Assembly (NCBI GenBank): GCA_051002235.1
Contig: JBPCMN010000023.1
Span: 1,999 to 65,998 of the forward strand
DNA length: 64,000 nt
Direction of reading: 5' to 3'
Origin: Acidimicrobiia bacterium
GTDB taxonomy: Bacteria > Actinomycetota > Acidimicrobiia > IMCC26256 > JACDBD01
This document shows, one piece after another, positions 1-64,000 of this stretch. The notes under the pieces are model-generated. The model made no database searches, was not told the origin of the DNA, and worked only from the letters and a program-made list of their open reading frames with translations. The stretch's first letter is position 1, and every line of letters begins with the position of its first letter. A program made the translations under genes and the position numbers.

Positions 1-494
1 TCGCAGGTCTCGCCGGCCGGGAACGGCTCGATCTCGCCGACCAGGGCCCCGCCCAGGAGCCGGTCCTCGTCGAGGGCGCCCTCGTCGTCGAGCGGGAGGT
101 CGGCGGCCGGGCCCCGGACGATCACAAGCTCGTGGGGCTCCTCGCCGGTGTTCTCGGCCACGAACGCGACGGGACCCGCGGAGGCGGTCGCGGTGCTGGG
201 CACGATCGCCCACTCATTCAGCTCGACGTCGACGGTGATGGCGGCAGTGCTCATGTCGCCGACCGGCCGGCACTCGATCTCGCCGCCCTCGCCCGAGCCT
301 GAACCCGAGCCGGACCCGGAGCCGCTGCCGGACCCGGAGCCGCTGCCGGACCCGGAGCCACTGCCGGACCCGGACCCGGAACCGGATCCGCCGCCCACCT
401 CGCGGACGCCGCCGCCGTCGTCGGCGCCGCATCCGGTGAACGCCGGCATCGCCAGCGCGACCAGGCCGACGGTCAGGACGGTACGAGTTCGCAT
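1..494 (-). CDS. Lipoprotein (partial; 3' end runs off the window) with a (Gly-Ser)16 linker and a cupredoxin-like (EfeO N-terminal / Cupredoxin_1-like) domain
   Basis: Absent from the ORF track because there is no stop in the window. Minus-strand translation from ATG at 492-494: MRTRTVLTVGLVALAMPAFTGC (signal peptide plus lipobox), GADDGGGVREVGG, (GS)16, GEGGEIECRPVGDMSTAAITVDVELNEWAIVPSTATASAGPVAFVAENTGEEPHELVIVRG... The last part resembles single-domain cupredoxins of iron-uptake proteins. Confidence 0.6.
   Translation of the reverse strand, partial: MRTRTVLTVGLVALAMPAFTGCGADDGGGVREVGGGSGSGSGSGSGSGSGSGSGSGSGSGSGSGSGSGEGGEIECRPVGDMSTAAITVDVELNEWAIVPSTATASAGPVAFVAENTGEEPHELVIVRGPAADLPLDDEGALDEDRLLGGALVGEIEPFPAGETC
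294..389 (-). repeat. 96-nt Gly-Ser dipeptide-coding microsatellite, including three tandem 18-nt units
   Basis: Plus-strand units GGACCCGGAGCCGCTGCC at 312-329 and 330-347, and GGACCCGGAGCCACTGCC at 348-365. The whole tract encodes 16 consecutive GS dipeptides on the minus strand. Confidence 0.9.
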
Positions 495-1897
495 GGTGGT
501 GCCTCCCTGCGTTCGGGTTCGGGTTCGAGTTTCGGTTGGACCTGGGTCGATGGAGCCTGCCGTACCGAGCGCAGCCCGGTGAGCGCGAGGAGAAGGAGCG
601 CGCCGTACCAGAGCGCCGAGAGCCCGGCGGTGCCCGCCGGGAGCCGGCCGTCGGGGAGCAGGTGTCGCGCCAGCCGGTAGACCGGGGCGGTGCTCGTCTC
701 GAAGTCGTCGACGAGGGTGAGCCCGGCCAGACCCTCCACCACGAGCCACGCGAACGTGAGCGCGCCGAGCACGGCGCCGGCCGCGAGCCACGGCCGGACC
801 GCTTCGACGCGCCCGGCCCACCAGGCGACCGCGAGCACGAGGCATGGGATCACGACCACCAGCTGGCGCCCGGGCCAGGCCCACTCGTGCATGGACAACG
901 CGACGAACGTCGCGGTCAACCAGCCCGCCGTCAGCGGCGCGGCCAGCGCGCTCCAGCCCCGCGGGCGGCGGCGGACGAGGGCGGCGAACGCCGGCACCGC
1001 GAGCAGGAACGCCGGCTGCCACGCCGCCAGGCCGAAGCTCCGATCTACGAGCAGCCCCGTCAACCGGTGCGCCCGCCCCCCGTAGTCGGGGGCGAAACCG
1101 ACGGCAGTGAACTCACCGTTCACGAAGTGGTCGCCGGCGGAATAGGCGGTCCACCCCCCGTACCACGCCTGGTGGGCGACGAGGTAGACGGCGGCGGCCG
1201 CGCCGAGGCCCACGGCGAAACCGGTGAGGGCGCGCCGGTCCCGGGGCCAGAGCCGGGATGCACCGACGGCGACGAGTGCGGCCGCGATCGGCAGGTACTT
1301 CACCGCCAGCCATGGCAGGCCAACGACGGCCACGCTCAGCAGCACGACGGCGCGCCGGTCGAGCGGGGCGGCGAGCGCGCCGATCGCGACGGTCACCGCC
1401 AGCGCGGCCGGCAGCTCGGGATAGACGTGCGTCCCGTACACCGCGAGCGGCGCCGCCAACGAGTACGTCGCGACCGCCAACACCGCCACCGAAAGCGGCA
1501 CATCGAAGCGGCGTACCGCGACCCAGAGCATCGCCGCCGCCAACGCGCCCGCGGTCACGGCCAGCGCGAGCTTCGCTGCGATCCAGCCCCCGAGGAGCGT
1601 CGGGACCGCCAGGAGCGCGGGGAGCAGCGGGTCGTGGGGGCTCACTCGGCTCCCGTCGGACCGCAGCTCCTCCTGGAGCGGGAGCCCTGACTCGTGGAAG
1701 TCGCGGTGGCGCCCGGCGGCGCGCTCGTCGCGCACGTCGAGGCTGTGGTCCTCACCGAGGCTGAGCGCGGTCAGCAAGTACTGGGGTTCGTCGGCGGTGG
1801 TGCGCTCGCCGTCGGTCGCCCGCACCGCGGTGAGCGGCGCGGTCCACACCACCACGCCCGCACCGAGGAGGAGCATCGCCTTCGTCAGCCGGCTCAT
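473..1897 (-). CDS. Polytopic membrane protein, GT-C-fold glycosyltransferase-like (ArnT/PMT-like)
   Basis: Track ORF 473..2164 trimmed to MSRLTKAMLLLGAG... (ATG 1895-1897, ATGA overlap with the permease stop). It has many hydrophobic helices and an acidic first-loop motif TADEPQYLL like the DE/DD motif of GT-C enzymes. Its 3' end overlaps the lipoprotein start by 22 nt. Confidence 0.5.
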   Translation of the reverse strand: MSRLTKAMLLLGAGVVVWTAPLTAVRATDGERTTADEPQYLLTALSLGEDHSLDVRDERAAGRHRDFHESGLPLQEELRSDGSRVSPHDPLLPALLAVPTLLGGWIAAKLALAVTAGALAAAMLWVAVRRFDVPLSVAVLAVATYSLAAPLAVYGTHVYPELPAALAVTVAIGALAAPLDRRAVVLLSVAVVGLPWLAVKYLPIAAALVAVGASRLWPRDRRALTGFAVGLGAAAAVYLVAHQAWYGGWTAYSAGDHFVNGEFTAVGFAPDYGGRAHRLTGLLVDRSFGLAAWQPAFLLAVPAFAALVRRRPRGWSALAAPLTAGWLTATFVALSMHEWAWPGRQLVVVIPCLVLAVAWWAGRVEAVRPWLAAGAVLGALTFAWLVVEGLAGLTLVDDFETSTAPVYRLARHLLPDGRLPAGTAGLSALWYGALLLLALTGLRSVRQAPSTQVQPKLEPEPERREAPPCELVPS

Positions 1898-3540
1898 GCG
1901 TCGAGACGTTCCAGGCGCCGGATCGTGAGCAGCCAGGTCAGGACGCCCGAGAGGGCGACCAGCGCGAGCGCGCTGAGCCCGGCGCGGGCGAAGTAAGCGC
2001 TCTCGGTCGCGCTCCAGATGCGGGTGGCGAGGGTGTCGAAGCCGGTGGGCGCGAGCAGCAGGGTCGCGGGCAGCTCCTTCATCGTCGACAGCAGCACCAG
2101 CCCGGCGCCGGCGCCCAGGCCCGGCAGCATCAGCGGCAGGTCCACCGTGCGCAGCCGGCGCCACCGACCCGACCCGAGCGAACGGGCGGCGTCACCCAAC
2201 CGGCGGGGCACGCCGCTCACCGCGACCTGGGACGCCCGCATCGCCTGGGCGCCAAAGTGCACCACGTACGCGAACACTAGGAGCGGGAACGTCTGGTAGA
2301 GGCCGCCGACCAGAGGCGCCCGCAGCACCCAGAAGACGACCGCCAGCGCGATGACCAGCCCCGGCAGCGCGAAGCCGGCGACCACGAGCGCGTTGGCCAC
2401 CGCGCCCACCCGGCTCTGGTGCCGGGTCGTCAGGTACGTCACCGGCAGCACGACGGCGACGGCGACGACCGCGGTCACGACGGCGATGCCGCCGGTATTG
2501 ACCAGGGGCTGCCACAGGTCCGACCACTCGACGCCTCGGGCGGCGCGGTCCTCGCCGAGGCCGCGCAGGGTCCACTGCGCCAACACCGCGACCGGGGCCA
2601 CGAGCGCGATGCCCACGACGCCGACGACGAGGGCGAGCGCCGGCGCTTTCCATACCCCGAGCGGCGCCTGGAGCGGTCGCCGCCCCGCCGCCACCGCCTC
2701 GGTGTTGACCCGCCGGCGAGACAGGCCGCGCTCCGACATCACCACCACCAGCGCGACCACGGCCAGCAGGAGCCCGAGCGCGAGCGCGGTGGGCGGGTCG
2801 AACAGCCGAGCCGACTCGATGCGGACGGTCAGGGTGTCGTAGCGCAGCAGCGAGACCGCGCCGAAGTCGCTGATGACGTAGAGGAAGACGAGCAACGCCC
2901 CCGCCGCGATCGCGCCAGTCGCCTGCGGGAGCACGAGCGACCGGAACACCTGCGCCGGCGACCGTCCCAGCGACCGGCCGGTCTCCTCGAGTGACGGCGG
3001 GAGCGCCGAGAGGCGCGCCGCCACCGGCAGGTACACGTACGGGTACGACAGGAGCGTGAGGGTCGCGAACGCGGCCCAGTAGCCCCGGACGGGGGGGAGC
3101 GCGTCGAAGCCGAAGAGCTCGTCGAGCAGGCCACCGCGCGCAAAGGCGGCGATGAGCGCGAGGGCGCCGACGAACGACGGGATAACAAGCGGCAGCGCCA
3201 CCAGCACCCGGAAGAGCCGGCGCAGGGGGAGGTCGGTGCGCATGACCAACCAGGCGAGGGTGGTGCCGAGGAGGGCGCAGGCAACCGCGGTGGTCGCAGC
3301 CAGGAGCAGCGTCCGCGTGAGCGGCCCGAGGGCGGTCTCCGAGCGCAGCACCTCGGGCGCGCCGCCCTCCTGGGCGGTCCGCACGACGAGGTACACGAGC
3401 GGTCCGGCGAAGGCGGCCGCGACCACCAGGCTGACCGCGGCCAGTGAAGCCGGGGCTCGGCTCCGGAAGCGACGGGCGGGCGGAGCGGGAGGAAGCGGCG
3501 CCGGAGTGACGGGGCGGTCGGCGACAGTGGCGGTCGTCAT
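1894..3540 (-). CDS. Iron(III) ABC transporter permease (FbpB-type, duplicated permease domain)
   Basis: 548 aa with about 12 TM segments and two ABC permease-like halves. Operon context is an Fe3+-type binding protein and an ATPase. Confidence 0.8.
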   Translation of the reverse strand: MTTATVADRPVTPAPLPPAPPARRFRSRAPASLAAVSLVVAAAFAGPLVYLVVRTAQEGGAPEVLRSETALGPLTRTLLLAATTAVACALLGTTLAWLVMRTDLPLRRLFRVLVALPLVIPSFVGALALIAAFARGGLLDELFGFDALPPVRGYWAAFATLTLLSYPYVYLPVAARLSALPPSLEETGRSLGRSPAQVFRSLVLPQATGAIAAGALLVFLYVISDFGAVSLLRYDTLTVRIESARLFDPPTALALGLLLAVVALVVVMSERGLSRRRVNTEAVAAGRRPLQAPLGVWKAPALALVVGVVGIALVAPVAVLAQWTLRGLGEDRAARGVEWSDLWQPLVNTGGIAVVTAVVAVAVVLPVTYLTTRHQSRVGAVANALVVAGFALPGLVIALAVVFWVLRAPLVGGLYQTFPLLVFAYVVHFGAQAMRASQVAVSGVPRRLGDAARSLGSGRWRRLRTVDLPLMLPGLGAGAGLVLLSTMKELPATLLLAPTGFDTLATRIWSATESAYFARAGLSALALVALSGVLTWLLTIRRLERLDA

Positions 3541-3547
3541 CGCGGCG

Positions 3548-4570
3548 TCAGCCCTGCTCGAGGCCGCTCTGCTCGATGAGGTCCTTCGTGCGGATCAGCT
3601 GGCCGCCCAGGCTGCTGAGGTCGAGGCTGGGCGACTCGATCTCGGACAGGCTCGGCAGGTCCTCGATCACGGGCTCGATGCCGGCCGCCAGCGGGTACTC
3701 CAGCGTCTCCCGAGCGTAGAACTCCTGCGCCTTGCGAGAGAGGAGGAAGCGCACGAGACGTGCCCCATCCTCCTGGCGGTCGCCGGCGGTGTCGAGCACG
3801 GCCGCCGCGGTCACCAGCACCAGGCTCCCGATATCGCCGTTCGGGAACAGGTAGTTCGCGCTGGGAGCGTCGGGGTCCTCGGCCAGGACTTCTTCGTTGT
3901 AGTAGTGGTTCACGAGCCCGAACGGGATCTCTCCCCGACCGACCGCCTCCACGATGGCGATGTTGTTGGCGTAGGTGGGTGCGCGGTTGGCCTCCATCCC
4001 TTCGAGCCAGGCGAACGTCCGGTCGTCGCCGGCGAGCTCGCGCATAGCGGTGACGAAGTCCTGGAACGACGCGTTCGTCGGCGCGATTGCGACGTCGCCC
4101 TCGTAGCGCGGGTCAGTGAGGTCGAAGACCGACTGCGGAAGATCCGATGGGCTCACCGCATCGGTGTTGTAGACGAGCACCCGCACGCGGCCGGAGATGC
4201 CGACCCAACGACCGTCGCCGGAGCGGAACCGCGGCTCGACCTGGTCGAGCGCCTTGACGGGGAGTTGCTCGAGCCGACCGCCGGCGTCGAGGAATCCGAC
4301 GGCGCCCGGGCTCTGGGAGAGGAAGACGTCGGCCGGGGAGCGGTCGCCCTCCTCGTCGATGAGGAGGGCGAGGTCGGCCGAGTCGCCGTAGCGGACGTCG
4401 ATCCCGATCCCGGTCTCGTCGGAGAAATCCTCGAGCAGCGGGGTGATCAGCTCCTCTTGGCGGCCCGAATAGATGGTGAGGCGGTCACCACCCCCGCTCG
4501 TCGAACAGCTTGCGAGGCCGGCCGTCAGCACAGCGGCGGCGAGCAGCGCGGCAACGCCCCGACGGAGCAT
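3548..4570 (-). CDS. Fe(3+) ABC transporter substrate-binding lipoprotein (FbpA/AfuA-like)
   Basis: Signal peptide plus lipobox LTAGLASCS. The pattern LTIYSGRQEELITPLLEDFSDETGIGIDVRYGDSADL...SPADVFLSQSPG is typical of FbpA-family binding proteins. Confidence 0.8.
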   Translation of the reverse strand: MLRRGVAALLAAAVLTAGLASCSTSGGGDRLTIYSGRQEELITPLLEDFSDETGIGIDVRYGDSADLALLIDEEGDRSPADVFLSQSPGAVGFLDAGGRLEQLPVKALDQVEPRFRSGDGRWVGISGRVRVLVYNTDAVSPSDLPQSVFDLTDPRYEGDVAIAPTNASFQDFVTAMRELAGDDRTFAWLEGMEANRAPTYANNIAIVEAVGRGEIPFGLVNHYYNEEVLAEDPDAPSANYLFPNGDIGSLVLVTAAAVLDTAGDRQEDGARLVRFLLSRKAQEFYARETLEYPLAAGIEPVIEDLPSLSEIESPSLDLSSLGGQLIRTKDLIEQSGLEQG

Positions 4571-4602
4571 GGCCGTGAGCCTGACACGACCCCGGACGCT
4601 TG

Positions 4603-4626
4603 TAAAGTTGACCTAACCTTACCTAT
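4603..4626. promoter_or_regulatory. Candidate DtxR/IdeR iron box upstream of the binding-protein gene
   Basis: TAAAGTTGACCTAACCTTA (4603-4621) matches about 13/19 of the TTAGGTTAGGCTAACCTAA consensus. It shares the CCTTACCT core with the box at 5740-5758. Confidence 0.4.
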
Positions 4627-4668
4627 TGCCTCGCTCGCGGCGGGCCCGGATACCCGGCCCGCGGCCGC

Positions 4669-5733
4669 TCACTCGGACGCCAGGTCAGGTGTCAGCTCGT
4701 TGAGCGTGCCGCTTCCGCGGAACGCGATGACCTCGCCGGTCACCGCCACCGAGACCCGGTCCCCGGGCTCGAACGCCCGGACGGGGCCCATCCGCGAGCG
4801 GACTCGCGCGCCGTCCTCCAACCCGACCTCCACCAGCTGGTCGTGGCCGAAGTAGGTGATGCCGCGCACGACGCCCTGGCCGGCACCGTCGAGGCGCAGG
4901 CTGACCCGCTCGGGGCGGAGCGCGACCGCGACGTCGCCGGAGAGGTCGCCGTTCGTCGTGGGCAACCGGCCCACCGCGGTCGTCACCGCGTCGCCGTCGG
5001 CCCGTCCCGGGAGCAGGTCGGCGTCACCCACGAACGTGGCGACGAAGCGGTCGGTGGGATGCGCGTAGAGCGTGCCGGGCTCGTCGACCTGGAGCACGCG
5101 CCCGGCACGCATCACCGCGATGCGGTCGGCGAGGCTGAGCGCCTCCTCCTGGTCGTGGGTCACGAACACCGCGGTCGCGGCCGCGTCGCGCAGGATGGCC
5201 CGGACCTCGCCTCGCACCCGCACCCGGAGCGCGGCGTCCAGGTTCGAGAACGGCTCGTCCAGCAGGATCAGCGCAGGCTCGGGCGCCAGCGCCCGAGCGA
5301 TCGCCACCCGTTGCTGCTGGCCGCCCGACAGCTCGTGGGGCAGGCGGGCCGCCTCCCCGGTCAGGCCGACGAGGTCGAGCATCTCGGCGACGCGGGCGTC
5401 GCGCGCGTTCCGGTCGCGGACCCCATACCCGACGTTCTGGCCGACGGTCAGGTGCGGAAAGAGGGCGTAGTCCTGGAACACGACGCCGACGCGGCGCCGC
5501 TCGGGGGCGACGAAGCGGTCCGACCCCGCCACCTCCTCGCCGTCGAGCACGATGCGCCCGGCGTCGGGCCGCTCGAACCCGGCGACGAGCCGCAGCGTCG
5601 TCGTCTTCCCGCACCCACTGGGCCCGAGGAGGGCAAGGACCTCGCCCTCGCGGACGTCGAGGTCGACGCGGTCGACGGCTCGCACCGCCCCGAAGTCCTT
5701 GGTGAGCTCGCGCAACTCGACGATCGTGCGCAC
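4669..5733 (-). CDS. ABC transporter ATP-binding protein (FbpC/PotA-like, C-terminal TOBE-like domain)
   Basis: Walker A GPSGCGKTT, signature LSGGQQQRVAIARAL, Walker B LILLDEPFS. GTG start at 5731-5733. Confidence 0.9.
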   Translation of the reverse strand: MRTIVELRELTKDFGAVRAVDRVDLDVREGEVLALLGPSGCGKTTTLRLVAGFERPDAGRIVLDGEEVAGSDRFVAPERRRVGVVFQDYALFPHLTVGQNVGYGVRDRNARDARVAEMLDLVGLTGEAARLPHELSGGQQQRVAIARALAPEPALILLDEPFSNLDAALRVRVRGEVRAILRDAAATAVFVTHDQEEALSLADRIAVMRAGRVLQVDEPGTLYAHPTDRFVATFVGDADLLPGRADGDAVTTAVGRLPTTNGDLSGDVAVALRPERVSLRLDGAGQGVVRGITYFGHDQLVEVGLEDGARVRSRMGPVRAFEPGDRVSVAVTGEVIAFRGSGTLNELTPDLASE

Positions 5734-5739
5734 GAATAC

Positions 5740-5758
5740 TTAGGGTAGCCTTACCTCC
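5740..5758. promoter_or_regulatory. Candidate DtxR/IdeR iron box in the divergent ATPase / dtxR-family promoter region
   Basis: TTAGGGTAGCCTTACCTCC matches 14/19 of the TTAGGTTAGGCTAACCTAA consensus. It fills almost the entire 25-nt gap between the two divergent start codons. Confidence 0.55.
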
Positions 5759-6421
5759 GTGGCGGAGATGCACGACACCACCGAGGAGTACCTCGAGACC
5801 ATCCTCGCCATCGAAGAGGAGGGCATCCCCCCGCTGCGCGCCCGGCTGGTCGAGCGCCTCGGGCTCTCCGCCGCCGCGGTCTCGGAGACCGTGAACCGGC
5901 TGGCCGCCCTGGGGTACACGGAGCTCCGGGACGACCGCACGATCCGCCTGACTGACAAGGGGCGCCAGCTCGCCACCACCGTCGTGCGCCGGCACCGGCT
6001 GGCCGAGCGACTGCTCACCGACGTCATCGGGCTGGAGTGGGAGAAGGTGCACCGCGAGGCGGCCCGCTGGGAGCACGCGATCTCGGCCGACGTGGAGGAG
6101 AAGCTCGTCGAGCTGCTCGGCGACCCCGTGACCTGTCCGCACGGCAATCCGATCCCGGGCTCACGGAGAACGGCCAAAGCCACGCCGACCGTTCAGCTGG
6201 CGGCGGCCGAACCTGGTCGGGTGACGATCGCCCGCATCAGCGAGAAGCTCGAGCTCAACGACGACGGGCTGACGCTGCTCGCCCGCGCCCGCCTCATCCC
6301 GGGTGCGACCGCCACCGTCATCGAGCGGGGTGATGGCGGGGTCAAGGTGAAGACGTCGGCGGGCGAGCACACCGTCCCATCTGACGTCGCCGAGCAGATG
6401 TACGTCGCTACCGGCTCCTAG
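5759..6421 (+). CDS. DtxR/IdeR-family metal-dependent transcriptional repressor with a C-terminal SH3-like/FeoA domain
   Basis: MHDTTEEYLETILAIEEEG...RRHRLAERLL...WEKVHREAARWEHAIS...CPHGNPIPG are classical DtxR motifs. The true start may be ATG at 5768. Confidence 0.9.
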   Translation: MAEMHDTTEEYLETILAIEEEGIPPLRARLVERLGLSAAAVSETVNRLAALGYTELRDDRTIRLTDKGRQLATTVVRRHRLAERLLTDVIGLEWEKVHREAARWEHAISADVEEKLVELLGDPVTCPHGNPIPGSRRTAKATPTVQLAAAEPGRVTIARISEKLELNDDGLTLLARARLIPGATATVIERGDGGVKVKTSAGEHTVPSDVAEQMYVATGS

Positions 6422-6427
6422 CTCTCC

Positions 6428-6934
6428 TCAGCTGTCGTTGGGGAGGCGGCGCGCCCACCGCCTCCAGATCGCGGCGTACTCCTGCTCCAGCCGGTCGAGC
6501 CCGGCCTCGAGGGCGCTCACGTTCTCGTCCTCGGGCTCCTTGCCCCGAGCGCGTTTCAACGCCCACGAGATCGGGATCTGGCGCCGGATCTCCTCGATCT
6601 GCGCGTAGGTGGTCTCGGCCTCCTCAATGGCGGCGTCGTCGCGCACGCCCAGCGCCCGGCGCACCAATGCATAGGCGGCCGGCTCGATCCGATCCGGCCC
6701 GAGCACGCCGCCCATTCGGTCGTCGAGGAGGAACAGCTGGCGGTGGAGGCGGCGCACGGTGCGACCGGCGGAGCGCCGGTCGACCTCGGCGATGTCGGCG
6801 TACTTGCGGACCGCGAGCCGATGGGCGTGGTCCTGGCGGAGCCGGTGGGCCAGCCCTCGGTGGTCGGCGATCGCGTCCTCGTGGTTGTCGAGGAACAGCG
6901 CGACGACCTGATCGAGCCCGGAGGCTCCCGTCAC
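6428..6934 (-). CDS. Hypothetical protein (169 aa), translationally coupled to the sulfur-carrier gene
   Basis: Track ORF 6428..7258 trimmed: its N-terminal part is Arg/Pro-rich and overlaps the sulfur-carrier frame. GTG at 6932-6934 overlaps the carrier stop (GTGA). I recognise no family. Confidence 0.55.
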   Translation of the reverse strand: MTGASGLDQVVALFLDNHEDAIADHRGLAHRLRQDHAHRLAVRKYADIAEVDRRSAGRTVRRLHRQLFLLDDRMGGVLGPDRIEPAAYALVRRALGVRDDAAIEEAETTYAQIEEIRRQIPISWALKRARGKEPEDENVSALEAGLDRLEQEYAAIWRRWARRLPNDS

Positions 6935-7206
6935 CCGCCCGCCACCGCGGGGACGATGCTGACGGTCTGGCCGTCGGTGACCGCGGTGTCGAGACCCTGG
7001 AGGAACCGGATGTCCTCGTCGGCGACGAAAACATTCACGAACCGCCGCAGCTCTCCGCTGTCGTCGTGGAGGCGCTCGGCGAAGCCGGGATGGCGCTCCT
7101 CGAGCGCCCCGAGGATCTCGGCCACGGTCTTGCCCTCGACCTGGATCTCGGACGCGCCGCCGGCGAGCTCGCGCAGCTGGGTTGGTATCCGCACCGTGAC
7201 AGCCAC
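6931..7206 (-). CDS. ThiS/MoaD/CysO-family sulfur-carrier protein (beta-grasp, C-terminal Gly-Gly)
   Basis: C-terminal 92 aa of track ORF 6931..7890: VAVTVRIPTQLRELAGGASEIQVEGKTVAEILGALEERHPGFAERL...FVNVFVADEDIRFLQGLDTAVTDGQTVSIVPAVAGG, followed by the stop. The GTG start lies 5 nt after the ThrC-like stop. Confidence 0.8.
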   Translation of the reverse strand: MAVTVRIPTQLRELAGGASEIQVEGKTVAEILGALEERHPGFAERLHDDSGELRRFVNVFVADEDIRFLQGLDTAVTDGQTVSIVPAVAGG

Positions 7207-7211
7207 TGTTG

Positions 7212-8450
7212 CTACTCCTCGTCGATGTGATCTGGGTCGAACGCCTCGTGGAAGGCATCGATGGTGGGACGGATCGTCGCGGTCGGTTCCGCCTCGACCG
7301 CGTCGAGCGTCTTGAGTCCCAAGCCGGTGATGTAGAGGACGACCCGCTCGTCGGGCGTCACGACACCCTCGTCGGCGAGGCGTTTGAGCGAGGCGACGGT
7401 GACGCCGCCGGCGGTCTCGGCGAAGATGCCCTCGGTGCGGGCGAGCAGCCGGATCCCCTCGACGACCTCGCCGTCGCTGACCGCGGCGAGGCCGCCTTCG
7501 GTCTGGCGGACCGCATCGAGGGCAAAGTAGCCGTCGGCGGGGTTTCCGATCGCCAGCGACTTGGCGATCGTGTCCGGCTTGACCGGGCGGATCGTGTCGG
7601 ACCCCTCGCGCCAGGCGGTGGCGACCGGCGAACATCCGAGTGCCTGCGCGCCCGAGACCCGCACGTTCGGGGCGTGGTCGAGCAGGCCGACCTGGTGCAG
7701 CTCGTCGAACCCCTTGCGGATCTTCGTGAGCAACGAGCCGCTCGCGACAGGAACCACGACGTGGTCGGGCGTCTCCCACCCGAGCTGCTCGGCGGTCTCG
7801 TACGCGAGCGTCTTCGACCCCTCGGCGTAGAACGGCCGCACGTTGACGTTCACGAACGCCCACCGATACGTGCCCGCGAGCTCGGCGCACAGCCGGTTGA
7901 CGTCGTCATAGTTCCCCTCGATGGCGACGACATTCCCGCCGTACACCGCGGTCGTGACGACTTTGGCCCGCTCCAGGTTCGACGGAATGAACACGAAGCT
8001 CCGCAGCCCCGCCCGGGCGGCGTGAGCCGCGACGGAGTTGGCGAGGTTCCCAGTCGACGCGCACGCCGCCGTCTTGAACCCGAACTCGAGCGCCTTCGAC
8101 AGCGCGACCGACGCGACCCGATCCTTGAACGAGTTGGTGGGGTTGAGCGTGTCGTTCTTCACCCACACCTCTCCCAGCCCGAGAGCAGCAGCGAGGCGGT
8201 CGGCCCGGACGAGGGGCGTGAAGCCCGCGCCCAGGTCGACGGCGTGGCCCCGGTCGACCGGCAGGAGGTCGGCGTAGCGCCAGATGCTGGCGGGACCGGC
8301 CGCGATTTGCTCGCGGCTGACCGCGGCGGCGACCGCGGCGTAGTCGTACGTGACCTCGAGCGGGCCGAAGCACCACTCGCACGTGTACACCGGGGCAATC
8401 TCGTACTCGCGCCCGCATTCCCGGCACCGAAGTCCTTGGACGTGCGCCAT
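7212..8450 (-). CDS. Threonine-synthase-like PLP enzyme with an N-terminal 4-Cys zinc ribbon
   Basis: PLP-lysine motif TNSFKDRVAS and N-terminal CRECGREYEIAPVYTCEWC. I place the start at ATG 8448-8450 (MAHVQGL...), which has the SD GGAGGAA 2-8 nt upstream, rather than the track start at 8474. Confidence 0.85.
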   Translation of the reverse strand: MAHVQGLRCRECGREYEIAPVYTCEWCFGPLEVTYDYAAVAAAVSREQIAAGPASIWRYADLLPVDRGHAVDLGAGFTPLVRADRLAAALGLGEVWVKNDTLNPTNSFKDRVASVALSKALEFGFKTAACASTGNLANSVAAHAARAGLRSFVFIPSNLERAKVVTTAVYGGNVVAIEGNYDDVNRLCAELAGTYRWAFVNVNVRPFYAEGSKTLAYETAEQLGWETPDHVVVPVASGSLLTKIRKGFDELHQVGLLDHAPNVRVSGAQALGCSPVATAWREGSDTIRPVKPDTIAKSLAIGNPADGYFALDAVRQTEGGLAAVSDGEVVEGIRLLARTEGIFAETAGGVTVASLKRLADEGVVTPDERVVLYITGLGLKTLDAVEAEPTATIRPTIDAFHEAFDPDHIDEE

Positions 8451-8535
8451 GTTCCTCCTCTGTACCCGAGCCATCCGGGCCCGGGCTCCTCGACGCGCTC
8501 TCGAGCGCCTCGAGCGGAGGAACCGCTCCGAAGCT

Positions 8536-8638
8536 GCTCATCGTTCAGGCATTGGCACCTGGTCTCGCCTCTGGCGGAGGCGGTGGCTGGTTGCCGCGGC
8601 GTCGTCGGGCCTGTCCCTCGGCCGCTCTTGATGAGCGC
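8536..8638 (-). promoter_or_regulatory. SAM-I (S-box) riboswitch aptamer
   Basis: Minus-strand RNA: GCUCAUCAAGAGCGGCCGAGGGACAGGCCCGACGACGCCGCGGCAACCAGCCACCGCCUCCGCCAGAGGCGAGACCAGGUGCCAAUGCCUGAACGAUGAGC. P1 is GCUCAUC/GAUGAGC. The conserved cores AUCAAGAG, GAGGGA, GGCCCGA.GA, GGCAACC and GGUGCCAAU are all present in canonical order. Confidence 0.85.
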
Positions 8639-8703
8639 GTACCGGGGACAAGATACCACCGGGAGCGCGTTTCGGCCGCTCGAACCGTGCATAGGCTCGC
8701 GGC

Positions 8704-9627
8704 GTGCGTTCGTTCCGGGACAAGGAAAGGGCGGGGCTGCTGGCCCGGGCGAAGGCCCGCGAGGGCCTCACCGTTTCGGTGTGCATCCCGGCGCGGGACG
8801 AGGAGGCGACCCTCGGCGAGATCGTCACCACCATCCGCCGCGAGCTCGTGGAGGCCGTGCCGCTCGTCGACGAGGTCGTTGTGCTCGACGACGGCTCGCT
8901 CGACGCGACGGCGCGGGTCGCCGCCCGCGCCGGCGCACGCGTGTGGGCGGTCGACCAGGTGCCCGACGGGCTGCCCGCCGGTTCCGGGAAGGGCAACGCG
9001 CTCTGGAAGTCGCTGTTCGTCGCCGAGGGCGCCATCATCTGTTTCCTCGACGCCGACGTGCGGAACTTCGGGTCGCACTTCGTCTCGAGGCTCGTCGAGC
9101 CCCTGGTGGCGCGACCCGCGGTCGGCATGGTGAAGAGCTACTACCGCCGTCCGCTCTACGGCGAGCCCACCGGTGGCGGGCGCGTCACCGAGTTGATGGC
9201 GCGGCCGCTGCTCTCCCGGCTGTTCCCGGAGCTGGCCCACTTCGTGCAACCGCTCTCCGGTGAGTACGCGGCGCGGCGGGAGGTGCTGGAAGCGGTCCCG
9301 TTCGTGCAGGGATGGGGCGTGGAGGTCGGACTGCTCATCGACGTGGCCGAGCGCTTCGGGAGCGACGCGATCGTCCAGGCCGACCTGGGTGCGCGCGAGC
9401 ACCGCAACCGCCCGCTCGACGATCTCGGCCTGCAAGCTCTCGCGATCCTGGTCACCGGCCTGCGTCGGGCCGGCCTCGACCATGGCCAATCGGATGGCGC
9501 GGCCGAGCTCGTCCGCTTCGGCGCTGCGCTCCAGCCCGAGCGCGCCGCGGTCGAGGTGCGCGAGCGACCGCCGATGCTCACGGTGCCGGCGTACGTCGCC
9601 AAGTTCGGCCGCGAGCTCTCCGCCTAG
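8704..9627 (+). CDS. gpgS: Glucosyl-3-phosphoglycerate synthase (GT81)
   Basis: VSVCIPARDEEATLGEIV, VVVLDDGSLDAT, GKGNALWKSL and FLDADVRNF match the GpgS pattern of actinobacteria. Confidence 0.75.
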   Translation: MRSFRDKERAGLLARAKAREGLTVSVCIPARDEEATLGEIVTTIRRELVEAVPLVDEVVVLDDGSLDATARVAARAGARVWAVDQVPDGLPAGSGKGNALWKSLFVAEGAIICFLDADVRNFGSHFVSRLVEPLVARPAVGMVKSYYRRPLYGEPTGGGRVTELMARPLLSRLFPELAHFVQPLSGEYAARREVLEAVPFVQGWGVEVGLLIDVAERFGSDAIVQADLGAREHRNRPLDDLGLQALAILVTGLRRAGLDHGQSDGAAELVRFGAALQPERAAVEVRERPPMLTVPAYVAKFGRELSA

Positions 9628-9629
9628 AG

Positions 9630-10658
9630 CTACTCACCGAGGGCGCGGCGGCCGGCCTCGAGCGCGGCCTCTTCCACCAGGACGGCGGCCCGCGAGAACG
9701 CCTCGCCCGCCTGCCACACCCGTTCGGTCAGCGCGAGCACGTGCACGTCGCCGAGCACCGAGAGCTCCTCGCGGGCATCGTCGGTGACCTGTCCCGCGAT
9801 CACGGCGCGATGGGCAATCCCCTCCTCGGCCGCCCACTCGAGGACGCCGCCCACGACCTTGCCCTCGAAGCTCGTGCGGTCGACCTTGCCCTCGCCGGTC
9901 ACGACGAGGTCGACGTCTTCGAGCGCGTCTTCGAGTCCGGCCGCCTGCGCCACCACCTCGAAGCCGGGTTCGAGCGTCGCGCCGATGGCGGCGAGTCCGC
10001 CGGCGAGACCGCCGGCGGCTCCGCCCCCGTCGAGCTCGGTCACGTCGACGCCGGTGCGGCGCTCGTACTCCTCGGCCAGACGCCGGAGCCGGCGCGTCAG
10101 CAGGGACACCTGCGCTTCGGTCGCGCCTTTCTGGGGCGCGTAGACCGTGGCCGCGTCGAGGAACCTCGTGGCCACGTCGCAGGCGATGGTCACTCGGAGC
10201 CCGCCCAGCGACCAGCCGAGCGCGTCCACGGCGCCGAGCCCGCCATCCGTCGTCGCGCTCCCTCCGACACCGACGATGATGCGGCGAGCGCCGCCGCGGG
10301 CGGCCGTCGCGATGAGCTCACCCGTCCCCCGGGTGCTGGCGCGCAAGGGATCGTTGCGTCCGGCGACGAGATCGAGGCCGCTGGCGCGCGCCATCTCGAC
10401 CACCGCGGTCCCGTCGGGCAGGAGCGCCCACTCGGCCTCGACCGGCTCACCCAACGGTCCGGTCACCCGCGCCGTCCGGATCGAGCCGCCCCGGGCAGCT
10501 ACGAGCGCGTCGAGCGTTCCCTCGCCGCCGTCGGCCACCGGGAGCCGGCGCACCTCGGCGAAGCCCGCCGCGGCCAGACCCGCGGCCATGGCATTGGCCG
10601 CCTCGGCGGCGGTGAGCGTCCCGCGGAACTTGTCAGGACACGCTAGGGCGGTGGGCAC
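9630..10658 (-). CDS. Glycerate kinase
   Basis: N-terminus CPDKFRGTLTAAEAA...LPVADGGEGTLDAL and C-terminal VVTGEGKVDRTSFEGKVVGGV are typical of the GlxK/GarK family. Confidence 0.85.
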   Translation of the reverse strand: MPTALACPDKFRGTLTAAEAANAMAAGLAAAGFAEVRRLPVADGGEGTLDALVAARGGSIRTARVTGPLGEPVEAEWALLPDGTAVVEMARASGLDLVAGRNDPLRASTRGTGELIATAARGGARRIIVGVGGSATTDGGLGAVDALGWSLGGLRVTIACDVATRFLDAATVYAPQKGATEAQVSLLTRRLRRLAEEYERRTGVDVTELDGGGAAGGLAGGLAAIGATLEPGFEVVAQAAGLEDALEDVDLVVTGEGKVDRTSFEGKVVGGVLEWAAEEGIAHRAVIAGQVTDDAREELSVLGDVHVLALTERVWQAGEAFSRAAVLVEEAALEAGRRALGE

Positions 10659-10677
10659 GCTGGATAGATTGCACCGA

Positions 10678-11925
10678 ATGCTCGAACGCGTCCCGTTGCT
10701 CGAGAAGGACCTCGACGCCTACAGCGAGATCGTCGGCACGGAGGTCGTCGCCCGCATCCGCGAGCTGGCCGAGCCCTTGCGCGGTGCCCGTGTTCTCCAT
10801 GTCAACGCCACCGCCTACGGCGGCGGGGTCGCAGAGCTGCTCGCCACCCACGTACCCCTCTTGCGGAGCGCCGGCCTCGCAGCCGACTGGCAGGTGATCC
10901 GCGGGAGCGACGAGTTCTTCAAGGTCACCAAGTCGGTCCACAACGCGCTCCAAGGAGGCGACGTCGAGTGGACGCGAACCATGGAGGCCGCCTACCTGGA
11001 GAATGTGCTCGACAACGCCCTCAGGCTCGAAGGTGCGTTCGACTTCGTCGTCGTCCACGATCCCCAGCCGGCCGCCCTACGCAGCTTCGTACGTGACCGC
11101 ACCCTCAGGCACGAGGGGACGAAGTGGATCTGGCGCTGCCACATCGACCTCACCGACGCCGATCCCAAGGTGTGGGAGTTCTACCGGCCATTCGTCGAGC
11201 TTCACGATGCCGCGGTGTTCACCATGCCGGAGTTCGTGCCCGACACACTCGAGCTGGAGCCACTCGTGGCCCCGCCGTGCATCGATCCACTGTCGGTGAA
11301 GAACCTCGACCTACCCCGGCCCTTCGGCGAGGAGCTGTGCAAGCAGTACGGGGTCGACGTGCGCCGTCCTTTCGTCTGTCAGGTGAGCCGTTACGACCCC
11401 TGGAAGGATCCGATCGGCGTGATCGACGCGTTCCGGATCGTGCGCGAGAAGGTGACTGACGCGCAGCTGGTGCTGGCCGGGTCCATGGCTACCGACGACC
11501 CCGAGGGCTTCCAAGTGTGGGAGGAAGTCCAGCAGGCGCGCGCTGACGACCCCGACATCCACCTCCTCTCGAACATCCAGCAAGTGGGGAACGTGCAGAT
11601 CAACGCGTTCCAACGGCTGGCCGCCGTCGTCATCCAGAAGTCGATACGTGAGGGCTTCGGACTGACGGTGTCGGAGGCGCTCTGGAAGGGCCGCCCGGTT
11701 GTCGGCGGACGCGCCGGCGGCATCGTGCTCCAGATCCGCGACGGTTACGACGGCTACCTCGTCGACTCGGTCGAGGAGTGCGCCGCCCGCACGATCGATC
11801 TGCTGGCCGACCCGGTCGGTGCCGACGCCATGGGCGCCCAGGGTCGCGAGCACGTGCGACAGAACTTCCTCTGCACCCGCGAGCTCGAGGACTGGCTGCG
11901 GCTGTTCACGCAGCTCCGGGCCTGA
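10678..11925 (+). CDS. treT: Trehalose glycosyltransferring synthase TreT-like (GT4)
   Basis: Track ORF trimmed to ATG 10678. LEKDLDAYSEIVG...IRELAEPLRGARVLHVNATAYGGGVAELL...VPLLRSAGL...WQVIRGSDEFFKVTKSVHNALQGG closely follows archaeal/bacterial TreT N-termini. Confidence 0.75.
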   Translation: MLERVPLLEKDLDAYSEIVGTEVVARIRELAEPLRGARVLHVNATAYGGGVAELLATHVPLLRSAGLAADWQVIRGSDEFFKVTKSVHNALQGGDVEWTRTMEAAYLENVLDNALRLEGAFDFVVVHDPQPAALRSFVRDRTLRHEGTKWIWRCHIDLTDADPKVWEFYRPFVELHDAAVFTMPEFVPDTLELEPLVAPPCIDPLSVKNLDLPRPFGEELCKQYGVDVRRPFVCQVSRYDPWKDPIGVIDAFRIVREKVTDAQLVLAGSMATDDPEGFQVWEEVQQARADDPDIHLLSNIQQVGNVQINAFQRLAAVVIQKSIREGFGLTVSEALWKGRPVVGGRAGGIVLQIRDGYDGYLVDSVEECAARTIDLLADPVGADAMGAQGREHVRQNFLCTRELEDWLRLFTQLRA

Positions 11926-13305
11926 ATGCTCGTCGCGTCGCACCGCGGACCGAGCAGCTTCAGCGAGGCCGAAGACGGATCGTTCACGGTTCGGCGCGGT
12001 GCGGGAGGCGTCGTGAGCGCGCTCGAGCCGCTGCTGACCCGACCGGGCAACGAAACCCCCGCCACCTGGGTCGCGGCGGCGATAGGCGACGGTGATCGCG
12101 CCGCCGTGCGCGCCGGCGCCGCGACGGTCCCGGACCTCGACCTCCACCTGCTCGAGCTCGACCCGCACGCTCACCGGCTGCATTACGACCTGGTGTCCAA
12201 CGCGGTGCTGTGGTTCCTCCACCACGGCCTGTTCGATCTCCCCCGCCGACCGAGATTCGACACCCGATTTCGGGAGGCATGGGACGCCTACACCGCTGTC
12301 AACCGCGCCTTCGCCGACCACATCTCGGCGTGCGCGCCGTCCGAAGAGGTCGTGCTGGTGCAGGACTACCACCTCGCGCTCGTGCCCGGGTTCCTGCGCG
12401 CGTCCCGCCCCGACCTGCGCGTCACGCACTTCAACCACACGCCCTTCTGCGGGCCCACGTCGATCCGGGTGCTTCCCGACGCGGTCTCCAGCTCGATCTG
12501 CGAGTCGATGGCATCCGTCCCTTCGGGCTTCCACACCGCCCGCTGGGCGCGGGCCTACGAAGCGTCCGCGCACGAGGTACTGGGCGCCGACCGCCCGGTC
12601 GCGCCCGCCTTCGTCGCGTCGCTCGGGCCCGACGCCGACGATCTCGCCGCGACCGCGGCTTCACCCGAAGCGGCGGTGGCCGCCCGGACCCTCGAGGAGC
12701 AAGTCGGCGACCGCTCGCTCATCGTGCGCACCGACCGCGTCGAACCTTCGAAGAACATCGTGCGGGGGTTTCTCGCCTACGACCTGATGCTGTCGGAGCA
12801 CCCCGAATGGCAGGAGCGCGTGACCTTCGTCGCGTTGGTCTACGCGTCCCGCGAAGGCCTACCCGAGTACCTCGCCTACCGCCAGGAGGTCGAGCAGGCC
12901 GCGGCGCGCGTCAACGAGCGCTGGGGACGCAGCGACTGGCAGCCGGTCGTCCTCGACACCCGGGACGACCACGCCCGCAGCATCGCCGGGCTGCTCCGCT
13001 ACGACGTCCTCCTGGTGAACCCGATCAAGGACGGGCTCAACCTGGTCGCCAAGGAGGGTCCCCTCGTCAACCGACGCGACGGTGTGGTCTGTCTGTCACG
13101 GGAGGCGGGGGCGTTCGACGAACTGCGCGACGGGGTGGTGGCCGTCCACCCGTACGACCTCGCGCAGACCGCGTCGGCCCTTCAGGTCGCGCTCACGATG
13201 CCCGACGACGAACGGCGCGGCCGCGCCGCCCGTCTGCGATCGCTGGCGGCGGCCCGCACCCCGGCCGACTGGCTGAACGACCAGATCCGCGCCGCCGGCG
13301 GCTAA
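11926..13305 (+). CDS. otsA: Alpha,alpha-trehalose-phosphate synthase-like (GT20, OtsA-like)
   Basis: MLVASHRGP...GGVVSALEPLL...YDLVSNAVLWFLHH...VLVQDYHLALVP...IKDGLNLVAKE. The ATG directly abuts the treT stop (TGAATG). Confidence 0.8.
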   Translation: MLVASHRGPSSFSEAEDGSFTVRRGAGGVVSALEPLLTRPGNETPATWVAAAIGDGDRAAVRAGAATVPDLDLHLLELDPHAHRLHYDLVSNAVLWFLHHGLFDLPRRPRFDTRFREAWDAYTAVNRAFADHISACAPSEEVVLVQDYHLALVPGFLRASRPDLRVTHFNHTPFCGPTSIRVLPDAVSSSICESMASVPSGFHTARWARAYEASAHEVLGADRPVAPAFVASLGPDADDLAATAASPEAAVAARTLEEQVGDRSLIVRTDRVEPSKNIVRGFLAYDLMLSEHPEWQERVTFVALVYASREGLPEYLAYRQEVEQAAARVNERWGRSDWQPVVLDTRDDHARSIAGLLRYDVLLVNPIKDGLNLVAKEGPLVNRRDGVVCLSREAGAFDELRDGVVAVHPYDLAQTASALQVALTMPDDERRGRAARLRSLAAARTPADWLNDQIRAAGG

Positions 13306-13316
13306 CCGACTTCCTG

Positions 13317-13389
13317 GGTCGCGCTCGCTTCGCTCGCCGCTCCCGCGCAACCCTGACTGTCCGGGGGCCGGGGAACCCGGCCCCCTCGT
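13317..13389 (+). repeat. Intergenic repeat family 1, copy A (73 nt, ends in a 10-bp GC hairpin)
   Basis: GGTCGCGCTCGCTTCGCTCGCCGCTCCCGCGCAACCCTG...GGGGGCCGGGgaaCCCGGCCCCCTCGT. It is about 88% identical to the reverse complement of 34799-34871. Confidence 0.85.
13363..13385. terminator. GC-rich hairpin between convergent otsA and otsB (part of repeat copy A)
   Basis: GGGGGCCGGG / CCCGGCCCCC, 10-bp perfect stem with a 3-nt loop. There is no U-tract on either strand. Confidence 0.5.
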
Positions 13390-13405
13390 GGGCGGCCGGC
13401 GGGTC

Positions 13406-14185
13406 CTATCCCACCTCCGCGGCCAGCGCCTCGAGCAGAGCGGCCAGCGCTTCGGGACCGTCGACCACGATGTCGGATCGCGCCAGAAGCTCGGGGGGCG
13501 ATTCGTCCGACGCCACCGCGATGCGGACCGCGTGTGTGAGCCGTCCCGCGTTCACCACCCGGTCGAGGGCGTCGAAGGCGGGGAGGTCGCCCCGATCGTC
13601 ACCGGCGTAGCCGGCGGCGAAGAAGCCGGGCGCGAGCAGCGACTCGACCGCGGTCCCCTTGTCGACCGGAACCGGCGGCCGCAGCTCGCGGGCCATGCGG
13701 GTCGCATAGGTCACCAGGCCGTGGCGACGCGCCAGATCCTCGAGAAAAGCTGCCGCCTCGGCGTCACGCTCGGGCGCGGTCCGCCAGTGCACGGTGACCG
13801 CGACCCCCGCCTTCCGCTCGACGAGCAACCCGGGGAGCTCGCGCTCGGCCTCGTCGGCGGCGGCCGCCACCGCGTCGACGTACGGGGCCACGCGCTCGTC
13901 GACCACGGTCCGGCCGTCGACCCGGCGCTCGAGGCCGTACTGCCCGACGAGTTCAACCCCGTCGAGCGCGAGCGCGTCGGCGAGCACCTCGACCGGGCGT
14001 CCGCTCACGACCGCCACCAGGCCGACGCGCCCGACCAGCGCGCCGAGCGCGGCGCGCGCTTCCGGCAGCACCGCCGCGGCCGCCGGGTCGTCGACGATGC
14101 GCGAGAGGGAACCGTCGAAGTCGAGCAGGACGGCCGCCTGCTCGGGACGTTCGGCGAGGGGACAGAGCGCGGGGTCGAGTGGCAC
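13406..14185 (-). CDS. otsB: Trehalose-phosphatase-like HAD-IIB hydrolase (OtsB-like)
   Basis: Motif I LLDFDGSLS, overall OtsB-like length, and trehalose gene context. Confidence 0.7.
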   Translation of the reverse strand: MPLDPALCPLAERPEQAAVLLDFDGSLSRIVDDPAAAAVLPEARAALGALVGRVGLVAVVSGRPVEVLADALALDGVELVGQYGLERRVDGRTVVDERVAPYVDAVAAAADEAERELPGLLVERKAGVAVTVHWRTAPERDAEAAAFLEDLARRHGLVTYATRMARELRPPVPVDKGTAVESLLAPGFFAAGYAGDDRGDLPAFDALDRVVNAGRLTHAVRIAVASDESPPELLARSDIVVDGPEALAALLEALAAEVG

Positions 14186-14218
14186 CGGTGCGCGAGCGAT
14201 CGCGCTGCGTCGAGCCGT

Positions 14219-14746
14219 CTACGCCGTGCCGAGGAGGACGAGACAGTCGGCGTTCTCGGCTTCCGCGGGAGGCTCGTCGGGGAACGGCTCGACCGTTGCA
14301 CCCTCGCCCACTGCGAGCGTGAGCGCGGCCGCCTCGTTGTCGAAGCCCTCCCGGCACTGCACCGCCAGGCCCACGCGCGGGAGGGTGTTGCTGGCCGGCA
14401 ACGTGTTGTACCCGGCGGTGCGGAGCTGGTTCGCCTTGTTCTGCGCCGCGCCCGCCGCCTGGCCGGCGTTGAGTACGAGGACCCGGACCTCCGAGGGGGG
14501 GCGGCCGGCCGGCGTCGAGGCCGTGGTCTCCCCGGGTGCCGACGTCGCGGGGCCCCCTCCGCCGCCACCACCGTTGGCGGGGCCGGACGTGCCGTCATCG
14601 ACGATCTGGAGGAGCACGATGCCGACGATCACCGCCAGACCGATGAGCCCCGCGCCGCGTGCGGCGGAGAACACGACTGAGCGGCCGACATCGCGGCGGG
14701 CGACGGAAACCATGGGCATCGAACCTACTGCGGCCGCGCTGCTCAT
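14219..14746 (-). CDS. LytR_C domain-containing membrane-anchored protein
   Basis: N-terminal TM helix, Gly/Pro-rich linker, and C-terminal VRVLVLNAGQAAGAAQNKANQLRTAGYN typical of LytR_C. ATGA overlap with the upstream DUF3263 gene. Confidence 0.7.
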   Translation of the reverse strand: MSSAAAVGSMPMVSVARRDVGRSVVFSAARGAGLIGLAVIVGIVLLQIVDDGTSGPANGGGGGGGPATSAPGETTASTPAGRPPSEVRVLVLNAGQAAGAAQNKANQLRTAGYNTLPASNTLPRVGLAVQCREGFDNEAAALTLAVGEGATVEPFPDEPPAEAENADCLVLLGTA

Positions 14747-14988
14747 TTGGCGCGGCGCCCCTCGATGCGGACTCGGCGCCGGTGCTCACGCAGCCGGCGG
14801 ACCCGCTTGACCGTCAGCGGGTCGTAGACGAGAGCGTCGGGCTCGTCGAGCAACTCGTTGAGGAGCTGGTAGTAGCGCGTCCCCGAGATTCCGAGCCGCT
14901 CTGGGATGGCGCGCTGCTTCGAGCCCGGCTGCGTCCACCAGGTGCGTTCAAAATCAAGGACGTCCCGGTCGCGGGGCGACAGACCCAT
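14743..14988 (-). CDS. DUF3263 domain-containing protein
   Basis: MGLSPRDRDVLDFERTWWTQPGSKQRAIPERLGISGTRYYQLLNELLDEPDALVYDPLTVKRVRRLRE is the classical DUF3263 pattern. Start chosen at the internal ATG; the track ORF extends to 15030. Confidence 0.7.
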   Translation of the reverse strand: MGLSPRDRDVLDFERTWWTQPGSKQRAIPERLGISGTRYYQLLNELLDEPDALVYDPLTVKRVRRLREHRRRVRIEGRRAK

Positions 14989-15039
14989 TGATCGTCGATC
15001 CTGGCCGCGGGAGGGACCAATAGCAAGCATTTCGCCCTG

Positions 15040-15112
15040 AGCCGGGTGTCGGGGTCGAACCGACGACCTCTTCTTTACAAGAGAAGCGCTCTGCCAACTG
15101 AGCTAACCCGGC
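15040..15112 (-). tRNA. tRNA-Thr (anticodon UGU)
   Basis: GCCGGGTTAGCTCAGTTGGCAGAGCGCTTCTCTTGTAAAGAAGAGGTCGTCGGTTCGACCCCGACACCCGGCT folds as a cloverleaf with anticodon loop CTTGTAA. CCA is not encoded. Confidence 0.9.
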
Positions 15113-15124
15113 GTGATCACCAGC

Positions 15125-15304
15125 TCACATAGTCGCGCGCCCACCGCACACCCTTCTGCTGCCCACTGGCCGTTGGGCGAAGGCGTACTTGCACTGAACG
15201 CGCTCGAACTTCCCGCGCCGTTCAACGATGAGATCGAAGGGCCAGTCCTCACCCACGGGGATTGCGGCGCGGTACCCGCGGCGGAAGGCGTCAGCGAGCA
15301 CCAT
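15125..15304 (-). pseudogene. Short PD-(D/E)XK endonuclease-like ORF or remnant (59 aa)
   Basis: Below the track size cut-off. My translation: MVLADAFRRGYRAAIPVGEDWPFDLIVERRGKFERVQCKYAFAQRPVGSRRVCGGRATM. The core GEDWPFDLIVE..GKFERVQCK resembles the D...(D/E)xK core of small PD-(D/E)XK nucleases. The open frame extends upstream without a start codon and local GC is lower. Confidence 0.35.
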
Positions 15305-15382
15305 CGCCTCGGCGTTGTCCCTTTTCGCCTTCCGCGCTATCTCACGCTATCTAACAGCGAACCGTCCTTCTTCAGCCTACTC

Positions 15383-16114
15383 TTAGCTATCAGCTGCTGT
15401 ACGCCGTCTCATGACCTCGTAGCAGGCGAGCGCGGCCGCGGCAGCGACGTTGAGCGATTCGATCGCGCCACGCATCGGGATGCGGGCGAGTACGTCGCAG
15501 CGCGCCCGGCTCAGCCGCGAGAGCCCGGTCCCCTCAGCACCGAGCACGAGCATCACCGGCTGGTCGGCGACCGCGAGCGCGAACAAGTCGGTGTCGCCGG
15601 CGGCGTCGAGGCCGACCGTCCACACATCGGCGCGCCGGGCACGCTCGAGCGCCGAGGGCACGCCCGACACGACCGCGACCGGTAGGTGCTCGAGCGCGCC
15701 CGCGGCCGCCTTCGTCACCGTCGGGGTGATGCGTGCCGCGCGGTGTCGGGGCACGACCAGCCCGGTCGCGCCGGCCGACTCGGCCGTCCGCGCCACCGCA
15801 CCGAGGTTCTGGGGGTCGGTGACACCATCCAGCGTGACGAGGAACGCGCCCGGCTCCGCGAGCAAACGGTCGAGGTCAGCCTCGGGCAGCGGCTCGGCGG
15901 CCGCGATGATCCCCTGGGGCGCCTCGGTGTGGGCCCGACGGTCGATCTCGTCGGGCGCGACCCGGTGGACCTTCACTCCCGCGTCACGTGCGAGGTCGGC
16001 GATGTCTTCGAGGTCGCGCCCCGCCATCCAGACGGTGCGAACCCGCCGCCGGCGCGCGGTCAGTAACTCCCGCACGGCGCGGCGGCCCTCGACCTGGTCG
16101 GTGGTGCGACTCAC
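15383..16114 (-). CDS. rlmB: TrmH/SpoU-family RNA 2'-O-methyltransferase (RlmB-like)
   Basis: C-terminal SpoU motifs LVLGAEGTGLS and IPMRGAIESLNVAAAAA, and the usual position downstream of cysS. Confidence 0.8.
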   Translation of the reverse strand: MSRTTDQVEGRRAVRELLTARRRRVRTVWMAGRDLEDIADLARDAGVKVHRVAPDEIDRRAHTEAPQGIIAAAEPLPEADLDRLLAEPGAFLVTLDGVTDPQNLGAVARTAESAGATGLVVPRHRAARITPTVTKAAAGALEHLPVAVVSGVPSALERARRADVWTVGLDAAGDTDLFALAVADQPVMLVLGAEGTGLSRLSRARCDVLARIPMRGAIESLNVAAAAALACYEVMRRRTAADS

Positions 16115-17484
16115 CGGTGCCAGATCGTTCCCGTGGGCGTGTCCTCGAGCGTGATCCCCCGCTGGGCGAGCTGGTCGCGGATGCGGTCAGCCTCGGCGTA
16201 GTCGCCACGGGCGCGCGCTTCCTCGCGTTGGGCGACCAGGGCGTCGATCTCCTCGTCGCCCTCCTCGCCGTCGCCGTCGGCGAGCTCGAGCCCGAGCGCA
16301 CCGGCAAGCTCGATCACGGTGGCGAGGAGGGTGGCGGCCTCGCCTCTGTCGTCGCGGTCGATGGCCGCGTTGGCCCAGCGGGCGGTGTCGAAGGTCACGG
16401 CGGCGGCACCGGGAGTGCCGAAGTCGTCGTCCATGTGGGCCCGGAACGACCCGACCGCGGCGTCGTCGAGCTGGGCGCCGCTGGGATCGATCCCGGCGAC
16501 GCGGGCCCGGCGGGCGAGGTTGTCCAGGCCGCGGATCGCACTGGCGGCGTCGGTGAGCTCCTTCTCACCCAGCTCCATCTGCTTGCGGTAATGCGTCTGG
16601 AGCACGGCGAGACGAATCGCCCGGGGGCCGTGGGCATCGAGGGCATCGGCGAGCGTGGTGAAGTTGCCGAGCGACTTCGCCATCTTCTCGCTGCCGACCA
16701 TGACCATGCCGTTGTGGATCCAGTAGCGCGCGAACGCGTGGCCGGCGCCCTCGGCTTGGGCGCGTTCGTTCTCGTGATGCGGGAACACGAGGTCGTCTCC
16801 CCCGCCGTGCAGGTCGAAGCCGTCGCCGAGGAGTCGCAGCGACATCGCCGAGCACTCGATGTGCCAGCCCGGCCGGCCCTTGCCCCACGGCGAGTCCCAC
16901 GCGGGCTCGCCCTCCTTCGCCGCCTTCCAGAGGGCGAAGTCGACCGGGCTGCGCTTGCGCTCGTCGACCTCCACCCGGCCGCCGGCGGTGCCGAGCAGGT
17001 CGGCGAGCTTGCGGTGCGAGAGCTCGCCGTAGGGGTCGTATGACTCGACGTCGAAGTACACGCCCTGACCCTCGACGACGTAGGCGTGGCCCTCGCGCAC
17101 GAGGTCGCCGATGAGCTCGATCATCGGCTCGATGTACTCGGTGGCGCGGGGAAGGTGGTCGGGCCGGCCCACGTCGAGGCGGTCCATCACGTCCCAGTAC
17201 GCGGCCTCGTAGCGCTGGGCGACCTCGGACTCGCTGGTGCCCTCCTTCGCGGCTCGGGCGATGATCTTGTCCTCGACGTCGGTGACGTTGCTCACGAACG
17301 TGACGTCGACGCCGCTCCACTCGACGTACCGGCGGATGACGTCGAACACCACCGCGGCGCGGCCGTGACCGACGTGCGGGACCTCGTAGACGGTCGGCCC
17401 GCAGACGTAGATCGAGAGCTTTCCCGGCTCGCGCGGGATCACCTCGACCTTCTCGCGCGAGAGAGTGTCGTGGACCCGGATCAC
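16111..17484 (-). CDS. cysS: Cysteine--tRNA ligase
   Basis: HVGHGR (HIGH) and KMAKSLGN (KMSKS). Start trimmed to GTG 17482-17484 (VIRVHDTLSR...), which overlaps the ispF stop. Confidence 0.95.
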   Translation of the reverse strand: MIRVHDTLSREKVEVIPREPGKLSIYVCGPTVYEVPHVGHGRAAVVFDVIRRYVEWSGVDVTFVSNVTDVEDKIIARAAKEGTSESEVAQRYEAAYWDVMDRLDVGRPDHLPRATEYIEPMIELIGDLVREGHAYVVEGQGVYFDVESYDPYGELSHRKLADLLGTAGGRVEVDERKRSPVDFALWKAAKEGEPAWDSPWGKGRPGWHIECSAMSLRLLGDGFDLHGGGDDLVFPHHENERAQAEGAGHAFARYWIHNGMVMVGSEKMAKSLGNFTTLADALDAHGPRAIRLAVLQTHYRKQMELGEKELTDAASAIRGLDNLARRARVAGIDPSGAQLDDAAVGSFRAHMDDDFGTPGAAAVTFDTARWANAAIDRDDRGEAATLLATVIELAGALGLELADGDGEEGDEEIDALVAQREEARARGDYAEADRIRDQLAQRGITLEDTPTGTIWHR

Positions 17485-17969
17485 GGTCCGTCGAATGTAT
17501 AGAGGAGCGCGACCGCCCACGCCGCAATTCCCTCGGCCCGCCCGAGCGCGCCCAGGCCCTCGGGCCGCTTCGGCTTGACCGCAACCGCCGCGGGATCGAG
17601 TGGCTCGAGCGCCTGCTCGACCGACGCCACCATGTCGGGAAGGTGGGGTGCGAGCACGGGTTGCTCGGTGGCGACGACCACGTCGACGTTCTCCACCCGC
17701 CAGCCTGCGGCCGCCACCGCATCGGCGACGTCGCGCAACAGCCGCATGGACGACACGCCTCGGTAGCGCTCGTCGTCGGCTGGGAACAGGGTGCCGAGGT
17801 CGGGTAGACCGGCCGCGCCCAGCAGCGCATCGGCGATGGCGTGGGCGACCACGTCGGCGTCGGAGTGGCCCTCGAGCCCGGGGCCGGCGAGGGTGACGCC
17901 GCCGAGGACGAGCGGTCCATCCCCCCCGAACGGGTGCACGTCGAAGCCGAGACCGACCCGGGACGTCAC
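17481..17969 (-). CDS. ispF: 2-C-methyl-D-erythritol 2,4-cyclodiphosphate synthase
   Basis: GLGFDVHPF...GHSDADVVAHAIADALLGA is the IspF signature. Confidence 0.95.
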   Translation of the reverse strand: MTSRVGLGFDVHPFGGDGPLVLGGVTLAGPGLEGHSDADVVAHAIADALLGAAGLPDLGTLFPADDERYRGVSSMRLLRDVADAVAAAGWRVENVDVVVATEQPVLAPHLPDMVASVEQALEPLDPAAVAVKPKRPEGLGALGRAEGIAAWAVALLYTFDGP

Positions 17970-18601
17970 GGCGAGCTCTGCACGAGCGCCTCGGCGATCG
18001 CCAGGTCCTCGGGTGCCGTGACCTTCAGATTGCGCGGGTCGCCCGGTACGACGACCACCGTCCCACCGGCCGCCTCGACCAGGGCGGCATCGTCGGTGGC
18101 GTCGGGCTCGGCAGCGTGGGCGCGACGCAGGGCGTCGGCTCGGAAGGCCTGCGGGGTCTGGACTGCGAACAATCCCTGGCGGGTCACGGTCTCGACGACG
18201 CGGACGCCCTCGACCCGCTTCAACGTGTCGGTGATCGGGACCGCCGGAACCGCGGCATCGGCGCCGGCTCGCACCGCGTCGATGACGGCATCGAAGATCG
18301 ACTTCGAGGCGAGGGGGCGGGCGGCGTCGTGCACGACCAGAACGTCGGCGTCCTCATCGACCGCGGCGAGGCCGGCGCGGACCGAGTCGGAGCGGCGGTC
18401 GCCGCCCGGTACCGCGGTGACCCCTTCGTCGCCCTCCCACGGCATACCGGCGGGGAGGACGACCGTCACGTGGTCACACGCCGCGACCGCCATCATGACC
18501 GCCCGATCGACGACACGCGCATCACCCAGGCGTTCGAACTGCTTGGGCGAACCGAACCGCGTCGCCTGTCCCCCGGCGACGACGATGCCCCAGACGGTCA
18601 C
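17966..18601 (-). CDS. ispD: 2-C-methyl-D-erythritol 4-phosphate cytidylyltransferase
   Basis: N-terminus VVAGGQATRFGSPKQF, IspD-like length, and coupling to ispF. Confidence 0.9.
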   Translation of the reverse strand: MTVWGIVVAGGQATRFGSPKQFERLGDARVVDRAVMMAVAACDHVTVVLPAGMPWEGDEGVTAVPGGDRRSDSVRAGLAAVDEDADVLVVHDAARPLASKSIFDAVIDAVRAGADAAVPAVPITDTLKRVEGVRVVETVTRQGLFAVQTPQAFRADALRRAHAAEPDATDDAALVEAAGGTVVVVPGDPRNLKVTAPEDLAIAEALVQSSP

Positions 18602-18612
18602 CGGGGACGCGC

Positions 18613-19101
18613 CTACTTCTTCTTGTGCAGCGCCTCGTCGAGCCGGGCCTCGGCGGCCTCCTCGTCGACGCCGATGGCGAAGGTCAGCTCGGAGACGAGG
18701 ATCTGACGGGCCTTCGCCAGCATCCGCTTCTCGCCCGCCGACAGGCCCTTGTCGCTCTCGCGGATCGAGAGGTTCCGCACCACCTCGGCCACCTGGTAGA
18801 TGTCGCCGCTCTTGAGCTTCTCGACGTGGTTCTTGAACCGTCGGGACCAGTTGGTGGGCATGCGCGCCTCCTTCTTGCGAAGGACGGCGAACACCTCCTC
18901 GACCTCCTCGTCGTTGATCACGTCGCGCAGGCCGATCTCCTCGGCGTTGTCGGCCGGCACCATGAGCGTGAGGTCGCCGTAGGCAAGGCGCAGCACGAGG
19001 TAGTCGCGCTTCTCACCGAAGACGTTCTTCTTCTCCCGCTTCTCGATCGTCGCAGCCCCGTGATGGGGGTAGACCACTTTGTCGCCGACGTCGAAAGTCA
19101 T
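18613..19101 (-). CDS. carD: CarD-family RNA polymerase-binding transcriptional regulator
   Basis: [25 protein letters not shown]...DYLVLRL is the CarD N-terminal Tudor-like motif. Synteny carD-ispD-ispF-cysS. Confidence 0.9.
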
Positions 19102-19201
19102 GACACTCCTCGCGAGAGGATAGAGGTGAAGCGGGAAGAACGTTCATTGTACCAAACCGAGCAGGGAGCCCGGCCCATCGGGAAACTACGCTTGGCGCGC
19201 C

Positions 19202-19864
19202 GTGGCCGAACGACTCCTCAACACAACCGACCTGTTCGCAGCACTTCCACCCGACGTGCTCGCAACCTTGGGCGAGCACGCCGCCGTGCACAGCTACGAG
19301 CGCAATGAGTTGCTGTTCAGCCAGGGTGAGGCGTCAAACGAGCTGTTCGTGGTGCAGACCGGTCGCATCGCGATCGCCACCAAGGCCTCCGATGGCCGCG
19401 AATCGGTGCTGGCGGTGCTCGAGGACGGTCAATTGTTCGGCGAGCTCCCGCTCTTCGACGATGCCCCCCGTAGCGCTGACGCTCGCGCACTCAGCGACTC
19501 CCAGGTCGTCGTGCTCGACTACGCGCCGGTGCGGGCGGTGCTACAGGAGCGTCCCGAGCTGCTGTGGATCGCGGTGAAGCTGCTCAGCCAGCGCCTCCGC
19601 GCCACCGACGAGGCGCTCGCTGATGCGGTGTTTTTGGACGTCCCCGCCCGCACCGCCAAGCGCCTCCTCGAGCTGGCCGGCGACGCCGACGAGTTCAAGC
19701 TGCCGGTCACCCAGGAGGAGCTGGCGGCGATGGTCGGCGCCTCGCGCGAGCGGGTGAACAAGGCGCTCGCCCTGTTCGGAAAGCTGGGCTGGCTCGAGGT
19801 CAAGGGCCGCAGCCGCTACAAGTTCGTCGACCGCCAAGCGCTCGAAGACCGGGCGAACTTGTAG
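19202..19864 (+). CDS. Crp/Fnr-family transcriptional regulator (cNMP-binding domain plus HTH)
   Basis: The cNMP domain contains FGELPLFD...RSADARA, and the C-terminal HTH contains TQEELAAMVGASRERVNKAL. Confidence 0.85.
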   Translation: MAERLLNTTDLFAALPPDVLATLGEHAAVHSYERNELLFSQGEASNELFVVQTGRIAIATKASDGRESVLAVLEDGQLFGELPLFDDAPRSADARALSDSQVVVLDYAPVRAVLQERPELLWIAVKLLSQRLRATDEALADAVFLDVPARTAKRLLELAGDADEFKLPVTQEELAAMVGASRERVNKALALFGKLGWLEVKGRSRYKFVDRQALEDRANL

Positions 19865-19879
19865 TTAGGGGGGTTGGCG

Positions 19880-20620
19880 CTAGGTCACTCGCAGGAACGC
19901 GAGGGTGCGCGTCCAGGCGTCGGCAGCGTCGTCGGGACGGTGCGCCGGACGGTCGCAATCGTGGACGAAGCCGTGGTCGGCGCCGGCGTACACGACGATC
20001 TCGTGCTCGGGCTTACCCTCCCAGGCCTTCCGGAGCGCGTCGATGTCGGCCGCGGGTGTCCACGGGTCCTGGTCCCCGAAGAACGCCAGGGTCGGGCAGG
20101 CGTCGGCGGCGGAGTCGAGCGGCTCGCGCTGGCCGGGGCCGCGCCACGCGTCGGGAACGCGGATCATCCCGTAGAACGGCACCGCCCGTTCGAACGAACC
20201 GGTCGCGGCGGCCTTGAGCGTGTACATGCCGCCCATGCAGAAGCCGAGCACCGACACGTGCGGGACGCGATCGGTGTCGACGAGGTAGTCGGCGGCGCGT
20301 TGGAGGTCACCGACCTGGGCGTCGTCGTCCAGGTCCTTGACCCGCTCCATGCGGCCCATGGCGTCGAGTGCGCCGCGCTCGTCCTCGGAGAGGCGGGCGA
20401 ACGGCTCAGGTGCGCAGACCGCGAGCCCGTGGGTGGCGAGCCGCCGGCACAGGTCGTCGAACAACGGCCGCACCCCCATGATGTCGGGATGGACGACCAG
20501 TCCGGCGACGGGTTCGCCCTCGGGCATCGCGTGGATCGCCTCGACCGCGACGCCACCATGACCCTCGAGCGTGACCCGCTCCGCATTCGCGGCCCGTTCG
20601 CCTTCGACCAGCGCGCTCAC
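19880..20620 (-). CDS. Dienelactone hydrolase family protein
   Basis: Alpha/beta-hydrolase with nucleophile-elbow-like GFCMGG and a C-terminal ADHGF motif. Confidence 0.75.
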   Translation of the reverse strand: MSALVEGERAANAERVTLEGHGGVAVEAIHAMPEGEPVAGLVVHPDIMGVRPLFDDLCRRLATHGLAVCAPEPFARLSEDERGALDAMGRMERVKDLDDDAQVGDLQRAADYLVDTDRVPHVSVLGFCMGGMYTLKAAATGSFERAVPFYGMIRVPDAWRGPGQREPLDSAADACPTLAFFGDQDPWTPAADIDALRKAWEGKPEHEIVVYAGADHGFVHDCDRPAHRPDDAADAWTRTLAFLRVT

Positions 20621-21690
20621 ACGTAACGTTCGAGGATCGACGTCTCCGCCAGGCGGGACAGACCTTCCTTGATCGCGCGCGCACGCGCATCGCCGACGCC
20701 CTCGACCTCGACCAGGTCGGTGACGCCGGCCCGCATGATCTTCTGGAGGTTCGCGAACCGGTCGACGACGTGGTCGGCGACGATCTCGGGAATGCGCGGG
20801 ATCTTGTGCAGGAGCCGGAAGCCGCGGGGCTGGAGCGCCTGATCGATGCTCGTGTCAGTGGGCAGGTGGAGCACGTTGGCGACCTCTTGCAGGTCGAGGA
20901 GCGACTCCGTGTCGAGATCCGCGAGCCGGTGCATGACGTCGAGCAGCTCCCAGTCGGGCGATTCGGTGAAGTAGTCCTTCGCGACCAGACGCCGGTCGTC
21001 TTCCACCCCACCCATGAGCTCCTCCAGCTGGAGTAGCACCAGCCGGCCGTCGGCACCAAGCTCGATCACGTACCCCTCGATCTCGTCGGCGATGCGGCGG
21101 ACCATCTCGGCCCGCTGGAGCACAGTGGCGACGTCGCGCACGGTCACGAGGTCCTCGACCTCGAGGGCCGACAGGGAGCTGCTCACCGCGTCGAGCCGAG
21201 CCTTGTACCGCTCGAGGATCTGGAGCGCCTGGTCGGCGCGGGCGAGCACGCGGGGGATGGCCTCGAGGGTGCGCTTCACGCCCTTGCGGTGAATGGCGAC
21301 CACCGACATGTCCTCGGACGCGGTGATGACGGGGACGTCGATCTGGCGGGCCACGCGCTCAGCCGTGCGGTGACGGGTCCCGGTCTCGGAGGTCGGGATA
21401 TCGGGGTCGGGAACGAGGTGGACGTTGGCCCGGGCGACCCGGGAGGTGTCGGCGGCGAGGATGATCGCGCCGTCCATCTTGGCGAGCTCGGAGAGTCGCT
21501 GCGGGGTGAACTCGGCGTCGAGCAGGAAGCCGCCCGAGCAGAGCCCGAGCACTTCGGGCCCATCGCCGACCACGATGAGCGCGCCCATCCGCGCCTGCAG
21601 GATGCGGTCGAGGCCCTCGCGCAGCTGCGTGCCCGGGGCCACCAGCCGCAGGGCGGCGAGCATCGATTCGCTCCGCGTCGGTCGCGCCAC
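20617..21690 (-). CDS. disA: DNA integrity scanning protein DisA (diadenylate cyclase)
   Basis: DAC domain with GALIVVGD, DGAIIL and RHRTAERV, plus C-terminal HhH (VEGVGDARARAIKEGL). Located downstream of radA. Confidence 0.9.
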   Translation of the reverse strand: MARPTRSESMLAALRLVAPGTQLREGLDRILQARMGALIVVGDGPEVLGLCSGGFLLDAEFTPQRLSELAKMDGAIILAADTSRVARANVHLVPDPDIPTSETGTRHRTAERVARQIDVPVITASEDMSVVAIHRKGVKRTLEAIPRVLARADQALQILERYKARLDAVSSSLSALEVEDLVTVRDVATVLQRAEMVRRIADEIEGYVIELGADGRLVLLQLEELMGGVEDDRRLVAKDYFTESPDWELLDVMHRLADLDTESLLDLQEVANVLHLPTDTSIDQALQPRGFRLLHKIPRIPEIVADHVVDRFANLQKIMRAGVTDLVEVEGVGDARARAIKEGLSRLAETSILERYV

Positions 21691-21795
21691 CAGGATCCCT
21701 CCAGCTCTCGAACGGCAAGCGCCTGCACGTTCGAGGGTTGGGGCAAATCTACCAAGGAGCGGCCCGGGTCCGTCCTGCCGGTACCTGACGGTCCG

Positions 21796-23169
21796 TCAGG
21801 CGGCGTGGCGCTGTCGCACCGGGCCCAGCGCCGCGACCAGCGCGTCCCCGAGATCGGCCACTCCCACCACGTCGATTCCCCGAGCGGCCGGGGTCGACGG
21901 GGGCGCGAGCGCCCGGGTGAACCCGAGGCGAGCGGCCTCGGCCAGCCGTCGGCCCGTCCGCCCGACCTGGCGGATCTCGCCTCCCAGCCCGACCTCGCCG
22001 ACCACCACGGTGTCGGATGGGACCGGCGTTCCCCGGCGCGCGCTTGCCACCGCGAGGGCGACGGCGAGGTCGGCGCCGGGGTCGCTGACCCGCACGCCGC
22101 CGGCGACGCTGGCGAACACGTCGGCCCTTCCGACCGCCAGGCGGGCGTGCTGCTTCAGCACCGCGAGCAGCAGGGTGAGCCGGCTGGCGTCGAGGCCCTG
22201 GCCAACCCGCCGCGGCGGCTCGGACGCGTCGCCGGCGACGAGGGCCTGCACCTCGACGAGCAGCGGGCGCGCTCCCTCGAGGACGGGTGCGACCACCGAC
22301 CCGGGCGCACCCGGGCGGCGGTCGGCGAGAAAGAGCGCGGAGGCGTCGGGCACCGCCACCAGCCCGCCCTCGGCCATCTCGAACACGCCGAGCTCGTGGG
22401 TGGGACCGAAGCGGTGCTTGAGGGCGTGCAGGAGCCGGAGCGCGTGCTGCCGTTCACCGTCGAACGACAGCACCGTGTCGACGATGTGCTCGAGGGTGCG
22501 CGGCCCGGCGAGCGTGCCCTCCTTGGTCACGTGGCCGACCAACAGCGTGGTCACACCCCGTTCCTTGGCCAGGCGGACGAGACGGTGGGCGCAGGCGCGC
22601 ACCTGCGTGACCGAGCCGGGCGCGCCCTGCTGATCGGGATCGTGCACGGTCTGGATGGAGTCGAGCGCGAGCACGTCGGGCGCGTGGCTCTCCGCATGGG
22701 CAAGGACCATCGGCAGCGACGTCTCCGAGACGATGAACAGCCCGGGCGCGAGGGTCCCGAGACGACCCGCTCGCCGCCGCACCTGCTCGCGCGACTCCTC
22801 CGCGCTCACGAGCAGGCAGCGGGTGCCGCCGTCGGCCATGCGGCTGAGTGCCTGGAGCAGCAGCGTGCTCTTGCCGATGCCGGGCTCACCGCCGAGCACG
22901 GTCACCGACCCCGCGACCAGGCCACCGCCCAGCACCCGGTCGAGCTCGCCGACGCCGGTGGGACGGACGGGGGCGCCCTCGGGGTCGACCTCGGCGATGG
23001 GCATCGCCACCTCGCCCGGGGACGGCAGGGGGGTCGCCTCACCACGCGCGGTCGCGGCCGCCTCCTCGACGACCGTCCCCCACTCGCCACACGAGGCGCA
23101 CCGACCGAGCCACCGCGCCGCGGTAGCGCCGCACTCGGTACAGCGGTGGATCGTCCGGGCCTTGGCCAT
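21796..23169 (-). CDS. radA: DNA repair protein RadA
   Basis: Zinc finger CTECGATAARWLGRCASCGEWG, Walker A GEPGIGKSTLLLQ, KNRFG-like motif LKHRFGPT, and a Lon-like C-terminus. Confidence 0.95.
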   Translation of the reverse strand: MAKARTIHRCTECGATAARWLGRCASCGEWGTVVEEAAATARGEATPLPSPGEVAMPIAEVDPEGAPVRPTGVGELDRVLGGGLVAGSVTVLGGEPGIGKSTLLLQALSRMADGGTRCLLVSAEESREQVRRRAGRLGTLAPGLFIVSETSLPMVLAHAESHAPDVLALDSIQTVHDPDQQGAPGSVTQVRACAHRLVRLAKERGVTTLLVGHVTKEGTLAGPRTLEHIVDTVLSFDGERQHALRLLHALKHRFGPTHELGVFEMAEGGLVAVPDASALFLADRRPGAPGSVVAPVLEGARPLLVEVQALVAGDASEPPRRVGQGLDASRLTLLLAVLKQHARLAVGRADVFASVAGGVRVSDPGADLAVALAVASARRGTPVPSDTVVVGEVGLGGEIRQVGRTGRRLAEAARLGFTRALAPPSTPAARGIDVVGVADLGDALVAALGPVRQRHAA

Positions 23170-23229
23170 GACGGCGACGGTACCGAGGGGGTGTGACAGC
23201 TACGGCGAGGCGCTGCCTAGGGTGCCCGG

Positions 23230-23844
23230 ATGGGAGACCTGGTCGTCGGGTTCGACCTCGACATGACGCTGATCGACTCCCGACCGGGCATCCTCGCCAC
23301 GCTGTGGGCGCTGTCGGAGGAGACCGGCGTCGCCATCGACGGCGAGCTCGTCGTGAGCCGGCTCGGCCCGACGCTCGAGACCGAGATGGCCGAGTGGTAC
23401 CCGGAGGAACGGATCGCCGCGGTCTCGGACCGCTTCCGTGAGCTCTACACCGAGCTCGGCGTCCCCGGCTGTCACACCCTCCCGGGTGCGGACGACGCGC
23501 TGGCGGCGGTGAAGAGCGCCGGTGGCCGCACCATCGTGATCACCGCCAAGTACGAGCCCAATGCCCGCAAGTGCCTCGAGTATGTGGGCCTCACGGTCGA
23601 CGACGTCATCGGTTGGCGCTACGGCCCCGGCAAGGCAACGGCGCTGACCGAGCACGGCGCGTCCGTGTACGTGGGCGACACGCCGACCGACGTCGCCGCC
23701 GCGCACGCCGCCGGCGCCGTCGGCGTAGCGGTCCCGACCGGGCCGCACCCGGCCGACGAGCTCCGCGCCGCCGGCACGGACGTCCTGCTCGAGACCCTGC
23801 GCGATTTCCCGGCGTGGTTCGGGCCCTGGCGTCAGGCTCTGTAG
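23230..23844 (+). CDS. HAD-superfamily hydrolase (phosphoglycolate phosphatase-like)
   Basis: Motif I FDLDMTLIDS and C-terminal motif VYVGDTPTDV. Confidence 0.75.
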   Translation: MGDLVVGFDLDMTLIDSRPGILATLWALSEETGVAIDGELVVSRLGPTLETEMAEWYPEERIAAVSDRFRELYTELGVPGCHTLPGADDALAAVKSAGGRTIVITAKYEPNARKCLEYVGLTVDDVIGWRYGPGKATALTEHGASVYVGDTPTDVAAAHAAGAVGVAVPTGPHPADELRAAGTDVLLETLRDFPAWFGPWRQAL

Positions 23845-23867
23845 GAGAGCACCACCTGTGCAGGCCC

Positions 23868-24629
23868 CTACTCAGTTTTCTGCTCGAACCGGCCCGGGCC
23901 CCGCCTCCGGCGGGACTGGCGGCGGCCGAGCTCGCGGCCACGCAGGTAGACGACGAGCGCGAGGCCGGCGAAAAGCAGTGCGCCGATCACGAGCAGCTGC
24001 CGGCTGGGGTCGAAGCGGCTCGAGGACGTCGCGATCTCGACCTTCTCGCCCGGCTTCGGGGTGAACGTCCGCCTCGCGCCGGGCAACCCCACCTCGACGC
24101 GCAGCCGGAACGACTCCCGGACCTGGTCGAGCAGCCGCTGGTCGAGCGCGGTCAGGTCGACCTGTTCCGCGGTGAGCGCGGCGACGAGCTCGGGATCGGT
24201 GATCACACCGGTCGCCAGCGCCGACAGATCGGCGACCCCCTTCAGCCGGTACTCGTCGAACACCAGACCCTCATCGCGCGTCAGCGACACGTTGCGCAGC
24301 GGACCGTGCTGCCCCGTCAGCTCGGTAATCACACCCGCAAGATCAGAAGCGCCGGCGAACTCCTTGCTGATGCGGAGGCGGGCGCTGCCGTCGTCGCGTC
24401 GCCTCCACGCGCTGACGTCCCAACCGGCGGCTTCGAGGTCACCCAGCCGCACCCGGTCCTCGAGGGTGGCGCCACCCGCCTCGGCCTCTATCACTGCGTC
24501 AGCGTCGAGGGCGACGCGGACCGTGACCGTGCCGCTGCCGTCCTCGCGCACGTCGATCGACACCGTCGTGTCGACCTTGCACCCGCCGAGAGCGAGGCAG
24601 CACGCGAGAACGACCAGGAGGCGGCGCAT
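23868..24629 (-). CDS. LppM/DUF3153-like lipoprotein with a C-terminal TM anchor
   Basis: Lipobox LALGGC, then KVDTTVSIDVREDGSGTVTVRV, and a C-terminal hydrophobic helix LLVIGALLFAGLALVVYL followed by an Arg-rich tail. Confidence 0.5.
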   Translation of the reverse strand: MRRLLVVLACCLALGGCKVDTTVSIDVREDGSGTVTVRVALDADAVIEAEAGGATLEDRVRLGDLEAAGWDVSAWRRRDDGSARLRISKEFAGASDLAGVITELTGQHGPLRNVSLTRDEGLVFDEYRLKGVADLSALATGVITDPELVAALTAEQVDLTALDQRLLDQVRESFRLRVEVGLPGARRTFTPKPGEKVEIATSSSRFDPSRQLLVIGALLFAGLALVVYLRGRELGRRQSRRRRGPGRFEQKTE

Positions 24630-24676
24630 CGGGCGCCGAGTCTGGCACCCCGACGCCCCGTTCTCAGCCCGGGCAG

Positions 24677-26035
24677 ATGGTTCGTACCGAGCAGGGCCGG
24701 GTCGGTCCGCGGTATGAAGTGCCCGTGAAGGACGAGGAAGACGCCAAGCTCGACGAGATCGTCGCGACCGCCGGCGACATGGGCGTCGAGATCGACGCCG
24801 ACGAGGCCCGCAAGTGGGTGCTGGCGGTCGCCGCCGGGGGCGACACCGGGACGATCGCGGTCGACGCCTCTGCCGGGATCTTCGCCGACCGGGTCACCAT
24901 GCTCGACTTCGATCCCGACGACCTCGACCACATCCGCGGGCTCGTCCCCCACGGCCGGGTCGAGACCCACCCGGCGGTGGAGTCCGCCATCGCCATCGCC
25001 GGCAGCTCGGCCCAGGGCCGGGTGCAGCTCTTCCCCGGCGACGTCGACTTCTTCGAAAGGGTGCACGTTCGGGCGAAGGACGAAGCCGAGGCGCACCAGG
25101 TCCTACGGGACGTCCTGCGAGAGACGGCACTGCGGGCGCTCGGCGAGGCCGACATCATGCTGCTGTACCTCGAGGTCGGCGTCTACCGCGAGACGGTCCG
25201 CGTCGACGGCGAGATGCGGGATGCGGGCGACAACCTCTCGTGGACCTCGGAAGCGCTCGTCGCCGGCGAGATCGCGGCCGAGTCCGCCGACGGCCGACCC
25301 GTGACGGTTCGGTGGGACGACACCACCGTCGGCGGTGGATGGGTCTACCTCGGTTGGATCGCGGCCGACCGGGAGCGGGGGCGGATCGCCCTGATGAGCA
25401 ACATGGTGGACGCCACCTGGGAGGACCCGACCGGCGCCATCCACGCGCTCGACGGCGCGGTCGATCCCCTGTCGCAGGAGGTCTACCTCGAGCTCGACGC
25501 CCTGCCGCTGGTGGCCAAGCTCGACCGCGCGGTCGCGCCCGACGCCCGCGCCACCTACGCCGCCGCCATGCGCGACCAGGTTTCCCGCTACCTGACCGAG
25601 CCCAGCTTCGGCAAGGTCGCCAAGCGCCTTTACAACCTGTTCCGGGTGACCGACGAGCTCGAGGCGGCCGCCTACGTGCGCGAGCTGTTCGACGAGTCGC
25701 CCGCCCGCCTGTACCAGGTGTCGGGGCTACTCGACGCGGCCGATGCCGCGCTCGACGAGTCGTCGGGCATCGACCGCGACACGGTGCTCCGCCAGCTCGA
25801 TGTGGTGGCGGCGGCGATCAAGGACGCGACCGAGGGCGACGAGGAGGACGCGCTGCTCGCGTCGCTGGCTCGGCTGCGCGAGGCCGCCTTGCAGGAGGGC
25901 CGCGAGGGGACGTCGTGGGCCGACGTGCTCACCGAGGTCCGCAAGGGCTGCGCCGCCGAGGTGAACGACTTCTTCCGGTCGCGCCTGCTCGGCCACGTGA
26001 CCGTGCGCGGCTACGTCGAGTCCCTCGGGAAGTAG
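24677..26035 (+). CDS. Hypothetical protein with a minimal Pol-beta-type nucleotidyltransferase signature
   Basis: Normal acidic/aliphatic composition, unlike the overlapping Arg-rich frames. The motif IAGSSAQGRVQLFPGDVDFFERV fits hG[GS]-x(9-13)-DhDh. A candidate third acidic residue lies in EADIMLLYLEV. Confidence 0.5.
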   Translation: MVRTEQGRVGPRYEVPVKDEEDAKLDEIVATAGDMGVEIDADEARKWVLAVAAGGDTGTIAVDASAGIFADRVTMLDFDPDDLDHIRGLVPHGRVETHPAVESAIAIAGSSAQGRVQLFPGDVDFFERVHVRAKDEAEAHQVLRDVLRETALRALGEADIMLLYLEVGVYRETVRVDGEMRDAGDNLSWTSEALVAGEIAAESADGRPVTVRWDDTTVGGGWVYLGWIAADRERGRIALMSNMVDATWEDPTGAIHALDGAVDPLSQEVYLELDALPLVAKLDRAVAPDARATYAAAMRDQVSRYLTEPSFGKVAKRLYNLFRVTDELEAAAYVRELFDESPARLYQVSGLLDAADAALDESSGIDRDTVLRQLDVVAAAIKDATEGDEEDALLASLARLREAALQEGREGTSWADVLTEVRKGCAAEVNDFFRSRLLGHVTVRGYVESLGK

Positions 26036-26064
26036 CAAGCCGCGTGCTGTTCGGTAGCCGCCGC

Positions 26065-26105
26065 CTGTGGAGATAGGCGTTCCGCGGAACGCGCCTTCTC
26101 CACAG
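26065..26105. terminator. Long imperfect palindrome between convergent genes (hypothetical NTase-like gene and clpC)
   Basis: CTGTGGAGATAGGCGTTCCGC / GCGGAACGCGCCTTCTCCACAG, about 19 paired positions. Confidence 0.5.
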
Positions 26106-26161
26106 GACTCGTCCGGGTTACGCCTCAGCCCGTCGAGTGAGGCGGAAGCGCGAAGGAAGAG

Positions 26162-28666
<2,505 letters not shown>

Positions 28667-28933
28667 CTGTCAACCGCCTCTCGGGAGCGCTGTCGGCGTC
28701 CTACCGGGGGGACATCCTGCAAACTTCTTCGTTGCGCAGGTTGGCTCCGGACGTCGGTTTCACTCCCAGTGTATTCGGTCGGGGGTCCGCTTCCCCGACG
28801 CACCATTTGGGTCCCTTCCCCCTGATCGGTCGGCCGACCCCCCATCTGTAGGGGTGCGGAAGCGAGGAGTCCCGGAAGGTAGTACGACACCTCCGGTTTG
28901 GGGATTGTTCCCAGCGGCCCGTAACGTCGCCTT

Positions 28934-29911
28934 ATGAAACTGGCCGAGACCCTCCGGCTCGAGCCCCTCGGTGGGGACCTGGCCCGGGTCGAGGCCGAGC
29001 TCGGCGAGGCTGTCCGCCACCAGGACCGGTTCCTCGGTGACGTCGCGTCGCACCTGGTCGGAGCGGGCGGGAAGCGGGTGCGTCCCACCCTCGCGCTGGG
29101 CGCGGCCTACGCCGCCACCGACGCCGACGGCCCCGCCACCGCCGAAGCCGTGACCGGCGCGGTGGCGGTCGAGCTGGTGCATCTCGGCTCGCTGTACCAC
29201 GACGACGTCATCGACGAAGCCGAGACCCGGCGGGGCGTGCCGAGCGTCAACGCCCGCTGGAGCAACATCGTGGCGATCCTCTCCGGCGATTTCCTCCTCG
29301 CCCGGGCGTCCTCATTGGCGGCCTCGCTCGGTGCCGACGTCGCCGGTCTGCTGGCCGACACGATCGGCGAGCTGTGCCGAGGCCAGGTGCTGGAGCTCCA
29401 GCACCTCTTCGACGTCGACCGCTCCGAGGAGGGGTACGCGTCGGCCATCGAAGGCAAGACCGCCTCCCTCTTCGCGGCCTCGTGCCGGATCGGGGGCATG
29501 GTCACCGGGGCCGACGAGCCCGGCCTCGACGCCCTCACCCGCTACGGCCACCACCTCGGCCTCTGCTTCCAGATCGTCGACGACGTGCTCGACATCACCG
29601 CCACCGACGACGCCCTGGGCAAGCCCGCGGGCCAGGACCTCGTCGAGGGCGTGTACACCCTGCCGGTCATCTACGCGCTGTCGGACTCGGTTCCGTTGCG
29701 CGAGCTCCTGGCCCAGCCGCTCGACCCCGAACGCCTCGCCGAGGCGCGCCGGCTGGCGACGACGAACGGCGCGGTCGACGCCGCCCTCGGCGTCGCCCGC
29801 GACCACGCGGCCAAGGCCGGCGACGCGCTCGCCGGCGCCGAGGGCCTCGACCCGGACGTATGCGGCGCGCTCTCCCGCTTGGTGGGCGGGCTGGTCGAGC
29901 GCGACTCGTAG
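28934..29911 (+). CDS. Polyprenyl diphosphate synthase (trans-IPPS family)
   Basis: First and second Asp-rich motifs LYHDDVIDEAETRRG and FQIVDDVLD. Confidence 0.85.
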   Translation: MKLAETLRLEPLGGDLARVEAELGEAVRHQDRFLGDVASHLVGAGGKRVRPTLALGAAYAATDADGPATAEAVTGAVAVELVHLGSLYHDDVIDEAETRRGVPSVNARWSNIVAILSGDFLLARASSLAASLGADVAGLLADTIGELCRGQVLELQHLFDVDRSEEGYASAIEGKTASLFAASCRIGGMVTGADEPGLDALTRYGHHLGLCFQIVDDVLDITATDDALGKPAGQDLVEGVYTLPVIYALSDSVPLRELLAQPLDPERLAEARRLATTNGAVDAALGVARDHAAKAGDALAGAEGLDPDVCGALSRLVGGLVERDS

Positions 29912-30766
29912 CTACGCGGTTTCGGCGGCCTCGTCGAGCGCGCTGCCGGTAGCGTCGGTGGTCTGGTCGAGAAAGGCGAGCACGGCGGCGTTGAACGCGT
30001 TCGGCGACTCGGCCATGAGCCCGTGGGCGGCGCCCCGCAGCTCGACCAGGCGGGCGTGGGGGATCATCTCGGCCAGCTCCTCGGCGTCGCCGATCGGGGT
30101 GAGCGCGTCCTGCGAGCCGGTGATCACGAGCGTCGGCACTTGCACGTTCACGAGCTCGAAGCGCAGGTCGTCGGGGGCGGCGAGGATGGCCTGCACCTGG
30201 GCGGCGAAGGTTTCGGGCTGCGCCTGAATCACGATTCGGGCCAGGAGGTTGAGCCACATCCCGAAGCGCTTCCGGAGACGGGGCCCGATGAGCCAGCGCA
30301 GCGCGTCGCCGCCGAGCGCGCCCATCCCACCGGCCTGCACCCGGTCGGCCCACTCCTGGAGCACCTCGCGGCGCCACTGGTGGTGCCGGCACGAGGTGCA
30401 CGCGAGCACCAATGACCGCACCCTCTCCGGATGGAGCACGGCCAGGATCTGGGCGATGACTCCGCCCATCGACGCGCCGACCACGTGGGCGCTGTCGATC
30501 CCCTCGGCGTCGAGCACCGCCAGGGCGTCGCGACCCATCTGACCGAGGTCGTAGGGGCCGGGCGGCTTCCCAGATCGGCCCACGCCGCGGTTGTCGGGGG
30601 CGAAGCAGCGGTAGCGGCGGCCGAACGCCATCCGCTGGAGGGCCCAGCCGCGCGAGTCGGTCCCGAGGCCCTGGATGAGGAGAACGGGCTCGCCGCCGCG
30701 TCGGCCCCAGACGTCGTAGGCGATCTCGACGCCGTCCTCCGCCAGCACCTTCTTGATCGGGCTCAT
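29912..30766 (-). CDS. Alpha/beta hydrolase
   Basis: GEPVLLIQGLGTDSRGW, nucleophile elbow VVGASMGG, and C-terminal AAHGLM. Confidence 0.8.
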   Translation of the reverse strand: MSPIKKVLAEDGVEIAYDVWGRRGGEPVLLIQGLGTDSRGWALQRMAFGRRYRCFAPDNRGVGRSGKPPGPYDLGQMGRDALAVLDAEGIDSAHVVGASMGGVIAQILAVLHPERVRSLVLACTSCRHHQWRREVLQEWADRVQAGGMGALGGDALRWLIGPRLRKRFGMWLNLLARIVIQAQPETFAAQVQAILAAPDDLRFELVNVQVPTLVITGSQDALTPIGDAEELAEMIPHARLVELRGAAHGLMAESPNAFNAAVLAFLDQTTDATGSALDEAAETA

Positions 30767-30848
30767 CGCCGCCGCTTCCTCGCGCGAGCGTTCTGCTCGC
30801 GTTCGTGCAACGAAGCTACCCGTTGTTCACCACCCGGCGGTGTAATCG

Positions 30849-31550
30849 TCAGGCGCGGGCTAGGAGCCAGCGCACCGAGTCGCGGACCCGCTCGGCGAGC
30901 TCGGCCGCGACCAGGGCATCGCCGGGGACGGCGTCGGTCTCGGTCTCGACCATCTCGCCCACGATGACGCGCCACGCCCGCAGTGGGAGGCCCACCGGAC
31001 CGCCCGGCAGCACCACGATCGGGATCACCGGGAAGCCGAGGATCGCCGCCAGCAACGCGCGCGGTGGCTCGCCCGCACCCGGTCGCAGCCAGGTCGGAGC
31101 GAGGGGCGCGGCCGCCAGGTGGCCGGCGCGGAGCAGGGCGGCGACGTCGTCGGGGCGTCCGCCCAACGCGCCGAGCTTGCGCGCCACCGGCCCGACCACG
31201 GGCAGGTCGGGCGCGCCGATGATGCGGACCCGCCGGCCCGTCACCTCGCGCACCGCGATCGCGAGCGCGGCCGGCTCGAGCAGTCCGAGGCCGCGGTTGG
31301 CGACGAGCAGAGCGCCGCCGACTTCGGGAAGGCGCTCGCCGTGCTCGACCCGCACGCGCACGGCGCCGCGAACCGGCGCCGCCAACAGATCCATGAGCTG
31401 GGGATCGCCGCCGAACGGGTCGATCGGGTAGCGCCCGCCGAGACGGCGCCGCGCGACCGCGAGGAGCGACTCGGCCCCGTGCACCCGGTCGGCGTCGATG
31501 CCGTGATCGCCGACGGCGGTGTCGGCGACCGCCACCGGGACGCCGGTCAC
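30849..31550 (-). CDS. PlsC-like acyltransferase-fold protein with a degenerate catalytic motif
   Basis: Start set at GTG 31548-31550 (GTGA overlap with the epimerase stop). Family-like GGALLVANRGLGLLEP occupies the position of the canonical ...ANH....D motif, with His replaced by Arg. Confidence 0.5.
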   Translation of the reverse strand: MTGVPVAVADTAVGDHGIDADRVHGAESLLAVARRRLGGRYPIDPFGGDPQLMDLLAAPVRGAVRVRVEHGERLPEVGGALLVANRGLGLLEPAALAIAVREVTGRRVRIIGAPDLPVVGPVARKLGALGGRPDDVAALLRAGHLAAAPLAPTWLRPGAGEPPRALLAAILGFPVIPIVVLPGGPVGLPLRAWRVIVGEMVETETDAVPGDALVAAELAERVRDSVRWLLARA

Positions 31551-32512
31551 GCGACCTCCTCGCGCGAAACGGTGAGCGGCGTGACCGTGGCCCACTCGAA
31601 GAGCTCGGCGAGCACGTCCTGGGTAGGACGGAGGTCGGACAGGCCGAGCGCGTCGATCGCGCGGCTCCCGTCACCGGCACGGCCGTAGCGCATGAGCTCG
31701 AGCACATGCTCGGGCACCGGCGCGCCGGCGATCTCCGCCACCCGCCGGGCGACCTCCCACGCCGGTCCGGTCACAGGAATGGGCACCCGTCCTCCCAGCC
31801 GGACCGCCTGCCACGGGCTCGCCGCGCCCGGACCGACCACGTTGACGGGCCCGTCGTACCCGCGGACCAGCGCTTCGACAAACGCCTGGGCCGCGTCCAT
31901 CTGGTGGAGCACGCTGAAGCCGGGGTCGGCGAAGGCGGGGACGGGGACCGCCGGCAACCGCAACATCCGCCCGAGCGGACTCGGGACGTGTGAACCGACA
32001 ACCGGTGCGAGCCGCAGGGCCGCGACCGGGACGTCGTGGTGGCGGCCCAGGGCGACCGCGGCCGTCTCGACGTCGAGGCAGCTGCGGCCGTACGCGGAGG
32101 TCGGCGCGGGAGTGGCGTCCTCCGCCGGCACGAGCGGCCGCCCGCGACCCCGTCCGTACACCTCGAGACCGCTGCGCACGACGACGCGCTCGAGCTTGCC
32201 GGTCCGGGTCGCCGCGCCGAGCACGGCGGTGGTGCACGCCTCGGTCAGCTCGCGGGCGTCACGGGGCCCGACCCGCGAGTCGGGCTCGTAGACGCCGTAG
32301 TGCGCGACCGCGCTCGGGGCGAAGTCGGTCACGAAGTCGACCAGCCGGTCCCGGTCACGCGGGTCGATACGGGTGAACTCGCTGCGCCGCAACCGCCGGC
32401 GCGGTGGATCGATGTCGGTTCCGACGATCTCGGCGACGTCGTCGCGCGCCTCGAGGAGCTGGGCCAGGCGCGTGCCCAACTCGCCGCCGAGACCGGTGAT
32501 CAGGACACGCAT
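31547..32512 (-). CDS. NAD-dependent epimerase/dehydratase family protein
   Basis: Track ORF 31547..33100 trimmed to MRVLITGLGGELGTRLAQLL (Rossmann GxxGxxG). The upstream part of the track ORF overlaps lysS out of frame. Confidence 0.75.
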   Translation of the reverse strand: MRVLITGLGGELGTRLAQLLEARDDVAEIVGTDIDPPRRRLRRSEFTRIDPRDRDRLVDFVTDFAPSAVAHYGVYEPDSRVGPRDARELTEACTTAVLGAATRTGKLERVVVRSGLEVYGRGRGRPLVPAEDATPAPTSAYGRSCLDVETAAVALGRHHDVPVAALRLAPVVGSHVPSPLGRMLRLPAVPVPAFADPGFSVLHQMDAAQAFVEALVRGYDGPVNVVGPGAASPWQAVRLGGRVPIPVTGPAWEVARRVAEIAGAPVPEHVLELMRYGRAGDGSRAIDALGLSDLRPTQDVLAELFEWATVTPLTVSREEVA

Positions 32513-32522
32513 CACAAAGACG

Positions 32523-34013
32523 CTAATCCGCCTCCGGGCGGAGGTGAGGAAACAAGATGACCTCGCGGATCGCGCTGACGCCGGCCAGCAACATCGCGAG
32601 GCGGTCGATACCGATCCCGAGGCCGCCGCACGGCGGCAGTCCGTACTCGAGGGCGCGGATGTAGTCATGGTCGAAGCCATGGGCCTCGACGTCTCCCTTG
32701 GCGGCCAGCTCGGCCTGGGCCTCGAATCGCTCGCGCTGATCGACGGGATCGTTGAGCTCGCTGAACGCGTTGCCCAGCTCGAATCCGCGCACGACCGGCT
32801 CGAACCGCTCGACGAGCGTCGGGTCGTCGCGATGCACCCGGGCGAGGGGCGAAACGTCCCGTGGGTAGTCGAGCACGAACACCGGGCCGACGAGCTTCGA
32901 CTCGGTCGTCTTCTCGTAGATCTCCATGACGAGCTTGCCGGGATCCCAGCCTCGTTCGCGGGGGACTTCGAGGTCGTCGCAGACGCGCTCGAGCTTCTCG
33001 ATCGGCATCCCCGGGTGCACCTCGGCACCGGCGTGCTCGCGGATGAGGTCGAGCATCGTGCGTCGCTCCCACGGCGGGGTGAGATCGACGCGCTGCCCAT
33101 CGGTCTCCACGACGGTTCCGCCGATCGACTCGCGGGCGGCGTAGGCGACCATTTCCTCGGTGATGGTCATCATCTCCGTGTAGTCCACGAACGCCTCGTA
33201 GAGCTCGAGCATCGTGAACTCGGGCTGCCACCGCCAGCCCAGCCCTTCGTTGCGGAACACCCGGCCGATCTCGAACACCTTCTCGAACCCACCGACGAGC
33301 AGACGCTTCAACGGCAGCTCGAGCGCGATGCGCAGATAGAGGTCGATGTCGAGGGCGTTGTGGTGGGTCACGAACGGCTCCGCCGCCGCCCCACCGGGGA
33401 CGGCGTGCAGCACGGGCGTCTCGACCTCGACGAACCCGCGCTCGGTCAGGAAACGGCGGATGGCAGCGACGGCAGCGAAGCGGATGTCGAACACACGGCG
33501 GGCGTCGTCGTTGGCGATGAGGTCGACGTACCGCTGACGGAAGCGGGTGTCGACATCGGCGAGCCCGTGCCACTTGTCGGGAAGCGGCCGGAGGGCTTTG
33601 GAGAGGAGCGTGAACGCGGTGACCTTGACCGACAGCTCGCCCCGCTTGGTCTTCATGGGCGCGCCTTCGACGCCGACCCAATCACCCAGGTCGAGCTGGT
33701 CGAACTCGTTGTGCCCCGCCTCACCCAGGCCGTCGTCCGACACGAAGAGCTGGACGCTGCCGGTTCCGTCGCGCATGGTGGCGAACGTGAGCTTTCCCTG
33801 CCGGCGGATCAGCATGAGCCGACCGGCTACCCGCTCGGGCGCGTCGAGCTCCTGGCCGGCTTCGAGCTGAGCGTCGTAGCGGTCGCGGAGCTCGGCCACG
33901 GTGAGCGTGCGGTCGAAGCGCACCGGGTAGGGGTCGACGCCGCGCGCACGGAGCGCCTCGACCTTGGCCAGCCGCTGCGCCCGCTGGTCGGCGGGCGGCT
34001 CCGCCGCGCTCAT
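32523..34013 (-). CDS. lysS: Lysine--tRNA ligase (class II)
   Basis: Track ORF 32523..34829 trimmed to MSAAEPPADQRAQRLAKVEALRARGVDPYP... It has class II motifs (FRNEG, GGLGIGIDRL) and an ATGA overlap with the coaX stop. Confidence 0.95.
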   Translation of the reverse strand: MSAAEPPADQRAQRLAKVEALRARGVDPYPVRFDRTLTVAELRDRYDAQLEAGQELDAPERVAGRLMLIRRQGKLTFATMRDGTGSVQLFVSDDGLGEAGHNEFDQLDLGDWVGVEGAPMKTKRGELSVKVTAFTLLSKALRPLPDKWHGLADVDTRFRQRYVDLIANDDARRVFDIRFAAVAAIRRFLTERGFVEVETPVLHAVPGGAAAEPFVTHHNALDIDLYLRIALELPLKRLLVGGFEKVFEIGRVFRNEGLGWRWQPEFTMLELYEAFVDYTEMMTITEEMVAYAARESIGGTVVETDGQRVDLTPPWERRTMLDLIREHAGAEVHPGMPIEKLERVCDDLEVPRERGWDPGKLVMEIYEKTTESKLVGPVFVLDYPRDVSPLARVHRDDPTLVERFEPVVRGFELGNAFSELNDPVDQRERFEAQAELAAKGDVEAHGFDHDYIRALEYGLPPCGGLGIGIDRLAMLLAGVSAIREVILFPHLRPEAD

Positions 34014-34774
34014 TGATTCCGCTCGAAGACGATGCGCAGGCCGTGGAGGGTGAGCCAGGGCTCGTGGTGCTGGATCGTGCGCGAGAACTGCATGATCAGC
34101 TCGGCCTGCCCCCCAGTGGTGACGACGGTGCACTCTCCCAGCTCGGACTTGAACCGGTCGACCACCGCGTCGACCTGCCCGGAGAAGCCGTAGATCGCGC
34201 CCGACTGGAGCGACTCCATCGTCGACTTGCCGATCACGTTCTTGGGCGGCACCAGCTCGACCCGGCGCAGCAACGCCGCCCGGGCGAACAGAGCGTCCAT
34301 CGCGATCTCGATGCCGGGGAAGATCGCGCCTCCGAGGTACTCGCCCTTCTCGCTGATCGCGTCGACGGTGTTGGCGGTGCCGAAGTCGACGACGATCGAC
34401 GGGCCGCCGTAGAGGTCGTAGGCGCCGACCGCGTTGGCGATGCGGTCGGGACCGACCTCCTTCGGATTGTCGTAGAGAATCGGCATGCCCGTACGGGTGC
34501 CGGGCTCGAGCACGAGCGGCTCGAAGCCGAAGTAGCGCTCGGTCATCTCGCGTAGCGCGGCGGTAACCGGCGGGACGCCCGACGCGATCGCCACGCCCGA
34601 GATCTGGGATTCGAACGAGAACCCGTGGAAGCCGAGGAACTGCTGGATCATGAGCGCGAGCTCGTCGGAGGTGCGCTCCGCCAGCGACGCGATGCGCCAA
34701 TGGTCGGCGAGGTCCTTGTCGTCGTACAGCCCGATCACGGTCTGGGTGTTGCCGGCATCGATCGCAAGCAGCAT
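34010..34774 (-). CDS. coaX: Type III pantothenate kinase
   Basis: MLLAIDAGNTQTVIGL... and VVDFGTANT are CoaX signatures. Confidence 0.9.
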   Translation of the reverse strand: MLLAIDAGNTQTVIGLYDDKDLADHWRIASLAERTSDELALMIQQFLGFHGFSFESQISGVAIASGVPPVTAALREMTERYFGFEPLVLEPGTRTGMPILYDNPKEVGPDRIANAVGAYDLYGGPSIVVDFGTANTVDAISEKGEYLGGAIFPGIEIAMDALFARAALLRRVELVPPKNVIGKSTMESLQSGAIYGFSGQVDAVVDRFKSELGECTVVTTGGQAELIMQFSRTIQHHEPWLTLHGLRIVFERNQ

Positions 34775-34798
34775 GGGTCAGGTACCTGCCATCCCCTG

Positions 34799-34871
34799 AC
34801 GAGGGGGCCGGGTCCCCCGGCCCCCGCATCGCCAGGATTGTGCGGGAGCGGCGAGCGAAGCGAGCGCGACC
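34799..34871 (-). repeat. Intergenic repeat family 1, copy B (between the nadC stop and the coaX start)
   Basis: The reverse complement reads GGTCGCGCTCGCTTCGCTCGCCGCTCCCGCACAATCCTG...GGGGGCCGGGggaCCCGGCCCCCTCGT. The hairpin stem is 34803-34812 / 34816-34825. Confidence 0.85.
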
Positions 34872-34872
34872 A

Positions 34873-35715
34873 TTAGAGGAGGTCCAGAGCGATGTCGAGG
34901 ACGGGCGCGGAGTGGGTGATCGCGCCGACGGAGACGAAGTCGGCGCCGGCCTCGGCGTAGGCGCGGACGGTCTCGAGGGTCACGCCCCCGGACACCTCGA
35001 CCGGGAGCGCGCCGCCCAGCACCGCCACCGCCTCGGTGACCTCGGCCGGCGTCATGTTGTCGAGCAGCACCAGGTCGGGGCCGACCGCCTTGGCCTCGGC
35101 CACCTGGTCGAGCGAGTCGCACTCGACCTCGACCACACGGCCGGGCCAGCGGGCCCGGGCCTGTTCGACCGCGTCGCGCACCGGAAGGTGGGCCAGATGG
35201 TTGTCCTTGATGAGCACGGCGTCGGACAGGGACTCGCGGTGGTTGAACCCGCCACCGGCGCGTACCGCCGCCTTCTCGAGCGCGCGCAGACCCGGGAGGG
35301 TCTTGCGGGTGTCACGGATGCGGGCACTGGTACCGGCCACCGCGTCGACGAACCGTCGGGTCAGGCTGGCGACTCCCGAGCAATGGGTGAGCAGGTTGAG
35401 GGCGGTGCGCTCGGCGACCAGGAGTGAGCGCGCGAGCCCCTCGACCCGGCCGAGCTCGGCACCGTCGTCGACGGTCGCGCCGTCGGTCACCGACCAGGTG
35501 ACACAGACGGTCGGATCGACCTGGGCGAAGGTCTCGGTGGCGGCGGCCGTTCCGGCGATCACGCCGCCGGCGCGGGCTACGAAGCGGCCGGTCCCGGGCG
35601 CGTTCTCGGGCACCACCGCGATCGACGTGAGGTCTCCGAGCGCGCCCAGGTCCTCCTCCAGCGCGCGTTCCACGACGTCGCGCACGACGATCATGGGCGG
35701 GTCGAGATCAGTCAT
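34873..35715 (-). CDS. nadC: Nicotinate-nucleotide pyrophosphorylase (carboxylating)
   Basis: Typical QPRTase pattern: RTALNLL, IRDTRKTLPGLR, KDNH, VEVEC. Confidence 0.9.
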   Translation of the reverse strand: MTDLDPPMIVVRDVVERALEEDLGALGDLTSIAVVPENAPGTGRFVARAGGVIAGTAAATETFAQVDPTVCVTWSVTDGATVDDGAELGRVEGLARSLLVAERTALNLLTHCSGVASLTRRFVDAVAGTSARIRDTRKTLPGLRALEKAAVRAGGGFNHRESLSDAVLIKDNHLAHLPVRDAVEQARARWPGRVVEVECDSLDQVAEAKAVGPDLVLLDNMTPAEVTEAVAVLGGALPVEVSGGVTLETVRAYAEAGADFVSVGAITHSAPVLDIALDLL

Positions 35716-37292
35716 CGGGCGGGCTCGGGGGCGGGAGCGGCGAGGGGGACGAAGCCGGGCTCGCCGCCGGCGAACACGAAGCGGCCCAGGAACTCGCTCG
35801 AGCTCTCGGGAAAGTCGAGGCGGGTGTGCGTCCCGCGCGACTCGAGGCGGACGATGGCGGCACGCACGAGCGCATCGCTGACTGTCATGAGGTTTTGCAC
35901 GTCCGGTGACGAGGGGCCCGGCAGCGTCGCCAGGCCCTTGGCGGCGCGCTCGAGACTGGCAGCGTCGCGCAGCACCCCGGCGTCGCGGTTCATGATCTGC
36001 TGCACGTCGGTGCGGGTGGCATCACCCCGAGCCACCGCGGCCGCCGGCGCGTGCGCACGGGCGGTCACCCCCCGCATCACCCCGGTCGCGTCGGGACCAT
36101 CCTTGCCCGCCTCGATGGCGTCGACGGTGCGCTTGGCGAACACGAGCCCGTCGAGCAGGGAGTTCGAAGCGAGCCGGTTGGCGCCGTGCACGCCCGAGCA
36201 AGCCGCTTCGCCGCAGGCCCACAGCCCCGGCAGCGTGGTCGCGCCGTCGAGGTCGGTGCACACGCCCCCCGACAGGTAATGGGCCGCGGGCGCGACCGGC
36301 AACCAGTCGCGCGTCGGATCGAGGCCCACCTCGTGGCAGGCGTTCGAGATCGTGGGGAACCGCGCTGAGAACCCCTCGATCGAGGTGGCGTCGAGCCAGA
36401 GGTGGTCGAGGCCGCGGTCGATGAGACGACGGGCGATGGCCCGGGCGACGACGTCGCGGGGCGCGAGGTCGCCCAGCGGGTGCTCGTCGGCCATGAACGC
36501 CACCCCGTGCTGGTCGCGCAGCACCGCTCCCTCGCCCCGCAGCGCCTCCGACAGCAACGGCCGGGGCATCGACGGGTGGTGCAGCGCGGTGGGATGGAAC
36601 TGCATGAACTCGACGTCGGCGACGGCCACTCCGGCGCGCAGGGCCATCGCGATGCCGTCGCCGGTGGACAGGGAGGGGTTGGTGGTCACCGCGAAGCACT
36701 GCCCGGCGCCGCCGGTCGCGAGCATCGTGTGGCGGGCGCGCACCTCGACCTCGGCGCCGCTCGGATCGATCGCCCGGACGCCCGCGGCCCGCCCGTCCTC
36801 GACCAGGAGGTCGACCGCCAGCCAGCGCTCGCGTACCTCGGCGGCGGTCGCGGTCGTGGCGTCGACCAGCGCCCGCTCGATCTCGGCGCCGGTGGCGTCG
36901 CCGCCGGCGTGCACGACCCGGGGCACGGAGTGCCCGCCCTCACGGGCAAGGGCGAGGGTGGCCGCCGCGCCGTCACCGGTGCGGTCGAACTCGGCGCCCA
37001 TGGCCATCAGCTCGCGCACCCGGTCGGGGCCCTCGGTGGCGAGGACGCGCACCGCGTCGGCGTCGCACAGGCCCGCGCCGGCGGCGAGGGTGTCGGAGAG
37101 GTGGAGCTCGGGAGAATCGTCGTCGTCGAAGAGCGCGGCCGCGACGCCACCCTGGGCGTAGCGGGTGGCGGAGTGGGCGAGCTCGCCCTTGGTGAGCACG
37201 AGCACCGACTGGCCCGCACTGGCGGCGTGGACCGCGGCCGAGAGGCCGGCAACGCCGCTGCCCAGGACGACGAGATCGAACCCCGCGGGCAT
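35712..37292 (-). CDS. nadB: L-aspartate oxidase
   Basis: FAD motif VVLGSGVAGLSAA, then YAQGG and HPTAL. ATGA overlap with nadC. Confidence 0.9.
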   Translation of the reverse strand: MPAGFDLVVLGSGVAGLSAAVHAASAGQSVLVLTKGELAHSATRYAQGGVAAALFDDDDSPELHLSDTLAAGAGLCDADAVRVLATEGPDRVRELMAMGAEFDRTGDGAAATLALAREGGHSVPRVVHAGGDATGAEIERALVDATTATAAEVRERWLAVDLLVEDGRAAGVRAIDPSGAEVEVRARHTMLATGGAGQCFAVTTNPSLSTGDGIAMALRAGVAVADVEFMQFHPTALHHPSMPRPLLSEALRGEGAVLRDQHGVAFMADEHPLGDLAPRDVVARAIARRLIDRGLDHLWLDATSIEGFSARFPTISNACHEVGLDPTRDWLPVAPAAHYLSGGVCTDLDGATTLPGLWACGEAACSGVHGANRLASNSLLDGLVFAKRTVDAIEAGKDGPDATGVMRGVTARAHAPAAAVARGDATRTDVQQIMNRDAGVLRDAASLERAAKGLATLPGPSSPDVQNLMTVSDALVRAAIVRLESRGTHTRLDFPESSSEFLGRFVFAGGEPGFVPLAAPAPEPAR

Positions 37293-37309
37293 GCTCTATT
37301 GCCTCGCCC

Positions 37310-37345
37310 GCTGCGGCGCAGGATACCTGCGCCGCGAGCGCTCGC
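37310..37345 (+). repeat. Intergenic repeat family 2, copy 1 (palindromic core; probable terminator after panD)
   Basis: GCTGCGGCGCAGGATACCTGCGCCGCGAGCGCTCGC. The hairpin is GCGGCGCAGG-ata-CCTGCGCCGC at 37313-37335. About 31/36 identical to the reverse complement of 52818-52851. Confidence 0.7.
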
Positions 37346-37421
37346 TCGGACGCCAAGTGGATCCAGAAGAGCTTGGTTGTGCCGCTGTCACCACGCCCAG
37401 GCTACCGATCCGCCAATGGAG

Positions 37422-37811
37422 TTACGGCGCCAGTTCGTGCAGCTCCCGGTCGAGGGCCTGGAAGTCCTCGTCGGTCGGGCGGTTGCGCGAGTCGACGTGC
37501 ACGATCTTCGGCTCGTACGACTCCAGCTCGGTCTCGTCGTACTGCGCGTAGGCGATGACGATGATGCGGTCGCCCATGTGGACGAGCCGCGCCGCCGCGC
37601 CGTTGAGGATGGCGTCGCCGGGCTGGCCGCGCATGACATAGGTCTGGAAGCGGGCGCCGTTGTCGATGTCGAGCACGTGGACCTGCTCGTGCTCGAGCAC
37701 GTCGGCGAGCTCCATGAGCCGCGGGCACAGCGTGATCGACCCCACGTAGTTGAGGTCGGCGCCGGTCACCGTGGCCCGGTGGATCTTCGACTTCATCATG
37801 GTGCGATGCAT
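37422..37811 (-). CDS. panD: Aspartate 1-decarboxylase
   Basis: MHRTMMKSKIHRATVTGADLNYVGSITL contains the self-processing Gly-Ser site. Confidence 0.9.
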   Translation of the reverse strand: MHRTMMKSKIHRATVTGADLNYVGSITLCPRLMELADVLEHEQVHVLDIDNGARFQTYVMRGQPGDAILNGAAARLVHMGDRIIVIAYAQYDETELESYEPKIVHVDSRNRPTDEDFQALDRELHELAP

Positions 37812-38707
<896 letters not shown>

Positions 38708-38711
<4 letters not shown>

Positions 38712-39553
38712 GCAACGACCTCGCGGCTCAGGAGCGACTGGAGTTCGGTGTCGTCCTCGCGCCCGACCAGGCGCAGCGCGGCAACGGCTCCGGCGCGGTA
38801 AGCGGCGCGCTCCCCCGGCGGCAGCGCGTCGAGATGGGCGGCGACGGTGGCGACGTCACCGCGCGCCACCGGACCGGTGACGGCACCGGCGGTGCCGAGG
38901 TCGTCGACGTTGCCGAGCGTCGCCCGCACCAACGGCAGGAATGCTTCGAAGGGCACGCCGGCGTTTGCGGCGAGCCGCTCGACCTGGCCCAGCAGGGCCA
39001 CGAGGTGGTTGGAAGCGACGCAGGCCGTGGCGTGGTAGCGCACCCGGTCGGCGGCGTCGACTCGGAACGGGCGCATCCCCAGCGTGAGCGCGATCCGCTC
39101 GACCGAGTCGGGGCCGTCGATCGCGCACCACGACCCGGGGAGGCGGGCTCGCCCGACCTCACCCGACGGGAGTGACTGGAGTGGGTGCAGCGAGCCCACC
39201 GCGACCTCGGGCCGGGCGAGCAGCAGGTCATCGAACTCGTGCAGCGTGCGCGCGCCCGAGAGATGGAGGACCAGCGCACCCTCGCGCAGCGACGGTGCCA
39301 GGCCGGCCGCGGCGCCGGCAATCGCGGTGTCGGGCGTGGCCACGATCACGAGGTCGGCGTCCCGACCGGCGTCGGAGGCGGGAACGGGACGAGCGTCGAG
39401 CGCGACCGCCACCCGCCGGGTCGACTCGGCCTCGGGCGAACGGCCGGCGACGGCGGTCACCGTCCACCCACGCGCGACCAGCGCGAGCGAAAGGGCGGTG
39501 CCGGCCCGGCCGGGCCCCACGATCGCGAGGCGCCCGGGACTGTTGTCGTCCAC
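38708..39553 (-). CDS. Rossmann-fold / DUF2520-type oxidoreductase-like protein
   Basis: N-terminal LAIVGPGRAGTAL dinucleotide-binding motif. Coupled (GTGA) to panC, the usual position of DUF2520 proteins in pantothenate clusters. Confidence 0.65.
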
Positions 39554-39592
39554 GTCGAACCTTTCGTTCCGGGCCCGTCACCGGGTCCCGGA

Positions 39593-40084
39593 CTACTGAG
39601 TCGCTGGCAGGCTCAACAATAGTGTGGTCCGCTCCACCCCTCGCCACCCGCCGCGGGGCACGACCGCCAGGGCGGGGTCGAGGTCGGCCAGCGGGGCGAG
39701 CACGAAGTGGCGCTCGAACAGGCGCTCGTGCGGGACCACCAGGTCGGGCTCGTTCACCAGCTCGTGGCCGACCAGGACGATGTCGATGTCGAGCGGCCGG
39801 GGGCCCCAGCGCTCCCCCGCCGGATCCCGGCCTGCGTCGCCCTCCAGGCGCTTGGCGACGTCGAGCAGGTCGCGCGGCGAGAGGGTGGTGTCGACAGCCA
39901 CGACCGCGTTGAGGTACTCGCCCTGGGGCGGCCCGCCCACCGGCTCGGTCTCGTAGACCGGCGACACGTCCGCCACCTTCACGCCCGGCGTCGCGCCGAG
40001 GCCATCGATCGCGTCCTGGAGGAGCACCAGACGATCGCCCTCGTTCGAGCCCAGACCCAGGTAGGCGCGGCGGGGGGCGCTCAT
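39593..40084 (-). CDS. folK: 2-amino-4-hydroxy-6-hydroxymethyldihydropteridine diphosphokinase
   Basis: Track ORF trimmed to MSAPRRAYLGLGSNEGDR... It contains YETEPVG, RWGPRPLDIDIV and the motif PHERLFERHFVLAPL. Confidence 0.9.
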   Translation of the reverse strand: MSAPRRAYLGLGSNEGDRLVLLQDAIDGLGATPGVKVADVSPVYETEPVGGPPQGEYLNAVVAVDTTLSPRDLLDVAKRLEGDAGRDPAGERWGPRPLDIDIVLVGHELVNEPDLVVPHERLFERHFVLAPLADLDPALAVVPRGGWRGVERTTLLLSLPATQ

Positions 40085-40434
40085 CGCTCGACCCGGACCG
40101 CGACGTGGTCGACCATCGCCCGTACCGGGGGATGCAGTTTGCGCACGGTGACCGTGACCGCCGTGACCCGCGGGTCGGACTTGCACACCTCCGCGATGCG
40201 CGACGCGAGCCGCTCCAGCAGGTGATACTGCTCTGACTTGACCACCCGGCTGACGGCTTCGGAGACGGCGGAGTAGTCGACGGTGTCGTCGAGCGCATCG
40301 CTCTCACCCGGCTCGGCCAGGTCGACGGTGAGCTCGACATCGACCTCGAAGGGTTGGGGGCGCGTCTGCTCCTCGGGGAGCACGCCGTGCACTCCGAGCT
40401 CGCGCAGCCCGGCGATGACGATGCGGTCGTTCAT
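40081..40434 (-). CDS. folB: Dihydroneopterin aldolase
   Basis: MNDRIVIAGLRELGVHGVLPEEQTRPQPFEVDVEL...DDTVDYSAV is FolB-typical. Start set at the internal ATG. Confidence 0.85.
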   Translation of the reverse strand: MNDRIVIAGLRELGVHGVLPEEQTRPQPFEVDVELTVDLAEPGESDALDDTVDYSAVSEAVSRVVKSEQYHLLERLASRIAEVCKSDPRVTAVTVTVRKLHPPVRAMVDHVAVRVER

Positions 40435-40521
40435 TCGGTGCTGACTCGCCTCGGGAGGACGTCGGGGGAGGACCACTGTACCCGGGGACGACGCGTTTCG
40501 ATCACGCGCCTTAGCTACGGA

Positions 40522-41037
40522 TCAGGTGGCGCGAAGGATCTCCTCGTCGAGGGTGACAGCAACGATCTCGCGTCCGATCGAGCCGAGTTGGCGGCCGGTG
40601 ATCCGTTCCATGATGACGATCGCGTGCGGTCCCTCGCTCACGAGGCCGGTGTAGAGCAGGTACCCCGCCATCACGCCGAGGATGCGGTCACCGAACTCCT
40701 CGTGGTGCACGAGCACGCGCTCGAGGGGATGGTCGAGCCAGCCTGCGATGGTGGAGTAGATCGTGCCGAGTCGCTCGCCCATCTCGTCGTGGCGGCCCAG
40801 CGGCTCATGCTCGTACGCGATCTCCGCTTCCTCGTAGGCGTGGAGGTTGTGGGTCGAGTCGAGCAGCGACAGCACATGGGTGAAGTCGTGGCCCGCGAGC
40901 CAGATGAGCTCCTCCTGGCGTCGGACCTTGCGGTGGTTGCGGGCGAACCCCCCGGGCCGCTCCGACGCGGCGAGGCGGTCCTTGATGATCCAGGAGAAGT
41001 AGCGGGGCTCGAGACCTTGGGCCCAGCGGCCCCTCAC
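40522..41037 (-). CDS. Dual-specificity-phosphatase-fold protein lacking the catalytic Cys (P-loop VHHEEFGDR)
   Basis: 171 aa with the signature position VLVHHEEFGDRILGVMAGYLL versus canonical VHCxxGxxR(S/T)G. GTGA overlap with the folP stop. Confidence 0.5.
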   Translation of the reverse strand: MRGRWAQGLEPRYFSWIIKDRLAASERPGGFARNHRKVRRQEELIWLAGHDFTHVLSLLDSTHNLHAYEEAEIAYEHEPLGRHDEMGERLGTIYSTIAGWLDHPLERVLVHHEEFGDRILGVMAGYLLYTGLVSEGPHAIVIMERITGRQLGSIGREIVAVTLDEEILRAT

Positions 41038-41885
41038 GCAGCCGCCTCGGTCGTTCGCATAGCGTCGAGGAGTTGCACTGCGTGCGCGGCCGGGCGCGTT
41101 TCGTGCACCCGCACGACGCGGGCCCCCCGGTCGAGGGCGCAGACGACGGTCGCGAGCGTGCCCTCCTCGCGCTGATCGTCGGGCAGGTCGCGCCCGTCGG
41201 TCCCGAGCACCGCACCAATGAAGCGTTTGCGTGACGTCCCGACGAGGACGGGCACCTCGACCCGCGCCACCAGCTCGTGCAGTCGAGCCAGCAGCTCGAG
41301 GTTGTGGCGCACCGTCTTGCCGAAGCCGATCCCCGGATCGGCGGCGAGGGAGCTGTCGTCGATCCCGGCGGCGCGCCCGACCGCGAGCCGGTCGACCAGG
41401 AAGTCACCGACCTCGCTGACGACATCGTCGTAGCGCGGGTCGTCCTGCATGGTGCGGGGCTCGCCCAGCATGTGCATCGCGACATAGCCGGCGCCGGCGC
41501 CAGCCACGACCTCGAGGATCCGGGGGTCGAGGCGACCGGCGGAGACGTCGTTGACGATCGTCGCACCCGCCTCGATCGCCGCTGCCGCGACCTCGGCCTT
41601 GGTGGTGTCGACGCTCACCGGCACCCCCGACTCGGCCGCGAGACGTTCGATCACCGGCACGACTCGTCGGCGCTCGTCACCGGCGGGGACGGGCTCGGCG
41701 CCGGGACGGGTCGACTCACCGCCGACGTCGAGGAGATCGGCTCCGTCGGCGACGAGCTCGAGGCCGTGGGCGACGGCTCGGCCGGGGTCGAACCAGCGGC
41801 CGCCGTCGGAGAACGAGTCGGGGGTCACGTTCACGACCCCCATTACCGCTGGTCGCGCCCCGCACACGTCCCCCCAGGTGAACAC
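41034..41885 (-). CDS. folP: Dihydropteroate synthase
   Basis: VMGVVNVTPDSFSDGG and DVGGESTRPG are FolP signatures. Confidence 0.9.
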   Translation of the reverse strand: MFTWGDVCGARPAVMGVVNVTPDSFSDGGRWFDPGRAVAHGLELVADGADLLDVGGESTRPGAEPVPAGDERRRVVPVIERLAAESGVPVSVDTTKAEVAAAAIEAGATIVNDVSAGRLDPRILEVVAGAGAGYVAMHMLGEPRTMQDDPRYDDVVSEVGDFLVDRLAVGRAAGIDDSSLAADPGIGFGKTVRHNLELLARLHELVARVEVPVLVGTSRKRFIGAVLGTDGRDLPDDQREEGTLATVVCALDRGARVVRVHETRPAAHAVQLLDAMRTTEAAA

Positions 41886-41936
41886 GGGCCGCAGCGTACC
41901 GTCGGTCTCAGTCGACTTCCGGCGGCGGGGAGGCGG

Positions 41937-42230
41937 TTATGGAAGGTTTGTGAGCGGGTCCGGGTACCCGCGCACCGCCCGGAGGCAGCGCTCGATCGCC
42001 TCTTCCTCGCTGGAGATTGCCCGGCACGCCTCGAGCGCCTCGGGCGAAGGAGCCAGGACGTCCTCGGCGCCGGGGCGCTCGCGCCCATCGGGCAAAGGGG
42101 GACGGCCCGGCAAATCCTCGCCGCCAGGACCTTCTACCCCGTTCGCCCCGTCACGAGGGCTGGAGTCGCACCCGACCCCGAGCACGACCAACACCACGAG
42201 CCCGACGACGACCCGGCGCATCACCCTCAC
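41937..42230 (-). CDS. Small putative lipoprotein (about 94-97 aa)
   Basis: N-terminus MRRVVVGLVVLVVLGVGC (signal plus lipobox) and high GC3 codon usage. I recognise no family. Confidence 0.4.
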   Translation of the reverse strand: MRVMRRVVVGLVVLVVLGVGCDSSPRDGANGVEGPGGEDLPGRPPLPDGRERPGAEDVLAPSPEALEACRAISSEEEAIERCLRAVRGYPDPLTNLP

Positions 42231-42266
42231 GGTAGAGGAACGCCGACGGCGGGTCGGGGGTTCCGC

Positions 42267-42898
42267 CTACGGACGCAGCCCAGGCTGGCCCACGAAGCTC
42301 ATCGCCTCCGCCCGGGTGGCGGGGTTGTCCTTGAAGATCCCCCGCACCGCCGACGTGATCGTGAGCGAGCCGGGCTTCTTGACCCCCCGCATCGTCATGC
42401 AGAGATGCTCGGCCTCGATCACGACGAACACTCCGAGCGGGTCGAGAGCCCTCATGAGCGCGTCGGCGATCTGGGTCGTGAGCCGCTCCTGCACCTGGGG
42501 GCGTCTGGCGAACCCGTCCACCAGCCGGGCCAGCTTCGACAAGCCGGTGATGCGGCCGTCGTCGCCCGGGATGTATGCCACATGCGCACGACCGGCGAAT
42601 GGAACGAGGTGATGTTCACAGTGACTCACCAGCGGGATGTCGCGCACCATGACCATCTCGTCGTGCTCGGCCTCGAACGTGGTGACGAGGTGACGGGAGG
42701 GATCGTCGTGGAGGCCGGCGAAGATCTCCTCGTACATGTCGGCGATGCGCCGGGGCGTGAAGCGCAGCCCGTCGCGATCCGGGTCTTCGCCGATCGCCTC
42801 GAGGATCTCGCGCACCGCCTGCTCGACCCGCGGTTTGTCGATCGCACCGGTCGGCTCGGCCTCGCCGGCGGGGGTGACGGCGTGGAGCGGCTGCTCGG

Positions 42899-42902
<4 letters not shown>
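42267..42902 (-). CDS. folE: GTP cyclohydrolase I
   Basis: Start set at GTG 42900-42902 (GTGA overlap with the ftsH stop). Contains [10 protein letters not shown] and [12 protein letters not shown]. Confidence 0.9.
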
Positions 42903-44788
<1,886 letters not shown>

Positions 44789-44853
44789 GCGTTCTCCAGG
44801 CGGGACGGGCTTTCTAGGTTACCCGCGGTCCTGGCGGGTTGGTCATGTTCGTG

Positions 44854-45399
44854 TCACTCGGCGTCGGGACCGGTGTATTCGATGATGTACGGCAGGTTCC
44901 GGTAGCGCTGGCCGACGTCGAGGCCGTAACCGACGACGAAGTCCGGCGGAATCCGGAAACCCACGTACTTGATGTCGGGATCGACCTTCTGGAGGCCCTC
45001 CTTGAGGAGGAGCGCGCAGACTTCGAGTGACGCCGGGCCCCGGGCGGCCAGGTTCTTGCGCAGGTAGGCGAGGGTGAGGCCCGAGTCGACGATGTCCTCG
45101 ACGATCAGGACGTGGCGCTCCGAGAGGTCGAGGTCGAGGTCCATGAGGATCCGCACCACCCCGCTCGTCCGGGTGGCGGAGCCGTACGACGCGACCGACA
45201 TGAAGTCGAACTCGACGGGGAGGTCGACCGCTCGGGCGAGGTCGCTCATGAACATGAACGCCCCCTTCAGCACCCCCACCAGGAGCACCGGCCGACCGGC
45301 GTAGTCGGACGTGAGCTCCTTGCCGAGCTCGCGCACGCGCTGCTGGAGCTCGTCTTCGGTGACGACGATCCGGCCGAGGTGGGGATCGTCCTCCTTCAT
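44854..45399 (-). CDS. hpt: Hypoxanthine phosphoribosyltransferase
   Basis: PRPP motif VLIVEDIVDSGLTL and Hpt-like length. Confidence 0.9.
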   Translation of the reverse strand: MKEDDPHLGRIVVTEDELQQRVRELGKELTSDYAGRPVLLVGVLKGAFMFMSDLARAVDLPVEFDFMSVASYGSATRTSGVVRILMDLDLDLSERHVLIVEDIVDSGLTLAYLRKNLAARGPASLEVCALLLKEGLQKVDPDIKYVGFRIPPDFVVGYGLDVGQRYRNLPYIIEYTGPDAE

Positions 45400-45518
45400 G
45401 GGTCACTCCGCTCCGCCGTCCCGCTCATCCGAGCACGGCTCCGCTTCGCTCCGGCCTCATGGGTCACTCCGCTCCGCCGTCCCGCTCATCCGAGCACGGC
45501 TCCGCTTCGCTCCGACGC
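45397..45518. repeat. Perfect tandem duplication (period 61 nt, 56 identical nt per unit) spanning the tilS 3' end and the hpt start
   Basis: CATGGGTCACTCCGCTCCGCCGTCCCGCTCATCCGAGCACGGCTCCGCTTCGCTCCG occurs at 45397 and again at 45458. Confidence 0.9.
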
Positions 45519-46471
45519 ACGACCGGGCCGGGCGGCTCGGCGTGCAGCTGACCCCGGCTGCGGCGCACCCGCCGCCCGCCGAGCTCGGTGGCGCGGGCTT
45601 CACCCCGGGCGACCGCGAGTACGCGGTCGACCTCGTCGAGCGACGGGGGCGGCGGTCCCAGCCAGCACCGGACCGCCCGCCGCGCGAGCACCACCGACAT
45701 CGCCGCCAGCGACGCGGCGGGTGCGGTCCCGTCGCCCGGCGGCCAGGCGGCGCGGGCGAGCCCGTCCAGGAAGTCGGACTCGGCCCGCAGCACGTCGGCC
45801 TGGCGGGCGAGCAGGGCAACCAGGTCGCGACCGGCGGCGCGTTCGAGCGCCGGGATGATCTCCCGCCGCAGCCGCACCCGCCGGAACCCGAGGTCGGCGT
45901 TCATCGGATCCTCGAAGGGGCTGAGGTCGACGCGAACGCACACCTCACTCGTGTCCACGCGTCGGAGCGCGAGGAGCGGCCGCACGATGTGGCCGCGCCG
46001 CCCGGGCATGCCGCCGAGCCCGGCGGTCGCGCTGCCCCGCAGCAGGTTGAGTAGGACGGTCTCGGCCTGGTCGTCGGCGGTGTGCCCTACGAGCACCACG
46101 GTTGCGCCGAGCGCGTCACGCGCCCGCTCGAGCGCCTCGTACCGGGCGTCGCGGGCGCGGGCCTCGAGGTTGGCGCCGGCCTCGACCGTGACCCGCTCGG
46201 AGTGGAAGCCGGCGCCGAGGCGCTCGGCGGCACGGGCAACCAGAGCCGCCTCGGCCTCACTGCCGGCGCGGAGGCCGTGGTCGACGTGCACCGCGATGGG
46301 CGCGAGGCCGGCGTCGACCGCCAGCGCCAGCAGAGCAAGCGAGTCGGGCCCGCCCGAGCAGGCCACCACGACGGGCGCGTCGACGCCGTCGAGGTCGCGC
46401 AGCCGCGCCCGCCACGGCGCGAGCACCGCGGAGGCGAGCGCCTCGGGGCCGAGAGGCGGCGGCGCGCTCAC
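45464..46471 (-). CDS. tilS: tRNA(Ile)-lysidine synthetase
   Basis: PP-loop VACSGGPDSLAL. Synteny tilS-hpt-ftsH. Confidence 0.85.
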   Translation of the reverse strand: MSAPPPLGPEALASAVLAPWRARLRDLDGVDAPVVVACSGGPDSLALLALAVDAGLAPIAVHVDHGLRAGSEAEAALVARAAERLGAGFHSERVTVEAGANLEARARDARYEALERARDALGATVVLVGHTADDQAETVLLNLLRGSATAGLGGMPGRRGHIVRPLLALRRVDTSEVCVRVDLSPFEDPMNADLGFRRVRLRREIIPALERAAGRDLVALLARQADVLRAESDFLDGLARAAWPPGDGTAPAASLAAMSVVLARRAVRCWLGPPPPSLDEVDRVLAVARGEARATELGGRRVRRSRGQLHAEPPGPVVRRSEAEPCSDERDGGAE

Positions 46472-47259
46472 GACCGCGAGCCGCCGACGACCGGACCAGT
46501 ATCGGGCCCGAGCAGAGCGCCCTGGCGGAGGAGGGCGAGGAGCTCGTTGGTGCCCTTGAGCCCGAGCTTGCGGGCGATGCGACGCAGGCTCGCGTACACG
46601 TTGCTCCGACTCATTCCGAGCTGTTGGGCGACGCCGGTGACGGGCATGCTGGTGGCGAGCGCCTCGAGCAGCTGACGCTGCTTCGCCGAGAGCTCCGAGA
46701 TCCTCTCGCGGGCATTGCGCAGCCGCGGCGACGGACTCGACGAGCTGGGCGCGTGCTCGAGCCGGGTGAGACGCACCCGCGGCCCGGGCGTGGTCGCGGG
46801 CTCGCCCCCGCCGGCCGTTTCGCGGCGAGCGACCTCCTCGAGCGCGGACTGCTGCACCGCGCGCCTCTGCTGCGGCTCCGGCGGCGCGCTCGGCGCGAGC
46901 GCATCGCCGAGCATCTCGACGAGCTTCGCCGGGTCGAACGGCTTGGTGATGTACCGCAGCGCACCCTCGATGCCGCCCCGGAGCCGGTTCTGGGGCTCGG
47001 TGCGCGCCGTGATCATGAACACGGGGATCTCGGACAAGTCCCGGCCCGAGCGCGACTTAAGCTGGTCGAGGACGGCCCAGCCGTCGACGTCGGGCATCAT
47101 CAGGTCGAGCAGGATGGCGTCGGGCGCTTCGCGCTGGACCGCCTCGAGCGCCTCTCTCCCGTCAGCCGCGGTGGCGACGCGGTACCCGGCGAGCTCGAGG
47201 TTCATCTGGATCAGCTCGCGAATGTCGGGTTCGTCGTCGACGACGAGAACCAGAGCCAT
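46468..47259 (-). CDS. Orphan response regulator (REC domain, long linker, LuxR/GerE-type HTH)
   Basis: REC: LVVDDEPDIRELI...ILLDLMMPDVDGW...ITKPFD. HTH: LSAKQRQLLEALATSMPVTGVAQQLGMSRSNVYASLRRIARKLG. GTGA overlap with the tilS start. Confidence 0.8.
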   Translation of the reverse strand: MALVLVVDDEPDIRELIQMNLELAGYRVATAADGREALEAVQREAPDAILLDLMMPDVDGWAVLDQLKSRSGRDLSEIPVFMITARTEPQNRLRGGIEGALRYITKPFDPAKLVEMLGDALAPSAPPEPQQRRAVQQSALEEVARRETAGGGEPATTPGPRVRLTRLEHAPSSSSPSPRLRNARERISELSAKQRQLLEALATSMPVTGVAQQLGMSRSNVYASLRRIARKLGLKGTNELLALLRQGALLGPDTGPVVGGSRS

Positions 47260-47261
47260 CC

Positions 47262-47597
47262 CTACCCGTTCATCGTCACGGCTGGTCGCGGCGGCCGCGG
47301 CGGGCCAGCTCGACCACCGCGGCCTGCTGGACCCGTCGGCGCTGCTCGGGCTCTGTCGGGGCGCCCGGGCCGATGGCGTCGGCGACCATGTCCGGGAGCT
47401 TGGTCGAATGGCTTGGTGATGCAGCGGAGCGCTGCCGCCCCGCAGGCGGTTCTGGCATCGGGGGACTCCCGCTCCACCGCCGCCAGCGCCTGCTTTCCGT
47501 CCACCGCGGTGATGACTCGGTACCCGACCATCTCCAGGTTCAGCTGGATCAACTCACGGATGTCGGGCTCGTCGTCGACGACCAGCACGAGCGGCAC
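47262..47597 (-). pseudogene. Decayed tandem paralog of the response regulator (internal deletion plus frameshift, no HTH)
   Basis: MPLVLVVDDEPDIRELIQLNLEMVGYRVITAVDGKQALAAVERESPDA then jumps to ALRCITKPFD, so the phospho-acceptor Asp region is missing. The linker homology KLPDMVADAIGPGAPTEPEQRRRVQQAAVVELARR continues in a different frame (track ORF 47276..47458). Confidence 0.6.
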
Positions 47598-47646
47598 GGT
47601 TTGAGGCTACCGGCAGGGGTGCCATCCCGCGACGTGTCTCGTAAGT

Positions 47647-47728
47647 CGCGCGGGAGCGGCGAGGCGGCCCGGAGGGCGCGGCCGGCCAGCCCTATCGAGG
47701 ATGGCCCGGCCGCCGAGCGAGCGCGACC
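47647..47728 (-). repeat. Repeat family 1, copy C (same flanks, different internal segment)
   Basis: On the minus strand: GGTCGCGCTCGCT, then about 50 nt of GC-rich imperfect hairpin, then CGCCGCTCCCGCGC. It starts 11 nt after the stop of the upstream gene, as in copy A. Confidence 0.45.
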
Positions 47729-47739
47729 AGGGAGGGAGG

Positions 47740-48843
47740 CTACTGATTGCTCGCGACTCCCGCGCCCACCCGCGCCAGCCAGTGCTCGGGGTCGGTCAGC
47801 TCCTCCGCGGTCGGCAACGACTCCAGACCGCGCCAGGCGGCATCGATCGCCCGGGGCCCGCCGGCGCGCTCGACCCCGGCCACGAACGCCTCCCCGATCT
47901 CGTACTGGCGCATCTTTGACTCGAGCCCCAGCAGCTTGTGCAGCACTCCCGCCACGCCGCGGGCGCGCCGGCGCGCCTGCAGGATCCGCGCCATGCGCTC
48001 CTGGCCACCCACGTGCTCGCGCCCCAACTCGTTCATGACGGCGTTGCCGTGTCCTTCGAGCAGCGACATGAGCGACTGCACTTCGGCCAGCACACCTCGC
48101 TGCTCGGTCGAGGCGAGCAGCCCGACCAGTCCGCCCTCGTCGAGCGGGTTGCGGCCGCGGCGGATCTCGTCGGCGGCGCGCATCACTGCTTGCATGAGGC
48201 GTCGGGGATCAGGGTCGACCATTGTGAGCGACCGTTCCACCAGCGAGAGGAAGTGGCCTTTGAGCCAGGGCACGCCGGTGAACTGGGCCCGGTGCGTCAC
48301 CTCGTGCAGGGCGATCCAGCGCCGGAAGTCGCGCGGCGGGAACGCGTAGCGCTTCTCGAGCACGAGGACGTTCGAGCCCACGTAGTAGACCGCGTCGCCG
48401 TCGCTCGGCGCCGCCTTCGCGTCATCCTCGCCGTCGGGGACGAGGAGGTCGTACTGGCCGAGCACGCGCTGGGCGAGGTACCCGAGCAGCACCCCCATCT
48501 CGGTGCCGGCGATGCGGCGGCCCACCGGTGCGATCGGGCTCTTGCCCATGCGTTCGCCGATGCGCGCGGTCAGCGGGGCCAGCATGCGCTGCATCGACGC
48601 GACGTTGGCGCTCACCCAGCCGCGGCGGTCGAGCACCTCGGCGCGGGCGGGCCCGGGCGCGCGCAGTCCGGTGTGGGCGGCGACGAGCTCCTCGGCCTCG
48701 GTCGTGACCGCGTCGAAGTCGGGACGCAGCGATCGGCTCAGGTACGACGACGCCAGCGGCTCGCGGCCGGCGAAGCGACGGGCGACGCGCTCGGCGAGGG
48801 CCCAGTCGACCGGGTCGGGACGCTCGGTGGCCGGCTCCGCCAC
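47740..48843 (-). CDS. Zinc-dependent metalloprotease, DUF2342 family
   Basis: DPVDWALAERVARRFAG at the N-terminus and HEVTHRAQF (HExxH) are typical of actinobacterial DUF2342 hydrolases. Confidence 0.75.
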   Translation of the reverse strand: MAEPATERPDPVDWALAERVARRFAGREPLASSYLSRSLRPDFDAVTTEAEELVAAHTGLRAPGPARAEVLDRRGWVSANVASMQRMLAPLTARIGERMGKSPIAPVGRRIAGTEMGVLLGYLAQRVLGQYDLLVPDGEDDAKAAPSDGDAVYYVGSNVLVLEKRYAFPPRDFRRWIALHEVTHRAQFTGVPWLKGHFLSLVERSLTMVDPDPRRLMQAVMRAADEIRRGRNPLDEGGLVGLLASTEQRGVLAEVQSLMSLLEGHGNAVMNELGREHVGGQERMARILQARRRARGVAGVLHKLLGLESKMRQYEIGEAFVAGVERAGGPRAIDAAWRGLESLPTAEELTDPEHWLARVGAGVASNQ

Positions 48844-48845
48844 CG

Positions 48846-48992
48846 CTACCGGCCCCGGTACTTCGGCCGGAGCACGCGGACGTAGTAGCCGAGGGCGAGG
48901 AAGGCGATCAGCCCGATCGTGCCCAACACCAGGATGGGCGCGATCCAGTAGAACCAGAACTTCTGCGATTCCTTCGCCAGCACCTCGATCAC
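48846..48992 (-). CDS. Small single-pass membrane protein (48 aa)
   Basis: VIEVLAKESQKFWFYWIAPILVLGTIGLIAFLALGYYVRVLRPKYRGR. The GTG overlaps the anti-sigma stop (GTGA), and its stop lies 2 nt before the DUF2342 start. Only the C-terminal part of track ORF 48846..49178 is credible. Confidence 0.4.
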   Translation of the reverse strand: MIEVLAKESQKFWFYWIAPILVLGTIGLIAFLALGYYVRVLRPKYRGR

Positions 48993-49237
48993 AGGGTCTC
49001 CGGGGGATCTTCGGGAAGGGGCTCGCCGAGTGCGGCGGCGATGCGGCGCCGGAGCTCCGGCGGCACCTCGTCGCGGCACTTCGATGCGATCACCTGGCGC
49101 AACTCGATCTCGAAGTCGAAGCCCTCCGCACATGGGGGACACTCGTCGAGGTGGCGGGCGATGGCCCGCCGGCGCCAAATCGTCAGCTCCCCGTCGAGGT
49201 AGTGGTAGATCCGATGGATCGCCTTGTCGCAGTCCAT
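48989..49237 (-). CDS. Zinc-associated anti-sigma factor (RsrA/RshA-like, ZAS family)
   Basis: MDCDKAIHRIYHYLDGEL...HLDECPPCAEGFDFE carries the HxxxCxxC motif. Located immediately downstream of the ECF sigma gene. Confidence 0.8.
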   Translation of the reverse strand: MDCDKAIHRIYHYLDGELTIWRRRAIARHLDECPPCAEGFDFEIELRQVIASKCRDEVPPELRRRIAAALGEPLPEDPPETL

Positions 49238-49244
49238 CTCTCTC

Positions 49245-49844
49245 TCATCCCCCCGCTCGCGGTGCCGGCTCGGGGCGCGCTGGCTCGGGGCGGAGGCCCC
49301 GTTCCCCCGCAAACTCCCACAACGACTTCTGGAGCTGCTTTCTTCCTCGGTGCAGCCGGCTCATGACCGTCCCGATGGGGACGTCCATGATCTCGGCGAT
49401 CTCCTTGTAGGAGAAGCCCTCCACGTCGGCCAGCAACACGGCCATGCGGAACTGCTCGGGGAGGGCTTCGAGCGCCTCCTTCACCGCCTCGTCGGGGATC
49501 GATTCGAGCACCTCCGACTCGGGGGTGCGGTTGGCCTCGGCCGCCTCCAGGCCGCCGAGGCGCCGGAAGAGGTAGAAGTCCTCGGTGTCGTCGAGGTCGG
49601 TCTGCTCGGGACGGCGCTTCTTGGCCCGGTAGGTGTTGATGAAGGTGTTGGTCAGGATCTTGTACAGCCATGCCTTGAGGTTGGTGCCCTCGCGGAAACC
49701 CCCGAAGCCGCGGTAGGCGCGCAGGTAGGTCTCCTGCACGAGGTCCTCGGCGTCGGCAGGGTTCCGCGTCATCCTGAGCGCGGCTGAGTACAGCGCCGAC
49801 ATGTACGGCATCGCGAGGTCGGCGAACTGCTCCTGGTCTGCCAT
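49245..49844 (-). CDS. sigH: ECF RNA polymerase sigma factor, SigH/SigR-like
   Basis: Region 2 [17 protein letters not shown] and region 4 [25 protein letters not shown]. Paired with the ZAS anti-sigma factor. Confidence 0.8.
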
Positions 49845-49858
49845 CGAGCCCAGAGTAG

Positions 49859-51040
49859 CTAGCTCGGGATCACCCGCCAGATCTGGCCGTTGGCGCCGCT
49901 AGCGTCGGTCGTGACGTAGAGGTTGCCGTCGGGTCCCTGCACCACGCTCCGCAACCGAATGCCGTCCTGCAACACGTCGACGAAGCCCGTCGTCGAAGTA
50001 CCGGCCGAGTCGAGGAAGAGGACGCGGACCCGCATGTCCTTCAAGATCGCCATGGCCAACGCGCCGTCCCATGTCCCCCACTGCGGTCCCGACAGGAACG
50101 TGCCCCCCGACGGCGCGATCGTCGGGCACCCCGAGCTCCAGACCGCCCCGATCGCACCGGGGAACTGGGCGAAGTCCGTCATCGGAACGCCTTCCTCGTA
50201 GTCGGGCAAGCCGTCGTCGTCCCCGTCCCATCCGTAGTGGCCCCCCGAAACGAGCCGGTTCGCCTCGTCGTCACAACCGGTCCCGTGCTCGATGCTGTAC
50301 GCCTGGCCGCTACCGGGCTGGAACGCGATGCCCTGGACGTTGCGGTGTCCGAGGGTGTAGATGCGATCGTCACCGGCGACACCGATGAACGGGTTCCCCG
50401 AGGCGGCGGCGCCGTTGGCCTGGACACGCAGGACTTTTCCGCCCAGCGAGTTGACGTCAGTCGGGACGATACCGGTCGCCGCGTCGCCCGTCGTGATCCA
50501 GAGGTTCCCGTCCGGACCGAACCGAGGCCGGCAGCCGGAGTGGCGACCGGTCGTCCAGGGCATGCCGGTGACAATCGGCGTTTGTACCGACAGCGCCGCG
50601 TTCTCCGGGTAGGTGAGGTCGACGGTGAACCGGGCGACCCGCACATCGTTGTCGAGGTCGCTCACCGTGCCGTTCGTCGACGCGTAACAGACGTAGATGA
50701 AGTTGCTGCCCGCGCCGTAGGCCGGGTCGATCGCTAGACCGAGCAGCCCGCCTTCGTTGGCGTTCTTCACATCGGGGACGCTGCCGAGCTGCCGCTTGAC
50801 CCCCCCGAGGAACGCGCTGATCGCACCGCCCTTCTCGGTGAAGAGCATCGTTCCGTCGTCGGGGGTGAACGCGAGGTCCCACGGTTGGCCGAGGTTCTGG
50901 AGCAGGACCGTCTTCGTGAGTGTGGGCGCTGCGGTCGGCGGCGGGTCCGCCGGAGGCGCAGGCGGCTTGACCGGGCGGCAGGCGGCGAGGAGCGCCAGCG
51001 CCACCGTCCCTACGACAAGGCTCGCTCCCCGGTGCTCCAT
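49859..51040 (-). CDS. PQQ-dependent sugar dehydrogenase (soluble glucose/sorbosone dehydrogenase-like) lipoprotein
   Basis: Lipobox LLAAC, then beta-propeller motifs [17 protein letters not shown] and [13 protein letters not shown]. Confidence 0.75.
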
Positions 51041-51230
51041 GCGCGCTCCTGGCGTCAGCTGTCCTCTTTGGTCGAAGGGTGCGCCGGAACTGTATGCCCG
51101 GGAGGTGACGGAGAGCGCGGGCGGCCACCCGCCGTCTGATCAGCGGGGGGGGGACGGGGGGTATCGCGCGCGGCGCCCGGGGACAGACGCACGCCCAGGA
51201 TCGATCCGGTGGATGCAGCGGGCGGATCGC

Positions 51231-51419
51231 CTACATGCGGGTCGTGCGGTGGCAGCCGTTGCGGCACCAGGCGAGCTCGATCGTGCCGATGCCGTGCGCG
51301 TTGCCGGACTCGTCCTCGATCACTCGAGCCTGCAACGTCGCCCCGTTCTCACCGCAGTGCGGGCAGCGCTCGTTACGCCGGATCTCTCGCCTCGACGTCG
51401 CGATGTCGTGATCGTGCAT
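51231..51419 (-). CDS. Small zinc-ribbon protein (62 aa), hypothetical
   Basis: Contains CPHC...(29 aa)...CRNGC and has high GC3 codon usage consistent with real coding. I recognise no family. Confidence 0.4.
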   Translation of the reverse strand: MHDHDIATSRREIRRNERCPHCGENGATLQARVIEDESGNAHGIGTIELAWCRNGCHRTTRM

Positions 51420-51601
51420 CTGCCCCCGTCCGCCCTCGGCAACAGTTCTCCGTGGCGATCCAACCCGGCGCGGGTGGCGCCGTACTCGTTCGCGCCGAGC
51501 GTATTCGGCGTGGGAGCGGTAGCCGCGGACCCATGGAGACGAGAAAGCGGCCCGGCTCCGGGTGCAGAGCCCGACGCCGTCGCCTCTCGGCGAGGTGGAG
51601 G

Positions 51602-51674
51602 AGCCGGGGAGGGGACTCGAACCCCTGGCCTGCTCATTACGAGTGAGCTGCTCTGCCGACTGAGCTACCCCGGC
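51602..51674 (-). tRNA. tRNA-Thr (anticodon CGU)
   Basis: GCCGGGGTAGCTCAGTCGGCAGAGCAGCTCACTCGTAATGAGCAGGCCAGGGGTTCGAGTCCCCTCCCCGGCT folds as a cloverleaf with anticodon loop CTCGTAA. Confidence 0.9.
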
Positions 51675-51687
51675 GGGAACGCTCAGG

Positions 51688-52800
51688 CTACAAGGGGGGC
51701 TTCACCGCCAACCCGGGAAGATGGAGCAGGAGCCGCTCGAGCAGCAGGCCCTCGTTGGGATTGAACTCGCCCAGCGCGTCGCGCCCGGCACGACACGCCC
51801 GCAGCGCGCGGTCGCACCCTCGCGGCCCGGCGTTGAGCGTCGGGCGGTCGGTGTTGAGCGCGGGGGCGTCGGGACCGGCGAGCGCGTCGCGATACACGGT
51901 CTCGAGCGCGGTGATTCCCTCGACCAGCGCCTCGAGGCGGGCGCGGCGGTGCTCGCGCTTCTGGCGCTCGGCGAGCCGCTTCTTGAGGGCGGTGGCGGTC
52001 CGGTCGGGGTAGCCGGCGCTCTCCAGCTCTTCGGTGAGCTCCTCGATCTCCTGCCCGTGCGCGGCCTCCAGTTCGGCGACGGTGGCGGCGATCGCCTCGT
52101 CGAGGCGTTCGAGCTGCTCGGCGACGGTGGCACCGGTGCCGTCGACATTCGCGGCCGCGTCCACGAACGCCTCGCGCAGAGGGCCGAGCCGTCCGGCCAG
52201 CGCCCGGGCCCGGTCGAGGCGTCCCCCCGCCAGCCGGGCGACGGTCGCGGCCCGGTTGGCGTCGACGCCGGCCTCGGTGAGCGTGGCGCGGATGGTCGGC
52301 TCGTCGAGCGTGCCGAAGTCGATGCGCTGGCAGCGCGAGCGGACGGTCTCGGGCAGCTCGTCCGGATAGGCCGTGACCAGCACCATCACCGTCCGCTCGG
52401 GCGGCTCCTCCAATGTCTTGAGCAAGGCGTTGGCGGCTTCGTCGCGGTTGGCGCGCCGGAGTCGCTCGGCCTCGTAGATCACGACCACCTTGCGCTCCCC
52501 CTCGATCGGGCTTCGGTACGCCTCGGGGATCATGCGATCGCGCACGTCGTCGTTGACGGAGTAAGTGGTCGCGGTGGGCTCGAACTCGACGACATCGGGG
52601 TGCCGGCCGCGCCGGGCGAGGTCCCAGGCGCGCTCGTCGTCGCCGGAAGCAACCAGCGCGGCGCCGAAGCAACGCGCCGCTTCCTCCACTCCGGCACCGC
52701 GGGGACCGACGAGCAGGTAGGCATGTACGGGTCGCTCGGCGGCGTGCTGGAGCAGTGCCACCGCGCGGTCCTGCCCCGTGACGTGGTCCCAGCCGCTCAT
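51688..52800 (-). CDS. holB: DNA polymerase III subunit delta-prime
   Basis: Track ORF trimmed to MSGWDHVTGQDRAVALLQHAAERPVHAYLLVGPRGAG... Synteny tmk-holB. Confidence 0.85.
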   Translation of the reverse strand: MSGWDHVTGQDRAVALLQHAAERPVHAYLLVGPRGAGVEEAARCFGAALVASGDDERAWDLARRGRHPDVVEFEPTATTYSVNDDVRDRMIPEAYRSPIEGERKVVVIYEAERLRRANRDEAANALLKTLEEPPERTVMVLVTAYPDELPETVRSRCQRIDFGTLDEPTIRATLTEAGVDANRAATVARLAGGRLDRARALAGRLGPLREAFVDAAANVDGTGATVAEQLERLDEAIAATVAELEAAHGQEIEELTEELESAGYPDRTATALKKRLAERQKREHRRARLEALVEGITALETVYRDALAGPDAPALNTDRPTLNAGPRGCDRALRACRAGRDALGEFNPNEGLLLERLLLHLPGLAVKPPL

Positions 52801-52817
52801 GGCGTTGGACTCTAGAG

Positions 52818-52851
52818 GCGAGCGATCGCGGCGCAGGTACCCTGCCGCAGC
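52818..52851 (-). repeat. Intergenic repeat family 2, copy 2 (between the tmk stop and the holB start)
   Basis: The reverse complement GCTGCGGCAGGGTACCTGCGCCGCGATCGCTCGC aligns with 37310-37345. Confidence 0.7.
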
Positions 52852-52898
52852 GAGCCGGGGCCCGAGCGGCCCGACCCGTTGTGGCCGAGAGCGGGAGG

Positions 52899-53516
52899 CT
52901 AGGCCTCGAGATCGAGGCGACCGGCCACGGCCTTCCAGACGAGCTCGTGGACCTCGTCTTCGGGCCCGATGCCTGCGACGAGGGTCCATCCCCGCTCGGC
53001 GGCCAGGTCGCGGTACGCCCGGCGCACCGTGGCATGGAAGTCGGCGCCGGCGCGCTCGAGCCGGTCGGGCGGCCCGACATGGCGTTCGGTCGCCACTGCG
53101 TCGGTGACGTCGAGCACGACGACCACGTCGGGGTCGAGCCCACCGGTCGCCACCTGGTTGATCTGCTCGACCACGTCGACCCCGAGCCCGCGACCGACGC
53201 CCTGGTACGCGAGCGACGAAGGCACGTAGCGGTCACTCACGACGTCGTCGCCGCGGTCGAGCGCGGGGCGAACCACCTCCGCGACCTGCTGGGCCCGGTC
53301 CGCCGCCAGGAGCAGGGCCTCGACGATGGGCTGGATGCGCTCGGGGCCCTCGAGCAGCAAGGCGCGGATGTGACGTCCGGTTTCGGTCGCGCCCGGCTCG
53401 AAGGTCTCGACGACGGTCCGACCCGCGGCCTCGAGCCGCCACGCCAGCCGCCGGGCCTGCGTGCTCTTTCCGCTGGCGTCGCCACCCTCGAGGACGACGA
53501 AATGTCCCCGCGTCAT
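52899..53516 (-). CDS. tmk: dTMP kinase
   Basis: Track ORF trimmed to MTRGHFVVLEGGDASGKSTQ... (P-loop). ATGA overlap with the MFS gene stop. Confidence 0.9.
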   Translation of the reverse strand: MTRGHFVVLEGGDASGKSTQARRLAWRLEAAGRTVVETFEPGATETGRHIRALLLEGPERIQPIVEALLLAADRAQQVAEVVRPALDRGDDVVSDRYVPSSLAYQGVGRGLGVDVVEQINQVATGGLDPDVVVVLDVTDAVATERHVGPPDRLERAGADFHATVRRAYRDLAAERGWTLVAGIGPEDEVHELVWKAVAGRLDLEA

Positions 53517-54895
53517 AGGCGCTCTCGGCGGTGAGCCTGGCGCATCTCGCGTCGGGCGACGAAGCCCGACCCGAGGGCGATGAGGCCGCCGAGCCATAGG
53601 GCGAGCCGCACCCCCGGCAACCCGATCGCCTGACCGCCGACCTCGATGACCCCGTCGTCGAGGAGCGCCTGCGACAGCTCGTCGCACGCTCCCGCCAGCA
53701 GCGGCGTCACCGTGAGAGAGAGAAGGAGACAGACGCGGATCAGCGTGTAGAGCGCGGCGAACGTACGCCCCCGTACCTCGTCGTGCGAGTTGCGTTGGAG
53801 GAGCGTGAAGCCGGAGACATAGCCGGTGCCGGCGGCCGCGCCCACGAACACGGTCACGAACATCGCCGCCACGAGCGCCGAGAACGACGCCGCCGTCACG
53901 ATACCGACGCCGGTGGTGACGATCGCCACCCAGAACACCGTCTCGAGCGGTGCCCGCTTCTGGACCAGCACCAGCGTGATGACGCCGACGGCAGCGCCGA
54001 ACCCGAGTGCGAACATCAGCAGCCCGAAGCCCGACGTGCCCTCGTGCAACACCCGGTCGGAGAACACCGGCCCGAGCGGGATGATCATGCCGCCGCCGAG
54101 CAACCCTCCGGCCAGGCCGTAGATCACCCCCCGGACGAGCTCGTTTCTAGCGATGAACCGCACCCCCTCCTTGATGTCGCGCAGGGTCTGGGTCACCTTG
54201 ATACGCGGCCGCGACTCGTCGAGGTGGGCCTTCGGTACCGGCAACGTCATCGTGATGAGCGCCGACGCCGCGAACGCGAGGGCGTCGAAGTAGAGCGCGA
54301 TCGACTCGCGGTCGAGCTTGAGGAAGTCGAGGGCGTTGAACCCGCCAAGCCAGTCGGCCAGGCTGGCGAGGCTGGCGAAAACGAGCGCGCCAGCGGGGAA
54401 GGTCCCGAACGCGGCCACCAGCGAGAGCGAGTTCGCCTGGGCCAGGTTCTCCTCCGGGACCAGATGCGGGACGGTCGCGGCGGTGGCGGGCCCGCGGAAA
54501 AGCGCGAACAGCTCGAGGACGAACGACGCCACCACCAGGCCAAAGAGGGTGTCGACGAAGGGGAGGAGTGCGAGCAACAGAGCCCGACCGACATCGGTGA
54601 AGACCATGACGCGCTTGCGGTCGAGCCGGTCGACCAACGCGCCACACAGCGGTGCGAGCAGGAACCCGGGCAGCATGCGCGCCACCATGACGAGGCTGAG
54701 CGCGGCCGCATTGCTCTTGGAGACGGTGTTGGCGAGCGCCAGGATCGCGAGCAGGCCGATCCAGTCGCCCAGACTCGACAGTACTTGCGAGAGCCAGAGA
54801 CGAAAGAACGAGCCGGTGCCGAAGACGCGCCACGGCTCGTCGGGGATCGCGTCCTCGTCCCCGGCCCCCGGAATGAACGGCGCTTGGTCGCTCAC
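53513..54895 (-). CDS. MFS transporter
   Basis: About 12 TM helices and the typical MFS loop motif GALVDRLDRKRVM. Confidence 0.8.
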   Translation of the reverse strand: MSDQAPFIPGAGDEDAIPDEPWRVFGTGSFFRLWLSQVLSSLGDWIGLLAILALANTVSKSNAAALSLVMVARMLPGFLLAPLCGALVDRLDRKRVMVFTDVGRALLLALLPFVDTLFGLVVASFVLELFALFRGPATAATVPHLVPEENLAQANSLSLVAAFGTFPAGALVFASLASLADWLGGFNALDFLKLDRESIALYFDALAFAASALITMTLPVPKAHLDESRPRIKVTQTLRDIKEGVRFIARNELVRGVIYGLAGGLLGGGMIIPLGPVFSDRVLHEGTSGFGLLMFALGFGAAVGVITLVLVQKRAPLETVFWVAIVTTGVGIVTAASFSALVAAMFVTVFVGAAAGTGYVSGFTLLQRNSHDEVRGRTFAALYTLIRVCLLLSLTVTPLLAGACDELSQALLDDGVIEVGGQAIGLPGVRLALWLGGLIALGSGFVARREMRQAHRRERL

Positions 54896-54901
54896 GGCGG
54901 G

Positions 54902-57691
54902 TCAGCCTAAGGGTTGTCGATCGGAGCCTCGTCCGGCTGCGCTGTTAGGAGGGACGGCGTGAGGAGGGACGGCGTCAGGAGGAGTGGCGCCGGTCGCGGC
55001 CAGCTTGGCCGCCGCCTTCGCTGCCGCCTTCTTCTTCGCGGCCACCCGCTTCTTCGCCGGCGCCTTCTTCTTCGCCGGCTTCCTCTTGGTCGCCGCCTTC
55101 TTCTTCTTGCGCGGGCGCTTCTTGGCCGGCCCCTTGGCGGCGCGGTCGCGTATCAGCGCGACCGCCTCGTCGAGCGTGACCGCGGCGGGATCGGTACCAC
55201 GGGGAATGGTGGCGTTGGTTGTCCCGTCGGTGGCGTACGGGCCGTAGCGGCCATCGAGCACCCGCACCATCTCGCCCGATTCGGGATGGGCGCCGAGCTC
55301 GGCAATCGGAGGCTTCTGCCGCTGCCCGCGCCGCGCCTTGGGCTGGGCGAACAGCGCGTTGGCCTCCTCCTTGGTGATGGAGAACAGCTGGTCCTCGCGT
55401 TCGAGGCTGCGACTGTCGGTGCCTTTCTTGAGATAGGGGCCGTAGCGGCCGTTCTGGGCGGTGATCTCCGTACCGTCGTCCTCCACACCGACGACACGCG
55501 GCAACGACAGCAGCTGGAGCGCCTCGTCGAGCGTGACCGACTCGGGCCCCATCTCCTCGAACAGCGACGCCCGCGGCGGCTTCTCCTTCGAGCCGTCCTC
55601 GATCTCGCCCATCTGCACGAACGGTCCGAACCGGCCGTTGAGCACCAGCACCTTCTCGCCCGTGTTCGGGTCGACCCCGAGTATGCGAGGCCCGGCACTG
55701 GCCCGCTCGAGCAGCTCCTCCACCAGCTCTATCGTCAGCTCGTCGGGCGCGACGTCGGGCGCGATCGGTGCCTTGTCGTCACCCCGCTGCACCGACGCTC
55801 CGTTCGGCCAGACCCGCACCACGATGGGCTTGCCGTCGGGGTCGTCGTACAGCGGGACGGTGTTGACCGACTCCTTGTCGATCTGGTCGAGGTTGTCATC
55901 GGCGACCAGCGCCTTCAGGCCGACGTGACCGTCACCGAAGTAGAAGTCGGCGAGCCACTTCTCCGACTCGGCTTCGTTGTTGGCGATGACGTCGAGGTCC
56001 TCCTCCATGCGGGCGGTGAACTGGTAGTCGACGAGGTAGTCGAAGTGGCGCTCCAGGAGTTGCACGACCGCGAACGCGGTCCACGACGGCACCAGCGCGT
56101 TGCCCTTCTTCCAGACGTACCCCCGCTCTTGGATCGTCTGGATCACGCTGGCGTACGTGGACGGGCGCCCGATTCCGTCCTCCTCCATCTCCTTCACCAG
56201 GCTTGCCTCGGTGAAGCGCGCCGGCGGTTGGGTGGTGTGTCCCGAGGGGGCAAGGCTCTCGCACCGCGCCGCGGCGCCCTCGCTCACCGCCGGGACCGGT
56301 GACTCGCGGTCCTCCAACTCGGCGTCGGGGTCATCGGCTCCCTCGACATAGGCCCGCATGAACCCGGGGAACTCGATGGTGCGACCCGACGCGGAGAAGA
56401 CCGCGTCCTCGCCCGCGCTCGACGTCGCCCCGAGTCGGAGCGAGATCTTCTGACCGCGGGCGTCGGCCATCTGGCACGCGATCGTGCGCATCCAGATGAG
56501 CTCGTAGAGGCGAACCTCGTCGGTGTCGAGCTTGGTCTTCACCTGCTCGGCCGTGCGCATGTCGTCGCCGGCGGGCCGGATCGCCTCGTGCGCCTCCTGG
56601 GCGTTCTTCACTTTGTGCTGGTAACTGCGCTCCTTGTCGGGCAGGAAGTCGTCGCCGTAGAGCTCGCGGATGCGCGCCCGCGCCGCCGTCACCGCCTGCG
56701 CCGACAGGTTGGTCGAGTCGGTCCGCATGTAGGTGATGAAGCCCCGCTCGTACAGGCGCTGCGCAACCTGCATCGCGCGGGCGGCGCTGAAGCGCAGCTT
56801 GCGGCTCGCCTCCTGCTGGAGCGTGGAGGTGATGAAGGGCGCGTGGGGCTGTTGGCGCCAGGGGCTGGTCTCGACCGAACTGATCCGGTAGTCGGCTTCG
56901 CCCAGCCGGCCCGCCAGCGCGGTGGCCTCGGTCTCGTCGAGCAGCACGATCTCGTCGGGCGTCGAGGGCGCGCCGGTGGCCGGGTCGAAGTCCTTCCCGG
57001 TCGGGATGCGCTTGCCGTCGAGCGCAGCGAGCTTGGCCGCGAACGAGCCGTCTCCGGCGGCAAAGCTACCCTCGAGGTCCCACCACCCGCCGCTGCGGAA
57101 CGCCATTCGGGCCCGCTCGCGCTCGACGACCAGTCGGGTGGCGACGCTCTGGACCCGGCCCGCCGACAGCTTGGGCATGACCTTCTTCCACAGGACGGGC
57201 GAGAGCTCGTAGCCGACCAGCCGGTCCAGGATCCGGCGGCCCTCCTGGGCTTCCACCAGCTTCATGTCGAGGTCGCGCCCGTGGGTGAGCGCCTCCTCGA
57301 TGGCGGTGCGAGTGATCTCGTGGAAGACGAGCCGCGTGACCGGGATCGTGGGCTTCAGGACCTCGCGTACGTGCCAGGCGATGGCCTCGCCCTCCCGGTC
57401 CTCGTCGGTGGCGAGGTACAGCTCGCTGGCGTTCTTCAGGGCCTTCTTCAGCGCGGCGACGACGTCCCGCTTGCCCTGAGACACGACGTACACGGGCCGG
57501 AAGCCGTCCTCGACGTCGACACCGAGGCGGCCCGCTTCCGTGCCCTTGAACTCCTTCGGCACGTGGGACGCGTTCTCGGGCAGCGACCGGATGTGACCGA
57601 TGCTCGATTCGACGACGTAATCCGCGCCGAGGTAACCCGCGATGGTGCGGGCCTTCGCCGGTGACTCGACGATCACGAGCGGTTTCGCCAC
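54902..57691 (-). CDS. topA: DNA topoisomerase I (type IA) with a Lys/Ala-rich C-terminal tail
   Basis: TOPRIM LVIVESPAKARTI, then YITYMRTDS (active-site Tyr region), and a C-terminal KKRPRKKKKAATKRKPAKKKAPAKK tail. Confidence 0.95.
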   Translation of the reverse strand: MAKPLVIVESPAKARTIAGYLGADYVVESSIGHIRSLPENASHVPKEFKGTEAGRLGVDVEDGFRPVYVVSQGKRDVVAALKKALKNASELYLATDEDREGEAIAWHVREVLKPTIPVTRLVFHEITRTAIEEALTHGRDLDMKLVEAQEGRRILDRLVGYELSPVLWKKVMPKLSAGRVQSVATRLVVERERARMAFRSGGWWDLEGSFAAGDGSFAAKLAALDGKRIPTGKDFDPATGAPSTPDEIVLLDETEATALAGRLGEADYRISSVETSPWRQQPHAPFITSTLQQEASRKLRFSAARAMQVAQRLYERGFITYMRTDSTNLSAQAVTAARARIRELYGDDFLPDKERSYQHKVKNAQEAHEAIRPAGDDMRTAEQVKTKLDTDEVRLYELIWMRTIACQMADARGQKISLRLGATSSAGEDAVFSASGRTIEFPGFMRAYVEGADDPDAELEDRESPVPAVSEGAAARCESLAPSGHTTQPPARFTEASLVKEMEEDGIGRPSTYASVIQTIQERGYVWKKGNALVPSWTAFAVVQLLERHFDYLVDYQFTARMEEDLDVIANNEAESEKWLADFYFGDGHVGLKALVADDNLDQIDKESVNTVPLYDDPDGKPIVVRVWPNGASVQRGDDKAPIAPDVAPDELTIELVEELLERASAGPRILGVDPNTGEKVLVLNGRFGPFVQMGEIEDGSKEKPPRASLFEEMGPESVTLDEALQLLSLPRVVGVEDDGTEITAQNGRYGPYLKKGTDSRSLEREDQLFSITKEEANALFAQPKARRGQRQKPPIAELGAHPESGEMVRVLDGRYGPYATDGTTNATIPRGTDPAAVTLDEAVALIRDRAAKGPAKKRPRKKKKAATKRKPAKKKAPAKKRVAAKKKAAAKAAAKLAATGATPPDAVPPHAVPPNSAAGRGSDRQPLG

Positions 57692-57840
57692 TTGCTCTTC
57701 CTACTTCTCTCTGTCTTGAGGTATTCCTCGCTCAAATGCCACGGGTGGCGCGCGACGGTAGGTCGTTCAACACGCGGCGCGGTGGACCGTAGCAAAGTGC
57801 GCTTCTTCCGCAACCATCACGCCCGTCTATCCTGCCCGCC

Positions 57841-58496
57841 ATGAGTCCCGAGAAGTTGATCGAGACGTTCGGGACAATCGGCTTGTTCGTCATCATCTTC
57901 GCCGAGTCGGGGCTCCTCATCGGCTTCTTCCTCCCCGGGGACTCGTTGCTGTTCACCGCCGGGTTGCTGGCGTCACAGGGCAAGTTCGGTCTGAGCCTCC
58001 CGATCCTGCTGATCGGTTGCTTTGTCGCCGCGGTCGCCGGTGACCAGGTCGGTTACATGTTCGGCCAGCGCGTCGGACCGGCGTTGTTCCGGCGTCCCGA
58101 CTCGCGCATCTTCAAGCAGCAGTACGTGCACCGGGCCAACGAGTTCTTCGAGCAACACGGCAAGAAGACGATCGTCATCGCCCGCTTCGTGCCGGTGGTG
58201 CGGACGTTCGCACCGATCCTCGCCGGCGTCGGGGAGATGCGATACCGGAGCTTCGTCACGTTCAACGTGCTCGGGGGCCTGTTGTGGGCGGTGGGTGTGA
58301 CGACCGCCGGCTACGTCCTGGGCGACACCGTCCCGAGCATCGACCGGTACCTGCTCCCGATCATCGCCGGGATCATCCTGATCTCGGTGCTGCCCCCGGC
58401 GATCGAGGTGCTCCGGCACCGGCGCCGGGCCCGGGCGCTCTCCACCACCGAGGCCGAAGCGGCCGCCGACGAACTCGAGCACATCGTCAACGACGA

Positions 58497-58500
<4 letters not shown>
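57841..58500 (+). CDS. DedA-family (VTT domain) membrane protein
   Basis: FAESGLLIGFFLPGDSLLFTAG and IARFVPVVRTFAPILAG are DedA signatures. Confidence 0.85.
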
Positions 58501-60830
<2,330 letters not shown>

Positions 60831-60926
60831 CGACTCAGTGGCTCCTTGGTAACCGCGCGCCCGGGACCCCCGGCACGGCGCCGGGAACGGTAGGAGGCGT
60901 CCGGTCGGCGCCGCAATTCGCGCTCG

Positions 60927-62783
60927 TCATTCGAGGTGATAGGGAACCGACGTCACCACCGTCCCCTTCCGGAACAGCAGCCTCCCCTTGAGCATCAGCG
61001 CGCTCTGGTTGTGGAGCAGGTGGGCCCACCAGTGCTTCACGACGAACTCGGGGATGACCACGGTGACGACGTCGTTCTGCCAGCGGGCGTCGATCTCGTC
61101 GATGTAGCGGAGAACCGTGTCGTTGAGCTCCCGGTAGGGGTCGTAGACGATCTCGAGGGGGACATCGATGTTGCGCTCGGCCCACGCCCTCTCGATGTGC
61201 TCCTGCTCCTCCTCGTCGGACACGACGGTCACCGCCGCCAGGTGTTGAGGGGCCAGCGAGCGGGCGTAGGCGAGCGCCTCGAGGACGCCTCGGTGCACCG
61301 AACCCACCAGGACGATCACGGTGTGGTTCATCTTCCGGGGGCGGAAGTCGGGCGGGACGCTGAGGCCCGCGCTCACGGTGTCGTAGTGACTGCGGATGGC
61401 CTTGAAGAAGAGGACGATCGCCGGGATGACGACGAGAGGAACCCAGGCACCGCTGGTGAACTTGGTGGCGGCCACGATCACGAGCACCGCGAACGTCACC
61501 GCCGCCCCGACGGCGCTGGTGGCGGCGCCCAGTTGCCAGCGCGGGGTGCGCTCCCGCCGCTGGTAACGGACCATTCCGAGCTGGCTCAGGGTGAACGAGG
61601 TGAACACGCCGACGGCATACAAGGGAATCAACGCGTTGGTGATGCCGCCGAACGCCACGATCAGGCCGGACGCCGCCAGCGCGAGAAACACGACGCCGTT
61701 CGAGAAGACCAGCCGATCGCCCCGGTTGGCGAACTGCCGCGGGAGGAAGCCGTCCCTGGCGATGATGGACGAGAGGCGAGGGAAGTCGGCGTAGGCGGTG
61801 TTGGCCGCCAGCAGCAGGATGACGGCCGTTGCGAACTGCAACAGCACGAACAACGGCCCCGTCCCGAACACCGCCTCCCCCAGCTGAGCCAGGACGGTCT
61901 GGTCCTCGCTCGGGTACGGGTGGAGCCGGTGGGCGAGGGTCGCGGTCCCGAAGAAGAGGGTTCCGAGGATGATGGCCATCCACATCAACGTGCGGGCGGC
62001 GTTGCGCGATTCGGGGCGGCGGAAGGCGGGAACGCCGTCGGCGATCGCCTCGATCCCGGTGAGCGCGACGGCACCCGAGGAGAAGCCCTTGAGGATGAGG
62101 AACAGGCCGAGCGCCCCTCCGGCCTCCCTCGAGCCCTCGAAGTGCTCGGCGTCGAACGCGACCCGGTCGACGTCGCCGAACAGGTCGGGGAAGTAGCTGC
62201 GGGCCAGCCCGTAGACGATCAACCCACCGAGCAGGACGATGTACAGGTAGGTGGGTACGGCGAAGATCCGGCCTGACTCCTTCGCGCCGCGCAGGTTGAT
62301 GAGCGTGATCAGCGCGATCGCGCCGACACAGAGGAGCACCCGCCGGTCACGGAGATCCTCGAACGCGGGGATGGAGATAATGGCGGCGACGCCGGCCGAG
62401 ATCGACACCGCCACCGTGAGGATGTAGTCGACGAGGATCGACGCCCCCGCGACGAGCGACACATTGGTGCCGAGGTTCTCCCGGCTGACCACGTACGACC
62501 CGCCACCGCCGGGATAGGCGTAGATCGTTCGCCGGTACGACGTCACGACGATCGCGAGCAGGATCGCGACCGCGATCGAGATCGGAACCAGCACGTCGAG
62601 ACCGAGAACCAGGCTCGAGGCGCCGAGCGCGGTGACGAACAGGATCTCCTCGGTCGCGTACGCGGTCGACGAGATCGCGTCGGACGAGAACACGGCGAGA
62701 CCGATGGTCTTGGGGATGCGCTGGTGCTCCTGCTCGGCGCTGGCCAGCGGCCGGCCGAGGAGGAAGCGCTTCACGATCGCCAT
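60927..62783 (-). CDS. APC-superfamily permease with a long cytoplasmic C-terminal domain
   Basis: N-terminus FLLGRPLASAEQEHQRIPKTIGLAVFSSDAISSTAYATEEIL, 12 TM helices, and an approximately 150-aa soluble tail. Divergent from the trkA pair. Confidence 0.75.
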   Translation of the reverse strand: MAIVKRFLLGRPLASAEQEHQRIPKTIGLAVFSSDAISSTAYATEEILFVTALGASSLVLGLDVLVPISIAVAILLAIVVTSYRRTIYAYPGGGGSYVVSRENLGTNVSLVAGASILVDYILTVAVSISAGVAAIISIPAFEDLRDRRVLLCVGAIALITLINLRGAKESGRIFAVPTYLYIVLLGGLIVYGLARSYFPDLFGDVDRVAFDAEHFEGSREAGGALGLFLILKGFSSGAVALTGIEAIADGVPAFRRPESRNAARTLMWMAIILGTLFFGTATLAHRLHPYPSEDQTVLAQLGEAVFGTGPLFVLLQFATAVILLLAANTAYADFPRLSSIIARDGFLPRQFANRGDRLVFSNGVVFLALAASGLIVAFGGITNALIPLYAVGVFTSFTLSQLGMVRYQRRERTPRWQLGAATSAVGAAVTFAVLVIVAATKFTSGAWVPLVVIPAIVLFFKAIRSHYDTVSAGLSVPPDFRPRKMNHTVIVLVGSVHRGVLEALAYARSLAPQHLAAVTVVSDEEEQEHIERAWAERNIDVPLEIVYDPYRELNDTVLRYIDEIDARWQNDVVTVVIPEFVVKHWWAHLLHNQSALMLKGRLLFRKGTVVTSVPYHLE

Positions 62784-62834
62784 CGGACCTCTTCTCCACC
62801 GTTACCATCGGAGGCGGAACAACGGGAGGCAGAC

Positions 62835-63494
62835 TTGCACGTCGTCGTGGTGGGGTGCGGCAGGGTGGGCACCGAGCTCGCCGGGACGCTCGAGAAGTCC
62901 GGGCACACCGTTGCCATCATCGACAAGAACGCCACCGCCTTCCGCCGCCTCCCGTCGAGCTTCGCCGGGCACCGGGTCGTCGGGTTCGGCTTCGACCGCG
63001 ACACACTCACCGAGGCAGGGGTGGAGCGCGCCGGAGCGGTGGCGGCCGTCACCAACGGCGACAACTCGAACATCCTCGTCGCCCGGATCGCCCGCGAGAC
63101 GTTCGGGATCGAGCGGGTCGTCGCCCGCATCTACGACCCCCGGCGCGCCGTCATCTACCAGCGGCTCGGCATCCCGACAGTGGCGACGGTGTCGTGGACG
63201 ACCGACCAGGTGATGCGACGGCTGCTCCCCGGCGACCAGCCCCACGACTGGATCGACCCCAGCGCCAAGGTGTGCCTGGTCGAGCAGGCCCTGCCGGCGG
63301 CGTGGGGCGGCAAGAAGCTCGCCGAGCTCAACGAGCCCGGCCGCTTCTGGCTCACGGCGGTGACCCGCTTCGGGAGCGCCGAGGTCGTCGCCGCCGACCT
63401 GGTCGGTCAGGAGGGCGACGTCCTCTTCTTCGTCGCCGAGGTCGGGGCGCTCGACGCGTTGCGCGAGCGCCTCGAGCAGCGCCCCGGACACTGA
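62835..63494 (+). CDS. trkA: TrkA-family potassium uptake regulatory protein (RCK N and C domains)
   Basis: TTG start with SD GGGAGG 5 nt upstream, then VVVGCGRVGTELAGTLEKSGHTVAIIDKN. The track ORF start at 62724 is rejected because it overlaps the divergent promoter. Confidence 0.8.
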   Translation: MHVVVVGCGRVGTELAGTLEKSGHTVAIIDKNATAFRRLPSSFAGHRVVGFGFDRDTLTEAGVERAGAVAAVTNGDNSNILVARIARETFGIERVVARIYDPRRAVIYQRLGIPTVATVSWTTDQVMRRLLPGDQPHDWIDPSAKVCLVEQALPAAWGGKKLAELNEPGRFWLTAVTRFGSAEVVAADLVGQEGDVLFFVAEVGALDALRERLEQRPGH

Positions 63495-63507
63495 TGGGCG
63501 GGCACTG

Positions 63508-64000
63508 ATGCGCGTCGCCATCGCCGGGGCCGGGAACGTCGGCCTCTTCATCGCCAACGACCTTCGCGGCGCCGGCCACGAGATCCAGCTCATCGAGCAG
63601 GACCCGGCCGTCGTCGAGCGGGCAGTGGCCGACGAGGGAATCGAGTGGGTAGTCGCCGACGGGTGCGAGGTGTCGTCGCTGCGCGAGGCGGGCATGGAGC
63701 GCTGCGACGTCGTAGTCGCCGCCACCGGAGACGACGAGGACAACCTGGTGATCTCGTTGCTGGCCAAGCAGGAGTTCGCCGTCCCCCGCGTCATCGCCCG
63801 GGTGAACCATCCCAAGAACGAGTGGATGTTCAATGAGAACTGGGGCGTCGACCTCTCGGTGTCGACGCCGCATCTCATCACCGCCCTGGTCGAGGAGGCG
63901 GTAACCGTGGGCCGGTTGGTCCGCATCCTCCAGTTCGAGGGCGGTCAGGCCCGGCTGGTCGAGGTGACCCTGGCCGATGACTCGCCGGTGGTCGACAAGT
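63508..64000 (+). CDS. trkA: Second TrkA-family protein (partial; runs off the window end)
   Basis: Not in the track because there is no stop in the window. ATG 63508: MRVAIAGAGNVGLFIANDLRGAGHEIQLIEQD...VVAATGDDEDNLVISLLAK. Confidence 0.85.
   Translation, partial: MRVAIAGAGNVGLFIANDLRGAGHEIQLIEQDPAVVERAVADEGIEWVVADGCEVSSLREAGMERCDVVVAATGDDEDNLVISLLAKQEFAVPRVIARVNHPKNEWMFNENWGVDLSVSTPHLITALVEEAVTVGRLVRILQFEGGQARLVEVTLADDSPVVDK

Follow-up and report, generated by a model that had tools for sequence, protein, structure and literature searches.

A predicted MetM/MetO-type methionine branch under a SAM-I leader in an uncultured Acidimicrobiia bacterium

Introduction

In the HcyS-MetY system of Wolinella succinogenes, the sulfur of homocysteine is supplied by the thiocarboxylate of a ThiS-like protein, and both an E1 enzyme and a protease are needed. 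The enzyme partner, MetY, belongs to the fold-type I O-acetylhomoserine sulfhydrylases and uses acylated homoserine. The CysO-CysM-Mec system of M. tuberculosis likewise presents a thiocarboxylated beta-grasp carrier to a PLP enzyme, here of fold-type II and the CysK/M type, which uses an O-phospho amino acid and converts O-phosphoserine into cysteine. Its E1 (MoeZ) is unlinked, a JAMM gene lies in its cluster, and it has no SAM riboswitch.

The closest described relative of the locus studied here is the MetM/MetO pair of Streptomyces albulus (Hasebe et al. 2024, Appl Environ Microbiol 90:e01247-24). There, too, a ThiS-like carrier comes after a ThrC homologue, and PMC12172450 states that a SAM riboswitch precedes S. 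albulus metM. The GapMind 2026 preprint (10.1101/2024.10.14.618325), which cites Hasebe et al. 2024, gives O-phosphohomoserine as the substrate of the characterised MetM, describes MetM as a ThrC homologue that is often misannotated as threonine synthase, and names MetO (the carrier), MoeZ and Mec alongside it; a 2026 bioRxiv preprint also covers the route. In vitro and without the carrier, a MetM-like protein of Microcystis, stated to share 51.6% identity with S. albulus MetM, turned O-phosphohomoserine into threonine and also deaminated threonine, and in vivo it did not raise methionine (PMC12172450); MetM-type proteins outside Streptomyces need therefore not share the function of the S. albulus enzyme. 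With regard to regulation, Barrick and Breaker 2007 (PMC2258182) describe translational SAM-I riboswitches of Actinobacteria in which the 3' strand of P1 contains the ribosome-binding site (RBS).

Here we describe a locus in a 64-kb window, the whole stretch of DNA analysed, from an uncultured Acidimicrobiia lineage. In our view it is likely to represent the MetM/MetO branch of methionine synthesis in an Acidimicrobiia version, in which SAM shuts off translation initiation. The route itself is already known from S. albulus, where a SAM riboswitch also lies upstream; a Streptomyces route of this kind, to which the original prediction alluded, does exist in the literature (10.1101/2024.10.14.618325; PMC12172450).

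Results

Three genes follow one another on the minus strand:

7212..8450, minus strand: metM-like gene for a 412-aa ThrC-fold PLP enzyme with an N-terminal Cys4 ribbon (PALP, E 8.6e-74)
6931..7206, minus strand: metO-like gene for a 91-aa ThiS/MoaD/CysO-type beta-grasp sulfur carrier ending Gly-Gly-stop (Pfam ThiS, E 8e-17)
6428..6934, minus strand: orf3, encoding a 168-aa all-helical, clade-specific protein, with a GTGA 4-nt overlap with the metO stop

The sequence bears out the layout proposed originally, with a 5-nt gap between enzyme (8450-7212) and carrier (7206-6931) and the GTGA overlap leading into the last ORF (6934-6428); the lengths of 92 and 169 aa first given for the two small proteins had included the stop codon and are really 91 and 168 aa. 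An upstream ATG at 8474, which would open a 420-aa ORF, was rejected as the enzyme start: it lies inside a platform hairpin, and the conserved N-terminus and the Shine-Dalgarno (SD) sequence point to 8450.

The enzyme is a PLP enzyme of the threonine-synthase fold, as had been predicted; it matches PALP and contains both SFKDR and the N-terminal CxxC...CxxC ribbon. Fold and PLP lysine motif (SFKDR) are shared with canonical threonine synthases (PDB 2zsj, 1uim, 2d1f), as presumably is the substrate O-phosphohomoserine, but the canonical enzymes are without the Cys4 ribbon and only 39-41% identical. Identity to the Microcystis MetM-like protein reaches 59% (457 bits), against 39% (176 bits) for the canonical ThrC of the same Microcystis. 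The differences extend to the active site, where the ThrC motif STGNT(S/A) is changed to STGNLA (STGNLANS in the window) and the loop VN-SVNPxR to VNVNVRPFY, which aligns a Tyr with the ThrC Arg. This Arg corresponds to the phosphate-binding Arg of the T. thermophilus structure. STGNLA is present in 83/83 homologues, all of which have replaced both STGNT and the Arg of VNSVNPxR, and STGNLA together with VNxNxRP[YF]Y forms a signature common to the homologues with an adjacent carrier. By sequence identity the enzyme groups with the MetM-type paralogues, and the proposed comparison of active sites sets it apart from bona fide ThrC.

The small protein matches Pfam ThiS with 62 bits and its C-terminus reads ...PAVAGG-stop, in keeping with the predicted beta-grasp carrier ending in Gly-Gly. 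Its nearest solved chains (E about 1e-22) are 4n6e_B, a ThiS/MoaD family chain, and, from M. tuberculosis, CysO (3dwg_C, whose PDB entry bears the name 9.5 kDa culture filtrate antigen cfp10A). A Pfam survey and tblastn with the relatives' genes (best E 0.035) found no E1 or JAMM (JAB) gene in the whole 64-kb window, which widens the earlier observation that none lies nearby. Carrier activation, however, is not as unexplained as it had seemed, since such genes adjoin the pair in relatives. In two loci, L042 and L044, the next gene after metO, preceded by the same SAM-I element, encodes a rhodanese-ThiF protein; Nitrospira loci have ThiF and Prok-JAB genes flanking the pair, and partners adjoin it in archaeal loci too.

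A scan of genome contigs, of which the best 80 loci were evaluated, recovered the pair from Actinomycetota, Nitrospirota, Planctomycetia and Archaea, with no Streptomyces among these 80. The carrier gene stands directly after the enzyme gene in 78 of them. Matches in the plasmid collection came from Nonomuraea only, and cultured Nonomuraea show the order SAM-I, metM-like, metO-like. Equivalent SAM-I aptamers precede the homologous gene in all Actinomycetota loci among the best 80 and in the plasmid collection, cultured Nonomuraea included; two of them (L075 and L082) were detected by Rfam and overlooked by a simple sequence pattern.

The leader of the operon comprises the following elements, several of them taken from the minimum free energy (MFE) fold:

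8633..8640, minus strand: 5' flank and P1 5' strand, ACGCGCUC, complementary to platform GAGCGCGU (8500-8493); proposed SAM-free partner
8535..8637, minus strand: SAM-I (S-box) aptamer, Rfam RF00162, with the P4 stem essentially deleted
8512..8528, minus strand: hairpin H1 (GAGCGG, loop UUCCU, CCGCUC), which holds the anti-SD GUUCCUCC (8523-8516)
8489..8514, minus strand: platform hairpin H2 (CUCGA-G-GCGCU-CGAG-AGCGC-G-UCGAG), in the MFE fold
8464..8486, minus strand: variable GC-rich hairpin between platform core and RBS, in the MFE fold
8448..8458, minus strand: SD strand GGAGGAAC (8458-8451) and start ATG (8450-8448), the SD pairing with 8523-8516 in the MFE fold

The search with RF00162, proposed as a check on the S-box, gave a full-length match to model positions 1-108 with 66.1 bits (gathering score 44.4, E 3.5e-13). 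P1 (GCUCAUC 8636-8630 with GAUGAGC 8542-8536), P2 with its GA-rich internal loop, P3 and the core motifs all align, and the P1 motifs, UUCCUCC, GGAGGAA and ATG 8450 are present as first described. The aptamer itself is therefore well founded, but the label 'textbook' is not, because the Rfam alignment lacks 17 model positions, which removes the P4 stem here as in the relatives.

Downstream of the aptamer, UUCCUCC (8522-8516) faces GGAGGAA (8458-8452) ahead of the ATG at 8450 on the minus strand. The complementarity from which SD sequestration had been proposed is in fact longer than the seven pairs given, extending over 8 bp between GUUCCUCC and GGAGGAAC, and it forms in the MFE fold, in which the SD is paired (z -3.2). 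The absence of a U-tailed terminator, the other part of that argument, also held when 6200-9000 was scanned; no sigma-70-like promoter was found within the same interval. Relatives maintain the pairing by compensatory changes, namely UUCCCC/GGGGAA in L004 and CCUUCC/GGAAGG in L042 and L044. Anti-SD segments pair better with their own RBS than with those of other leaders (-18.15 vs -15.5 kcal/mol), and 0 of 20000 permutations were as good.

The H1 stem is kept among relatives, with a compensatory GGCGG/CCGCC version in L042 and L044, while the length of its loop ranges between 4 nt and about 29 nt. H2, whose 5' end shares 3 nt with the 3' strand of H1, has 96% of its cells paired across 15 leaders and tolerates loop insertions of up to about 30 nt (L012 and L013). 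The GC-rich hairpin at 8464..8486 differs in both length and sequence among the closest relatives.

The octamer ACGCGCUC occurs in every long-platform leader listed (31 Acidimicrobiia-group loci as well as L042 and L044; L011 has GUUC for GCUC). It is absent from all 19 short leaders and from four Thermoleophilia leaders with a different platform. Two of these short leaders, L014 and L022, belong to loci that by MetM identity fall between members of the long class. Its pairing with GAGCGCGU is 99% possible across 15 leaders and costs, when forced, just +4 kcal/mol over the MFE. The alternative fold exceeds the MFE by only 2.6-9.6 kcal/mol. In 10-11 of 15 leaders the anti-sequestor stem is open in its middle part (alignment columns 123-125 with 143-145), and the nearest-neighbour model without ligand favours the OFF fold. 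Covariation counts were uninformative for both proposed leader states, because the helices concerned show next to no variation.

The third gene stands apart from this conserved system. Its 18 homologue clusters include none with a frameshift, its dN/dS is 0.35-0.46 and its GC3 is 0.93, on which grounds a spurious high-GC ORF was rejected. A profile search found just two true representatives among 1.84 billion sequences, and word-index, Pfam, NCBIfam and PDB profile searches, together with Foldseek on an AF2 model (pLDDT 82.5), returned no significant match. The protein carries a weak HTH-like stretch; its similarity to a SlyA-like HTH (E 0.16) was counted as no evidence. In a sibling lineage, the corresponding position is taken by a gene for a free-standing receiver domain. 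None of the 80 best species loci contains orf3, and the three genes, originally treated as one functional trio, are hence better seen as a conserved pair with a local addition.

Discussion

Orthology to S. albulus MetM is triangulated via the Microcystis protein and by synteny, and the enzyme is predicted to be a carrier-thiocarboxylate-dependent homocysteine synthase. MetM (7212-8450), a threonine-synthase paralogue, would take O-phospho-L-homoserine, and the C-terminal thiocarboxylate of MetO (6931-7206) would replace water as the nucleophile, yielding homocysteine, as orthology to the S. albulus system suggests. MetO would need no C-terminal trimming because it already ends in Gly-Gly. Its adenylation and sulfuration would fall to a MoeZ-like rhodanese-ThiF E1, presumably encoded elsewhere in the genome, as such a gene directly follows metO in some relatives. 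The use of protein-thiocarboxylate sulfur for homocysteine would be shared with Wolinella HcyS-MetY, with the difference that the enzyme here is a ThrC paralogue with O-phosphohomoserine as its predicted substrate.

The S. albulus pair (Hasebe et al. 2024) has the same predicted chemistry, and both are commonly misannotated as threonine synthase. The window differs from it in its uncultured host lineage, in the extra clade-specific 168-aa gene coupled to metO, in a carrier that ends directly in Gly-Gly, and in MoeZ and Mec being unlinked within 64 kb. The originally proposed formation of homocysteine from O-phosphohomoserine and a thiocarboxylate under SAM control agrees with a known route, the MetM-type identity of 59%, the pairing in 78/80 loci and the retained SAM-I element, while the function stays a prediction.

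In Firmicutes, certain cysteine and sulfur-assimilation genes are under S-box control, and CysO (3dwg_C) is the closest solved relative of the carrier; both would suit a pair that behaves as CysM and CysO do, with O-phosphoserine and the carrier thiocarboxylate as substrates and cysteine or another thiol as product. We regard this as improbable, since the enzyme is of the ThrC and not the CysK/CysM type, scores 82 on the cysteate synthase model against a cut-off of 325, and has a characterised homologue that takes O-phosphohomoserine (10.1101/2024.10.14.618325). A separate 309-aa CysK/M-like PALP gene beside the pair in Nitrospira loci further suggests distinct roles.

Still less probable is a genuine threonine synthase, perhaps with a deaminase side activity, next to a carrier that serves molybdopterin, thiamin or some other process. 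The enzyme does pass the curated thrC models of NCBIfam (TIGR00260, 288.5 vs 167.1; NF006050, 307.7 vs 303), which explains why public records call it threonine synthase, and the Microcystis protein had both ThrC and deaminase activity in vitro (PMC12172450). Yet a SAM riboswitch would be anomalous on a threonine gene and is nonetheless kept across Actinomycetota, the enzyme is much nearer to MetM-type paralogues than to canonical ThrC, and the two ThrC motifs are replaced in every homologue. The carrier, for its part, is CysO-like, falls short of the moaD model (19.3, cut-off 66) and is linked to the enzyme throughout most of the best 80 loci, with no moa or thi genes near the operon. That the small protein is mainly a ubiquitin-like, SAMP-like modifier and no sulfur donor for the enzyme is hardly credible: it passes the NCBIfam SAMP1 equivalog (65.4, cut-off 60) and in other phyla occurs together with E1 and JAB genes, but SAMPs also serve as sulfur carriers, its best solved relatives are a sulfur carrier and a ThiS/MoaD chain, and in bacteria it is tightly and translationally closely linked to a PLP enzyme under SAM control.

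Within the favoured MetM/MetO reading, the conserved platform is consistent with a strand-exchange switch, and the regulation may be envisaged as follows. With SAM bound, P1 would close, the platform would fold as H2, and the anti-SD GUUCCUCC would pair with GGAGGAAC beside the ATG, thereby blocking the ribosome. Without SAM, the P1 5' strand ACGCGCUC would instead pair with platform GAGCGCGU and the P1 3' strand GAGC and the next bases with GCUC...CCGCU, producing a long hairpin that would bury the anti-SD and free the SD. To our knowledge, such a four-strand exchange between P1 and a P1-mimicking platform hairpin has not been described for SAM-I. The Actinobacterial translational SAM-I riboswitches of Barrick and Breaker 2007 share the OFF-switch type with a hidden RBS, and in the short-leader relatives the RBS sits on the 3' strand of P1, in full agreement with that description (PMC2258182), whereas the window has a separate ~85-nt platform, a dedicated anti-SD and a conserved double hairpin, and its aptamer has lost P4.

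On its distribution, orf3 is an orphan gene of one narrow Acidimicrobiia clade. Its helical product evolves fast, and it is probably an accessory co-translated with metO in that one clade rather than part of the core pathway. It could act as a regulator or as a carrier-binding adaptor. The combined proposal, that orf3 is a new MetM/MetO accessory in one Acidimicrobiia clade and that the leader works by four-strand exchange between P1 and its platform mimic, is tentative and in our estimate rather unlikely.

Conclusion

The locus alone raises no new question; it is a well-supported example, in an uncultured actinobacterial class, of the recently described route to homocysteine from O-phosphohomoserine and a protein thiocarboxylate. 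The enzyme-carrier pair is kept across several bacterial phyla and archaea, in some of them with E1 and JAB alongside. STGNLA, VNxNxRP[YF]Y and an adjacent GG-carrier offer simple signatures by which the widespread 'threonine synthase' annotation can be corrected, and this correction matters for the metabolic reconstruction of MAGs that apparently lack metA/metX/metY.

Operon and enzyme identity

Re-reading of the minus strand at 6300-8800 confirmed the original prediction of a SAM-I leader followed by three genes. Translations bore out their order, motifs and coupling, while the lengths of 92 and 169 given for the second and third products had counted the stop codon.

8450-7212, minus strand: 412-aa enzyme (metM-like), with an SFKDR motif and an N-terminal CxxC...CxxC
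7206-6931, minus strand: 91-aa carrier (metO-like), ending AVAGG and starting 5 nt past the enzyme stop
6934-6428, minus strand: 168-aa protein (orf3), whose GTG start overlaps the metO TGA
8704-9627, plus strand: divergent family-2 glycosyltransferase, one operon border
5759-6421, plus strand: DtxR/IdeR-type repressor, convergent with orf3, stop codons 6 nt apart

Beside the repressor lies an iron-type ABC importer (ATPase 4669-5733, binding protein 3548-4570, permease 1894-3540), and in relatives this iron block (window 473-6421) is joined by ferritin and Fer2_BFD genes.

The enzyme matches Pfam PALP (E 8.6e-74) and passes the NCBIfam threonine-synthase models (TIGR00260, 288.5 vs 167; NF006050, 307.7 vs 303), and identical or near-identical enzymes from Acidimicrobiia MAGs are named threonine synthase. 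The carrier matches Pfam ThiS, lies barely above the NCBIfam SAMP1 cut-off (65.4 vs 60) and far under that of moaD (19.3 vs 66); among solved structures it comes closest to 4n6e_B, which is a ThiS/MoaD protein, and to CysO of M. tuberculosis (3dwg_C), both at E ~1e-22.

The MetM/MetO system of Streptomyces albulus is described, citing Hasebe et al., in the GapMind 2026 preprint (10.1101/2024.10.14.618325), which treats MetM as a ThrC homologue that often carries the wrong name threonine synthase and names the carrier MetO together with MoeZ and Mec. A second 2026 preprint (bioRxiv) gives the same MetM assignment. A SAM riboswitch precedes metM in S. albulus, and cyanobacteria have homologues (PMC12172450). 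We compared the window enzyme with the Microcystis MetM-like protein, which adjoins a metO-like gene and is 51.6% identical to S. albulus MetM, and with that species' canonical ThrC (PMC12172450 and its supplement): identity is 59% (457 bits) to the former versus 39% (176 bits) to the latter. Against the ThrC enzymes of Aquifex (2zsj) and M. tuberculosis (2d1f), identity is 41% and 39%, respectively; both chains align only from residue 53 on and therefore lack the N-terminal Cys4 ribbon. This ribbon and the motif STGNLA occur in 83 of 83 homologues, and VN(V/I)NxRP(Y/F)Y(A/S)EGSK in most of them, whereas canonical ThrC is without the ribbon and has STGNT and VN-SVNPxRxEGQK at the corresponding positions.

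When one genome per GTDB species was scanned, the best 80 loci (56-97% identity) belonged to Acidimicrobiia, other Actinomycetota, Thermoleophilia, Nitrospirota, Planctomycetia, one Aquifex MAG and archaea; a carrier homologue follows the enzyme gene in 78. An exception to this near-universal pairing is L075, a Mycobacteriales MAG locus without a detectable metO homologue in the 4.8 kb available downstream; there (5830-7194), SAM-I (67.5 bits) precedes a MetM-like gene with 63% identity. Identity values, shared motifs and carrier linkage therefore distinguish the two groups as paralogues, and the window protein, judged by its sequence, is a member of the carrier-linked one. On grounds of orthology and synteny, the window operon probably encodes a MetM/MetO system. 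The sulfur-carrier route to homocysteine proposed in the original prediction is thus essentially right, and the same system was published in 2024, riboswitch control included. The Microcystis homologue, the only other one studied outside Streptomyces, was ambiguous in vitro (PMC12172450). Two tRNA-Thr genes on the minus strand (15039-15112 and 51600-51674; anticodons TGT and CGT) share the window with this threonine-synthase-like gene, probably by coincidence.

SAM-I aptamer and leader architecture

The single riboswitch that an Rfam scan found in the window is RF00162 (SAM-I) at 8535-8637 on the minus strand, and its 66.1 bits (E 3.5e-13) against a gathering score of 44.4 bits uphold the predicted aptamer. 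It matches the full model, but is not quite the textbook aptamer described, as the P4 stem is absent, with 17 model positions deleted in the Rfam alignment. P4 loss is clade-wide (window and leaders of the homologous loci L004-L050), with scores still at 65-79 bits; these aptamers have GGUGCCAAUGCC(U/C)G and then, within a few bases, the P1 3' strand. Neither an intrinsic terminator, as predicted, nor a sigma-70-like promoter was found in 6200-9000.

The minimum-energy fold of 8435-8645 (-103.3 kcal/mol, z -3.2) contains the aptamer and a pairing of GUUCCUCC (8523-8516) with GGAGGAAC (8458-8451), adjoining ATG 8450. This anti-SD/SD pairing, which encloses two hairpins, recurs in the MFE folds of close relatives. 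Compensatory pairs are seen as well (UUCCUCC/GGAGGAA in the window, UUCCCC/GGGGAA in L004, CCUUCC/GGAAGG in L042 and L044), in line with the predicted sequestration by UUCCUCC. The post-P1 segment of each leader binds its own ribosome-binding site with a mean of -18.15 kcal/mol versus -15.5 for those of other leaders; 0 of 20000 permutations were as good, a value in which sequence relatedness limits trust. The window operon is likely controlled by SD sequestration.

All Actinomycetota loci of the 80-locus set have a SAM-I core upstream of the enzyme gene, and none of its Nitrospira, Planctomycetia or archaeal loci has one. Rfam confirmed SAM-I in L042 (78.0 bits), L044 (78.6 bits), L075, L082 and the cultured Nonomuraea gerenzanensis, where the order is SAM-I, metM-like (55.6%) and metO-like (91 aa, ...AVAGG). 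The leaders form two main classes, short and long, with four Thermoleophilia leaders of unrelated platform apart. In short leaders (n=19), the SD is directly continuous with the P1 3' strand (GAUGAGGAGG), and the start codon lies ~25 nt after GGUGCCAA in 16; in L030-L032, the distance to the start that aligns with the window protein is ~45 nt. These relatives resemble the translational SAM-I riboswitches of Actinobacteria, for which Barrick and Breaker called this arrangement common (PMC2258182). Long leaders, that of the window included, span 73-161 nt and carry a conserved platform of 70-160 nt after P1, in which H1 holds the anti-SD in its 5' strand and loop.

P1 of the window aptamer, minus strand: GCUCAUC 8636-8630 with GAUGAGC 8542-8536, read from the sequence
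H1 of the long-leader platform: GAGCGG, variable loop (4 to ~29 nt), CCGCUC
H2 of the long-leader platform, after H1: CUCGAgGCGCUC, variable loop, GAGCGCgUCGAG

The same gene has the short form in L014, L022, L030-L047 and L050, and the long form in L001-L029, L042, L044 and L048.

Every long leader of the window platform type has the 5' flank ACGCGCUC (8640-8633 in the window; L011 has GUUC for GCUC). It occurs in 0 of 19 short leaders, including L014 and L022, which MetM identity places among long-class lineages. The H2 3' strand, GAGCGCGU (8500-8493), is the flank's perfect complement, and forcing the two to pair adds only 4.0 kcal/mol to the window fold and 2.6-9.6 in relatives. The P1 3' strand and the following bases then pair with CCGCU.CGAGGC.GCUC, giving a long hairpin in which the anti-SD is buried, while most of the SD stays free of pairing. 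Because this pairing is cheap and has these effects, P1 and H2 appear able to swap strands: With SAM bound, P1 and H2 would form, releasing the anti-SD to block the SD; with no SAM, pairing of P1-5' with H2-3' and of P1-3' with H2-5' would trap the anti-SD. The detail of this exchange is plausible but unproven. Across an alignment of 15 leaders, the two states have 97.6% and 89.8% of cells pairable, but covariation cannot discriminate between them since the helices barely vary; most leaders have an internal loop midway along the anti-sequestor.

Carrier activation

Flanking ORFs were clustered across the loci and then searched with Pfam. In L042 (2780-3961) and L044 (2004-3179), a gene for a 391-393-aa rhodanese-ThiF protein directly follows metO, and the SAM-I aptamer upstream makes this E1 part of a SAM-controlled operon there. 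Its rhodanese domain is N-terminal and its ThiF domain C-terminal, the reverse of mycobacterial MoeZ. In Nitrospira, a conserved six-gene cluster without SAM riboswitch (L056 4129-9167 and other loci among L051-L072) runs CysK/M-like PALP (309 aa), ThiF, metM, metO, second ThiF and Prok-JAB, which suggests one carrier system for both cysteine and homocysteine synthesis. Two archaeal loci have a ThiF gene within 1.3 kb.

Tblastn of the whole window with the E1 and JAB proteins of relatives gave a best E of 0.035, which together with the Pfam survey agrees with the earlier remark that neither E1 nor JAMM protease is nearby; carrier activation is therefore presumably encoded elsewhere. The M. tuberculosis CysO system likewise has its E1 gene, moeZ, unlinked to the carrier. 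Tblastn of the whole window found no second PALP or ThrC paralogue, and the Pfam survey found no sulfur or methionine genes among the other window genes, only housekeeping functions (including trehalose-type glycosyltransferases, cysS, ispDF, carD, disA, radA, clpC, coaX, nadBC, panC, fol genes, ftsH, tilS, topA and H+-PPase). Pfam, at E 1e-4 or 1e-5, matched none of six sizeable ORFs whose GC3 is like that of coding sequence: 13388-14680 (+), 23868-24629 (-), 24677-26035 (+), 30849-31595 (-), 32373-34016 (+) and 62802-63926 (-). About 55 of the 80 carriers, that of the window included, end exactly at Gly-Gly; the others extend 1-12 residues beyond it and would need a JAB protease.

The third gene

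The original prediction had counted orf3 as part of a functional trio, which did not hold: The gene is absent from 80 of 80 species loci. The closest species representative, L004, whose MetM is 97% identical, has an unrelated stand-alone receiver-domain gene (3447-4028, plus strand; Response_reg E 7e-24) in its place between metO and the ideR-like gene. The orf3 product has no Pfam or NCBIfam match, sequence searches of Pfam and PDB gave nothing significant, and for its confident AlphaFold model of seven helices (pLDDT 82.5, pTM 0.76) Foldseek found no counterpart in the PDB (best E 1.2). Homologues form only 18 clusters (69-100% identity, 163-168 aa, no frameshifts), all from metagenomes or MAGs; wherever context is readable, the order is metM, metO, orf3 (4-nt overlap) and a convergent ideR-like gene. 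A profile run against 1.84 billion representatives added a further distant member (P0139) and two marginal matches. One of these, P0140 (439 aa, E 3.8e-4), has two tandem orf3-like segments (YA...V.RD.A..EV.R....L.L.DER), a hint that the helical domain family is broader and highly divergent.

The codon GC profile of orf3 is that of a coding gene, and its dN/dS of 0.35-0.46 (metM 0.05, metO 0.08-0.12) points to purifying, though relaxed, selection. Overall, orf3 is a real lineage-specific gene and not a conserved pathway member. The MetM/MetO system itself has been known since 2024, and the remaining interest of this locus lies in its orphan coupled gene and the conserved platform design.
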